Below the pieces are notes generated by a model, which was not told where the DNA came from, did no database searches, and was given only the letters and a program-made list of their open reading frames with translations. Position numbers and translations under genes: made by a program. A DNA stretch of 63,354 nucleotides, the filler included, from Reticulomyxa filosa (lineage: Eukaryota; Protista; Foraminifera), in NCBI GenBank assembly GCA_000512085.1. It is 15 parts of 15 records of this genome, joined end to end, with 100 filler letters (N's around TTAATTAATTAA, not from the genome) between each part and the next. Parts side by side here need not be neighbours in the genome. Positions count along the whole stretch, not along the records: positions 8,405 to 24,215 come from ASPP01005009.1; 14 more parts are not named here. One strand, given 5' to 3'. Below are positions 1 through 63,354 of the stretch, one piece after another. How positions within the stretch are numbered: the first letter of the stretch is position 1; each line of letters starts with the position of its first letter.

Positions 1-1296
1 TTTTTACATGTTTTGCTCTTTACAAATTCGTTTATTTTTTTAAAAAAAATGATTTTTAGTTTTGTAATATGATCTTTAGCATCACAGTAATAACACACGA
101 AATTGTTTGTTAATGTTGTTTGTTAGATAACAAAATTATTGACAATTTTAAATAAAATACAAGATTTGTCATATTTTGGCTTCCACACTAGAGGTATTAT
201 TCTTTTAATTTTTTCAAAAAAAGAATAACAATAGTTTTAGATATAATAACAATATTTTTTTCAGTTTGTGTCTCCATTGTCACATTTTGCTTGTCTTGAC
301 AGATATTGTATGAATTATATAAACATGACAATAATTTCGTAAGAAGACAAAAATTTGAGATCTTTTGGAATGATCACGATTATGTACTTTCAAATCCTTT
401 ATTTTTCAGTTTTTTAATGCTTCGGTAACATTAATTTAAACTGTTGATATATTGTTATTATCCATACTAACTGTCTCTTGAAGATAATAGGAGAATTGAA
501 CAAATTATCGCTGCTTATTTGGTTTTTAGATAGATGGAAAAAATTTGCACAAAAGTATCACTTGATGAAACAGATCAATCTCACAATGTTAAATTTTGAT
601 TAAGTTTCTTGTGATTCAAATGATTAAATTATATTATTGAACACAGAATAATAAAAATGTTACTCAAATTTCTTGAAATATTTAAATTTGGATATTTATT
701 CATATGCATCGGTTATTTCAGAAAGACAGTGAAAAAATCTCGAGTCCAGTTTGTGTAAAGATGGTAGTTGTATTAGTGTGCTCCTCTCAGTTGTTAAATT
801 CGAACAAGAGATAACTGCAACAAAAACTTCGACTATTATTGTGCTTTGAAGACTGTTCAATATCTGAAGAACAAATTTTCAACATATGTAAAACTATATT
901 TCTCAAAGGTAGCGAGACAAACTCACATCAATTCCACATGAATAATTTACTTTTTTTTCAATTGCTTCTAATTTTATTTGTTTCTATGTATATAAAAAAA
1001 ATGAAAAGAAATCAACATTTTCTTTTGTTTTTTTGCTGTTCCACTTGGTGATTGTTATTGTTTCTTAATACAACAGAACTAATACAATGAAAGGAATTTT
1101 GCGAACTTTTTTCATGTACTTTTTGTGATATGTGAAAAATCAATTTCTGACCCAAATTTTGACTGCCACAAACATTTTAAAACGCTTTTCGTCACCTTTG
1201 TCCAACACATTCGATCAATTCATCTTGCTTCCAAAAAAGAAATAAAAGGGTCCCTCTATTGAACCTAACCAATCATTTTAGAAATAATATCTCTTC

Positions 1297-4286
1297 ATGG
1301 CAACGGTTTTGTATGAGTATACAACACCCAGCTTGGGGGGCTGCGTATCTGATAAAAATCTTTACATTTCTTTTCCATACTGGGGTGTTCAATGCATTGA
1401 TGTAAGTTGGCGTTCCCAAAAAAAAAAAGGGGATTTTTCTTGCTCTTTCTCGACTTTTTTTTTTAAGCAACAGCAATAACAATAATGATAATAATAATAA
1501 TAATCAACAAAAAAAAAAATTGAATCCTGGTTGAATAATGTGGAAAACAAAGACGGTGAGTGGCAAAGTGACGAAAAGTTGGACAAAGCCATCAATGACA
1601 GGGCTGTTTACCTCGCCAGTATCAAAAGTGGGAGTGGGAGAAGAGTCATTGGTGTCATCGGTGTTGGAGAAAGGACAAGAAGCCAGTTTGATGATATGGA
1701 ACACAAAGGACGTGAACATAATAAAATCGAAGCACGAAATCGAATTCGAGACGACAAAGACAATAGTAGGCGTGCCTTGGATAGCGAACAGTATCCTCCG
1801 AACATTTGCATGTTCACAGCGAAGCATTCCGTTTGTCATTTTGCTACTGCGCAATGGCGACGTCATTCTGTTTCATTTCGCAAGTCGTGTGTTCATCCAC
1901 TGTTGCAACGTGTGGGCCGAACAGCAGGAGGATCAACGCGAAGACACCCACTTTATCTGGAGCGCGAACTTCCGCGAGTGTGGCCAAGCAGCAGAGGATA
2001 TCACCCACGGCGACGGCGACGGCGACGGCGACGGCGGTGCAAAAGAGACAAGCCCAAAGTCTGTGCATATCTCTCTGTTGTCTATTCTTCTTGTCGTTCC
2101 TCCTCAAGAAAAAACAGATGTCGACAAACAAGAAAAAGTAAAGATAAGGATAAGCATAACAATGGTCCAACAAACATATCCGAGCCAATGGACATTGACG
2201 AAACTAACAAAGATAAAGATAAAGATATTGAAATCAAAGAAAGGGATGACAATGAAAAAAATGATTGAAAATGAGAATGAAAATGATAATAATAATAATA
2301 ATACTAATAATAATGATATAAATGATAATGAAGAAGAAAAAACGTTTCAATCACCTTTGATGAAAGAGATGAAACTTGCAGTTGTCCCGTTGGTGTGGGA
2401 CAAATCAAAGACGGAATTGACCAGTCAGGGGGTCGTGACGGTGGACCTGGGAGCGCAAATCCTCGCAACGATGCACAAAACGCAGGGCGCGGCGGCGGGT
2501 CTTCAGATCATTGACTACGACATGCTGGATGGTACGTCGATCGCCGTGCTGTTGAGTGATGGCGTCTTGTATGGCTATGTCATCGACACAACGGCGTCCA
2601 TAGGACAAGCAGACACAAAGAATTCGAAGCAAAAACAAAAACAAAAAAATCAAGAGCAAAATCAAACCAATCAAAATCAAACCAATCAAAATCAAACCAA
2701 TCAAAATCAAACCAATCAAAAGCAAAAGCAAGAAAAGCACTCACAAAGCAATGTGGTGCTGCACAAACAATGGAGTATCAAATGCAACGACTTGGACTTG
2801 TCGCAATGTCGCACGATGGTGGACGTGGACTTGCAAAAGTTCAACGTCGAGTACACGTGCCACTCCTCGTGTCTGTTGCAACGCACGAGAGTGCATTGGC
2901 TGGAACATACCCAATGCATGGTCATTGGAGTGAGTCGGCGCGAGTATAATCAATTGACACTCTGGTGCTATCCATGTCAAATGAATCTTGCTACTGCACA
3001 CGCCGATAATGCTATGTCTTCTCGTTCGCAGCAAAATCGTCCAAGCATGGCTTGGGAAACGCGAAGTCTTTGTTCCATTAATAATACCTCGTCTTCGTTG
3101 TGGTTGGCACCCATTCTCGTCTCGTCCTACTCACAACAGACCGCTCTTTCCACAGACCCGCGCAAAGTGTTTGACATCTTTGTCGTCACCTCCAACCACG
3201 TTATTGCCACCAGAGTGCCCTCCTTGCAAAATAACATGCTGGACTGGTTTTATTCGATGTCATGTCATCCTCGTCGCGCGCGTCCGGCCAATCGCAAGCG
3301 CCACATTGGAAAGCCTTGCGACAGAACAACTTCCAGCAGTTGGAAAGTTTCGATTGGAGCACCATACGCTCCGAAGACCGCTTTTTCTATTCTTTTGCTC
3401 GAAGCGCGTTGTCCCATCGCAAATGGGTGAGTTTGTTTTATGTAGGTACATTTATATATATGTATATGTATACATATATGTACACATATATATATTAATG
3501 TGCACGTATATATTCAATATAATAGATAATGCTATGCAATGTTTTGGATCATTATAAACAATGGAGTGAAGCTGATATTGTGTATATTTTGTCTTTTTTA
3601 ATGTCCACTCTTTCCGAATCTTCTTCTAATTCTAGATCATTTTTTGCTTTGCTGTTAAGTTGTTGACTGCATACACGATTCATTGAACTGCTTTTTTACC
3701 CTCATTCTCCTTCCTCTTCCTCTCCCTATTTTTCTATTTTGTCATTGTGTTCATGTAGAAAACAACTCAATTTGTGATATCTTGGACAGTGCAACACATG
3801 CAATACATATTGCACAACAGTGACAAAGTATTGAGCATGGAAATGAACGATTTGTTCATGCGAAGAGTACTGCAACTATTGCCGATGGAAAAAGTTCGAA
3901 TGCTGATGCAGTACTTGATTCATTTGTTGAAAATGCACGAATGTCAACAGTACAAACAAAAGGTCAATTTGTCACCCTCTCATGAAATGATTTCGGTGGA
4001 AGCTATCCTCAATTGGCTGACCATTTTGTTGGATGCTCATTTGTATCAACTCTCTTTCGAAAGCGAACCCTGGCTACTGACTGAACAACTCCAATTGATA
4101 CGAAGTCTGCTTGAAAATTACGATAAATATATCGATCAAATCATTATCATTCAGGCCAATCTTCATCACATTTTGTCTATTTCACATATCAATGGTGACA
4201 AATTTCCAGTCGAAAAAAATTCTGTTGCTCAAAAGGAAAAGGTTGACCAAAATCACGACTATTTTGTTGAAGAAATTTTACTTTGA
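1297..4286 (+). CDS. NOL11/Utp8-like nucleolar protein (multi-exon; boundaries approximate)
   Basis: Exon 1 starts at ATG 1297 with a GTAAGT donor near 1402. It is followed by a long exon (ORF 1538-3430, GTGAGT donor near 3427) and a last exon (3774-4286). The C-terminal ILNWLTILLDAHLYQL...DYFVEEILL resembles the NOL11/Utp8 C-terminus (DWICLLLDA...LYSIEVLEL). Confidence 0.55.
2657..2716 (+). repeat. Coding tandem repeat, 4 x 15 bp (CAAAATCAAACCAAT = QNQTN)
   Basis: Four perfect copies read directly from the sequence, inside ORF 1538-3430. Confidence 0.95.
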
Positions 4287-4587
4287 TTTTTGTTTACTTG
4301 TTTTTATTTGTTATTATTTGTTGAGTTATTAATTTTTTTTTTTCGACACTTCTAAATTTCCTTTAATAAGTCCTCCTCAGCTTTCTACCATTCAATTCCA
4401 TTTAATCTTACTCCACTTGGATTTTGACAAAACGACCGGGCAAAAAGCCAGCAGAAAATTTTTTGCAAACTCACAAAAATTTGAAGAAAAAAGATAACGT
4501 GCCGTTTGAGAGAAAGTTCAAAAGGAGAGGGGGGAAGAGGAGCATAACATGCACATAAAAAATAAATAAATAAATAAAATAAATCAC

Positions 4588-5560
4588 ATGCCCAAGCCAG
4601 TCAATGGTCAAAAGACAGTGGGCAAACGTAAATTCTCCATCAAGAAAGCGAAAAAAAAGGTTTCAGCCCAGGATAATGATCTGAAAGAGTTGAACGAGAT
4701 CTTGTCGTTAAAAAAGCCGCGTGCCCGGAAGCGCTCCTCAAAGAAGGGCGAACCAGGAACCGAAGCCGGAGGTGGAAGTGGAAGCAAAGGCAAAACATCA
4801 CTAATAGCAAAAGCGTTAAAAAACACGCGCAATGAAACATCAAAAGTGATCCGAATAAAGAAGAGCAAGAGCGAGGAAGAGGAAGAGAAGAGACAGCAAA
4901 AGCAAGAGATGCAAAAGAAAAAAAAAAGACACGATCAAAAAAAAAAAAGTTTCTGAAGAAGGGACATCACAAAAGCAGACAAAGAATTCGGCAGGGCAAC
5001 AAAAGGGACAAAACAAGAAAGCAACAGCATTAAATGTGGAAGACGAGTTGCGATCTCGCGTGCCTAAATATATTCCTAAACACAAAAAAAAAAAAGAAGA
5101 AGACGAAGACATAGCAAAAGAGCAACTGCGAGCATTGCCCGGAGAATTGCTAATTCCGAGATGCGGATTATGCCATACACCTATGGTAGTCGCCCGTGGT
5201 GACCAATGCTATAATGATGTCAATAGCATCAATTGCGATAACTGTGGCAGGGAAGATATCCACGGCGAGGTGTGGCATTGTCCCAAGGGCTCTTCTGCTG
5301 ACAAAAATGATGCGCATCTTGGATACGATTTGTGCAAAACATGTGGGTACTCGCTGCCTCGTGGCCTTTCTCATGCCATCAAGCGCGTGGGGCCCCCTGA
5401 GGACGACTTGGGCTTGATCTTGACTGATAGACAACGCCATCGCCGCAAAACTCATGATGGCTTCGCTTTGTATAAATGGGATGAAATTAAAAAGGAATTG
5501 AGAATTGGATTGGGGGGAAACACTCCTCTTTGTCCTTTTGACTGCGACTGTTGCTTTTAA
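4588..5560 (+). CDS. DUF1764-family protein with Lys-rich N-terminus and internal ZZ-like zinc finger; frameshift at poly-A near 4940
   Basis: The C-terminal RRKTHDGFALY...GLGGNTPLCPFDCDCCF is the DUF1764 signature. The internal segment is CGLC...CDNC...WHC...HLGYDLCKTC. ORFs 4588-4956 and 5036-5560 join across an A-run. Confidence 0.75.
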
Positions 5561-5960
5561 TCTTTTTTATTGTTTGTTATTACACAGTATTATTATCATT
5601 GTCATTAATTTTCTTTCTTTCTCTCTGCTATCCTCTGTCTTCTCTTCAATACTCAATTTGACATGTTTAGTTGATTAAAAAAAGACGTCTTTTTTACTTT
5701 CTCTTTTTTCTTCACTACTTTTTGTCTTGCTCTCACTATAAATCTATCCAAAAACGGGCATAATACCTTGCAAATCTGATTTTCGTTTCGAACGGCGAAA
5801 GCTAACTTTCGTTACCTTGAACCTTTTTAGATGGAAATTCTGTTTAATCAGTGCTCCTGCATCAATCTTCTTGACTCAGAATGCCTTTGGTAATTGATCT
5901 TTTTTCTGGCTTCATGTTTTTCGCACTTCCTATTTCTCTCACTTCCAACACCTCTTCTTG

Positions 5961-6060
5961 NNNNNNNNNNNNNNNNNNNNNNNNNNNNNNNNNNNNNNNN
6001 NNNNTTAATTAATTAANNNNNNNNNNNNNNNNNNNNNNNNNNNNNNNNNNNNNNNNNNNN
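5961..6060. other. Artificial contig spacer (N44-TTAATTAATTAA-N44). The same spacer is at 8305, 24216, 25921, 27851, 29736, 42037, 47016, 48908, 51465, 54050, 56760, 58349 and 61349 (each 100 bp)
   Basis: The same 100-bp block occurs 14 times. TTAATTAATTAA is palindromic and places stop codons in all six frames. Confidence 0.98.
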
Positions 6061-6246
6061 GATAATACAATTCGTTTTTGGGGTATTCGATCAAATAAGA
6101 ATGAATTGTATATGATCAGTGGAGATAAGGAAGGAGATAGTGGAATATATTGTCTTAAATTTATTTTATCGAAAAAGAAGAAGACTTCATATAGTTGGAA
6201 TTTGTGTTATGGTTCAAGGAAAGGTCCCATTCGTATTTGGGGATAA
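6061..6246 (+). CDS. 3' end of WD40-repeat gene (partial)
   Basis: Translates as DNTIRFWGIRSNKNELYMISGDKEGDSGIYCLKF...NLCYGSRKGPIRIWG*. A related terminus occurs at ~51700-51855. Confidence 0.8.
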   Translation, partial: DNTIRFWGIRSNKNELYMISGDKEGDSGIYCLKFILSKKKKTSYSWNLCYGSRKGPIRIWG

Positions 6247-6377
6247 TTACTTTTTGTTGAACAAAAATGAAAGTGTCTTTGTTTGAAAAGTTTGATTAAA
6301 AAGCATGATAATAAAAATTATATCACATAATGGCGTGATTAAGACTATTTTGAAAGCGGACAATATTTTTACTACTG

Positions 6378-7337
6378 TAGTAGATTTCTAAAAAACTGCC
6401 ATACCTAAATGGCACCTATATGAATAAAAGCAATTTTCTTCATGAAAAATAACACTTAAACCTAATTTTTTAAAAAGTATCTACAAATCTTCTAGTTTTT
6501 TTTAATCCTTTTTTTTGTGTGTTTGTTCAATTTTTTTGTATCGTTGACATTTTTAATTGTTATTTTGAGAAATGCTGGCTCTGTCAACTCAGAAAATATT
6601 CCCTCACGAGCTCGAATTTGTAAATTGTTGTAAACATTAAACTGTAGGTAATTTGAAGAAAGTTGTCTTTTTAGATGAAATAAAGATTAATTTGTGCGAA
6701 AGTGATAGAATTTAATACGTTTGGAAAAAGCCAAACCAAGACTTAGTAGATAAAGGTATGATTAAAAGATCAAAGTCTGGTAGAAGCAGTATCAGATTTG
6801 AGCTGCTTTTATGCAAAAGGCGTTGCAAGATAGATAATATAATAAATCGGAAATTTATAAAGGAGATAACATGTTAAACAGTGTTAATTATTGTGTAGAT
6901 AATGAAGATGACTGCTGATTCCAATAAAACAATACGGCATGCCATAAAGCTAAAAAATTAATAAATTAGTTTTAAAAAAGTGATAAAATCTTAGCAAAAA
7001 TAAAAATTAAAAAATCAATTGTTAAAACTAAATTTTTAAAAAGTTCAATTTATTTTAATTTTTTTCAAAAAATACGAAAGGTACAAGGCCAATTCTTTTC
7101 AAAAAAATTGTATCTACCGTGACTTGAAAATTCCTAAAAAAGAAATAAAAAGATTTAAAGGTTTGTTTTATATGCATTTCTGTAAAATTTTGAAAAAATT
7201 GTGTTTTTGATCAATCTAGAAAAAAGTTATTACAAAACTAATTTCATAATTAAAAAACTACAAGATTTATGGGTTATTTTTCATGAAGAAAATCGATTTT
7301 CTTCATATAGATGCCATTTAGGTATGGCAATCTACTG
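6378..7337 (+). mobile_element. Decayed Tc1/mariner-like DNA transposon with ~60-bp TIRs and transposase relic
   Basis: TGCCATACCTAAATGGCACCTATATGAA...TTTTCTTCATGAAAAATAAC (~6397-6453) is inverted at ~7272-7329. The right end is ...CTACTG followed by TA. The interior (~6630-6810) translates KH*TVGNLKKVVFLDEIKINLCESDRI*YVWKKPNQDL...KSGRSSI, which matches the Tc1 region around the first catalytic Asp (WxKVxFSDESKFNLxGSDGxxYVWR). Confidence 0.85.
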
Positions 7338-8404
7338 TATATAGAAGTCTTTGGAACATTGAAATAATATTTTCTTGCATTGTTTTCCAAAAACAGAGCA
7401 AGGTCAGCTTAAAAATTATTTTGCTTAAGTGCAGAAAGAAAACAGTATATTGCATGAGATTTAACAAAAAAGTTATTGATTGCTCAATATTTTGATAAAC
7501 AAAACTGATAATTGCACTGATTCCAAAAAAAGGCCAATACACTTTTTTTAAAAGAACATAAATACCATTCTTTTTTTTAAACATAACTTTCGTGAAAAAA
7601 TAACTTTTTTTTGGCTGTCGGAAACGAGATAAAGAAGACGAAGAAAAATTTCATGATTCAGTAACTTCGAGTATTTGTTTCCAATTATATGTATACATCA
7701 TTCAATAGATAATATTCAATTTTGAGTATTTTTAACTGTGGTATTAATCCTTTCACATCATTAATGGAATTGAAGCAGCTACCAATTTTTACATTTTTCA
7801 GATTTAAATATATTTATATCAATTTGTGTAAGTAAATCTATACATTCATGTGCATATCTCTTTTGAATTTTTTTTTTGTATGATCAGTTTCTTTTGGGGT
7901 AATTACTTTATCTAAAGTAAGTATATGCATACACAAGTCCCTTTCTAAGCCTCCACGTATATATGTGTATATATTATATCAAACATTAACTATAAATTAT
8001 AAACTGTATTGAAAAGGATGTTCTGATTTGATGCAAGTCCTCTCCAACTTGTATTTGAACACATATATCGATAAACTAATATTGGTCTTGTGCAAAATAT
8101 GAGTATAATACCAAGGATTTTTAATGGCATCTCATGCAGTTTCAAACCTTTTCTCAATCCATTCAAGAAAAAAGTATGTAAATTTAACAATTTGAATGCC
8201 ACAGAAGATACTTAAAAAGGTTTTGTTTAATAGAATATTTCTTTCTGCAATAAAGAGGATATTATTTTGATTTTATTTTCTTTTTTAAAGTAGTTAAGAT
8301 AAGANNNNNNNNNNNNNNNNNNNNNNNNNNNNNNNNNNNNNNNNNNNNTTAATTAATTAANNNNNNNNNNNNNNNNNNNNNNNNNNNNNNNNNNNNNNNN
8401 NNNN

Positions 8405-10446
8405 CCGTCTCCGTGCTCAACAGCATATCTTGCATTCGTTCATTCAATACGTCTCGCAATTCGCCATTGTCAGGAGGATCGATGCCTAGGTAATCGCGTA
8501 GAATTTGAATTTCATTGCAAAATTCGACTTGGTTCCTTTGACCGACATTGATTAATTTCAGTGCCAACTCATACGAGTCTGCCAACAACTTGAAGCTGTT
8601 GGGTTCGATTCGCGTGAGAGACTGCGTTTTTTTTTGTAACTTTCGCACTGCAGTTAGAAATCTACTAGCAAAGCTGGGCTGTGTTGAATACTTTTTGCAC
8701 AATTCTACCAATTTAGAATCACTTTTTGATACAAGCTCGCACTTACTTTTTATACCATGCTCTTTCAATTTTTGGCTAAATTCTTTAAAGCCATTGTTCT
8801 GACACCATTGCTATATAACAACAAAGTGACTCGGAGCTTTATTTTTTTTTCAAAAAAAAAAGTAGTTGCAATGATAGCATTAACCTCAAATTCAATTTTC
8901 TGCTGCTCTAAAACCATCTCTTTAAATCTGCGCAAATACCCTAACTTCATCTCTGCTGCTTTGCCAATTTTATCCAATTCCTCTTCTGTTTTATTCAAGA
9001 ACATCTTTGGATCGGTGTAATTCGCTTTGATCAGCGCATCTTTGAACCGGACGATATTGCAACCTTCACAGAATTTCTTTTATCGAATAGGGAGGAGAAA
9101 AAACACAATGCACGTTTAAAATGTAAACAGTAAAGGGATAAGCATCAAAACATACAAACGCAAACCTGCATTTCATCCACAACGCATGCATCCATTGCAA
9201 AAACAGCTTCTTTAAATTTGTTTTTCCTTCATCGGATAAAGATAGCAGTTTGCAAACCTCATCAAAATCCTTCTGTAAACCTTGCTTGTCAGTTATCCCT
9301 CCATCTTCAATAATTGTTTCGATATATTTTTCAAAGCCTTTTTGTTCCAACCACTCTGCAAGGCTGCTTGCTACCAAGTTAAAATTGTTAGTGCAGAATT
9401 GCTCGCTTTGCAAATTTTTTTTGGTCTTTTGTATTTCGTCTTCTTTTGTCTCCAATTGTTTTGTTGCTTCGATGACAATTTGAAATATAGTCAAAGAATT
9501 CTGCTTTAACAGTATTTCTTCCCAAATCTGTTTTAAATTTCGTTCATCAATTGTACTTACTTTATCTTGAGCGTTTCGTAATAATATGTATCCATCACCA
9601 AGATTAAATTGGCTTATTATAAATCGCTTCATTTCCACAAATTCATTGTGCCAATCGTATTTACTGATTTCAGTAGGTATCAGTGAACTGGAAGGAACCC
9701 AACTCACACGATTACCTTCATATTCGAATATCAGACATATCTTTTATTTCATTTATTCGATAACACACCAAATAACTTTTTTTACCAAGCAAAAAAAAAA
9801 GATGGAAAAGGGCAAACGAAACAACAAGAATTTGAAACGTATGCGAGCTATCATTAATCAACATTTTATCAAAGTGATCCTTCAGTTCATCAGCATTTTC
9901 AAATTTATTATCTCTGCTATCTGCCCTTGACAATAAAATAAATGTTTCATTGTTTTTTAATTTGAGACATTCCGATACTTTGTTCCGTAATTCGCTCCAA
10001 TTTTTTTTCCATACATCTTTAATTATCGCCTCATTTGCAGTAAATTCAAATATCATCTCACTACCATTCATTATTTGTAATTTTTTGTCTTTTATTTTCT
10101 TTTGTGTTTTGGCAACAATATTTTTTACTTATCACTCTTTTTTTTTAATCAAAAAAAGACACTCCATTCTTTTTTTTGACTTCACTTTAATTGCGACATC
10201 CAGACTTTTTAATCCTTTTACACAGTCAGAAAATTTTTGAGGATCCGTAGGTAATACTACTTTACCATCAATTTCTATAACAAAACTTTCATCATACAAG
10301 TACTCTGGAAATACGATTCGGATATTATCACATACGCTGTCCAAATCCTTTTGAGAAGGACTTGAGCATATAGCCCTCAGTTTCTTCGTCATTGTCAGAC
10401 TTTTTTCATCGGGAGTGAAAATCGCTATTACCTTTGAAATTGACAT
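8405..10446 (-). CDS. Multi-exon protein with three N-terminal beta-grasp/PB1-like modules and about three SAM-like domains (3' partial)
   Basis: Collinear minus-strand ORFs: 10132-10455, 9718-10071, 9066-9707, 8765-9004 and 8405-8768. SAM-like segments are LAEWLEQKGFEKYIETIIEDGGITD, FKDALIKANYTDPKMFLNKTEEELDKI...MKLGYLRRF and LKEHGIKSKCELVSKSDSKLVELC...FASRFLTAV. Confidence 0.5.
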
Positions 10447-10870
10447 TATTAACAAAGTAAAACAGGAATTATGGTATCTTCTTCTTGTTTGTTATCGTTG
10501 TATTCGCTCAGAGGACAATATTTTGTAGTACCCCTTTGTCTAGTCATTAATACTGTAAAATAGATTTTGCACATTGGCAAAATTGATTACGATTTGGCTC
10601 TAAATTGGAAACAAAGCAAAAAGTAAAATTTGAAGAAAATTTGTTTTCAATTATTTTTACATGAATTTTTCAAATATCAGACTCTAAAAGTTGGCATAAA
10701 ACAAATCAAATAAAAACAAATGAAAATAAAACAAAGAATAAACATTTTTGGAGCCCAGGTTTGATTTTGTTTGAGGAATCTTTGTTTGAGATGCAGCTAA
10801 AAAAAAAGTGAAGAAAAAAGAAAATTGATGCACTTGTTAATAAAAGATGATTGATGTTGGAACAAAAAAA

Positions 10871-11904
10871 CTACATTACGTTCTGGCTATTTTGTGTTTG
10901 TTCCTTCAATTTACTTTGTCTCAAGCATTCTTGCATTCGTTTTTCAGTTTCTTCTACACATTCATTATCACCTTGCCTGTTTGCAATTATTCTGGCTTTA
11001 TCATACCATTGAAAAGCCTTTTCCCAATTTTGTAATTGCATATGAAACAGCTCAGCAATATTCAGGGCTACATCAACGTCTCGAGGATTTAATCGATAGG
11101 CTTTTTCGTACATAGCCAAAGACAATTGATATTCGCACATGATATCTTGTAAGAAAACTCCATAATTGCAATAAAAGCGTGATATTTGATCTTTGGATTC
11201 TTCCCCAGCGTCATTCATTTCATTGTATCTTCGCAATAAATCTTCGAAATGTGCTTCACATTGATATTTTCTGGATTCATATAACATATCCAAAGGCGGC
11301 AATTGTCCGCCGTTGTTGTCTTTCGTTTTTGATTTTTTGCTAATTTTTAAAATTTCCAATAAATGAAGACAAATGTCATATAACGTGTCTGTAATTTTTT
11401 TTTTAATTCGTAATTGTTATGCGGTGATTGAAGAGCAGAACGAGATGCTTCCAATATTCGCAATGTTTCAATTCCACATTCGTATGTTAGTTCATGGTAT
11501 TTTAATTTTTGATCTGTGATAGAACTGTTCTCCTCGTTCTCTTTGTCCTTTTCTCTATCCTTGTTAATGGAAGTAGTAGTACTTGTAGTATTGTTGTCGT
11601 TTTGTCTTTCTTTCTTGTTGTTGCTGTCGGTATTATTATCTTCGTTTGTTTCTGTCTCTTCGTCAGAATCATTGTCAACAACAGTCAATTTCCATTCAAA
11701 AATGGCCTGAGCCATTAGCATTTCGTACTTTTGTCTTGACTTATTTTTGTAATTAAACAGCAGTTCGAACCATTGATTATCCGAGCATTTCAGTTCGTAA
11801 TACACTTTTAATGAATTGTGCGCTGTTTTTATGTCAAATGTGTCTCCACATTCCATCATTTTTTCCATTTTTGTTATTAGTTCTTGTGCTTTTTGCTTCA
11901 TCAT
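10871..11904 (-). CDS. TPR-repeat protein (two exons)
   Basis: ORFs 11347-11904 and 10871-11359 are joined by a short GT..AG intron (~11341-11385). TPR motifs: YCNYGVFLQDIMCEYQLSLAMYEKAYRLNP and ALNIAELFHMQLQNWEKAFQWYDKA. Confidence 0.7.
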
Positions 11905-12045
11905 TGCTTTTTGTTTGTTTTTTTTTTTACTTTATCGTTTGTTATCATTCTCTCAAAAAACAAAACAAACGCAAACAACCTTTGCTTTCTTGATGTCTCA
12001 TTCCAGAATAACGACCTCCAGTGATTGGCAGACGAGGAAGGAGTC

Positions 12046-14634
12046 TCATAATTCTGCGTCAAAATCAATACAAATATATACACATACACAACCCGCAACC
12101 ACAGTAGAAATCTGAATTGGATCTTTGCTTATATGTAATAATAATAATAATAATAATATATCACTCATTTCAACTCTCTCTCCCCTCTCTATGCATGAAC
12201 CTACAAGGAAGACAACAAAGAAGTGAATGGGTAACATCAGATAGCCATCGCATTCTTTTCCGGCGATGACATGCAAGCGATCATCGGTCCCAGTTACACG
12301 AGAAGGCGACATATGAACGAGGGATCCATTGCTCACACGTAACGAAAAGTCTTGGATATAGAGTACAATGGTCGACTCCGTTGCAGATGCGCAATAAATC
12401 AGCACCATTTCATCTTTGTCAAACTCTACCTCGTTCATTTCAACTTTTTTTTTTTTTTTTTGTATTTATACGTGGAATGATAGGATTGTCTCGATAGAGT
12501 ACATGTACACAAATAAACTTTCTTTCCAATGGAGAGTAAGTCGGCCTGGTGCGAGTCGGACTAGTGACAACAACTCAAAGTCGTGAAAGGGGATCAATTG
12601 ATGCAATTGGCACAATTGGATGCGCGAGATAATGAAGTGATAGCCTTGTGCTGGAATTTCGTGTGCGCCAAGTATTTTGCAAGCATACTTTCTTTGGGCC
12701 GATTTCTGCGACTTCACTTGGTAGTGATAGTTTTGGGGACTACTGTGAAGTATCGTATGGTGTTGGTGGTGAGTATCTGGCGATGGCAGTTTGGTGTAGT
12801 CGAGAATAAAGTGGTCTTGGTTTTGTGAGTCCGACGAAGTACTATTGTTGCTCAGCCACGACCACAATGCCATTCGCACGCCTCCTGCAGCGCAATATAC
12901 ATTTTCATACACGTCCAAGCCACTCCATTCATGTCGCTTGCGCAACTGAGCCAGAAATTTATGTTTAAGTGGTTTGCATGTATACACACATATATAAACA
13001 TATACATATATAAATATGTGCATATATGTATATTCATATATGTATATTCATATATGTGTATATGTAGATTATATTTTGTGCAAGTTACAAGCAAGCAAAT
13101 AGTAAACTGTTGGTGGGATGGCGTTGCTTGATTTATTAGTTTGTGGGAGTGTCAAATCTTGGTATCGACGCATTATTTCTTTTTACGGTGTGTATATACT
13201 TTTTTTTTTTTTGCAATGCAAGGATAACAAACATGAGAACAAAACTGTTATGAATAACACAAACGTGGTCGCTTGAAAACGACGTATACGTTCGAATGCT
13301 GTACGCACAGTATTTAGCCTTTTGGATTTTTATGTTTTTATTTTGTTTATTTTTTTGAAGCGTTCAATTAACTTCCATTGTTATTTGTTTTATTTGTTTT
13401 GTTTGTGTCGTTGTATTTACAGTATTGTCTCCTTTCTCTCATTTAAGCAAATGTTATACTTACTCCACAAACAAACAGCAGTACAGAATCCGTGCATGTC
13501 ATGGGGATGTACGTTTGTGTATTGGATGCTTAACAGCATATCTATCGCAATATCATAAACAAAGAAATGAAACATAAAAAACAGATATATTAAATTGGAA
13601 TTAAAAAAAAAAAAAAAAAAAAAAAAGAAACAAGCAAAACTACTGGAGAAGAAGGAACCAAGATGACATTGGAATTACTTTTCCAATAGTCAATGCAATG
13701 GCCAACTGCATCACTAAGCTGTCTGTGTGACAGGTTTAATTTTAATTGTGTTATGTCGGAGCAAAATCTCAAACAACAACGAAGAGAGAGAGAGAGAGAG
13801 AGAAATACACTCACTTAACGTTACATAACAAACAAATAAACAACATGAAATAAACATCAATCAAGGACAACAAAACTTGGCCAGGCAAATCAAATGAAAC
13901 GCAAATTGCGAACTGCAAGTGAAGGAATCCCATACGCTTCGGAGAACACACAGCGAAAAGTGAAGTGTAAATGGTAAATCGCTTTTCGCATTGTCGCTGT
14001 TGAGTCTTGAATGATTGACTTTCACCTCGGTCGGGCTGACGAGAATGGTCAAGTACGATGAAAATGGAATAGACATTGACAATGCCGGAATTGGGATTGG
14101 CACCAATCCCATCACAGACATGCACATAGGTTGGCTTGTCGATGAGGTGAACAACGACAACAGATGCGGAACTAACTCGCGGAGCCGCTTTTGTTGCCAT
14201 TCAAAGGCCGGGGATATTGTCTCAATGTCTCTGCCACTTGTTTCGAGTTTGATTTTCTTCTCATCGTTTTCGCTTTCTCTTTTGATCTCTTGCATTCGTT
14301 GCATGTCCATCAATGGCAGTGACAACAAATGTTCATGAAATTGATCTGCGTCTCTTTCTATTTTTGTTTCTGTTCCTGTTCCAACATTCTTCTTCACTCC
14401 GAATGATTGTATTGATAAGCGCAGTTGATACCGTGTTTTGCTTACATTCAAATTTGATTCGCTTTCATTTGTCCCGCAAAACCAATTTATCCATTCTGTC
14501 TTCTCTTTGTCACCTTCGGTGTCAAGGCTATTTGGCAAATCCTGAAACTGTACTGGTGGGACTACTAGCTGCAACGTGTCTTGTTGTTTTGAGACAACCA
14601 CCAACGCACAACTTGCTTCTTTATCACTTTTCAT
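12046..14634 (-). CDS. Hypothetical multi-exon protein
   Basis: Higher-GC ORF blocks (13861-14742, ~13640-13710, 12466-12960, 12046-12438) are separated by AT-rich intron-like stretches. No family recognised. Confidence 0.45.
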
Positions 14635-15419
14635 TTTGCACAAACTATTTTTTTGGGCTTGTTCGGAAATTATTATCCCACACAAAAAAAAGTTTATACT
14701 TTGTATCCTTGAATGCTTTGTAAGATTGTTCAAATATTCCACACCTGTCTTTCAATTGTTATTCTATGATTAGGATAACAGATAAAAATAATGTAAACTA
14801 AAAATTGTAGCTTTGTTTGGATTAATTAGCTACCAAAATCAAACAAACCCATTATGCTATTGGATTTTGCCAAATATTTCCTAAAACAAATTGTTTTCAA
14901 CACAAGTTTTTCATGTCCCTAGAAGAAGGCTAATTTTACTTACAAAACCATACACAAACTGGCAAAATCTTCACTTCATCAAAAACAAACAAATAGGTTA
15001 CAAAATTAAACACCTATGAAGATTATCAGTTTTCTTATGAAAACAAACGTTCAATCCTTTTTTTGTTTTGAATTATCAAATTTTTTCCATATAAAAATGT
15101 TTCATTTACAACAAGGAAATACCAAAAAACAACTTAAAATTGTCCACCACGTCGTTCAACAAGTAATTTTTGTTGTGATGTTAAACCATTTGACACGTTC
15201 TTCCAAATACTGCTGTCTTTCGTCGACAAACCAAAGCATTAAATATCCCGTTTCCAAATACATTTCATCACAGTGGTATCAGTCAAATCAACACTTTTAT
15301 AATTATTACAGCCCCGTAATCGAAATGTTCTATCTTCTAAACATGAAACAATTTTGGAGATATTCTTCCAGTGTGACATTCTAATAATTGAATCTGACGT
15401 CTGGAAGACGTGTCCCATA

Positions 15420-15620
15420 TTCGGATAGTTTTGTCAGATAAATATGATTGTGTGCTGATAGCACAATTTTCGCAATATATTCTAAAATTTTATCGTGTTC
15501 AGCGGATAATACAATTCAATTATGGGATGCATTATTTGGAAAACTACTTCAAGGATTAGCTTGTCATTCAGATGTGATAGTCAATGCACAATTTTTGCCA
15601 GATGGTTCCAAAGTTTCTTC
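15420..15620 (+). pseudogene. WD40-repeat relic
   Basis: SKILSCSADNTIQLWDALFGKLLQGLACHSDVIVNAQFLPDGSK, with degenerate flanks. Confidence 0.7.
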
Positions 15621-15920
15621 AGAATGTTCTTCAATATTAAAAGTTACTTTCCGATCATTACATCCCATAGTCGAATCATTTTATCATCTGAACAGAATAA
15701 AATTTTGATGAAAATTTTACGTACTTTACATAACTTAGATGCCTTGTTCATTGTCTGTCCAATTCTTTCTATCAAATCTTCAATACTCCCTGCATGTTGT
15801 CTTTTTTTGTTTGCTTTCAATTAATAAGACAATAATGTTTAATTGAATATGGACATTGATAATTGCTATCCTTCACATATATTGAATACCACTTGCATAA
15901 ATAGAATGTTCAAAATTGTA

Positions 15921-16472
15921 CAGTGGAATGCAAAGTAAAGTTGACACATAAAACTGCATCTTGTAGAGATGATTGATTTTCTTCATGAAAAAACAACATT
16001 CAGACATAATTTTTTAAAAATATATATGAATAGTGTAGTTTTTAAATATCATTTTAAATTTAGTTTTTTTACATATTTACTAATTGTTTAAAAATTTTAA
16101 TATTTTGTTGATTCTTGAAATTTTCGATAAAAAGTTAACAATCGTGAATGTGTATTAACTACGAAATTTGCCAACTTTTTTTTAAGCATTTTCAGAAAGT
16201 GCTCAATGCGTAATCATTTTCAAAAAAAATAAAAATGATTAAAAAACACAAATATCAAATTATACTTAGCTAAAAAAAAAGAAAAGAAAAATAAATGACA
16301 AAATATTAAAATAATTATGAAAAATTTAATAAAAAACCAAAATGATATTTAAAAACTACCGATCAGTAGATATTTTTAAAAAATTAAGTCTGAATGTTGT
16401 TTTTTCATGAAGAAAATCAATCATCAATATAAGGTGCCGTTTTATGTATTAACTTTACTTTGCATTCTACTG
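15921..16472. mobile_element. MITE (Tc1/mariner-derived) with ~135-bp TIRs and TA target-site duplication
   Basis: The left end TA|CAGTGGAATGCAAAGTAAAGTTGACACATAAAAC...TTTTCTTCATGAAAAAACAACATTCAGAC is inverted at ~16338-16472, which ends ...TTTGCATTCTACTG|TA. The interior is non-coding and AT-rich. Confidence 0.9.
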
Positions 16473-17339
16473 TAGAATATTGCTTTAACAATAGATGCAA
16501 CTTTTGATTGCTTACGATCATGACAACTAAATGATATTTTATTTAGTGATAGGAATATTGTTAAATCCAATATTAATCAACACTGTCAATTTTGCTTTGG
16601 ATACTAAGCATAATTTATTTATGCAACATGAGCCAAGGATTTTTTTCCATAAATTATATCTCCATCTTGTTTGGGTATGCTATGCATGAGCACTTGGCAT
16701 TCTACAGCAAAAAAAGTTTGAAACTTTTTTTTTTCCAGAGTTGGTTCTTTATCCTTTTCAAGTTATTTGTCCATATCAAGTCTACAATACACTGACACTT
16801 TTATGCTGGACTTTGCACAAACTTGTTTATTCGAATTTATTGATATAAAATGGATTTTCAGTTTTTTCAAAGAGAAAAACTAAGCAGCAAAAATTTTACA
16901 GTTATGTAGTGCAGTGTGGCAGATAAAAACTCGTTTTGAAACTGCACAAACGCTTCAAGCTCCTTAAAACTCAAAACCATACAAACTTGTTTTAAACATC
17001 CGATTGAATTTTGATGCGGATGTACGTCAAACTGCGATATTGAATAGTATATTGATGAAAAAAGCAGCACAACGTCACAGATTATACGCTTTCATCTTTA
17101 CGTTTCAAAAGTTACTAGTTATTTACAATCCAAAAAAGTGGTTCCCCTAAGTCAGTGATTAAACAAAAAAAAACAGATGAACAAGTAAAAATAGTAATTA
17201 CAAATTGATTTCGATTATTGAATATAAAACTAGGGCTGATCAACGATTTAACAAAATCGTTACTAAATATGTCAAGCTTTTTTTCTATCTTTCAACGAAA
17301 TAATTGTCACTGCTAATAATCAATACGTAAGACACAAGC

Positions 17340-18180
17340 CAAGTATTTTCATCTGTTGAAAATCTACACGGGGCATATCAACTGGATAGGCGTTATAAGT
17401 TTCACCAGATGACCGCAGGTTGCTTCAGTATCAAATGATCAAACAGGTTGAATTTGGGACGTTGCATCAAAAAAAGAGTTTCGAACATTCAAAGGCATTC
17501 AGACTGGGCCAATGCTGCAGAATTTTCACTAGATGGCATACTGTTGACTAGACAGAACAATACGATTTTGGAATCTGGAAATAAAATAATGAGGTTGGAA
17601 GAGCAGGGAAATCTAATATTGAACGTAAACTTTTCTCCTAGAGATCACAGTGTTATGTCATGTTCATCTTATGACTCCATAAACGTGTGGTTTGAATTCT
17701 AAGAAGAAATACATATAATGATTGGACATTCAAATTTAGTCAATAACATACAATTTTCGCCAGATGGTCAAATGCTCGCGTCAGCGTCTTATGGCAAAAC
17801 AATTGTATGTGGGATGTAAAATTAGGTGAAATTTTGAAATATTTAAGACAACATTCTGGTCAGTTTCAAAGTAAAATTTTCTCCTGATGGAAAATTTGTA
17901 GTGTTTTGTTCAGATGAAAAACCATTCGCATGTGGGATGTGAAATCAGGGAATTTTCAAAAATGTGACTCACGTATTGTGAATAATATGCAATATTTTCC
18001 AGATGCCAAACTACTGTATTATGTTCATGCGAAACAGTTCAACTGTGGGATATGAAGGCAGATCATGAAATACAAAATTTGAAAGGACATTCGGGTCAAT
18101 GATTGGGCTCAATATCTCTCTAGATGGTAATACAACTGTATCATCTTCTTCAGATCAAGCAATCCGGTTTGGGGATAGCA
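17340..18180 (+). pseudogene. WD40-repeat pseudogene
   Basis: Repeated GHS...FSPDG...S.D.TI.LWD units, disrupted by many frameshifts and stops. Confidence 0.85.
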
Positions 18181-18711
18181 GAACATACAAAAAATGAACG
18201 CAAATACATTTTCTATAAAACTTAATTTTACTAATTGTAAATCTGCAAAACAAGATACAAGAAGGTGCGCTTTGATTGGCCTTTATTTTTCTTTATTTAT
18301 TGTTTTTCGCTTAGAATTGTTGAATTGTTTGTTATTGGTTCAATATCATTTTGCAGCAAAAACAAAAACCCACTTAGGGAGTATGTACAACGTAATATTT
18401 CTGTAATTGCATCTGACACAAGAGTGCAAGAAGTATTTTTTTGAAATCAAACTCACATTTAATAACAATGATGCAGGATATTTGCCAAATGAAATTTTTT
18501 TAATTGTTATTTTTAAATTTTTTCTGTTATTTTAAAGATAAAAATTAAATTTATTTCTTGTTTTTTGATTATTTATTTGCAAAAATAAGACTTTCATTGC
18601 ATTTATTTACCAAACACCTGGTTATTCGTTTGTGGGTTGTTTAAAAAAACTTTAAACAAGATTGCCATTCTAATATCTTCGCAAACTGGTGTGAAAAGAA
18701 GAGATAAGATT

Positions 18712-21700
18712 ATGGCTGGCCAGATAGAAGTGGATGAGGAGTATGTTCAAGGGATCCTTAATGAAAACGTAAAAACAAAAGAAAGCGAAAAAAGGAAATT
18801 CGAGGATAAAAATGGAGTAAAAGAAAAATTGAAAGAATATTACAAGTCGCAAGATAAACTAGCTCCATTTTTTGATGATCCCGGACAACCCATCGATGCC
18901 TATTATATTCGCTTGACTCTTTTAAATCAATATCAAATCCAAGAGCGAAAAGACAGAATGATGAGCAATGAAGAAAATGAAAAATATCCAGAAAATGAAA
19001 AACGTGAAGAGTGTAAGGAAGAGAACGAAAAATGGCCAAATACATTGGATTGTTCGTTAATCTATGGAGGTGGACAAGAGACCATAGAACTGCAAGACAT
19101 TTGGAAAGACACAGAAAATGGATCAAAGGTGCGTCATATTAGTATCCATGGAGAAGCGGGGACTGGAAAAAGTGTGTTAACTCAAAGAATAGCATATTTA
19201 TGGGCAAATGATCAGCTGTGGAGTGACCAATTTCAATATGTGTTGAGCATTCCTTTGAGAAAGATTGTCAACGTTTTTGGCATTTACAATGACGAAATGA
19301 AATATGAAAGTAATAATAATGATGGAATTGAGAATCAATGGTCAAAAGTAATGAATGAGTTGAGTATTCCACAATGGTCTCCAAATGACACCAACTGTGT
19401 TGTGAATTGCACGAATGGGTCAGTGCTGTTGTTATTTGATGGATTTGATGAAATTGCAAATGAAATTGAGAAAAACGTAATTTTGGAGCAGTGGTTGCGA
19501 CATTGTGCTGCTAATGGAAAGTATTACGTGATCATGACAAGTCGTCCCAATGCAATGTGTCCATATCTTAATAATCCACGACGATTAAATATGATTGGAT
19601 TCCGATCACAAGATATTCAAAATTATATCCGTGCATATTTCGAAAATATTGCAATAGATGAAAGTCATCATCACCAAGCAGACTTGATGATACAAAAATT
19701 GAGCAATAATCCAAATTTGAAATTATTGAGTCACACACCTTTGTATTTGCGTTTGTTTTGTCATTTGGCAAAACAGCAAAACAAAGAAATAGAAGAAGAA
19801 GAAGAAGAAGAAGAAGAAGAAGAAGAAGAAGATGATGATGATGATGATGATGATGATGAAAAGAAAGCAAATTCCATCGGATAAGTGGTATACGATGTCA
19901 CTTTCGAAATTGTATGAGATATTGTTGGAAAGCTATATGAAATGGAATTGGATGAAATTGAATGGAACAACATCCAAACCAATTAAACAAACATGTTTAC
20001 AGTTTTTGAGATGGAAATAGATTATTTGTCACTTGTTGCATGGGAAGGATTAAAATGTGGACAAGCAATAATCTCTTGTGAAATACAACAAAGAGTATTA
20101 AATACCATTAAACACAAATATCCACGAAAAGATATTTTTATTATTTCGCAATGGTCTCGAATCAATTCTTTTGGATTTTTACAAGGACAAGAATCCGTTC
20201 ATTCATTGCTTCCAATAAATTCCACGTATTTTCCTCATTTGACATTTCAAGAATGGCTTGCCGCTTATTATTTGGTCAATTGTTTGTATGAATCGAGCGA
20301 ATCGGACAACCATCAACAAGTGTGTGCAATTTTAATCAATCAGCAACTCACTCCAAAATTTGCCGTAATGATTCCATTTATGGCCGGAATATTGTATGAA
20401 AATATCAAAAAAAAAAGATCCATCAGGCTCTGGTTTATTATATTTTTGGAAGCTGCTACACTCTTCACCTCAACTCACTCCTATTCGACAATTGATATTA
20501 CATCTGCATTGTCTGGATGCTTGCAAAGCAGATACAGAGAGTTCATTTCTCCCAGCTCAAGTCCAAAAGTATCACAAAGAGATTATTGACTCATTCAAAT
20601 CCTGGCTTGTTGCTTGGATCAATTTGGACAAAGATGGAGACTCCACTTTTGACCGTTACCACACAGCGATCATTAACAGAACATTGAATAAGCTAATGGA
20701 ATCGCATTTGCCCAATTTTTACTATCTTCATCCAAATATCCATAAATGTATCATTGATGAAATCAAGGCGTTCCAAGAGCAGCTGGACACACTCAATGAC
20801 TACGAGTCGATCAAGACTCGACTCGATGTGTTACAGTACTTGTGTATCTCTACCGAGGCAACAAATATTGTTATCCAGTGCTACAAACAAGGTCTTAGAT
20901 GTCAAGAAAAGTTGGTGTGTTCATTGTGTGTGGAATTGCTTTGCGCGATAGCAATGCGATTGAACGAGAAGCAATTGGATGAAGTGGTAAGCATTTTGTT
21001 GGATGGATTCAATAACAAAGACGGAACTGTCCATAGAAAACATGCAAAATCACTCGCAAAACTGGCACCGCACTTGAATGAAAGGCAGTTGAAGAATGTG
21101 TTGCAACATGTAATGGACGCATTTGACAATGGGAAAGTGGATATTTGCTATGACTGTGCCCACACACTTGCGACCAGCGCATTACAACTGGGTGTTGATC
21201 AATTAGATAATGCCTTCCAATGTTTAATGGATCGATGCAATGCTTATTTTTGCAATATAAAAGCGGAGTCATTCTTACTGAAATTGAGGAAAGGACAATT
21301 GGACAGAGTCTTTCAATTTTTGATCGAGGGGCTCTATGATGAAGATGAAAATATCCGTCGGTCACATGCGGAAATACTCGGGAGACTTGCCATGAAATGG
21401 AGTGACAGGCAAGTGGATGATGCTTTTAGTTATTTGATGGACGGACTAAATGATGGAATGATGACAGCTTTATTCGTGGATCATGTGCAAGAGCACTTGG
21501 AGTGATATCGACACGATTGAATGAAATGCAATTCAATACCACTTTTGAATGCTTGATGCACAAATTAAAAGATGAAAATGAATTGTTCAAATTTTCATAC
21601 ATTATCGCACTTGGACTGCTTTCCACGAAATTAAGTGAGAAGCAAGTGGCTCTAACTTTTCAATGTCTGGTGGATGGATTACAAAACAAAAATGGATACA

Positions 21701-24050
21701 CCTGTGATATGCCCAGACACTTGCTTGGGAAAATTTCCATGAAATTAAATGAAATCCAAGTTGATACTCTCTTCACATGCTTGCTCAATGAATTCAAACA
21801 CAAGATAAAGATACTCGCTTATTATGTGTGACATCAATTGAATGTCTCTCACCGAAATTAAATAAGATACAATTGAATGACATTTTGCAATATTTGATCG
21901 ATGGATTAAGAGATGAAGATAAGCACGTTCGTGGATCATGCACACAAGCACTTGGAGCCATTTCAATTCGATTGAATGAAAACCAACTGAAAAAAGTTTT
22001 TAAAAGTTTAATGGTTACTTCAAACGATGAATACGAAGATAAAATACGTGTGCAAGCACTTAAAAGTATATCTGGAAAGTTAAATAAGATACAACTGTTC
22101 ATGTTGATGATAGATCTGTTACAAAGTGTAAAAAGGGAGCCACCATGGTATGTATGCGAGACATTATCGACAATGTCCGAAGAGGCGTGGAAACAGGTGG
22201 CAGTTGGTGTGCTGCAACAGTATATGCAACTGAAATCGATAAAGGAAAATGAAACTAATGAAGCAAAACAAAAGGGTTCGGTTTGGGAATGGCTGTTCGG
22301 AGATTATAGTGAAGCAATAAGTGAAAAGGACACAATTGAAATTGAGTTATTGTCATTTGGCTTGTTGTTATTTAGTCCTTGTATTCAATTGAATTGCAAA
22401 GATGATAATATCGTCTTAGACGGTTTGAATGAATTGATACAGCACTATAATAAAAAAGCCACGGATTGGGGGTTCCCAATCCGACAACAGACATGGAATA
22501 ACAATGATCTCATTTCACACCCTCATTTGAATAATGATGTTGTATTGCAAATCCAACCTTCAAATGAAAATAGGAATGCACACAAAGGTCATTGCGTTGT
22601 TATTCATGAAGCAATACGATCAGGTAATCTTCCACAATTGCGGTTTGTGTTGCAAAATCATCCTGATATTAATATTAATGCTCCATGTAATGAACATCGA
22701 CAAACACCATTACATTTGGCAATGAATAATAAATATTGGAATATTGCTCGTTATTGCATTGAAAAAGGTGCATGGATTGATGTCAGGGGATGTTCTATCA
22801 ATGATACCATTTTACGAACCCCTTTTGAAGACATTATGGAATTGGTTATGAAACACAAAAATAGCAAGAAGAAGGTGATGATAAAGAATAAAAAGGAGTG
22901 CTTACAAATGATGGAGATGTGCAAATGGATTTTAAGAAAACGAACCATATATCCAATAAAGCAAATTGGATATGCAATTGATTATGTGAAGGACAAAGTA
23001 ATTGATAGAGCTGGTACCGTCAAATCCGACAATAAAGAAAGTTATGAAACATTATTGCAAGAAGGCGCAACTTTCTTGTTGGGAGTGGATCAGAGAGAAT
23101 TACAAAAGGCATTAGTTGAAAATAATTTTTTGTTTGGGACAGTGGATCAAGATATTAAAGCCATAGAATCTGAGAACTCAAATCAAAGAAAATCTAATGA
23201 ATGGCATCCACTGCCATTTCTAATCAAGCGAATATTTTTGTTGTTTAAAATATGTGTCCGATTGAAACCGAAAGGAACAAGTTCTACTAGACCACGAGGT
23301 ACAATATTTGGACAAGCTTACGAAAAAGGCATAAAAGAATTGCAAGTACAACTGACAACATATTGGGATTATATCACTACTGAAGTGTTTAAACATAAAT
23401 GTCCAGAGTTAGTTGATGATTGGAGCTGCAATGTGGTAGATCGCTTGATGAATTTAAGGCCAATGCCATTGAGTTCATGTTGCGAAATGAGTTTGGTAGT
23501 TGGACATGAGGGTCACTGCATTTACTTGAGTTTGTGTAAAACATCCACTTCTATTTTGGTGCGAGTGGACAATAGATTGGTGAAAACTATTCCGTCCAAT
23601 ACACCTTACCCAAACAAGATTATATTAGCAAGTGATAAACAATCTAAATTCATACAACCTTATTTGGTTGCATATTTCCCGTGGAATGGTCCAAACATTA
23701 ACCAAAATAAGAAATGGTTAAAAGAGTATGTCAAAATTACAACTATTTTGAGAGATAGTAATTACAACGAGAGTATGAGATATTTGTATTGTAGTACTAA
23801 TAACAAGTTATTCAATAATTCTCCTCGTGAAGGAAATGTGTTATCAATTGTAAATGAATGGCCATATCGCCTAATTCAAACAGATACAAACAATGGTTAT
23901 CTGCAAAATCACAATATCGGATATCGAATTCGTTTGGATGCTGTTCATTATCAATGGTTTCGCGATCAAGAATATAATAGTTTTGTGTTAAAAAAAAAGC
24001 GAATCCAAAAAAACAACGAAACTACAATACTAGAAATCCAAACAAAATGA
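18712..24050 (+). CDS. NLR-like STAND protein: NACHT NTPase + HEAT repeats + ankyrin repeats + C-terminal CE-clan protease-like domain; at least 5 frameshifts (pseudogene or sequencing errors)
   Basis: NACHT motifs: Walker A GEAGTGKS, Walker B LLLFDGFDE, sensor TSRP, TPLYL and winged-helix FPHLTFQEWLAAYY. HEAT units such as LIDGLRDEDKHVRGSCTQALG. Ankyrin units IHEAIRSG and QTPLHLA. Consecutive ORFs 18637-19884, 19832-20020, 19993-20589, 20396-21505, 21502-21831 and 21828-24050, with no obvious introns. Confidence 0.85.
19792..19860 (+). repeat. Compound trinucleotide repeat (GAA)13(GAT)9GAA encoding a poly-E/D tract
   Basis: Read directly from the sequence. It lies just after the TPLYLRLFC motif of the NACHT domain. 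Confidence 0.95.
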
Positions 24051-24068
24051 AATGTAAAAACACACACG

Positions 24069-24160
24069 TAGTGACAAAGTACTGACACACTAAAATTGCA
24101 CCTTATTAAGATGATCGATTTTCTAAGTCAAAAATCAACATTTTTAAAATATCTGCGAAT
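24069..24160 (+). mobile_element. TIR fragment related to the 15921-16472 MITE
   Basis: CAAAGTACTGACACACTAAAATTGCACCTTATTAAGATGATCGATTTTCT resembles the MITE TIR CAAAGTAAAGTTGACACATAAAACTGCATCTTGTAGAGATGATTGATTTTCT. Confidence 0.6.
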
Positions 24161-24510
24161 ATTCAATTGTTTCGTAATTTTTTTGTTTTTAGGTACTTTT
24201 GTAGTTCTACTTTAANNNNNNNNNNNNNNNNNNNNNNNNNNNNNNNNNNNNNNNNNNNNTTAATTAATTAANNNNNNNNNNNNNNNNNNNNNNNNNNNNN
24301 NNNNNNNNNNNNNNNGGCGCGTGCGCGATAGACCACCTTCAGTTGTAGATCAACAGAATGACAGCACAATGTCGAAAGGCTGGTAGTGTTCAATAGATAA
24401 CACTAGACATGGCAAACCCGCTATCGCGCAGCCCTGCCGTGGCGGCAAGCAATAGCGGACGTGGTTTGATTACAACATTTGCATAAAGTCGATACTATCC
24501 GCTTACAAAA

Positions 24511-25920
24511 CTACAACGTGGCTTGCTGCAGGCTGCGGTTGGTATCCACCAGCCGGTGCGCCATCACCGCAGCCACTGCCTTGTGCAAGGCAATGGCCAG
24601 CGCCGGCTGCGCCTGCTCCATGCGCGCCAGCTGTGCCGGTGACAGCAGCAGCACCTCGGCCGGCTCGCTGGCGTAAACGTTGGCCACCGTGCCGGCACCG
24701 GTGTACAGGCTGATTTCGCCCAGGATGGTGCCGCACATGAACTTGCGCAAACGCAGCTGCTGCCCGTCCGGCAGGCTGACGCGCACGCTGACGCTGCCGG
24801 CCAGAATCAGCAACAAACCCACGGTATGGCTACCCTGACGGATGATCAGGCTGCCCGGCGCGTACTGCCGGCGTTCGCCGTATGGCGCCAGCTCGGCCAG
24901 GAACGGAAACGGCGAAGCCACCGCCCCGGCCTGGCGCTGGCGCGCCAGGTGGCGGTCTTCGGCAAACTGCACCGCCAGATCCAGGTTGGCCACAAAGCGC
25001 AGCGGTTCGTCACGCAACACCAGCAGCGGCACCAGCAGGCGGCCGCGCACCCCGCTCAGCATCAGCTGCCCACCCTGCGCCGCCACCAGCTGCGCCAGCT
25101 TGGCCAGCATCGACACCGCCGTGGCGTCCACCCCTTTGACATGCCGGAAATCGATGATGCACTGCTCGGGCTGCTCGCGGCGGTAGTCGTCGCGGATGCG
25201 CTGGTACAAGCGCTGGGCGCTGCCAAAGAACAGGAAACCTTCCAGCACGTACACCGCCAGCCAGTCAGACGCCAGCAGCAGGCGCTTGCCCGCCTCTGGC
25301 CGGCTGACACGGCTGGGCACGGTATGGTTGCTGAACTGCTGCTTGATGAAATCGATCTTGCTGTACTTCACCAGAAAGATCAGCGAAGTAATCACCACCC
25401 CCTGCCAGCGCGCCTTCCACAAAGCCGGCCAGGCACACCACCATGGCCACCAGCAAGCTGATGGCCGCATCCAGCGGCGACGGGCTACGCCAGGCTTTTT
25501 CCAGCGCATCGGACAGCAAGCAGTAGCCAAAGAACAGCAGCAAGGCCGCCATCACGAATACCGGCATGAACGCCAGCAAGGCATCGGCAAAGAACACCCC
25601 CAGCAACAGCATGCCGGCCAGCACGTAGTTGGCCGCACGCGCATGCGGGCCCGCCACCTGGCGATTGAGCAGCGTATCGCCAATGAACGATACGGTAGGA
25701 AACGCCGCCAACGCCCCGCCGGCCAGGTTGGCAACACCGTAGGCACGCAGCTCGCGGTTTTCGTCCACGTCCTGGCCCAGCACCTGCTCCAGTGCCACGA
25801 TCTGTAACAAGGCCGTCAGCAAAGCCACCACCGCCACCACCAGCAAGGTAGGCAGCGACGCCAGCCAGATACCGGCGTCCAGCCCGGCCAACAAAGCCGA
25901 CGGCGACCACCCCTGCCCGG
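24511..25920 (-). CDS. Bacterial SulP-family anion permease with STAS and cNMP-binding domains (5' partial; frameshift near 25400)
   Basis: GC-rich contig with no introns. TM part: DVDENRELRAYGVANL (ORF 25265-25894). STAS: LEGFLFFGSA...IIDFRHVKGVDATA. cNMP domain: IIRQG...GTILGEISLYTG (ORF 24511-25530). The frames join at a G-run. Confidence 0.9.
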
Positions 25921-26020
25921 NNNNNNNNNNNNNNNNNNNNNNNNNNNNNNNNNNNNNNNNNNNNTTAATTAATTAANNNNNNNNNNNNNNNNNNNNNNNN
26001 NNNNNNNNNNNNNNNNNNNN

Positions 26021-27039
26021 AAACAGATAAAGAAAAAGAAATACAAAATATAGAGAAAGAAGAAAAAAAGATAATAATTGAATAAAAGAAAATACTCAAG
26101 CATTGGATTCGATCATTGTCTATCAAGATTGGATGGATTTATGATTTTAACATTATCACTTCAAAATATGTTTTGGTATAATATTTATGATTGCATATTT
26201 TATTTTATAAATGATAACATCATTATTATCATAATAACATACAATAGCTGAGATATTTTAAATTTTTAAAAGAAATTAACTGTAAAGGAGGCCGTTTGTA
26301 TATGGTACAATTTTCACCAGATGGCCAAAAATTTGTTACAACATCAAGAGACAAAATAATCCGAATATGTGATGTAAATTCAGGAAAAATAGTTAAATAA
26401 TTAAAAGGACATTTAAACTATACTAACAAAGTGCTATTTTCACCAGATGGGGCTATGATTTTGTCTTGTTTACTATCCGTTTATGAGATGTAGAATCTGG
26501 TATTGAAATTAAAAAATTGCAGACAATATAGACACAGCACATTTTTCACCAGATGGTACGATTATTGCATTTTTTTCAAGTGGTACAACAAAAATATGGG
26601 ACTTACAATCTGATCAGGTTCGACTATTGAGCGATGTGAGATCAAAATTTGGAGCTTTTTCATCAAACAATCAACAAATTGTGCTATTCACATAGGATAA
26701 TTCAGTTTTAATTCTTGATGTAAGATCAGGTGAAGAAACAAATCTAAACTGTCATTATTTCCCTGTTTTGTCAACTTCATATGGAACAATTCAAATATGG
26801 GATGTGGCATCAAAAACAAAATAAAAAAATCTGGTGACTGTGGATTGAAATTTTTTCCAGATAAACAGATTATAATAGGTTTAGCAAATGATATGGTGAC
26901 ATTATGGGATGCTAAATTAGGAGTAGAAATATAACTACTGTATATTCCTAAACACCTGACACATACCGATATTTCTTCAGATGGGAATACAATTATACCA
27001 TGTTCTGATGGTACAATTCAATTTTGGGTACCATTGTGA
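26021..27039 (+). pseudogene. WD40-repeat pseudogene with family-type N-terminal helix (HWIRxLxIKxGWIxDF)
   Basis: CATTGGATTCGATCATTG...GGATGGATTTATGATTTT, then an intron, then FSPDG/WD units with in-frame stops and frameshifts. Confidence 0.8.
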
Positions 27040-27745
27040 ATAAAGAAAAACAAAAAAACAATTAATAATTCATTTTTCTTTCTTCATATGAAAGTTAATA
27101 TTGAATTCAAATCTCTTAAACAAATATCTACAAAATCATGTCATTTTTCAAATTTTCTCAAAAATTTATATAATTAACAGTTTGACAAGATATGCTGTGT
27201 GAAATTTTTTTAGCATTAAATTTTAACGATCCAAATCTTCTTTCAAAAAAATTTACAATTTTTCTCTGTGTGAATCTTAAAAATTATAAAGAGATTCAGT
27301 GTGATACTTCATTTGTTTTTTAAAAAACTTTCTAATATTCCCCCTTTTGGAAATATTATCAAAACTTGAAAATAGCATGATTTGTAGTTGTTCTTAAATC
27401 GATCCAACAATAATCTTATATCTTGATGAACACTCACATATTCAGGGTATTTTTTTCAAAGTATAGTGAAGAATATATGTAAAATATATATGCATATACA
27501 CATTGTGTGCTAATTATTATTTTGTTGTTCTTTGTGCTGATCAGACTCAAAATTTTTTAGTAATGAGCTCAGTGAGTAGGGGGTCTGGTAGACTAGAAAA
27601 GATCTTTTTGTTGAAATATACTATACTTGTATCTAGTCTATTCGGGTAAATTATCTTTTTTTGTCTTCTAACACTTGGCAAGTAGTTTCGTGCTTTAATT
27701 ATTTTGTTGTGAGAATAGTGAAATTTAACATTAAAAAAAATTAAT

Positions 27746-27850
27746 ATGGTTGATACCGCATTCCAAAATTTGAAAAATTTACCAGATTTAATTTATAAAT
27801 CTCAATGTGTGCTTCACAAGCAAGAAATCATTATTTGTGGAGGTTATAGG
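27746..27850 (+). CDS. Kelch-repeat protein, 5' fragment
   Basis: MVDTAFQNLKNLPDLIYKSQCVLHKQEIIICGGYR, open to the contig end. This is a Kelch GG motif. Confidence 0.7.
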
Positions 27851-27950
27851 NNNNNNNNNNNNNNNNNNNNNNNNNNNNNNNNNNNNNNNNNNNNTTAATT
27901 AATTAANNNNNNNNNNNNNNNNNNNNNNNNNNNNNNNNNNNNNNNNNNNN

Positions 27951-29735
27951 ACTCCTTGATAGCATTTTTTCCCTCCTTCAATCATGCCAATCCCTTCTTG
28001 CGATCTTGAGAATATTTTTTTAACCTCTTGGTCAAAGTGGTCTTTTTTTTTTGAAAAGAAAAAAAAAGACATTCCTTAGCTGATTCAAATGTGTCTTTTT
28101 TTTTTCTCTCCCCTTTTCTTTAAAAAGAAAACCTCAACTGTCACAACGAAATAAAGTGCAATTGGATATCGCTGCATTGAATACACTCAAAAACATATCT
28201 TCTTGTTCAGTGCGAAGAAGCGAGCCTAATCCTTCAAAATCCAGGATTACGTACATGACATGTTTTACAATGCAAATACTCAACCACACTCCATCTATGA
28301 CACAACAATTTTGACAAAAAAGTTTGCAATTTCGAAACATTCAAGGGGGGAGGGGGGGAAAAAAAAGTCAAACCAGTGCATCTAGCCCCGCTTACAGCAA
28401 ACTTAGTTCCAAAGAGATGATTGAGTCTACAAATTTAAACATTCAATTTTCTTTTTTTTTTTTTTTAAAAAAAAAAGGGTCATTGTATAAGTAGCATGTA
28501 TAAAAAAAATAAAACTGATAGGATTTCCCGGTGGACTGCTTTCCCATTGACGTTACTATCCGTACGGGTCCCTCCCATGCTTTGATCAAACCATCGTATG
28601 CACTGTACATACACATGTACAATGTATATACGTATACAATAATAATAATAATAATCTGTGTAATGTAAAGTATAAAAATAGCGTGGATTAATTTCCTTAA
28701 CCCAAATCGTATTTTTGTACACAAGGCAATTGGATTTTCTTTCCATCTTGAGTATCGTTCGTAATCATCAGTTCCATTGTACATGACACAAAAGTCATTA
28801 TCTTTGCCTCGTGCGATTTGAACGGGCATTTGTGAAATGATTTTTTGGATGAACGTTTCGCCACTTATAATTTTCTTTGATTGGGGTGTACTCGCTATGA
28901 TTTCCTTTAACGATTCAAACTTTGTTAGTTGCTTTGCAGAACATGACCATTCCAACGATGCAAAATTTTTCCCTATATACGTATACATGCCACGTGGCTT
29001 CCAAAAAAAAAAAAAAATAAATTATTATTATTTTTTTATTTTTTATTTTTTTTTGGGTCTTTTCTTCTTTCTCTGGTCTATCTACTCGATATACCTGTAC
29101 TGAAATGGATTTTTTTTTTTGCTTGAATAATACAACGTTTGGCGGCATGACAGATGCTATCATCATCGACACCTTCTCCAAATATGGTAAATGTGGTATG
29201 CAGTACTAAGGATCCCAAATGATCAAGAAAAACTGGCAGAGTTCCAAATTTGTCCAACGTCATCTCTAAATAATCCATCTTTTGTTTTGTTTTATTTTAA
29301 AACTTTAAAACTTCAAAGGCTATATATATATGTATGTAAAGTGCATGAACAAAATAAAAAAAAACTCTTGTTCTGGAAAGTGTTGTGTTTGAGTTGGTGT
29401 CATTCAAAGTGCCAATTGTAGTTTGCAAGCTGTGTTCTTGCGTTGCAATCTTCATTGGATACATATTCAAAGTCCATTTTTGTTGTGACTTGACAATGGC
29501 ACACAAGTGCCATACGTTATTGATTTGTTTCAATCGAAATGTGTGAGGATCCACATTGTCCGCGTTTATCGACTCCGGCAGCTCCACTGTTGGCAGCCAT
29601 GCCTTATGTTTAATTAAAAGCACGTCCATGGTAATTCTGCTGGGACTACCCGGTGTAGAGGCGCCCATTATCGCATCATTGTCTTCTTTGTTGTCGCTTT
29701 CCATTTCACGACGGAATGCCAATAAATAAGCCCCA
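27951..29735 (-). CDS. GB1/RHD3-type (GBP/VLIG-like) large GTPase, internal multi-exon fragment
   Basis: Spliced motifs: G1 SMGKQSTGKSY-LNHLFGTKF, G2 SGARCT-DGVW and G3 ILDFEGLGS, followed by RTEQEDMFLSVFNAAISN. A long non-GTPase region lies upstream. Confidence 0.8.
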
Positions 29736-29835
29736 NNNNNNNNNNNNNNNNNNNNNNNNNNNNNNNNNNNNNNNNNNNNTTAATTAATTAANNNNNNNNN
29801 NNNNNNNNNNNNNNNNNNNNNNNNNNNNNNNNNNN

Positions 29836-30370
29836 AGAGTCCGTTATCTTTCCGTGCACATCACGATCTAGTTGATTAAAGTGCTTGCACAGCTGTTATT
29901 TTTTTTTGCGATTGTTAACACAACATTTTTGTGCTTCACAAAAATCGATCCACTTTTTTTTTTTTTATTGTTGTTGTCAATCATATGTGAGGTTCGTGAT
30001 TGGTTTGAAATTCAACTTTTTTTCGCAGTACATTTGCCGCAAAGAAATGAGCATCTTTTGGCAATTTGCTTTGTTTCAGAAATAGGTTTAACACTGTCCA
30101 CGAATGTTTGTCATTTGGAAATGTCTAGTATATATTCCCCCCCCTTGTCACTGTTATTTGTGTTGTTACTTTTATTTATTTCGGATGCAAAAATATAGAA
30201 ATAAACATGTATGTAGCATCGTCGAAATGCCAAACTTGAGTCAAAAACTGATTGATTTGTTGGCGTTGTTCACTTGAAGTATTACTTGCATTCATCTTGG
30301 AGATTGCATCCAAGGTTCGTGAACATAATGCTTGAATTTTATGTTCAGCAGAATCAGAATTGCTGCTCAT
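29836..30370 (-). CDS. Importin-beta superfamily protein (transportin-3/Mtr10/importin-13-like), 5' part
   Basis: Exon 1 ...TSSEQRQQINQFLTQ is spliced (GT ~30235, AG ~30124) to TFPNDKHSWTVLNLFLKQSKLPKDAHFFAANVLRKKVEF. This is an IBN_N-type pattern. Confidence 0.6.
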
Positions 30371-30833
30371 GTTCGATTCTGCCCTTTTCTAAATAGAAGC
30401 ACCCTTTTTTCGTTTGGTCTTTTCCTTTTAACAAGAAGCATTTTTTTGCTAACTACATAATTAGATAAAAGATCCCTTATAACTGCCACGAGTTTTAATG
30501 AAGTTAGATCTAAAAAGCAAAGATTACCACCAACGCTCGTTCAAATTGAGCCATGGAAAATTCAAAATTCGGTTTCTTTAACTGTATTATCCATCCAAAA
30601 AATGGATTCAAAGCCTTTCGATAGCAAATACTTGGTAATGTTGTTAAAAAAAAAATTGCAATTTGTAAACTATGAAATTCACTGGCTTGATAAATCACTA
30701 AAAAATGCAAATCAATTTAAATTTCAACACTTGTCATTTTTAAACAAATATTAAAGTTCAAAAATAGCTGCAAGACAACAATCAAAAAATAACTATTTTA
30801 CACGTAAGAAAATGTCTTTCAAAAGGAAAGATC

Positions 30834-33818
30834 TTATTTCCAGCCCATAATTTTCTTGTAAGCATCATCTTCCATCAATGTGACTCGATCTTCATTCCAA
30901 TCTCCACTTTTTGTCCTTTGATGGTACCTCGGCTTTTGTGGAAATTCTCGAAAGATACTTTCTAAATCACAGTATTTCAAAAGCAACGGACCAAATATTT
31001 CATCAGGGTCCATTGTGTCTTGTTCCTGTATCACAGATAAGTATTCTTTCGAACGAGCCCACAAAGCGACGTCTTGATTGTTTTTTTCTTCGTTATCGCT
31101 CTCTGTAAAATCACTAATATTTATTTTTTTCCTCACATTTGATTATGCAGAACAAGAATTAATATTTTTCAATTTTACTTTTTTTTTATTTGGTTTAAAA
31201 TCATAAACAAAACAAACACACCTTTCATAATCTGATATTTCGTGCTCTTTGCAGGTTTGCTGTTCATTTGGAGCGCATTTTGCATTGTCTGCATCGGGTG
31301 CCCATTCCTGTTGCACACAGTTCTCATCACCAGTAAATTCATCAACTGTTCTTGGAGTAGTGTCAACTGAATTTGAATGTGATGAGTTTGCTTGGTGCTA
31401 TATTTTTACAAAGAGAACAAATATGTATCACTTACGACAGTCGTTGAACATGAATTAAAATGGTAAAAAGACTTTTGTTGTTTTGCAAAACAGAGTGATG
31501 GTACGAGGCAGATTGATAGTGCTTTTTTTCATTAAGATGGTCATTAATGCCGGTATGATTGTTCAATGTTTGACTGTTGCCAGTGGAGAGAATATTTCGT
31601 TTTGATTTTGGTGATCGTTTGGGTTTGTGCTTTCCGGTCTCTGTCTCTTTTATTTCGTCTTTTTTCTTTAACGGCACTTCTTTGTTTACTTTCTTTTGAT
31701 TGGCTTGCACGTTCAATTTCTCGTTGCCTTGTTGTGCTTTTTCCAATGCCAGTTCTTGAAATACGTTTGTTTGTATATTGTTATTGTTGTATGCTTTGCG
31801 TGTGCATTTGCCACTTTGAACAGACACATAAAGGGTCATTTCATTTGGCTGCCCAGAAAACAAATAAACAAATAGAATGTATTGCTCCTTAGAGTTACAT
31901 CACTGCTTTTCAGGAGTGGAAAATGGCTAGTCAAATTGGGCATCGACTTGTCCAAAACCTTGAAATTTAGATTTTGGTCTTTCTTCAAAAACTTTGGCTT
32001 GCTGTTTTCATTCAAAGTTTGAGAACGATTCAAATGTTCCAACGTCAATGAGTTATGATGCCTTGCCTTTCCTTCGCTGTTGTGATCTGTACTTTCGACT
32101 GGCAATTGACTTGTAGAACCTATTACTTGACTGCTTATTGTTAATCCATTGCGTCTTACATCTGGAGAAACTTGGCTTTGCCAATTGCCATTGTCCAATG
32201 CCTTCGAACACATCCAATTTTTATGAGGATCTGTCGCGACATCAAGAAGAAAATCGGTTTTAGACCCATCGGACCAACTGATACGTCTTTTTTTATTTGG
32301 AGGTAAAATCTCATTTGCTGTATTATTCGTGGGTATTTTCCACGTGTTTAAATCCATCAATTTGTTGTACTGCTTGTCTTCTGCTCGAGTGTTCGAAAAA
32401 TTTTTTTCAGCTACTGATGCATTTCGGTTAATCTGTTTTCCAAACAAATTATTTGCGCTGCTATTCCACTTTGAACATACTAAGACAAAACAATATTGAA
32501 AACACAAACAAGCAACCTGATTTTGTTGCAAAGAAGGATCATCAACTCTTGATTGGTTGTTCTTTGCATCAGAATTGAATTTCACATCTTTCAACAATCC
32601 TCTTGTACTTTTTTTCGTTTCATTCTCTGTTTTTTCGCTACATTTCACACTTGCGGGAACTCTATGTCCACAGTACGTATAATCTTTTTTTTAATGTGAA
32701 GTTAACATAAAACTTTCGTTTTACAATTATTAATTTCTTTTTTTTTTTAGGAAGCACAAACAAAAAGAATTTCTTTGTTTTACAAATTAACTCTTGTGAG
32801 TTTAAGTTTGTTTGGTTTGTCAGCGTCGTTGGTGTTTCTATATGTTTGAAAAATTCACAGCAACAAGTGTTTACGTCTTAACGAATGTAATTGAAAAAGG
32901 ATGGAATAAGGAAAAAAAAGTACAGAAACTTAAATGGTGTGATGATTCATTATTGTATTTAGCTTTGGGCTATAAGTGAAACAGTTTTAATACATTGTGT
33001 TTTAGATTGGTTTGAAAAATCAAAAAAAAAGAAAAGTGCTCAATTCTTTAAAAAAAGGGGCTAACTTTGTTGCACTTGGATTTAATCTTCATTGCACTTG
33101 ACAAAGGAACGGCAAACCCATCAGCCGTGATTTGATGCGGAGTAGCAGCATGACTAAGGTTTGAAAGAATATCTGTTCCTGGAAGTGGCTGAGACAAAGA
33201 TGTTGTAGTCTCATGACTTAAGTTGTTTGGTGTTGAACAAAGTAATGTGTGACAATCTGTTTCGTCTGTCGCAAGGTCTTTTTCGCACTTATTGTTTGTC
33301 ATCTTTAGCTCGTTTCCTCTTTTTGAGTCTTTAAGAAATCTTTTGTAGTGGTGAAGTGCCATAATGTTATTCCAATTTTGTTTTGTTAATGACCATTGGA
33401 ATCGCTGTTGTTCGTTCGTAATTGCCTTGTTTGTCCTTGCAATTGCTATCCCCATACATGATTGGCTCTAACGTTTATTTGTTTTGTTGTGTTTCGTTTA
33501 TTTATTTGATTTTTGTTTCTTTTGTTAGCAATAGGATGTGAGGTAGATTGTCTGCAGAGGTTCCAAACAATCCAAATGACTGAACTGTTGCAGAAATGTA
33601 ATCTTTCAAATGCCGCTTGATATTCCTGTCAAATCACAAAAGTCCATAAAGAAACTGATCAACAAATTGAAATGCAACTAGAACTTAATATCAGAGGCAC
33701 ATTGCAATAACAAAATACATTCTTCGTCAAATAGATCTTTGATTTGATCTGCTTCTCTTTTAAATGAGTCAGATACACCAAAGAGAGTTTCATTCAGAGT
33801 GACAATTTTTCCAAGCAT
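30834..33818 (-). CDS. INCENP: INCENP-like protein (C-terminal Aurora-B-binding IN-box); 5' boundary uncertain
   Basis: The last exon VALWARS...QDTMDPDEIFG...CDLESIF...PRYHQRTKSGDW..DR...YKKIMGW matches the IN-box. It is preceded by long low-complexity S/N/K-rich exons. Confidence 0.7.
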
Positions 33819-34193
33819 TAATCTTGCTTTTCAGCCTTCCATCCAAAAGTTAAAAAAGGGGTCTTACATACTTTAGTTTATGTGCCCAGCAACTGCTGTA
33901 AAGAAATCAAACTAAAAGAACCTATAATTGATTTATTTGCTATAAGAAGTGTAGTATAAAGAGAAAGGTTAATTGCCAATGATGACGTGCAGTTTTTATG
34001 CAGGTTTGAACGTTACATAGAAAGCAAAATTTTGATTGAAGAAAAGGGAAGATTTAACGCAAAAAATGTGTTTTTTTTGGTCGCCTTTGATAAATTGTTT
34101 GCTGTTTACTGTCTTTTCAATTTAATGTGACATAATTCATATGTTTCTGCTGTTGAGAATAGTATTCATCAAAATGATAAAAAATACATCTTT

Positions 34194-36248
34194 TCACCAG
34201 ATTTTTTTGTTTGCATGTGAGCCCAAAAGTATGACGACTGTGAACACCACGAATCCTGCCATCATCGAAAAAGCACTCAAATAATAAGGAAAAGCGCTAG
34301 TAATGAATCTATCGTATTCATCATGTCGAAAGGGTCGTACTGTCACCAAGTCTTGTACAAACAAATGACTCCACCCATGTCGCCGATAATTAACCTCAAA
34401 TTTGTACACTCCGAACACGTCAGGTAACTTATTTCAAAAACATGCCAAAAAAAAAAGGAATTTATCACAATCACAACAATAACAACAAAAAAAAAAGCAA
34501 AACTTCAAATTCAATGGAATAGTGTCCTTTTCCTTCATATTTGAGGAATTTTCGAACAAAGGGGTCTAAGCGAATAAATTCAAATTGGATATCGTGGCCT
34601 TCAAAAGGTATCCAACAGTCACAATCCAATCTATACTCTTGGATATCGAGACTATATTTCTGCGATGTATTCAATACGCAAGAAAAGACAGCGATATTTC
34701 AAAACTCTACAAAAAAACGAGTATCAAACAAAGTTTAAAAAACAAAAATAAAAAGCAAGTGCGTAACCACAAGGTCTTTGATACGATACCGGTTTGGTTT
34801 GATGGTAGTATCTCCAACTTTCTGATGGGTCACATTCACAGCCCGTAAGATTCCACGCTCGCCAAAGGTCCATGCGCTAACGGCATGTCCGAGTTCTTCA
34901 TTTCCACTTTTTTTAAATGTTTTCGGCAGGCCATTGACAACCGCCGACACTCCGCTGGACCAGAAACTTCATTTTCACCCAACGCACAAACACAACAGCT
35001 CTTTTCCAATCACTTTTTTTTTTAATCACTTAAAAAAAAAAAATAATAATAAATTCAAAATATTAAAAAATAATAATAAACATAACTCATCAGAGAAGAA
35101 TTTTCTGGACCCAACGAAAGAAATTCTAGCATTATTACGGGTTTGTAAGGCTCCGATCAGAGCCAATGGATTGCCACTTTGAATAATAATTTTGTCAGGG
35201 GGGCCTTCAATCGATTTGTCAGAATATGCTGTTGAAGAGCCTTTTTAATGTATTTTATTGCAAAGGTGGAAAAAGGAATAGATTTATTTTTAAAAAAATG
35301 CAATACAATGCAATCCGATAGAACAGATATAAAAAGAAGAGAAATACCAGACAAAAGTTTAGTGTTGAGGTGCGCATTGTCTTTGAAGTGCAATCCAATG
35401 CCATCGAACAACACTGGCGCAGATGGCTTCGTTTTGCCTGAGAAAACTCCTTCATAGTCGCTCCAACCATCCGTCACTATCACTCTATGATTAATGGGGT
35501 CCTTTTCATTATCATAACTTCCGTGATCTCTCACGTGAGACTGTTCGAACATTTCATAAACATTTATTCTGTTGTTTTTATTTTTATTTATTTTTTGGTT
35601 TCTATAAATTTCCTCTCCCTTCCCTCCTTTCCCATTCCTCACTTTTTTTTATAAAAAAAAAAAGGGGCCTTGAGTCAGAACTTTGTCTGGATGAATGACA
35701 ATACCACATCGCTCACCAAACTTTCGAATTACTTCAGAGTTTTGTTCTTCCAAAGTTACCAATGCATTACCTCCATTGTCCACAAACTCCAATAAGTTAG
35801 TCAACTTGAGTTCTCCACTTTCATCTTGTGTCCATTTTTTTTGTTTGTTTATTTGTTGTTTTTTTTTTGCATTGATTATGTTGTTTGTTTTTGACTATTT
35901 GTTGCTTCAACTTAATGTATTTGGAGATAAAATTACAATATTTTCATAGTTTCGAACACCAAATGTAAACAATGACACACTGGTATCGCTTGCTTTTTTG
36001 ATTTCTAATTTGTGACCACGGTCTGTGATTTTCCATTATTATTTATGTTTCTCTTTTTAAAAAAAAAGAGGCGGCTCCGCAGTGAAATTGTTTTTTTGTT
36101 TAGACACTTTGCTCAAACTTTGGAGACTGCGAAGGAACCGCGAGTAGATATTCTTTGCTAAATCATCATCTACCAACACAAGCGTTCTTGGGGCAGCAGA
36201 ATACGCCACAAACAACAACACACACAAAAACAGCAAGACTTTAAACAT
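34194..36248 (-). CDS. WBP1: Oligosaccharyltransferase 48-kDa subunit (multi-exon)
   Basis: Signal peptide plus RTLVLVDD...YSRFLRSL; FIRLDPFVRK; PDVFGVYKFEVNYRRHGW...VRPFRHDEYDRFITSAFPYY; then a TM helix and a KKxx C-terminus. Confidence 0.95.
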
Positions 36249-37433
36249 GATGCTTGAATCTATTTATTTTTATTTTTGTCACTTCAAAATTCGAGGTTTT
36301 TCGCAACTCTTCTTACCACCGTAGTGTGTTGAAAACTCTCGTCTTTGTATAAAATAAATTCGTAAAAGACGGTTTTTTGCAAAACTTTCAATTATATCAT
36401 TCTGTCCTTTATAACAAAAAAAGAGCTAATGAGCCAAAAAAGATACAATTAAAATAAAAGACTCGATTATAATGATACTACAAAAGCTTAGGATTTGAAT
36501 TTACAAAAAAACTATATTGATGGCACAATAAAACTCAAACAAAATCATGGCTAAGAACATATCTTCGTCTGAATTTTTAAAATATGACACGAATAAGTTT
36601 AGCCCAGAAACCTTTACATATCGAGCTTCTGCCAAAAACAAAGCTAAGACAGTGTGCTTGTAATAATTGAACTCCGACTGATCTAAACGGACGTTGTTAT
36701 TTTAACTGTGCTTCAAGCTTTTTTGCTTTCATTAAATTGGACGGCTCTTGGTTAATTTTTTATCAAGCTAAAAAAACAAAGATTTTTTACACGGAGATAT
36801 TCATTTAAAATTTTCAACTATTGGCGGAAACCCGCTTTAAACACTTAACAAAAAACAAAGTACAAAAGTTTTTTAAAAAGGAACTCTTTGTTAACCTTGC
36901 CAAAACTACTTTACGAAGCACTAATATGAAAAATTTTCAAAGAGCTTTTATTGTAACACATTTTTAATTTTTGATTGCATTGACGGTCTTCCAAATGAGA
37001 AATACATTGAGTATTCTTAAAATTAAATATTGACAAATATGCACATTGACTCAGCACGTATACTCATGAATCATTATTTATTTCCGAAATGACCCTTTGT
37101 AGCTTTCAATGTTGTAAATTGTACATTATTGTAAAGATATCTTTTTTTTTACAATAGCTTATGTGACAATTTGAATATTAGTTATTGACAAAAAGTTTGT
37201 TTCCTTTTGAAATAAGAGTATTTTTAATATATGTGTTCAGGATAGAATGATTTAAGAAAAAACTCCTGTACCCCAGCAAAGAAAAAAAGATTAAAGTCGC
37301 GTTGCAACTTACTGGAAAGATCTCCTTGGATAGAAATATACCTCTCTTCAAAATTACGTTCAAACCTCACATTAAGGTAACACAAACAAGACGTGATATA
37401 TCACTGGTTTTTTTTTACTTTATTTTAATTTTT

Positions 37434-37892
37434 TTATTGTTTTATTGCTGTCTGAACAACACTTGCAATCAATCCAGCAAATCCAAAGTAACGGATAGCT
37501 GCACCACCACTCTTGATCACATTGGTATGAGTAATATCTGGTAACACGTTATAACCAGCAACAAATGCAACACTCCCCAAAGTTGCAAGAATGCTAGACC
37601 ATTTTCCCAATGGAGACAATTGTTTGGTTTTGTCAGCATTCCACTGTAAATACAACAACATTGCAACCATTATTCCGCTGTACTCGCTATGATTGCTTTG
37701 ACATCGGAGAGCTACTCGAAATTCATCTGCTTCGAGTAAAGAAGGATCGCCTTTCTTGGCTGCGTTCAGTCTCTTGGAGGATATTCTCAACGCCAGCCCA
37801 ACATGCAAGGTTGCAATGACAAGTGCACCGTATGCTGGGAATTTCAAACTTCGATCACCAGTTTCCGCTAATTTCAAAGCATGCACAGACAT
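37434..37892 (-). CDS. MAPEG family membrane protein
   Basis: 152 aa with about 4 TM helices and the motif FRVALRCQSNHSEY (MAPEG RxxxNxxE). Confidence 0.75.
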   Translation of the reverse strand: MSVHALKLAETGDRSLKFPAYGALVIATLHVGLALRISSKRLNAAKKGDPSLLEADEFRVALRCQSNHSEYSGIMVAMLLYLQWNADKTKQLSPLGKWSSILATLGSVAFVAGYNVLPDITHTNVIKSGGAAIRYFGFAGLIASVVQTAIKQ

Positions 37893-38962
37893 AATTTAAT
37901 ACCAGTTTTTTTTCTACAAGTTTCAGAGTTTGGTATCTTCCTTTCAAGAGCACTTTATATTTGAGACAGCGCTAGTTCAACATCTCTCAAAGATTAGTTT
38001 TTTGATGGATTGATGGGCATGTATATTTTGTAAATAGATTAAAATATCTTAGTTTGTCAAAAGACGTAAAAAGTTTTTTTTCATAAAAGATAAAATTTCT
38101 TAACTTTTTAAATATATCTTCACAATGAAGAAATAAAATTTGCAAATACTCTTTTAAAGAATAGCATCAAACACTTTGCCTACTTTAAAAAATTATGTGA
38201 AAAAGCAATTACATATTTATAAACTACAATGGTTGCGATATTTAAAAAATTGTAAACATAGTTTATTTTACTTTTTAGTAGAATTGACAAAGTAAAAAAT
38301 TGATTTTTCTTTTTGCAAACTTAACTTCCAATAATGCCTAATAATATTTGTTGTTATTTTTCACAGCCTTTTTTAAACATCACCAGCACTTTTTGGTTAG
38401 GAAAAAAGAAATAACTTTGCTTAACTTAAAAGGTAGCCAAAAAAAAAAATTGCAATCAATAGCATTTCATAAATTGGCAATCGATAACACTTTATGGAAA
38501 CTAGAAATTCGATTTGCTGGACTTATCAATATGACATTAGTTTTCACTTTGCTGTTTTTTTTTCCAATGTATGTAACAAAACAACGATTGTCAGAAAGGG
38601 AAAGAGGGAGCGAAGAAGCCAAAAGAAATGTTGTCACAAACGACTGTTTTTAGTTGACATTGCAACTGATTATTTTGACACACAACTCCAACAACCGAAT
38701 GACACAAACCCAAAGACTAAATACTTGCGAGTTTGTGTAACACAACCACAAAACACACAAGCAACAGCAAAACAAAGCAAGGTTTTTTTTAGCCTTTGCT
38801 TTGAACCTTTTGATTCATATTTCCCACACTCAAAAAAAACAACAAAAAAAAAAATAAAAAATTACTTGCAACACACTTTTTTAAAAAAAAGCTTAAAAAA
38901 AAAAATTATGAATGGCCAGTCTTCGAGTCAAGTCGTGATAAAAAAAAAGTTTTGAAAGATGA

Positions 38963-40777
38963 TCAAAGTGTTCCACTTTCTAAGGAAGCCATGGTGTTGG
39001 TGATGTGTTGATTAAAGTTCAAGTGTGTCCACTGTGCCAGCCAAAATTTGATAAGCAAGGCATGTTCAGTTTGTTTTTCCTTGGGGACTTGAGTTCGTTG
39101 GCACTGGGACAGCATTTTGCGAACCAAGTAAGACCACAAGAGTTTGTCAGGAATGACCTTGATAGTTTCGGTAGGATGATGACTTGCAGAAGAAGAAGAA
39201 GAAGGAGAAGAAGAAATATGATATTGTCGACGATAGTCAACCTCCATGGGATGTACTCGCCGTCCATAACCATAATCGGTTGCTGTCGTTGTAGCAATCG
39301 CTTTGCCAAACAGTTGGGAGAACTCAGACACGGTCAGACGCATTCCACCCTTTGCGACATCGACTAACACATCAGTATCGTTCAGCGAGATGTGTGTGGC
39401 ATTACCATCAGCGGACGCGCTCTCGCAAAACACGCACGACTTTTCATCGACCCACACGAGAGACAAGCGCTTGCACGAGGGTACGGGTACAGACGAGGCA
39501 CCATCTGCTGGTCCACGTTGTCGACCACTGCCAAGCACGCCGTCGTAGATGAACGGATACACCATGGCAAGCATCAACGGCGATGGCACCACTGAGGTGT
39601 TGACATTCTTCAGCACTTGACTGATCAATAGTTCTTCCATCGACGAAGAAGAAGAAGAAGAAGAAGAAAGACTATGAGATGCTTGCTCTTGTTGCTGCTT
39701 TGCACTGCCAAGTATAAATATACCTTCGAACAGCACTTGATTCAAATCAGCTATGGTTTGTGGCTGCTTTCTTTCGATCGGCTTGATTACTTGCTCGCGC
39801 AATGCTTCCAACATTCTCTTTATATGCTCGTCCAGCGCAACGTTTAAATGAGCCGCTTCCACCAGCACCGCACCAAACAATCCATTACTTTGACTTTTTT
39901 TTTAAAAAAAAAGATGTACACATGTGAAAAGTGTGCTCATTTCATATGGATAGAATGTGTTTCAAAAAAAAAAAAAAAAAAAAAGGGGCCTTTAAAAAAA
40001 AAAAAATTTAAAAGTGAATTTTTAAAAATTAAAAAAAAAAAGGGGTCAGTTTTGTACCAAACTCACCATTGAAGCAATGACTCATCGTAGGGAACAAATT
40101 TCTGTCGGAATTGTTCTGGGTTCTTGGCCAACAACGACCACATCTTGTTGAGGAACTGTAATCGCAACAACTTGTATTGGTAAAGCTCCGACCCGAGGTG
40201 GACGGTTCGATTCACAATTTGAATCACCTCGAAACATTTTTGGAACTCCTCTTTGAGACGCTCATCCGGCAGCTCCTTTTTGCTGCCTGCACTTTTGCTA
40301 CTGCTGCCACTGAACACAAACGTTGTGCGCTTTGGCGCTGCTGCGTTTTTGAATGCATTACGTACTCGAATTGTAAATCGGTCCTCTAACTTTTGTATCG
40401 CTTCATTGGCTTGTGGTGCTATCGTCGTCGCTGTCGCTGTTGCTATTGCTGTTACTGTTGGTCCTACTTGTGATGTGTTTGCTTGTTGCTTTTGGACACT
40501 TTGATACTTCTCTGGTGCATATTCATTCCAATATGTGTGTATCTTTGTCGGCCAAATGAATATGCTAATATCCGTCATTCGATGTTAGGACATTAGTCCA
40601 GAACGTGAGAAACATACACAAACACTTTTTTTTATGTACGTCCTTTTTGGGGAACAGTTCTCTTGTGTCATTTATTTCATACCCTTTTGGAATGGTATCC
40701 AGCTCTTTGCTTCGACGTAGTAATGTCTTGTAAAGAGTTCTGGCAAGTCTTATATTTTGAATGGATTTAGAGGCCAT
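38963..40777 (-). CDS. Three-exon protein with N-terminal LYR-like motif and SirB1/FBXO21-like (Transglut_core2) region
   Basis: ORF 40565-40777 has ARTLYKTLLR. ORF 40063-40578 follows. ORF 38963-39880 has IADLNQVLFE...LLISQVLK...PSPLMLAMVY. Confidence 0.45.
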
Positions 40778-41162
40778 AGTTAGGCTGGATCATAAATATC
40801 ATCATATTCAAACGCCCCTTCTCAAAATTTTTGTGCTTTTCTTCTCGATACTATTGTTTTCAGCTTTTAAAAATTTAATTTTCCAATTTCTTAAAAGTGC
40901 AAAAGAGCAATAAACATTTTGATTTTTGTGTAAAAAATAACAAGTTTGAGTTTTTGAAAGCAGAGAAAGTCTCACCAATTTGTTTTCACTTACTCGATCT
41001 TTTTAAAGAATATTTGTTGAACAAGCAATTAAAATCAATTGTGTTTGTTTTTTTCACAATAAATGAATTTTTTCTCACCCCAAATAAATCAAAGCACCTT
41101 GGGTTGACAAAACAAAGAGTAAACTAGATAAAAAACTGGACTGATCATTTTAAAAAAAGAGC

Positions 41163-42036
41163 TTATTTATGTGATGCGCCGATGAGTTGTCTTAATTTTT
41201 CGTATGAAGGAATACCTTCTTCAATGTTGTCTTTACTGAACGTGTCATCTGGTATACTGAAGACTTTCACCATATGCTATTGTAACAATATCACAGTCCA
41301 AACGAAGATAAGACATTGTATAAAACAGTGTCAAGTTTCACAATACAGAAGGAAAAAAAAATAACTTTGACAGGTTCTCGAATAACAATATAACGTCCAT
41401 CAGGTAATTCCTCAAAGTTTCTCATAAAAGTATTGAACATACCCCATTGTGACTTTGGATTCAAGCTCAAAGGTCGTGTCAATTCCTTAAGCTGTCGAGT
41501 TTCCACTTTAACGATATCGTGGAACGTGTTGTCTCCATTCTTACGTCTTCGCACATATCCCAACTTGATTTTGTCAATACCAGTTAAATCTGCATGAGTA
41601 CACCAGCGAGCGCATTTATAGCTGTTGTTGTTTAATTCCTCGGACAGCACTGCTTCCGCTTTGCGTGAAAACTCCACCGTGTTCCAATTGGTTGTTCGTG
41701 ACAGCCCGGAATCGTACTGATTCAATGCGTACACTTGCAAAAGTTCCGATGGGTTGCTTGGATTGTATCCGTGCACTGTGCAGCGGACTACTAATCTTGA
41801 GGAGGTATTACACCCATGTCATATTCATATCCATACACAAACACACAAACAACTTTGGTATCTTTTTTATTGCCGATTTGTTATTATTTCCGAAACTTTG
41901 TTTTGTCGTCGACTTGAATGGTACGATATACAAATGCAGCTGACGCCATTTTTTTTTCTTTCGGGCAGAACTCGGTGAACGGATGTGATTTGTTGGTTTT
42001 CTTCAATGATTGCAATTGCTATTTTTTTTTTTTTTT
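41163..42036 (-). CDS. EIF3D: Eukaryotic translation initiation factor 3 subunit D, 3' part
   Basis: AVLSEELNNNSYKCARW...KIKLGYVRR...QWG...LPDGRYIVIREPVK is spliced to HMVKVFSIPDDTF, matching the eIF3d C-terminal region. Confidence 0.9.
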
Positions 42037-42230
42037 NNNNNNNNNNNNNNNNNNNNNNNNNNNNNNNNNNNNNNNNNNNNTTAATTAATTAANNNNNNNN
42101 NNNNNNNNNNNNNNNNNNNNNNNNNNNNNNNNNNNNATATATATATATATGTACATATATATGTATATGTACACATATATTAATTAACAACTCCAAATTT
42201 TTTTATTTTTTTTTTTTTTTGAGGAAACAG

Positions 42231-44784
42231 ACCCTTTGGGGGCGCTGGACTAGGCTCGTTTGTGGATGGGATGATAACAATTGAAGACAGCATATTTGAG
42301 AAAAACAAAGGCGACAAGTGGGGAGGAGCTGTTTTTCATAACAGCGGGAATATGACATTGCATCGATGCCAATTTCTGAGCAACTATGCGGACCATGGCG
42401 GGGGCATTGGATTTCGAGCGTTGGGAAACAGGCTGACAATGAAGGATTGCACGTTCCGCGACAACATTGCATATGCGCAAGGCGGGGCGATTAACATCGA
42501 GCAAGGGAGCTTCACGATAGAAGGCTTGATCTGCGAGGGCAATCTAGCAAAATCGGAAGGAGGGTGTCTATTTGACGGGGACGGGAGTCTCGTTTGCGAG
42601 GCGCAAGGAAACTACATCACCGACTCGGTATTTAAGGAAAACAGTGCGCAGCAAGGAGGAGGATTGTACGTGCACGGCTGTCGATTGAACATGCAGAGTT
42701 CAGTGATCACAAACAATACAGCGTCGCAAACCGGAGGAGGGATAATAATCGACATTTCCAGTGGCAGCCACAACTTGTGGAATATCAGTTTGCACGCAAA
42801 CGAGGCAGGAGATTACGGAGGTGCCATGACGATCACCGGAGGGGACATTACTATCGATGAATGTGTCTTTGACCAGAACAAGGCAATGTCCTCCGGAGGG
42901 GGTCTCTATCTCATACATGCACCGCAATGGGGTATGGACGTATCGCTATCAAACTCAAAGTTTATATACAATCAGGCCGAAGACGGAGGTGCCATTACCG
43001 TGAGCTCATCCGCAGATGCGTCGTATTTCGCATGGACGAGCCCTGCTATCTTGAGCGTTTCGCAAACGCGCCTGTCGTACAACTACGCGTCGGACGATGG
43101 CGGCGCTATCAACGTCCAACTCGGGACCGTGAAGATGCAAGGCAGTCAGATCTCTGCCAACCATGCACAAAGCAGTGGCGGAGGATTGTATATTCATCAA
43201 GGCTGGCTTCGCGATAACGGGTCCAATTTTGTCCAAAATAATGCCAGTATTGGCGGAGGTATCGGCTGCGACGTATCGTCCATCCAATTATCCAACACTA
43301 CGTTCACTGAAAATAATGCGGACAATGGCGGAGCTATGTGGGTACAGCTTTGCCCAGCTCACTCCTTCAAGGCCGTCCATTTCACTCGGAATATCGCTAC
43401 GTACAGCGGCGGGGCACTATTCATCGACGATACCGGCGTTTGTAACGTATGCAAAGAAGAAGAAGGGGATAGTTGCAGTTATGTCAACAATCAAGCTGCG
43501 TTTGGAAATGATACCGGGACGAGTCCGCAAGATTTGCAAGTGACGTATCTGACCGACATTAGCAGCGAGCTTAATCAAAAGGATACAATTTCGTTGAAAG
43601 GTACATTGTTTGACGCCTATGGACATGTCGCGACGATGCTGCCAGGCACGACGGTATTAGCGGCCAGTGTTGCCAGTGCGGATGTGGAATTGCAAGGAAA
43701 TTACAGATCAACGTTCAGCCAAGGCGTCGCATATTTGTCGTTCTTTATCGTCCCCGGCCAGCATATTCATCACAAAAATAAACAGGCAGCGCTGACCGTA
43801 AATGTCGCTACGAATACGTATGGACTCAATCAGACGTTCACGATTCATTTTTCCAACCGCGTCAAGACCCCTAACTCAGTCATCGTTGGTATCAATTCTG
43901 CTCTCGGCGCCATTGGCATTCTGTCGATCATTGTCACTAGTGCTTTAATGTGGTGGTATCGTGACACTCCGGTGATTCGCGGAGGCACTCCAGTGTTCTT
44001 GGCGGTGACTCTGTTCGGCTGCTTGCTGTTGAGCATCTCCATCATTTTGTTCCCTTTCATGCCGCAAAATGCACCCTGCCAATTGTTGGCTTGGATGACA
44101 CACTTTGCTTTTGTGTACATATTTGCGCCGATTACTGGCAAAACGTGGCGCATTTATATGATCTTTTACACTGCGAAACGCAATCTTCAACAGTTCAACT
44201 TTACCACCTGGAAGTTGTCCCTTTTTTTCCTCTGCGTCCCTTCTTTGCTAATCTTGGCATACTTGCTCACTTGGACTTTTGTCCAAACCAGCTGGACTGT
44301 GTGGTTGGTACAAAAAAATGGCGAGCATCAATCTGACTGCTCTTTGGATAGCACCTTTGTCAGTATCAGCTTGACCTGTGCTGGACTCATTCTTTTGTGG
44401 CTCATTCGACTTGCCATTGGTGTCAAGGACGTTCCCAAAAACTTTAATGAGTCGTTTTGGCTGGGTGCTTCCATTTATACATTGGCACTTATCATGCTGT
44501 TCATGGGCCCAATAGCTGTCATTTCCTCGATCTCCACAGAAGTAAAACAAGTCCTTGCGGGAGTCGCCTCTTGGATAGCCTTGGAGTCTGTCATACTCTT
44601 TTTGTTTTGGACGAAATACTATATCATATGGTTTCATGCCGAGGAAATGCAAAAACATGCTGAAACTGACGAGTCAACTGCGTCTTCTGAACAAACTATC
44701 ATACAAAATACCACTTCTATGGCTTCAACAAAAAACATTATTCATGCAAGTAGTACATATCTTCAAACTGATTCCATGACATAA
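42231..44784 (+). CDS. Class C (GABA-B-like, 7tm_3) GPCR with parallel beta-helix (Pmp-like GGA/FxxN repeat) ectodomain; 5' partial
   Basis: About 13 FxxNxAxxGG(A/G)(I/L) repeats, then seven hydrophobic helices with the class C motifs IRGGTPVF, C..W...KTWRI..IF and VPKNFNES. A splice acceptor lies at 42229-42230. Confidence 0.85.
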
Positions 44785-45734
44785 AAAAAAACACTTCTTT
44801 TCACTCCTTTGCGAAACTGTTGCAGGACTCACTTAAATTGTCCAAGTAAAGATTTGAATTTGAAATTTGACTTTAGTGTAATATTGATGTGGGAGGAAGT
44901 AAGCTTAGACTAAACGTAGTCAAATTTGTTTTTTTATTGCATACCAAATGTGCTTGCAAATGAATACATAAACTGACGCGATCCTTTTGCCATCTATGTC
45001 TTTCATTTAGGAACTTCTAATTAAAATAAAAACATAAAATGATAATACTTCGAATGTATAACTCCAAAAAAAAAATTAAAGAGAATTTACAATAATTAAA
45101 AACAAATTTAATATTTTCAAAGCCTCAGTGAGCTAAACTTCAACAAACAACACTTCTTTTGTTTTCTTTGTCTTTTGTGAATTATCTCCATTTAAATTAA
45201 AACAATCAGACACCAAATATTATTCTATGACGGGCTAGTCAGTGAGCGTAACAAATTTAATGTTTTGTGTTCACCACTACAAAACAAATTATTCGAAGAT
45301 CAACACTGTTCTGTCTCAAACGAGAATAAGTCTAATTCTGCAGAAAAATAAGGTAGATTGAAAAAAAATAAGAGTGATCAAATTTGACAATTTTAAATAA
45401 CAACAATGTCAAAAAACTAAGTTAAAGAGCCCTGATTATTAAGAATTTCAAAACTGTCGCAAATAAAGTGTGCCTGGAACTTTCGAGATCGGGCAACTTG
45501 TTCAATTATAATTTTATGTGTATTATTTAGTGAAATAAAAAGGGAGAAAAAAAAAATTTGTCGATCTATTTTCGCAGAAGCACACAGTACGCTTCTAACA
45601 TTTTTACTGAAACAAAAGAGTTGGAAATTTCCAACGATTTTTTTTGTCTCCAAATCATATGACAAGAAAAATTTTTTCAGGCTTTTGGATTTCATCAACA
45701 CTTTTCTTTCAATCCGATTACAACCAGCATGTAT

Positions 45735-47015
45735 TCAAACGTGTTTCTTCAGGCGTGTAATGATTTCATCAATCTGGATCCGTTCTGCGCGTTTTGCGGT
45801 CCAGCATTTGGTAATAATCTGACCATTTAAAAAAAAAGGGGAGGGAGAAAGTTTAATACAAGTATATAAAAAAAACCCCCCCCTCCTCTTTTGTTCAATC
45901 AACATACATCTCGAAGAAAAGCGGGACAAGCAACGGGAATAGCAGGCAATTGCAAATCAACAATTGCTTTTTTTGTTTCCTCGAAAGTGGACTCCGCAAA
46001 AGGGATTTTTTTAGTGACCAATTGATACAAGATGAAGCCATATGCCCAAATGTCGCATTCAGGCGTGAGGGGCAATCCGTCTGAAAAGTAAGCAGGATCA
46101 CACCAATATCCGTCAAAGTCTGCCTTGGGCATGAACACTTGCATAGTCTGTTTGAGACCGATCAGCCCAAAGTCGGTGAGTTTGACATTCATAACGTCGT
46201 CGAATAAAATATTTTTGGACTTGAGAAAGCCATGACACGTGCCCAAATGATAGTGGATGTATTGCAACACCTGTGCCAGCTGAAGTGCAATTCGAACAAT
46301 GACCTTATGTGCAAATGGAATATGCTTCGGCGATGCGACGATAATGTCATATAAGCTGCCTTTGCTGTACCATTTGCAAAGCGTTTCAATGGCATACCCT
46401 TGCTGGCCAAGCTTCTCCGCCGAACGGTCCACCAAGCGCACCGCGTACAAACACGCCAAGTGCTTGTGATACGTTCGGTGGCGGGATATTATGTCTTGCA
46501 CAATGTGCTCCAATGCACTTCTCGGCACTGCCGTCTCGAAGCCGTACGACTTCACACATACCTCGATATTGCTGCACGTGCCCTTATCCGTCGTCACGTG
46601 TGTTATCTTCGATATTCCCTCGTCCACATGCAGAGCGTTCCAATTCATTGAAACTCTGCGAATCATTTGTTGGGAAGTTTTGTCTGCAATATATGAATAA
46701 TTAACATATATGTATTGCACAAAGAAGAGGTATTTAAAAAAAGGAGGGAGGAGGGGGGTGAGGGGGAAAAAAAAAGTTCAGACCCTTTTTTTTTTTTTAA
46801 AAAAAAAAAAAAAAGTAATTTACCTTGATCTTTGAATTCGAGTATGCTCTCCCTTCTGTCGACAAAGCTAGTGTCGATATCGGGGTCAGTTTCGGTGGGC
46901 GAGTAGGGAGTCAAGGTGGCTTTGGAATTGTCGAAACTGGAATTGGCAGTGGTTTTATGTTTGGGATTGGAGTTGACATTGCCATTGCCATTGGGATTGA
47001 CATTGACATTGACAT
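45735..47015 (-). CDS. TKL-like protein pseudokinase with Pro-rich upstream region (5' partial, 3 exons)
   Basis: VCVK, HGFLKSKNIL, KLTDFG, YWCDP, DIWAYGFILYQLVTKKIPF and CW...ERI. The HRD Asp and the Gly-rich loop are absent. Confidence 0.8.
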
Positions 47016-49067
47016 NNNNNNNNNNNNNNNNNNNNNNNNNNNNNNNNNNNNNNNNNNNNTTAATTAATTAANNNNNNNNNNNNNNNNNNNNNNNNNNNNN
47101 NNNNNNNNNNNNNNNAATATTGTGGCTTGTACAAACGTAAGTTTTTTTTTGTTGTTGAATGTACATAAGGTAGAAGTTGATAACCATAAAAAAAAAACAC
47201 TCAGAAACACTTTTTTTTTTTTTTCCCCCCTCTTGTTTATAGTATTTAATGTGCAAGCGCAGTTACTGTGAACCGTGCGCGTTAAAGATGGAGCCGTCAG
47301 CAAAAAAAATTCTTTTGGATCAACTTAGCATTCGAAAGAGGTATGTTTATAATTGTTTAAAGAAAAACAAACAAAAAACACCTAAATGTTCCAATGGCGC
47401 TTTTTATGCTTTGGAGTGAGTGGCTTTTTTTTTTTTTAATAAAGTACTTTGTTATATGCGTATTTTGAATCATAGTCTGACGTCCAAAAAAGCCTACGCC
47501 AGCGGTATTTTTTATTGCAGCTTTTGTCAATAACTCGAAAGAGAAAGCATTTATTAGCTTGAAAATCGACAAAAAGCTATTTATAGCTTTTTGTTTTTAG
47601 TATATTTAGGTTTTTTTTGTTTTCTCAAAATTTTTTTTCATTATTTTTGTTTACAATGTGTAAAAAGTTCATGACTTTTTTGGAATGTTTTGATCAATTT
47701 TAGTAAGTTGTGTTTGCGATTTTTGTTTAAAGAATATTGATTGCATTTATGACTCAATAGAATGCCTTGGGTTGAAATGTCAGCATTGTTTCATGAGTAT
47801 ATCATTGTCGGTTTGTAAAGCTCAGTGTTCTTGAAATTAAGAGTTTATTGTTTTTTTTTTCAAAAATTTCTTGTTCAACATAAGGTTGAGCTTTCGTAAT
47901 CGTTTTTACGTTCCTGCTTCAAAAAATTCTATTGCTAAGAAAGGAGTGGTTGTGGAAAACCAAAAAAAACAAAAAGGAAGTTATCGTTGCAGGCAACGTG
48001 TACCTCTCGCTTCACTTTATTTCGTTTCCAAGACAGACCACAAAACACTCGTCAAAGAAATGCCAAGAAACGTGTTCCCAGAATATGTTGCGAAATCCAC
48101 GCAATTTGTCAAAGTATGAAAAAACACCCAGATGGCAAACGCGACAACGCGTTAGTATCACCTCGACCATTCAAGGATAGAAACGTGCATCAAGAAAAAA
48201 TCAAATGAATAAATAGAAGCCAATAAAAAAAATTGATTGACTGAGGTTTGATAATCACTACGTACATCATAAAGCAAAAAAAAGTACAACTTGTTATTTG
48301 TGCTATATTATACAATTCAATTGCATTAATGCGAGAGACTCGTGTTGCTTTGATACGTGACAGTGACTGCAATGAACCCACGTGTTTAGAACACCACTGC
48401 TCACTCTGAAACAAAAAATGGTCAAATTATCCCTATAATGTTTGTTGACGAAAACGTAGTATAATATTTTTTCAAACTATGTTTTTGCTTTTCTTGATTT
48501 TCAGTGCATAATTTAAAAGTCTTAGAAATTTTTTTCCTCCTTTACCACAGTACAGGAGCAAAAATTCCAAAGAGACTGCTTTTCAAAAATGTTTTACCTT
48601 TTTTGTTACTTTTTCTTTTTTTTGGTTGTGAGCTTAAAAAATAAACATATTACGAAGACAAGTAGTTGTCTTTTCCTGGGACCGTGACAGAGAAGTTTCT
48701 TTCTAAGGGCCCTTTTTATCGTACAGTTTACTTTTTAAAGACTCAATCTATTCAGCTGCTTACTCATTGTTATTATTAAATTCATTATTTACTATTTTTA
48801 TGATATCTTGTGCCCGTAGTGACTGAAGGTAAAATTTAGTTTGGAGTATGCAAATCCCTTTTCCTAAATTTATCTTTGTACTTTCTTCCATTTAATTACT
48901 TTTGTTTNNNNNNNNNNNNNNNNNNNNNNNNNNNNNNNNNNNNNNNNNNNNTTAATTAATTAANNNNNNNNNNNNNNNNNNNNNNNNNNNNNNNNNNNNN
49001 NNNNNNNGGGTCATTAAAAAAAAAAAATTATTTTTATGGTGGGATACATTTTGCATTTGTAATTGTA

Positions 49068-50528
49068 ATGGGAAGAAAAAAAGTCAAGGAAAGAAAAAGA
49101 AAGTGACCTACGAGGTTGACGGTGAGAAGTTTGTCGTATTTGATTATTACAAGCCGATCAAACAAATTGGTCAAGGTGCTTATGCAGTGGTCATGTACAT
49201 CTTTTGTTGTTCTCATAAGGAGAGAAAAGCTCCTTCCTTTTTTTTTTTTTTTTTTTTTTTTGTCTTTTGCATATTGATGAACTTATCTCGCTTGAAATGC
49301 TGTATGTCGTTTGGATGTAGAGAGGCAATTGACGTGCGAAACGGACAAAAAGTGGCGATAAAAAAAAATAAAGGCGTGTTCAGCACACTATCAGATGCCA
49401 AAAGAATTTTGAGAGAAATCAAATTGCTCAGTCACTTTGATCATGAAAATGTAATGTAGTTGTCTTTGTTAATTACAGACTATCTCTCTCTTTGAATGTG
49501 TGTGTGTGTGTGTGTGTGTATGTTGGGAACACATGCGCACAATGAGAAACAATGGTGTTGTGCTCATACAGATAATATCGCTGATCGGAGTGATTCCTCC
49601 CGACTCTTGTGAACAGGACGACTTTGACGAGGTGTATTTAGTAATGCCGTGCATGGAAACGACACTGGCCCGCGTGATCCAAAGCAGACAGCACTTGAGT
49701 GCGCGACACAAACAGTACTTTATGTATCAGCTGTTGCGAGGCTTAAAATACATGCACGACGCAGGCGTGTGGCATCGAGACTTGAAACCCGAAAATATTC
49801 TGATCAATTGCGGGGACTGTCGTCTTAAAATCACTGACTTTGGACTAGCGCGTGGAGTTAGCAAAGATGCCAATGTTGAGCCCAATTTGACGGAATATGT
49901 TGTTACACGATGGTTAGTCCAAAGTCTTTACATATGCATATTATGCATATTATGCATATACCTATACATATACATATATATGTACATATGCATATATAAG
50001 GTATCGTGCGCCCGAGGTAATGTGTTCTTCTCGACATTATGATGAAAAGGTCGACCTATGGAGCGTTGGATGTATAATGGGAGAACTATACTATCGCAAG
50101 CCTTTGTTTCCTGGCTCCAATCACATCGATCAGTTAAACTTGATATTTGAATGCCGTGGAGTACCTAGCGACGTGGAATGGATCAAAACGCTCGATGCGA
50201 AACGGTGGGTCGAACAAATGGAACCCAAGCCCAAACGTGACTTGTCCAAATTGTTGCCTGGAATAAGTCCTGAAGCGGCGGACTTGTTGGATCAACTGCT
50301 CGAGTTAAATCCGGCCAAACGACCAGGTGCGAGCACTTCTATGCGACATGCTTGGCTTAAGTCAATGTATCGCGAAAAAGACGAACAACGTCATGTCGAC
50401 ATATTCGATCTGTCTTTCGAATTTGAACGGCAAATCAATACTTTGTTTGGTGTTCGGCACATGATGTATGAAGAGTTGGCCAGTTTCTCCAAACGTCAAC
50501 TCAAAAAAGCAATGTTAAAAAACCAAGG
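49068..50528 (+). CDS. Mitogen-activated protein kinase (TEY activation loop), multi-exon
   Basis: [65 protein letters not shown]; GT-AG introns. Confidence 0.95.
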
Positions 50529-51699
50529 TAAGTATTCATTGTTTGTTGTTGTTGCTATATTCGTCATCTACGTGCATTGTATGTTTTATTGGGGGGGGGG
50601 GGGACGGAAACGGGGTGGCTTTTGTCGGAATCGCGAATGTATCTTTTTTTCAAGCACAACAATCAAAAAGGCAAGACAAATGATGCCAAACTTTAGGACA
50701 ACAGAATGTCCATTTTTTATTTTATCCTTTTTTTTTATGTTGCTTAAATTGTACTTGTATTCCTCTTTCTCTTTACTAAATCGATTGTTAGTGGAAATTT
50801 TGTGATGTTACGCAATAGTTTTTCATGTATTTGGGTAATATATCATGACACATGTTTCTCCTCTTTTTTGTTTTTTAATTGAAATTCCATTATTATGCAA
50901 AATTCTGAAGTTCGCCTTTGTATAGCCCAAAGTTTCTTCATTGCCTAAGAAAAGGATTAAACAGACTTAGATTTGTTTGTTTTCTGCGATCGACGATGCT
51001 TTTGAATTTCATACGTTGTAATTCTACTGAACAAAGAAAACTTAAATCTCTTTTTTCAAATTTGAAACGCAATAATTTTTCAAATTACAAATACGATATA
51101 ATTTTTTTAAAAAGTGTGATGCATGTGTAATTTTTCGGGACCACACATATATTTATATTTAAAAAATTAAATTTATTGTTATATATTTAGAAAAAACTGT
51201 TACCGGAATCAAGAGAATTTTGTTTTATATGTTTAATTTTTTTGATGGATGCTACATAACCAAAATGACGTAAATATCATTATCATATTATGTTCATTAT
51301 ATTTTTTATTTTGAAAAAAGAAAAAAATTGTTTTGTGATAAGTCGACGCATAATAAATAATACAAGCAATGTGTAGGGCAAGCCCTTATCACACATGGCT
51401 GAACGCCTATGGAACTGAGTAGCTCCCTTTGGGTTAAACATCCTCAACAAACTACATCTTACTTNNNNNNNNNNNNNNNNNNNNNNNNNNNNNNNNNNNN
51501 NNNNNNNNTTAATTAATTAANNNNNNNNNNNNNNNNNNNNNNNNNNNNNNNNNNNNNNNNNNNNAAGCATAAATAAAAATTTCCTTTGATTGTTACTTTC
51601 CATTTAATTATATTAAAATTTGGAATGTGATATGCTTTTTAATGAAAAGGAATACAGCAAAACCTCTTATTTAAATTGCAATTGCAATATTTAGATTAG

Positions 51700-51855
51700 A
51701 TGTTAATACAATTCGTTTTTGGAATATTCGATCAAATAAGAATTATATGTTATAACGTGTTTGAAGTTTTTACAATTAAAATAGAATAACATTGGCTGTT
51801 GTATTAATTTGTGTTATATAGTTCACATAAAGGTTTGATTTGTATTTGGGGATAG
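51700..51855 (+). pseudogene. WD40 gene 3' relic
   Basis: A degraded copy of the NTIRFWNIRSNK...LCY..KG.I.IWG* terminus seen at 6061-6246. Confidence 0.6.
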
Positions 51856-52149
51856 CGAACATATTGTTTGCTGATTTGACTATGAATTACTTTTTTTCTC
51901 AATAAAAATATTAAAATTAACTTTCAATAATTTCTTTTTTTTGATGGAATAAAAAGAAAGAAAAGTATGATAATCAGTATTTTCATTTACAGTATTTACT
52001 TTCAAAATTGACTGTGATGGCAAAATATGTTAAATAGCTGTTGAGACGAAAAGCATACCGATTGTGACGTTTTATTTCAAATTCAAATATTTAAGGTTAA
52101 ACAAACAAAAATAATTATCCTTCCAAATAAATGTTTAATAATTTACAAT

Positions 52150-54049
52150 TTAAGAAACAGGAGACAAAAAAGTGATGACTTGATAATGAAACACATTAGT
52201 ATCAAAATAAAATTGAACCCATTTCTTATCAATTTCTTTGAAATCTTTAATAAATTTTGGAAATTTGGACTTATAAAATCGATAAAAATGGATTCGTTCT
52301 GTTGAATTAAGATATAATTGAAAATAGATTTGATTTGTGGATGCATCACGACGATAAAATGCCCCTGTTTGAATGGTGTGGATATTTGCTTTTGCAACAA
52401 GTGCTTGTTCCACTGCTATTCCATTACACACCTCTTCATATGGAACTTTCAATTGTTTCGATAGTAATTCCATCAATTTTGAGTGACTGGGAGTTTGTGT
52501 TGATGATTCATTCAATGCATTTGATTTACTATCACCTTTTACTTTATTTGTATTTCCACTCATTGTATCTTCATTGATGACCATATTGTAATTGCTTTTA
52601 TTGAATAAAAAACATCCACCTTCTTGATTACGAAACCATTGATAAATGACATCGCCTAAACGAATTCGATATCCGACATTGTGACTTCGCATATAACAAT
52701 TTTGTGCATTTGTTTGAATTGGACGATATGGCCAATGCTTTACAATCGATAATACATTTACCTCACGAGGAGGAAAACATGATTCATTATTACCATTGCA
52801 ATACAAATGTTTCATACTTTTTTTGCTATCACTTTCTCTAAATTTGGTTACATTTTTAATATATCCTTTTAACCATTCTTTGTTTTGATCAATGTTTGAA
52901 CCATTCCATTGAAAATATGCAACTAAATATGGTTGTATCAAATCACTTTCATTCTTTGGATGAGGTGTATTCGATGGAACTGTTTCCATCCATCGATTAT
53001 CTACTCTCACCAAAATAGAATCTGATGTTTTACACAAACTTAAATAAATACAATGATCTTTATGACCAACCACCAAACTCATTTCATTACATTTATTTGA
53101 TGAAATTGTCTTCATATTCATCAAACGATCCACCACATTGCAACTCCAATCTTCAATCAAATTTGGACATTTATGTTTAAATTCGTCAGTGATAATATAA
53201 TCCCAATATGTTGTCAATTGCACTTGTAATTCTTTCATTCCTTTTTCATACATTTGTTCAAATGTTGTACCTCTTGGTAATCCAATGAAATTTCTTCCTT
53301 CTCGTTTCAATCGAATACATATTTCAAATAACAAAAATATTCGAGTGATTAGAAATGGTAATGGATACCATCCTTCATCAAATCTTTTTTTATTTGTATT
53401 TTCAGCTTCAATTGCTTTTACATTTCTACTTGCTGCCCAATACAATAAATTACTTTTGATTACTGTCTCTTTTAAATCATTCTGACTCACTCCCAATAAG
53501 GAAGTTACGCCTTCTTGCAATAATGTTTCATAATTCTCTTCATCAATGGATTTGGTAATACCCTCTTCATCAACCAATTTATCTTTCACATAATCCATTG
53601 CATATTCAATTCTCTTCATTGGATATATGGTTCGTTGTTTTAATATCCATTTACACATGTCCATTGCATCTAAATACTCTTTATTATTCTTGTCATTTTT
53701 GTGTTTCATAATCAATTCCATGATATTTTCAAAAGGAGTTCTCAAAACGGAAGCATTGATAGCACCCTCTCTGACATCAATCCATGCTCCTTTTTCAATA
53801 CAATACCTTGCGACATCCCAATGTTTGTTATTGATTGCCAAATGTAATGGAGTTTGTCGATATTCATTGCATGAATCATTTATGTCAATATGAGGGTTAT
53901 TCTGCAATATAAGTTTCAATTGTGATAAATCTCCTAATTTTGCTGCTTCATGAAGAACAGTGTAATTACCCTTATATGAATTTTCATTATTTAAATGTTG
54001 TAAAACATTGTTATTCGAACAAGGATATGCAATATCTTCATTACCATAA
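52150..54049 (-). CDS. Ankyrin + CE-clan protease-like domain + extra C-terminal domain; paralog of the 3' part of the NLR-like gene (5' partial)
   Basis: The frame is open to the contig end (...TVLHEAAKLGDLSQLKL). It aligns residue by residue with 22500-24000 (QTPLHLA, ELQVQLTTYWDYI, MSLVVGH..HCIYLSLCKTS.SILVRVDNR) and retains QTNAQNC. Confidence 0.85.
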
Positions 54050-54249
54050 NNNNNNNNNNNNNNNNNNNNNNNNNNNNNNNNNNNNNNNNNNNNTTAATTA
54101 ATTAANNNNNNNNNNNNNNNNNNNNNNNNNNNNNNNNNNNNNNNNNNNNTTTTTTTTTTTTTTTTGGTATCCCTTTTTTTTAAAAAAAATGGTCGGTCGC
54201 GTGATGAAAAGTTTTATTTTGAATTGATTGGTTGAGCAACAAACAAAGC

Positions 54250-55934
54250 CATATGTGCGTCCTCAACAATAAAAGTGTTTAACTGGAAACGACAAGTGTG
54301 GCAGCTCTTGGCTCGTTGGTTCGCAATGCTCGTTCTCCGAACAAGTCGCACTCTTTCAATTCTCCGAATTCGCCACTCTTTTTGCTCCATCGAACTATGC
54401 CCTACAATTATTTTATAATTTTTATTTTTATTTTTATTACTATGAAAAAATCAAGAAAAAGAGGCATCAAACGTAAATTTTTGTTGATTTTTTTTTTTGA
54501 AAAAAAAAAAGAGTTGACAAAACTGATCGAATGACATAAAATTTGTCACCAGGATCGCCCTCGCTGAAAATGATGGCCCCTTTTTGATAGTGCTTGTGTT
54601 GGAAGGTGTCGCAGACCCTTTCAAGTTCCGACTGCAGCAAAGGATGGAACAAAGTAACCTTTTTCAAAAACTCCAAGTGTTCCGCATATAATTTGCGATG
54701 GAACTGCTTTCTCACGCGCAAAAACTCGCTTTGATGGATTTCCCACGCTTGCGACTTTTCAGTTGCCTATTTGAGGCAAGAGGGGGGAATATATACAATA
54801 TCACATATATATATTATGTATATGATATTGTATATAAAAATATATAATGAAACATACCACAATGCTGGCTTGCCTCGGCTGACTGTACAACAGCGCCAAT
54901 TCTCCAAACGTGCCTCCTCTTCGATACTCTGTGACTTTGACTCCGTCCACCAGACAGTCGAAATGGCCGCTTTCGACGACGTAGAAACAGTGATCGATGT
55001 CGCCTTGGCGAATGCAGTATTGGTCTTTTTTGTACTCTTTCAGTTCAAAGCACCCGATTATTTGCATCTTTAACAACAACTCGTAGTCGTTGAACAAGTC
55101 GTGGTTCGCCACGCGGTCCAGCAACCACTGCATTTGTTCTGGCGTCAATTGTTTTTTGTCTCCGTCGTCCTATTTTCGTTTTATTCATTTTATTATTATT
55201 ATTATTATTACATTATTATTCCTTCTTATTCTTTCATCATCATTCATATGCAAAAAAAAAAAAAAAGTATACGTATGCATATGAAACATATCCCATGAAC
55301 CAAAAAAAAAAAAAAAACTTCTTTAGAATCAGCAGACTCTTTCAAAGGGGTCAAAAATGCATTTCTGTGTGCTTGTCGGTTTGCAAAGCGGATTTGTGGA
55401 TTGCCGTGTAATGTCTTTTCAAACAGTTTGCGATTGCACACCAAACACTTGGTCAACTCGGTCGCTATCAAATTCGCATTGCGGCGAGTGTTTTGCAGCA
55501 ACGCCTGTTCTCCTGCATAGTCGCCTTGTTTCAATGTTGCCAATTTTCCTCCTTGTTCCGTTGACACTTCTACTGCTCCCTTTTTTTTTTTCCAAAAAAA
55601 AAAAAAAAAAAAGGGGTTTAAAAATACGTTCACCCCTTTTATGCTTCACATATATGTATACGAACATTTTGTACTGTTCGGCAGAAATTATATGCGTTTT
55701 TTTTTTTTTTTTTTTTATGTACGAAGAGTTTTCACTAACTGATACGATGATGTAAAATGAATCCCCTTCCTCTCCTTCTTTCATAATGTACTCTCCTTTT
55801 TGAAACTCTTGATGTTTCAGCCCTTCTGCCAATTTCTCACGCTCGGATTTTCCCAGCCCCGAAAGCAAAGGGACTGATTCCAAAATCTTTTTTATATCCA
55901 GTTGCGGTTCTGTGCCTGTTGCGGAACCAAACAC
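54250..55934 (-). CDS. Tandem cNMP-binding domain protein (at least 3 domains; cGMP-dependent kinase/PKA-R-like), 3' partial
   Basis: EYIMKEGEEGDSFYII..GEQALLQNTRRNA; CIRQGD...FGELALLYSQPRQA; IFSEGDPGDKFYVI...FGERALRTNEPRAA. No kinase domain is visible before the contig ends. Confidence 0.85.
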
Positions 55935-56332
55935 TTTTCCTTTGTTTCTTTGTTTTTATTTCCTCTTTTGTTTTTTTGCTGTTCTTTAGTTGAAAACACA
56001 TAACTTTGAGTCATTGTACCCTGACAAATTTATCTTAATTTTACCACAAAATTTAAAAAAAAAAAAAGAACAATATTCACTTTCGAACTTTTTGTTTCCT
56101 TTCTTTTACACGTGCTTGGCTGAAGTTGTTGCTCTTGTTTTTCAATATATTAAATTCCAATCGCAAGATTTCTTGTACTCACCAGTCAAAAACATACATT
56201 CGTTTAACAAGACGAATGTAAAAGCAGCACAAACGAGTGAATGATTGAAATTAAAATACCACGACTTTGTGTACCTTCACCCGAGGGGGCTTGGCAGTGC
56301 AGTTTTTTTTTTTGCCATTGATAATAACAAAA

Positions 56333-56698
56333 ATGACTTTTGGAGGAAGATTTTTGAAACATGTCCTTCGGTCACCCGCGACACGTGTGTTAGCTCTTGC
56401 AGGGGTGTCAGCATCGGGCAGTTCTACACAAAAGACCCCACAAGCAGACGCAAAAGCCACCACCAGTTTGCGAATCGCAGTGATAGGGAGCGGGATAGGC
56501 GGTAGTTCATGCGCGTACTTTCTGCGTCAAACCTACCCGTTCCCTTTGACCTCAAAGGCATGTACCATCGACATCCACGAGCGAGACAACCACATCGGCG
56601 GACGTGTGCAGTCGATCTCGCTTCCCAACAGTAAAGGCGGCACGCACGTGATGGACATTGGGGCCGGTATTTTCATCGAGCAAAACAATACGTTTTGA
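56333..56698 (+). CDS. FAD-dependent oxidoreductase, prenylcysteine oxidase-like, first exon
   Basis: LRIAVIGSGIGGSSCAYFLRQ...IDIHER..IGGRV...DIGAGIF: a Rossmann GxGxxG plus GGR motif as in PCYOX1. Confidence 0.7.
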   Translation: MTFGGRFLKHVLRSPATRVLALAGVSASGSSTQKTPQADAKATTSLRIAVIGSGIGGSSCAYFLRQTYPFPLTSKACTIDIHERDNHIGGRVQSISLPNSKGGTHVMDIGAGIFIEQNNTF

Positions 56699-56719
56699 CC
56701 TTGCAACAAAAGTTCACTT

Positions 56720-56758
<39 letters not shown>

Positions 56759-57717
56759 GNNNNNNNNNNNNNNNNNNNNNNNNNNNNNNNNNNNNNNNNN
56801 NNNTTAATTAATTAANNNNNNNNNNNNNNNNNNNNNNNNNNNNNNNNNNNNNNNNNNNNCTTTAACTCATTCGGGTAAGCCGATGGAAGTTTAAATTTTT
56901 AAGATCATCCCAATTTTTTCTTTTTTTAATATTTCGTCGTACGTTCGCTCGACAAATTATTTTTCTTCAACGACACTTCTGAAGTTATTATATACTTCAT
57001 CTTGCTGTTTACCAGGCTTACTAGTGGACCAGCACTCGACCTCTACCCCAACTAAGTGGATCTATAATTTCATCGTTTCGAGACTCCCTTTTTTTGCTAA
57101 AAATAATTCAATATTTGCAAAATTCTTATCTTTGAACGTGATTATAACATTGACTCTTTGATAATGTGAAAGAACACACTTTTAGACAAGTGATTGGCTT
57201 TTTTCTCGTTTGCCGTCATTATATCCGCACCTTGAAATTTATGGATACATTTTAGATTATTAACATAACAACAAATGTTGATTTTATTAAATTAAATGAT
57301 TTATAATTTAATTGTAAAGTCAATCACAATCCCGTTGTGCAAACATAAAGATTGATTTGAAGAAATGAGAAATAATTGTTATTGGTGAGCATTTTTTTGT
57401 AAAATTATTTTTTAAACGTCTTTTTTGCTTTTTTTCACAATTATTCCTTCTGTAATCTGTTCAGTAAAACTTTTCCAGTTCCAAGTATAAATATTTGCAC
57501 CAAAAAGATGGAATAATGGATACACGTGCGTACTCAGTGTTAAACAAGATCTTTTAAAAAATTTTTAATCTTTATTGAAAAAAAATCACACGTACTATTA
57601 AAATCCATTTTTCATGTTGCTCAAAATTTTTTGAAACCCCTTTCATTTCCCTTGAGAAAAAAAGTTCAATATCTTCCATTTTACATCATCAAAAACGATC
57701 TTAAGAAAAAAACAAAA

Positions 57718-58348
57718 TGACGACTCTAGCAATGAGAAGCAAACTTCAATACAACTAGCATTGGTAAGCTTTAGTACAAGCTTTCAGGCTGTTGCCTTTT
57801 TTCTTTTTGTTTTATTTATTGTTTATAATTTGTGATTCAAACAGTCTAAAGAAGAAAAGATTCAAGTAATCGTACAACATTGGATTCGAGTATTGAAAAT
57901 CAAATTAGGATGGATTAATGAGTTTGACAAGTTCGTCATCAATTATGTTAGTTCATTTGTTCTTTCTTTTTTTCAAAATTCTAGTCAAAATATTCAAATG
58001 TTTATTTAATATAGGCATCCACTGTCTTCATGTTTGATATATTTCGTTCGTCATCCAAATTAATCAGTACATTCACTGGACATACAAAAATTGTGTGGAG
58101 TATTGATTATTCAACATTTGATGATTGTCAATTCATTTGTTCTGGGTCACATGATAAAACAATTCTTGTATGGAATGTCGATAACAACAAACAAATTCAA
58201 TCATTCAATGGACATTTAGAACCTGTGTATTGTGTGAAATTTTCGTCATATCATTATCATAGCCAAAATGTCATTTGTTCTTCATCATATGACAAAACCA
58301 TTCGTTTTTGGGATTTCAAACATAATAGTCAATTACAAATATTCAATG
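57718..58348 (+). CDS. WD40-repeat protein, 5' part (3 exons)
   Basis: IQVIVQHWIRVLKIKLGWINEFDKFVINY, then FTGHTKIVWSIDYS...ICSGSHDKTILVWN...FNGH...SSYDKTIRFWD. Confidence 0.85.
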
Positions 58349-58489
58349 NNNNNNNNNNNNNNNNNNNNNNNNNNNNNNNNNNNNNNNNNNNNTTAATTAA
58401 TTAANNNNNNNNNNNNNNNNNNNNNNNNNNNNNNNNNNNNNNNNNNNNCAAGAACCAAAAGAAACTTTTTGCTAATTGAAAAATTTTTT

Positions 58490-61348
58490 TATAAAGCTTT
58501 TATAGTAGTTGGATTTTTGTAATATTGTGATTTGTGTATGATTTCTTACCTTTTATTACTGTTTTTTGCAACATTTTTTGTTGAAGTTCATTTTTGGAGG
58601 ATTGTTGTAGTGTGTTCAGTATCTTAGTGTTGTATGTGACTGTGAGATGTGGAAGTGCTTATTAAAAATTAAAGCATATCTTGACATCAGTTGCTTTAAT
58701 AGTACAGAGGTACAAATTACTGGTAATTGATATTGTAATTCTTTTACTGGCAACAGGGCTTGTGATATAAGATCGAATATTGCTTGCATTGATAGTGTTC
58801 GACTAATTTGAGAAATTAGCAATTTAGAAGCAAATCAATTGTTTTTGTGATTGACAGAGATCATAGAGTCAGATAACTTCTACTGAACATCGGGCAAAAC
58901 CGAAACATAATAGATGATAATAATATCGTGAAAGTGATCAGGACGGCAGAGACATGGTTTTTACAATATAAGGAGTATAAGACATTCGCTGATGAACAGA
59001 AGAAACAGCGTGAAGAAGTAGTGACTAATCATGAAGTGAATAAAAATCAAGGAATTGGAAAATTATGGATATCAAATACATGAAGTAAAACACCAATTGT
59101 TAAAGTGTTGCTATCCAATACTGAAGATATTGAAAGACAATGATATTATATTGGATATTCAAAGTTGAACCATTTGACTATAAATTGAGCCATATTGCTC
59201 GTGAATGCCCAAGGAAGCGCAAAGTATGTAAGTGTTGTGGATTGGCAAATCACGAGCGACAAAATACCGACACAAGAATGATCCAAGCAAACACAAATGT
59301 GTTTTATGCCAAAAACAGCATCCAAGTGATTCATTGTAATGCGATGTGATTCGCAAAGCAAGAGAAAAGCTTGGTATCAAATTGACAAGGAAGGAAGATG
59401 CATTATTGAAGAAAAAGACATATCAGCACATTCCAATTAAATCAAATGTGCAGCGACAACCAAAAAATTATTCTTATACGGATGCTGCCAAAGATCAAAT
59501 GGAAATAAAAGCAAGAATGGACCTCAGAAGCCAAAGAAGAGGACCAGTAGAAAGAAGAGTAAAAGAAATAATAATAATGAATATGCGAGCAAAAAAAAAA
59601 TATATACCATTCATTGATTTTTCCAGGAATAGCGTCAGCCCCTTGCAAATTTTTCGGAAAGATTTCAAAAACTTTGCATTTTATTGGTAGGTATTCATTG
59701 AGAAATGTCGAAGTTACCAAACTTATCGACATTTAGCAAGGAAATGGCGAGCAACAAAGGTCAAATGACGGACAAGAGCATTGACTATTTTGCAGTCGCC
59801 AACTACGACAATATCATCGTCAGGACAAAGAAGTCCGAATACAAAGAATGATAAGATGTTGTTATGATGACCACAACGACAAATAATGAAAGAAGATCAT
59901 CTTTGGATTTATCTTCTGGGTCGAGAGGAACGAAGAGACTCTTTCAAGAGATGAAGAACAATTGACAAGCAAGAAGATAAGGACGAATCATGTGTTGATC
60001 CATCACAGAACGAAGAAGATGAATAGAAAAAAGAACTGAACAACGACAACATTTGGAAGGAAAGAGATCTCCGATACTTGTGATCACACCAGTGAATGGA
60101 AGATTATTAAACCTTCGTCATCGGTGTTGAAATTGGTTGGCGTGGAAACGTGAAACAATTGGTGACAAAAATCAAAGCGCAAACGTTCTCGCAAACTTGG
60201 AGAACACTATTTGTGCATTTCGATAGCAAACAAATAAATGAGACGAAAATGAAAAAAAAAACAGGAAGTGTAAGATCCTGAGAGAATCTGTTTGTGTTGT
60301 TGAAAAATATCTTCAAGTGAAAGCGAAGAAGATATCGCAGAAGCATTGAGAGAGATGGGATTTAAAGTGGAGAAAGTGGAAAGATTTAAAGGCCTTCCAA
60401 TTGCGAAAGTATTGTTTGGAACATCAGATAAAGAAATCAGAATTGGATACAGATTGGCGAAGTGCGGGCTGTTCGATAAATATAAAAGCAGACTATGTTC
60501 GCATTTCATTCAGTGCAGGAAGTGTTTTAGATTGAACCGTTTCGCAAAAGATTGCAGCAGAAGACAAGCATGCAAGTATTGTGGAATGAAGAATCACAAA
60601 TCAGATGACTGCAATCACAGAAAGAAGCCAAGCAATAAGAAATGCGCCTGTGTCGTGGAAAGCATGCAAGTGATTCTGTGTTATGTCCTGTTATCAGGAA
60701 AGTTCGAGAAAAGATTGGCATTCACTTCTGAAGAATGAACGATCTCGTGATTCTTTAAAACAACATCAACGGCTTCTATTCGAAAAAAAAAAAAATTAAA
60801 TATCCACTTCATTATCATTAACTTTTCTTAAAAAGTTGTATTTTGAAAGAGATTGCAGTTGGAAGTGTCAAGATACCTCGACATCTCTTAAGTTTTGAAG
60901 GGGATTTTGAAAGTAAAGTATATCAAACGTCGTATAGTCCAAGAAAGTTCGGACCAAGAAGAAAGAAAATTCTAACTAGAAAATTTTTAACTAGTAAAAA
61001 ATTTTTTTTATAGTGATATAAATTTTTTTTTATAGTAGTTGGATTTTGTGAAATTGTGGCTGGAGTGTGACTTTAAACTATTTTGCTACCCTTTGGCAAC
61101 GTTTTTGTTACAGTCCATTTTGGGGGGCTTCGTCGTCGGTTCAGCATCTAGTGTGCTTTGAGAGGTGGAAATGCTTTAAAACTTACTGCATATCTTGTCC
61201 TCAGTTGCTTTAGTGTATCGTGGCGCAAACTACTGGTAACTGATATAGTAACTCTTTTACTGGAAACGATCATTGTTTAGCCTTAAGAGTGTTCGACGCT
61301 TTCCTCGAGGTAAATACCCTAATTTCTACTGAACATCGGGCAAAACCG
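58490..61348 (+). mobile_element. Tandem/nested decayed non-LTR retrotransposons (gag-like zinc-knuckle ORF1 x2, start of APE-endonuclease ORF2, duplicated ~400-bp leader)
   Basis: Zinc-knuckle clusters lie at ~59180-59350 and ~60510-60690 (CRKCFRLNRFAKDC, CKYCGMKNHKSDDC, C.LCRGKH...C). At 60735, MNDLVIL*NNINGFYSK matches the APE N-terminal strand. The segment 58500-58902 is repeated at 61030-61348. Confidence 0.8.
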
Positions 61349-61448
61349 NNNNNNNNNNNNNNNNNNNNNNNNNNNNNNNNNNNNNNNNNNNNTTAATTAA
61401 TTAANNNNNNNNNNNNNNNNNNNNNNNNNNNNNNNNNNNNNNNNNNNN

Positions 61449-61878
<430 letters not shown>

Positions 61879-61888
61879 CTTTCCCGAA

Positions 61889-62833
61889 CTATTCTGATGT
61901 TTGGCTATATCTGTATGAATACAACGGAATATTCAATTTTTTAAGCCTTTCTTTTATCGGTTCAATTAAAGATTCTGCAGATTCTTTACCTCTTTCATAT
62001 AATAATTCTTTTTTATCATCATCAAATAATCCTAAGCCTTCCAAATTTGGATGTATATCAAAGTCAGAACATTGGCATTTCAACCTTGATAGCTCGTAGT
62101 AATATAGAGATATTGATTTATAAGTTAAATTTAACATGTTTGAGAGACCACCAGTTTCAGGTTTGCTTGCAATATCTATTGAAATAATAACTTTAGGATT
62201 GAATTTCTTAGCAATAGTTACAGGTACTGGTTCTAAAACCCCCCCATCTACTAAGGTTCTATGATATATTTTTACAGGTGAGAAAAATGGAGGAACAGCT
62301 GAAGAAGCATGAACCGCAGGTACTATTGGACCACTCCTGATTAAGTAGATTTCATTATTTATAATATCAGTAGTTACAACAACTAAAGGTATATTTAGAT
62401 CTTCTATTTCTTTGCTATTTAGCTGCTTTCTCAAATAATTTTCATAATATAAACCTTGGATTGGAGCAATTAAATCAAATAAGGATCTTAATCCATTTAA
62501 TATTGATAGATCTAATATTTCCCATTTTTTGACTTTCATTAATTTATTTTTTAAATCTACAGCATTTGGATGATCAGCATATAATGCTCCTATAGCGCTA
62601 CCTACACTTGTACCTACAATAAGATCGATTGGTATGCCATGTCTTTCAAAAATTTCAAGCACCCCTACATGTGCCATACCTTTAAAACCACCACCACCTA
62701 AAACTAAAGCAACTCTAACATTTTCAATCGGAGGAGGTGGGGGAGGACAATCTGGCATATTCAATGGAATATACTTTGGTGTACAGCTTGTTGTAAAAAT
62801 TAACAATATAAGTAAAAATACTCGTCTCTTCAT
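61889..62833 (-). CDS. Patatin-like phospholipase with lipoprotein signal peptide, bacterial
   Basis: MKRR-hydrophobic-FTTSC lipobox, LVLGGGGFKG, GTSVG (GxSxG) and LVDGG. Confidence 0.92.
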   Translation of the reverse strand: MKRRVFLLILLIFTTSCTPKYIPLNMPDCPPPPPPIENVRVALVLGGGGFKGMAHVGVLEIFERHGIPIDLIVGTSVGSAIGALYADHPNAVDLKNKLMKVKKWEILDLSILNGLRSLFDLIAPIQGLYYENYLRKQLNSKEIEDLNIPLVVVTTDIINNEIYLIRSGPIVPAVHASSAVPPFFSPVKIYHRTLVDGGVLEPVPVTIAKKFNPKVIISIDIASKPETGGLSNMLNLTYKSISLYYYELSRLKCQCSDFDIHPNLEGLGLFDDDKKELLYERGKESAESLIEPIKERLKKLNIPLYSYRYSQTSE

Positions 62834-62880
62834 AATCCTAAAAAATATATTCTAAAGAAATAATAGAAAATCGTTTGTAA

Positions 62881-63354
62881 TTAATCAAGTGTTTGGCGAT
62901 ATTTTGCGATAATTTCTGGTAATATTTCTGATAAAGTATTTCCTTTTAATAAAATCTTCCTAGTAATTCTTAAAAAGTGAGTTAGAGGTAATATAATTCT
63001 CCTATAGGCTTGTGCCCAATACGGCATACCTCTAAATGGGAACATAAACCCGGATAACATCAAAGATGGTAAAAAGAAAAAAATAGACATCTGGTTAGCT
63101 TGTAACTGGTTTTGACAAACTATAGAAATAATAAAACCTACAGCTAAATTTGCTGTAATAAAAATAATTGAGCAGAATGTTAATAAAAATATACTGCCAA
63201 GGATAGGCACATTAAATAAATATGGGATTGCTAACATTTAGATACATGTTATATTAGGGGAGCAACTAGTATGGAGTGATGATGCATTGCAGGTTTTGTA
63301 ATTCAGAAAGATATGTCAAGCATGGTTTAACAAGAGGTAAACAAAGGTTTTTAT
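62881..63354 (-). CDS. ABC-2 type transporter permease, 3' part, bacterial (frameshifted)
   Basis: NQLQANQMSIFFFLPSLMLSGFMFPFRGMPYWAQ...LPLTHFLRITR.ILLKG. Confidence 0.88.

Follow-up and report, generated by a model that had tools for sequence, protein, structure and literature searches.

The window, a stretch of 63,354 nucleotides (filler included) joined from parts of the Reticulomyxa filosa genome, carries at 18712–24050 a locus whose existing annotation, RFI_05806, covers just part of it. The original prediction described it as an NLR-like NACHT–HEAT–ankyrin protein with a protease-like effector at its C terminus, encoded over 5.3 kb free of introns. We found no introns in the locus, and intact paralogues are single open reading frames (ORFs), but the locus itself is not one ORF. 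It consists of six frame pieces separated by five ±1 frameshifts:

18637–19884, plus strand: frame piece, frame 1
about 19857–19880, plus strand: frameshift 1
about 19880–19990, plus strand: frame piece, frame 2
about 19975–19993, plus strand: frameshift 2
19993–20589, plus strand: frame piece, frame 1
20407–20416, plus strand: frameshift 3, a run of ten A across which frame 1 passes to frame 2
20396–21505, plus strand: frame piece, frame 2
about 21450–21458, plus strand: frameshift 4, GGAAT context, seen as a frame change in tblastn
21502–21831, plus strand: frame piece, frame 1
about 21800–21804, plus strand: frameshift 5, CACAAGAT context, seen as a frame change in tblastn
21828–24050, plus strand: frame piece, frame 3

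Between frameshifts 1 and 2 (19857–19995), frame 2 aligned with the SKLY..WNW segment of an intact paralogue, L014:2033-7696, and frame 1 contained three stops. This paralogue is a single intronless ORF of 1,888 aa with the identical domain order. One continuous ORF joining the NTPase to the C-terminal repeats was found in the paralogue and was missing from the 18712–24050 copy. Read across its frame pieces, the copy has the following layout:

18712–19884, plus strand: short leader and NACHT NTPase domain, on the first frame piece (NACHT at about 19135–19647; Pfam, aa 142–312)
19790–19860, plus strand: acidic (GAA)n(GAT)n microsatellite, a poly-Glu/poly-Asp linker after NACHT, read from the sequence
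19993–20420, plus strand: NACHT-associated helical/winged-helix region, collinear with L014 residues 360–497
20420–22560, plus strand: HEAT-repeat array, broken by frameshifts 4 and 5 (Pfam ARM_TBCD_2nd, HEAT_ECM29, HEAT and HEAT_EZ)
22584–22943, plus strand: ankyrin repeat domain of about three repeats (Pfam Ank, Ank_3 and Ank_2)
22911–24047, plus strand: predicted AnkH/AnkD-type cysteine-protease-like domain (CPLD) with helical cap (AF2 model, VIA-align and a motif table of 59 paralogues)
24048–24050, plus strand: stop codon

The NACHT profile, Pfam PF05729, scored 67 bits (E 2.3e-18) on 18712–19884, against a curated cut-off of 26.7 bits, and positions 2–166 of its 167 were covered. The Walker A motif GEAGTGKS lies at 19150–19173, and an acidic Walker B region, LLLFDGFDE, follows downstream in the same frame. 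The helical/winged-helix region gave a weak Pfam match to NLRC4_HD2 (E 0.005). HEAT-type matches span 20396–22100 and Ank matches fall at aa 259–320 of the last frame piece; residues 1–120 of model mf3e26703ad33 matched ankyrin domains with Z 12–13 and rmsd 1.6–2.5. The NLR-like NACHT–HEAT–ankyrin architecture first proposed is confirmed. The short leader without an N-terminal effector was also borne out: the approximately 146 aa before Walker A hold no recognised domain, the best Pfam match being ARM_LIN_C (E 0.016, below the cut-off). In another paralogue, L016, the reading frame also breaks at the equivalent acidic tract.

The locus belongs to a large family. Searches of the 102-Mb R. filosa assembly gave no fewer than 104 matches to the CPLD and no fewer than 144 to NACHT. 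Family members are STAND NTPases about 1,900 aa long, encoded without introns, in which a short leader is followed by NACHT, a helical domain, a long HEAT array, about three ankyrin repeats and the CPLD, and intact ORFs of 1,860–1,890 aa are present in the same assembly. In an unrooted tree, 24 R. filosa CPLDs formed one long-stemmed clade with 100/100 support.

We modelled the last ~380 aa with AlphaFold (AF2; pLDDT 80.8, pTM 0.84) and compared the model with known structures using VIA-align. The best match was Legionella AnkH (6mca; Z 13.8, rmsd 3.7, 239 aa), closely followed by AnkD/LegA15 (Z 12.9–13.2; 7ew8, Z 13.2), and the next unrelated structure scored Z 6.5. A second model repeated the fold match (Z 12.2 to 7kj6). 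The likeness to AnkH, which the original prediction had named, therefore holds at the level of predicted structure, whereas HMMER profile searches revealed no sequence-level tie to AnkH. A joint rigid-body match of the ankyrin and C-terminal domains to AnkD was not obtained. In the model, His opens a strand and Asp closes the one after it, and the position of Cys is at the N terminus of a long helix. The AnkH triad has been placed in the same way, with His at the start of a strand, the acidic residue at the end of the next and Cys before a long helix (PMC6712400).

The same prediction had assigned the domain to the Ulp1/XopD type of clan CE, which would make it a true SUMO or ubiquitin deconjugase. 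The residue order His-Asp-Gln-Cys fits such an enzyme, as do the spacings (6 for Gln–Cys, 18 for His–Asp). CE-clan proteins were among the structural matches (XopD Z 5.6, NopD 4.6, SENP5 4.5, SseL 3.2; 140–156 residues aligned, 156 for XopD and 150 for SENP5), and the authors of the AnkH study likened that protein to XopD (PMC6712400). However, Z scores of 3–6 fall within the background range of a VIA-align search. Pfam gave no match of any kind on the last 400 aa, NCBIfam gave just three unrelated matches with E 0.05 or weaker, and profiles of the R. filosa family gave none in the PDB at an E-value limit of 10. As none of these searches produced a match to Ulp1/C48 (Peptidase_C48) or another CE family, Ulp1/XopD membership is unsupported. 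The distance from Asp to Gln is also about 100 residues, far longer than in Ulp1 (D531/Q574, by the numbers of the original prediction), and the core lies inside a large helical cap. We thus regard a genuine CE-clan deconjugase as improbable. With Z of about 13 to AnkH and AnkD against weak CE-clan scores, the domain is, as modelled, an AnkH-type CPLD, probably a distant CE relative and not a member of the Ulp1 family.

The candidate active-site residues are well conserved among paralogues. As originally proposed, His lies at 23514–23516 with Asp 18 residues on (23568–23570). Asn-Arg follows directly at 23571–23576 and Gln lies at 23877–23879. In the motif table of 59 paralogues, His was present in 49/54 copies, Asp in 55/58, Gln in 55/58 and Cys in 55/59, and the family motifs read GH-x-IY, D-N-R-W and N-N-C-x5-N-V-G. 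The QxxxxxC motif ascribed to the 18712–24050 copy proved to be a feature of the family and not of this copy. Six residues past Gln, the family's Cys position is occupied by Gly (23895–23897), which we saw at this position in this copy alone among 59, and Gln (23904–23906) stands where the family has Arg. The sole Cys downstream of Asp (23790) has no preceding Gln, and no literal Q-x5-C occurs after His and Asp in this copy.

With its five frameshifts, Gly at the position of the candidate nucleophile Cys and changes at 11/111 conserved sites (Cys to Gly and Arg to Gln among them), the 18712–24050 copy is most probably a non-functional pseudogene. Some or all of these shifts could be assembly errors, and one sits in the A10 run. 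Were they all draft-assembly errors, the gene might be intact and functional, and its Cys-to-Gly CPLD might serve as a catalytically dead regulator or decoy. Each break shifts the frame by a single base amid A-rich sequence, the correct frames contain no in-frame nonsense codon, many other copies also gave split matches, and the assembly is fragmented (50,809 contigs). The copy's deviation at conserved sites, 9.9%, also lies within the family range of 3.7–14.2%. Nevertheless, we consider an intact gene unlikely. Four of the five sites have just short A runs of 2–4 bases, in which consensus errors are uncommon, and the same assembly yields the intact ORFs described above. In addition, two near-invariant active-site residues are missing from the copy, and its tip branch in the CPLD tree (0.51) is the longest within its subclade.

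AnkH is a core effector of Legionella (PMC6712400), and protease activity of AnkH was not detected in vitro (PMC6712400). LegA15 has been reported to be a GTPase that binds and hydrolyses GTP through Cys361, Arg291, Lys367 and Arg408; Arg291 adjoins the triad Asn, and the H268A mutation has little effect (PMC9757750). One possible explanation is that the R. filosa domain is likewise an atypical nucleotide-binding or GTPase module and not a protease, in which case the NACHT NTPase would be coupled to a second nucleotide switch. LegA15/AnkD is structurally as close to the domain as AnkH is, and the family keeps an Arg directly after Asp-Asn (52/58) and another three residues after Cys (54/58). 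By contrast, the well-conserved His is not required by the GTPase mechanism, and AnkH genetics implicate the entire triad (PMC6712400). We consider a GTPase-like module rather unlikely.

We found the full NACHT–HEAT–Ank–CPLD architecture on metagenomic bacterial contigs as well. The gene L021:3115-9774 is collinear with L014, and its NACHT part shows 28% identity (E 6e-62). Both it and P0060 run collinear with the entire R. filosa protein, from the leader motif, which is kept in the bacterial homologues too, through the CPLD, at 22–31% identity; unlike the R. filosa protein, both have an extra N-terminal ~235 aa in which no domain was recognised. The neighbours of L021:3115-9774 encode EF-P, HU, RNase E/G, a TLC (ATP/ADP) translocase, Hc1, SerRS, L28 and L33; the SerRS among them has its closest relatives in Cytophagales, a group that here includes Cardinium. 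Further homologues comprise L023, L024 (split into two genes) and a Candidatus Jidaibacter acanthamoeba fragment (WP_039457936) that holds the CPLD alone. P0048 and P0047 share only the HEAT–Ank–CPLD part, with NACHT supplied by a separate upstream gene in P0047, and P0091 and P0087 share only Ank–CPLD. None of the PADLOC defence-system models matched the R. filosa protein, and the bacterial homologue gave two weak matches to single models.

At least one bacterial carrier of the architecture is apparently intracellular. The presence of this architecture on bacterial contigs and of the CPLD in Candidatus Jidaibacter supports gene transfer between bacteria and the foraminiferan lineage, in either direction, as the tree is unrooted. 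The shared architecture favours the link to intracellular bacteria that was first suggested, with acquisition from them as one of the two possible directions. Intronless genes whose closest non-foraminiferal homologues lie on bacterial contigs might also be expected if the contig were endosymbiont DNA contaminating the assembly. We consider this highly improbable: more than 100 copies at 50–65% amino acid identity are ill-suited to a bacterial genome, and GC is 35.5% in the gene and 33% in its flank compared with 48–50% in the bacterial L021 and L024 genes. Moreover, the flanks are fragmented TPR-type ORFs and not compact bacterial genes, and the R. filosa copies form a single clade.

On balance, we favour the interpretation that the locus is a decayed copy in a large, transfer-derived R. 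filosa NACHT–HEAT–Ank–CPLD family whose intact members may act as a switch with the CPLD as output. By analogy with STAND proteins, the HEAT array, perhaps with the ankyrin repeats, would bind a ligand; the NACHT module would then exchange nucleotide and oligomerise, and the clustered Ank–CPLD modules would be switched on. The output would be a putative Cys-dependent hydrolase, which could be a protease or deconjugase or could hydrolyse GTP, as reported for LegA15. A single transfer between an intracellular bacterium and the foraminiferan lineage, with birth-and-death expansion afterwards, may have given rise to the family. A bolder version, which we advance only tentatively, is that a giant bacterial STAND gene was taken up by Foraminifera and multiplied there into an NLR-like repertoire of over 100 proteins, each with a C-terminal AnkH-type Cys hydrolase domain as its activated output.

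Animals, plants and fungi are known to have large NLR-like repertoires, and bacteria are known to have NACHT defence proteins. Our literature search, of incomplete coverage, found no description of such a repertoire in Rhizaria. The locus itself is probably a dead copy, but the family supplies a large set of naturally varied AnkH-type domains, some of which have another residue at the candidate nucleophile Cys. With full-length relatives on bacterial contigs, one lying next to an ATP/ADP translocase gene, it is a concrete case for gene exchange between symbionts and a protist host. If the bolder version is correct, these proteins would be inverted NLRs with an effector from the fold family of a core Legionella effector, the AnkH fold would be tied to STAND signalling in endosymbiotic bacteria and in a protist host, and the family would offer a new system for learning what this fold does.

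Compared with AnkH and AnkD, the R. filosa domain has ankyrin repeats directly upstream and the same order of His, Asp/Asn and Cys, with 217–239 residues aligned. The AnkH family motifs that carry the triad are rGHa, D/NRg and GNCSWANV (PMC6712400); their GH, D/N-R and N-C...N-V elements resemble those of the R. filosa family when compared as local motifs. The R. filosa domain differs in having about 43 additional residues between the acidic residue and Cys. It ends a 1,900-aa NACHT–HEAT protein in a foraminiferan host, whereas AnkH and AnkD are secreted Dot/Icm effectors of 430–460 aa, and the 18712–24050 copy, unlike them, lacks the Cys. With clan CE (Ulp1/SENP, XopD, NopD and SseL), the family shares the residue order and the Gln six residues before Cys, but its domain is far bigger and carries a helical cap and a long insert.

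Like other NACHT STAND NTPases, the R. filosa protein has NACHT followed by helical domains and then by a long array of C-terminal repeats, although its repeats are HEAT and not LRR, WD40 or TPR. NLR repertoires are usually large, diverse and rich in pseudogenes, and the R. filosa family is similar in all three respects. By contrast with the canonical tripartite NLR, its only enzyme-like domain lies at the extreme C terminus, after the repeats, and no effector domain is recognised at the N terminus.

Pfam matches for all three modules bore out the NACHT-HEAT-ankyrin architecture originally predicted for this locus, which lies on contig C5009 (window 8405-24215) of a 102-Mb assembly of 50,809 contigs. 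About 146 amino acids with no recognised domain precede the Walker A motif, in agreement with the predicted lack of an N-terminal effector, and the predicted His and, 18 residues on, Asp were both located. The last reading-frame piece is included in ETO31318.1 ('hypothetical protein RFI_05806', 817 amino acids).

Features of the locus's own gene copy (the window copy), plus strand
18712-19884, plus strand, NACHT domain (Pfam, 67 bits, E = 2.3e-18)
from 19150, plus strand, Walker A motif GEAGTGKS
~19857-19880, frameshift 1
~19975-19993, frameshift 2
pieces from 20396 to ~22100, plus strand, HEAT/ARM-type repeats (Pfam)
20407-20416, frameshift 3, an A10 run
~21450-21458, frameshift 4
~21800-21804, frameshift 5
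amino acids 259-320 of the last frame piece, plus strand, ankyrin repeats (Pfam)
23514-16, plus strand, His
23568-70, plus strand, Asp

The final ~400 amino acids, which hold the cysteine-protease-like domain (CPLD), matched no family in Pfam and nothing relevant in NCBIfam. Searches of full-length proteins against PADLOC likewise found no relevant family; the only matches, both weak and each to a single model, were two in the bacterial homologue. Between the NACHT gene and the neighbouring ORFs is a very AT-rich stretch (15400-16900, GC 24-25%). Beyond it, a run of short minus-strand ORFs in differing frames (9066-14742), one with weak, sub-threshold TPR matches in Pfam (10871-11359), resembles the exons or broken pieces of an adjacent gene.

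The 5.3-kb stretch is not the uninterrupted ORF that had been claimed: ORF listing and three-frame translation resolved it into six frame pieces. When an intact paralogue was compared with the region by tblastn, we observed a collinear protein whose frame switches five times. All five breaks are +1 or -1 shifts within continuous coding sequence, neither introns nor in-frame stops. An alternative genetic code was rejected for this copy because the breaks are frame changes rather than in-frame stops. A (GAA)n(GAT)n microsatellite at 19790-19860 codes for a poly-Glu/Asp linker that follows the NACHT domain. In another paralogue (L016) the first ORF ends within the shifted reading of an equivalent tract, and the linker therefore looks like a recurrent frameshift hotspot, genuine or assembly-derived.

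The intact paralogue (L014:2033-7696, contig C11739) is an intronless ORF of 1,888 amino acids from the first Met, in the order NACHT, HEAT, ankyrin and C-terminal domain. The NACHT and C-terminal domains thus belong to one gene, as originally proposed. Matches to the last 401 amino acids were found at at least 104 places in the R. filosa genome, and the NACHT part had at least 144. Family copies share 45-71% protein identity; contig ends cut many of them short, and roughly one in four contains stops. A transposon-like origin was rejected, since the flanking DNA differs between copies and showed no conservation. A literature search for Reticulomyxa together with NACHT found no paper.

The proposed H/D/Q/C conservation was examined in an alignment of 59 non-redundant R. 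filosa CPLD copies and held across paralogues. His was present in 49 of 54 copies, Asp in 55 of 58 (Glu in the remainder), the following Asn in 55/58 and the Arg after that Asn in 52/58. Gln was found in 55 of 58, Cys six residues past it in 55 of 59 (three Ser, one Gly), and Arg three residues past the Cys in 54/58. The sole Gly at the Cys position among the 59 copies is that of the window copy, so the QxxxxxC motif described there as complete is not: Gln at 23877-79 is followed six residues on by Gly at 23895-97, and Gln replaces the Arg normally found three residues past the Cys. The only downstream Cys in this copy (HLYC, 23790) has no Gln ahead of it at QxxxxxC spacing. As a nucleophile this other conserved Cys was rejected because it is missing from all distant homologues but one.

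We consider the window copy probably a pseudogene. Pointing to this are its five frameshifts, the loss of both the near-invariant Cys and Arg, alterations at 11 of 111 conserved sites, and the longest tip branch of its subclade in a CPLD tree. On the other hand, every break is a single-base change in an A-rich context of a draft assembly, and the overall deviation of the copy is within the family range. None of the indexed sequencing runs had usable coverage. Only two 'synthetic metagenome' runs from one study hold small pieces of the locus; their short contigs, identical to 19059-19235 and 23704-23858, span none of the five frameshift sites and are unlikely to be independent of the reference assembly.

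Across 1.84 billion representatives searched exhaustively with HMMER, eight proteins were 24-31% identical to the query, and all other matches exceeded 40%. In a separate database search, every named long protein came from R. filosa. A profile search aimed at short homologues gave nothing new, and searches of genome contigs gave no finds. The distant proteins include P0060 (2,001 amino acids; NACHT-HEAT-Ank-CPLD), P0048 and P0047 (HEAT-Ank-CPLD), P0091 and P0087 (Ank plus CPLD) and P0089, a partial protein from Candidatus Jidaibacter acanthamoeba. P0048 is encoded on a TARA scaffold (L021, 1-14893) among three giant HEAT-containing genes in a row (1-2761, 3115-9777 and 10001-14893). The second is NACHT-HEAT-Ank-CPLD, the third HEAT-Ank-CPLD, and the first is known from the Pfam list only. 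Their neighbours encode EF-P, HU, RNase E/G, a TLC ATP/ADP translocase, histone-like Hc1, SerRS, an HslV-type proteasome, L28 and L33. The SerRS shares 52-59% identity with Bacteroidota enzymes, mostly from Cytophagales and including one from a Cardinium endosymbiont; together with the translocase, this suggests that the scaffold came from an uncultured marine intracellular Bacteroidota bacterium. An alignment of L021:3115-9774 and the R. filosa protein extends from the leader to the CPLD, with the NACHT part at 28% identity (E = 6e-62), and P0060 aligns over the same range. Both bacterial proteins carry ~235 extra N-terminal residues without a Pfam match (L021:3115-3834; P0060:1-245) that the R. 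filosa proteins lack. The P0047 gene comes after a separate NACHT gene. On a JGI metagenome contig, two adjacent genes (L024:5832-11156) encode a 650-amino-acid NACHT protein and a 1,051-amino-acid HEAT-Ank-CPLD protein. P0091 (680 amino acids) is encoded near an OTU-domain gene, SSB and UvrA. On its 83-kb bacterial contig it lies ~3.7 kb, or three genes, downstream of an 865-amino-acid OTU-domain protein, and this stretch (L023:1667-10043) may group together effector-like genes directed at eukaryotes.

In a maximum-likelihood CPLD tree with an arbitrary root, the 24 R. filosa sequences fell into a single long-stemmed clade (100/100). The window gene has a GC content of 35.5%, its flank 33% and the L021 genes 48-50%. 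These results support one transfer with later expansion. Both the absence of introns and the greater depth of the bacterial diversity favour a direction from bacterium to foraminiferan, as originally suggested, without proving it. At least one bacterium with the family architecture is apparently intracellular.

We modelled the C-terminal domain with AlphaFold2 from 32 sequences (pLDDT 80.8, pTM 0.84). In the model, His opens a beta-strand, Asp closes the next strand and the Cys position is residue 1 of a long helix. VIA-align against 48,161 PDB representatives matched the Legionella effectors AnkH (6MCA; Z 13.8, rmsd 3.7, 239 amino acids) and AnkD, also called LegA15 (7EW8; Z 13.2), with the next match at Z 6.5; the original AnkH/CE lead was a sound one. 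Membership of the Ulp1/XopD family was not supported: clan CE enzymes scored low (XopD Z 5.6, NopD 4.6, SENP5 4.5), and no CE profile matched. A repeat search gave the same result, plus SseL at Z 3.2. In a second model that included upstream repeats (pLDDT 79), residues 1-120 formed an ankyrin domain (Z 12-13) and residues 175-486 again matched LegA15 (Z 12.2). The AnkH/AnkD signal was seen with VIA-align only; Foldseek against the PDB gave weak rows headed by LegA15/AnkD (E 0.09, TM 0.3). HMM profiles of the CPLD had no matches to PDB sequences at E up to 10, and sequence profiles in PDB and NCBIfam searches reached neither AnkH nor any CE family. The AnkH/AnkD-type assignment of the modelled fold is solid. 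In the ESM Atlas, an unnamed 149-amino-acid cluster (71% Eukaryota; members of known phylum mostly Rotifera) resembled the beta-sheet core (model mc120e203b4b8, residues 147-321) at TM 0.69, hit-normalised, and 0.88 in a feature search, and may represent a free-standing rotifer relative of that core. A further lead there was ShET2/Toxin_15 at 0.79.

In AnkH, the putative triad H243/D258/C324 occupies the same topological positions as His, Asp and the Cys position in the R. filosa model, and the nearest protease fold named is that of the clan CE enzyme XopD; no protease activity was detected in vitro (PMC6712400). LegA15 is reported as an atypical GTPase that requires the Cys and the Arg beside the triad Asn and can almost dispense with the His (PMC9757750). 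LegA7 was set aside as a relative; it belongs to a HopN1/AvrPphB-type family with Cys-His-Asn order (PMC11423584). What our analysis shows for the family is the order of its domains, the fold and the conservation of key residues. If the proteins work as other STAND NTPases do, a ligand would be sensed by the HEAT array, NACHT would oligomerise and the Ank-CPLD modules would be switched on by proximity. The output chemistry would be Cys-dependent, and may be that of a protease or deconjugase, or of a LegA15-like GTPase. At the family level, these are NLR-like STAND proteins that end in an AnkH-type domain and also occur in bacteria.
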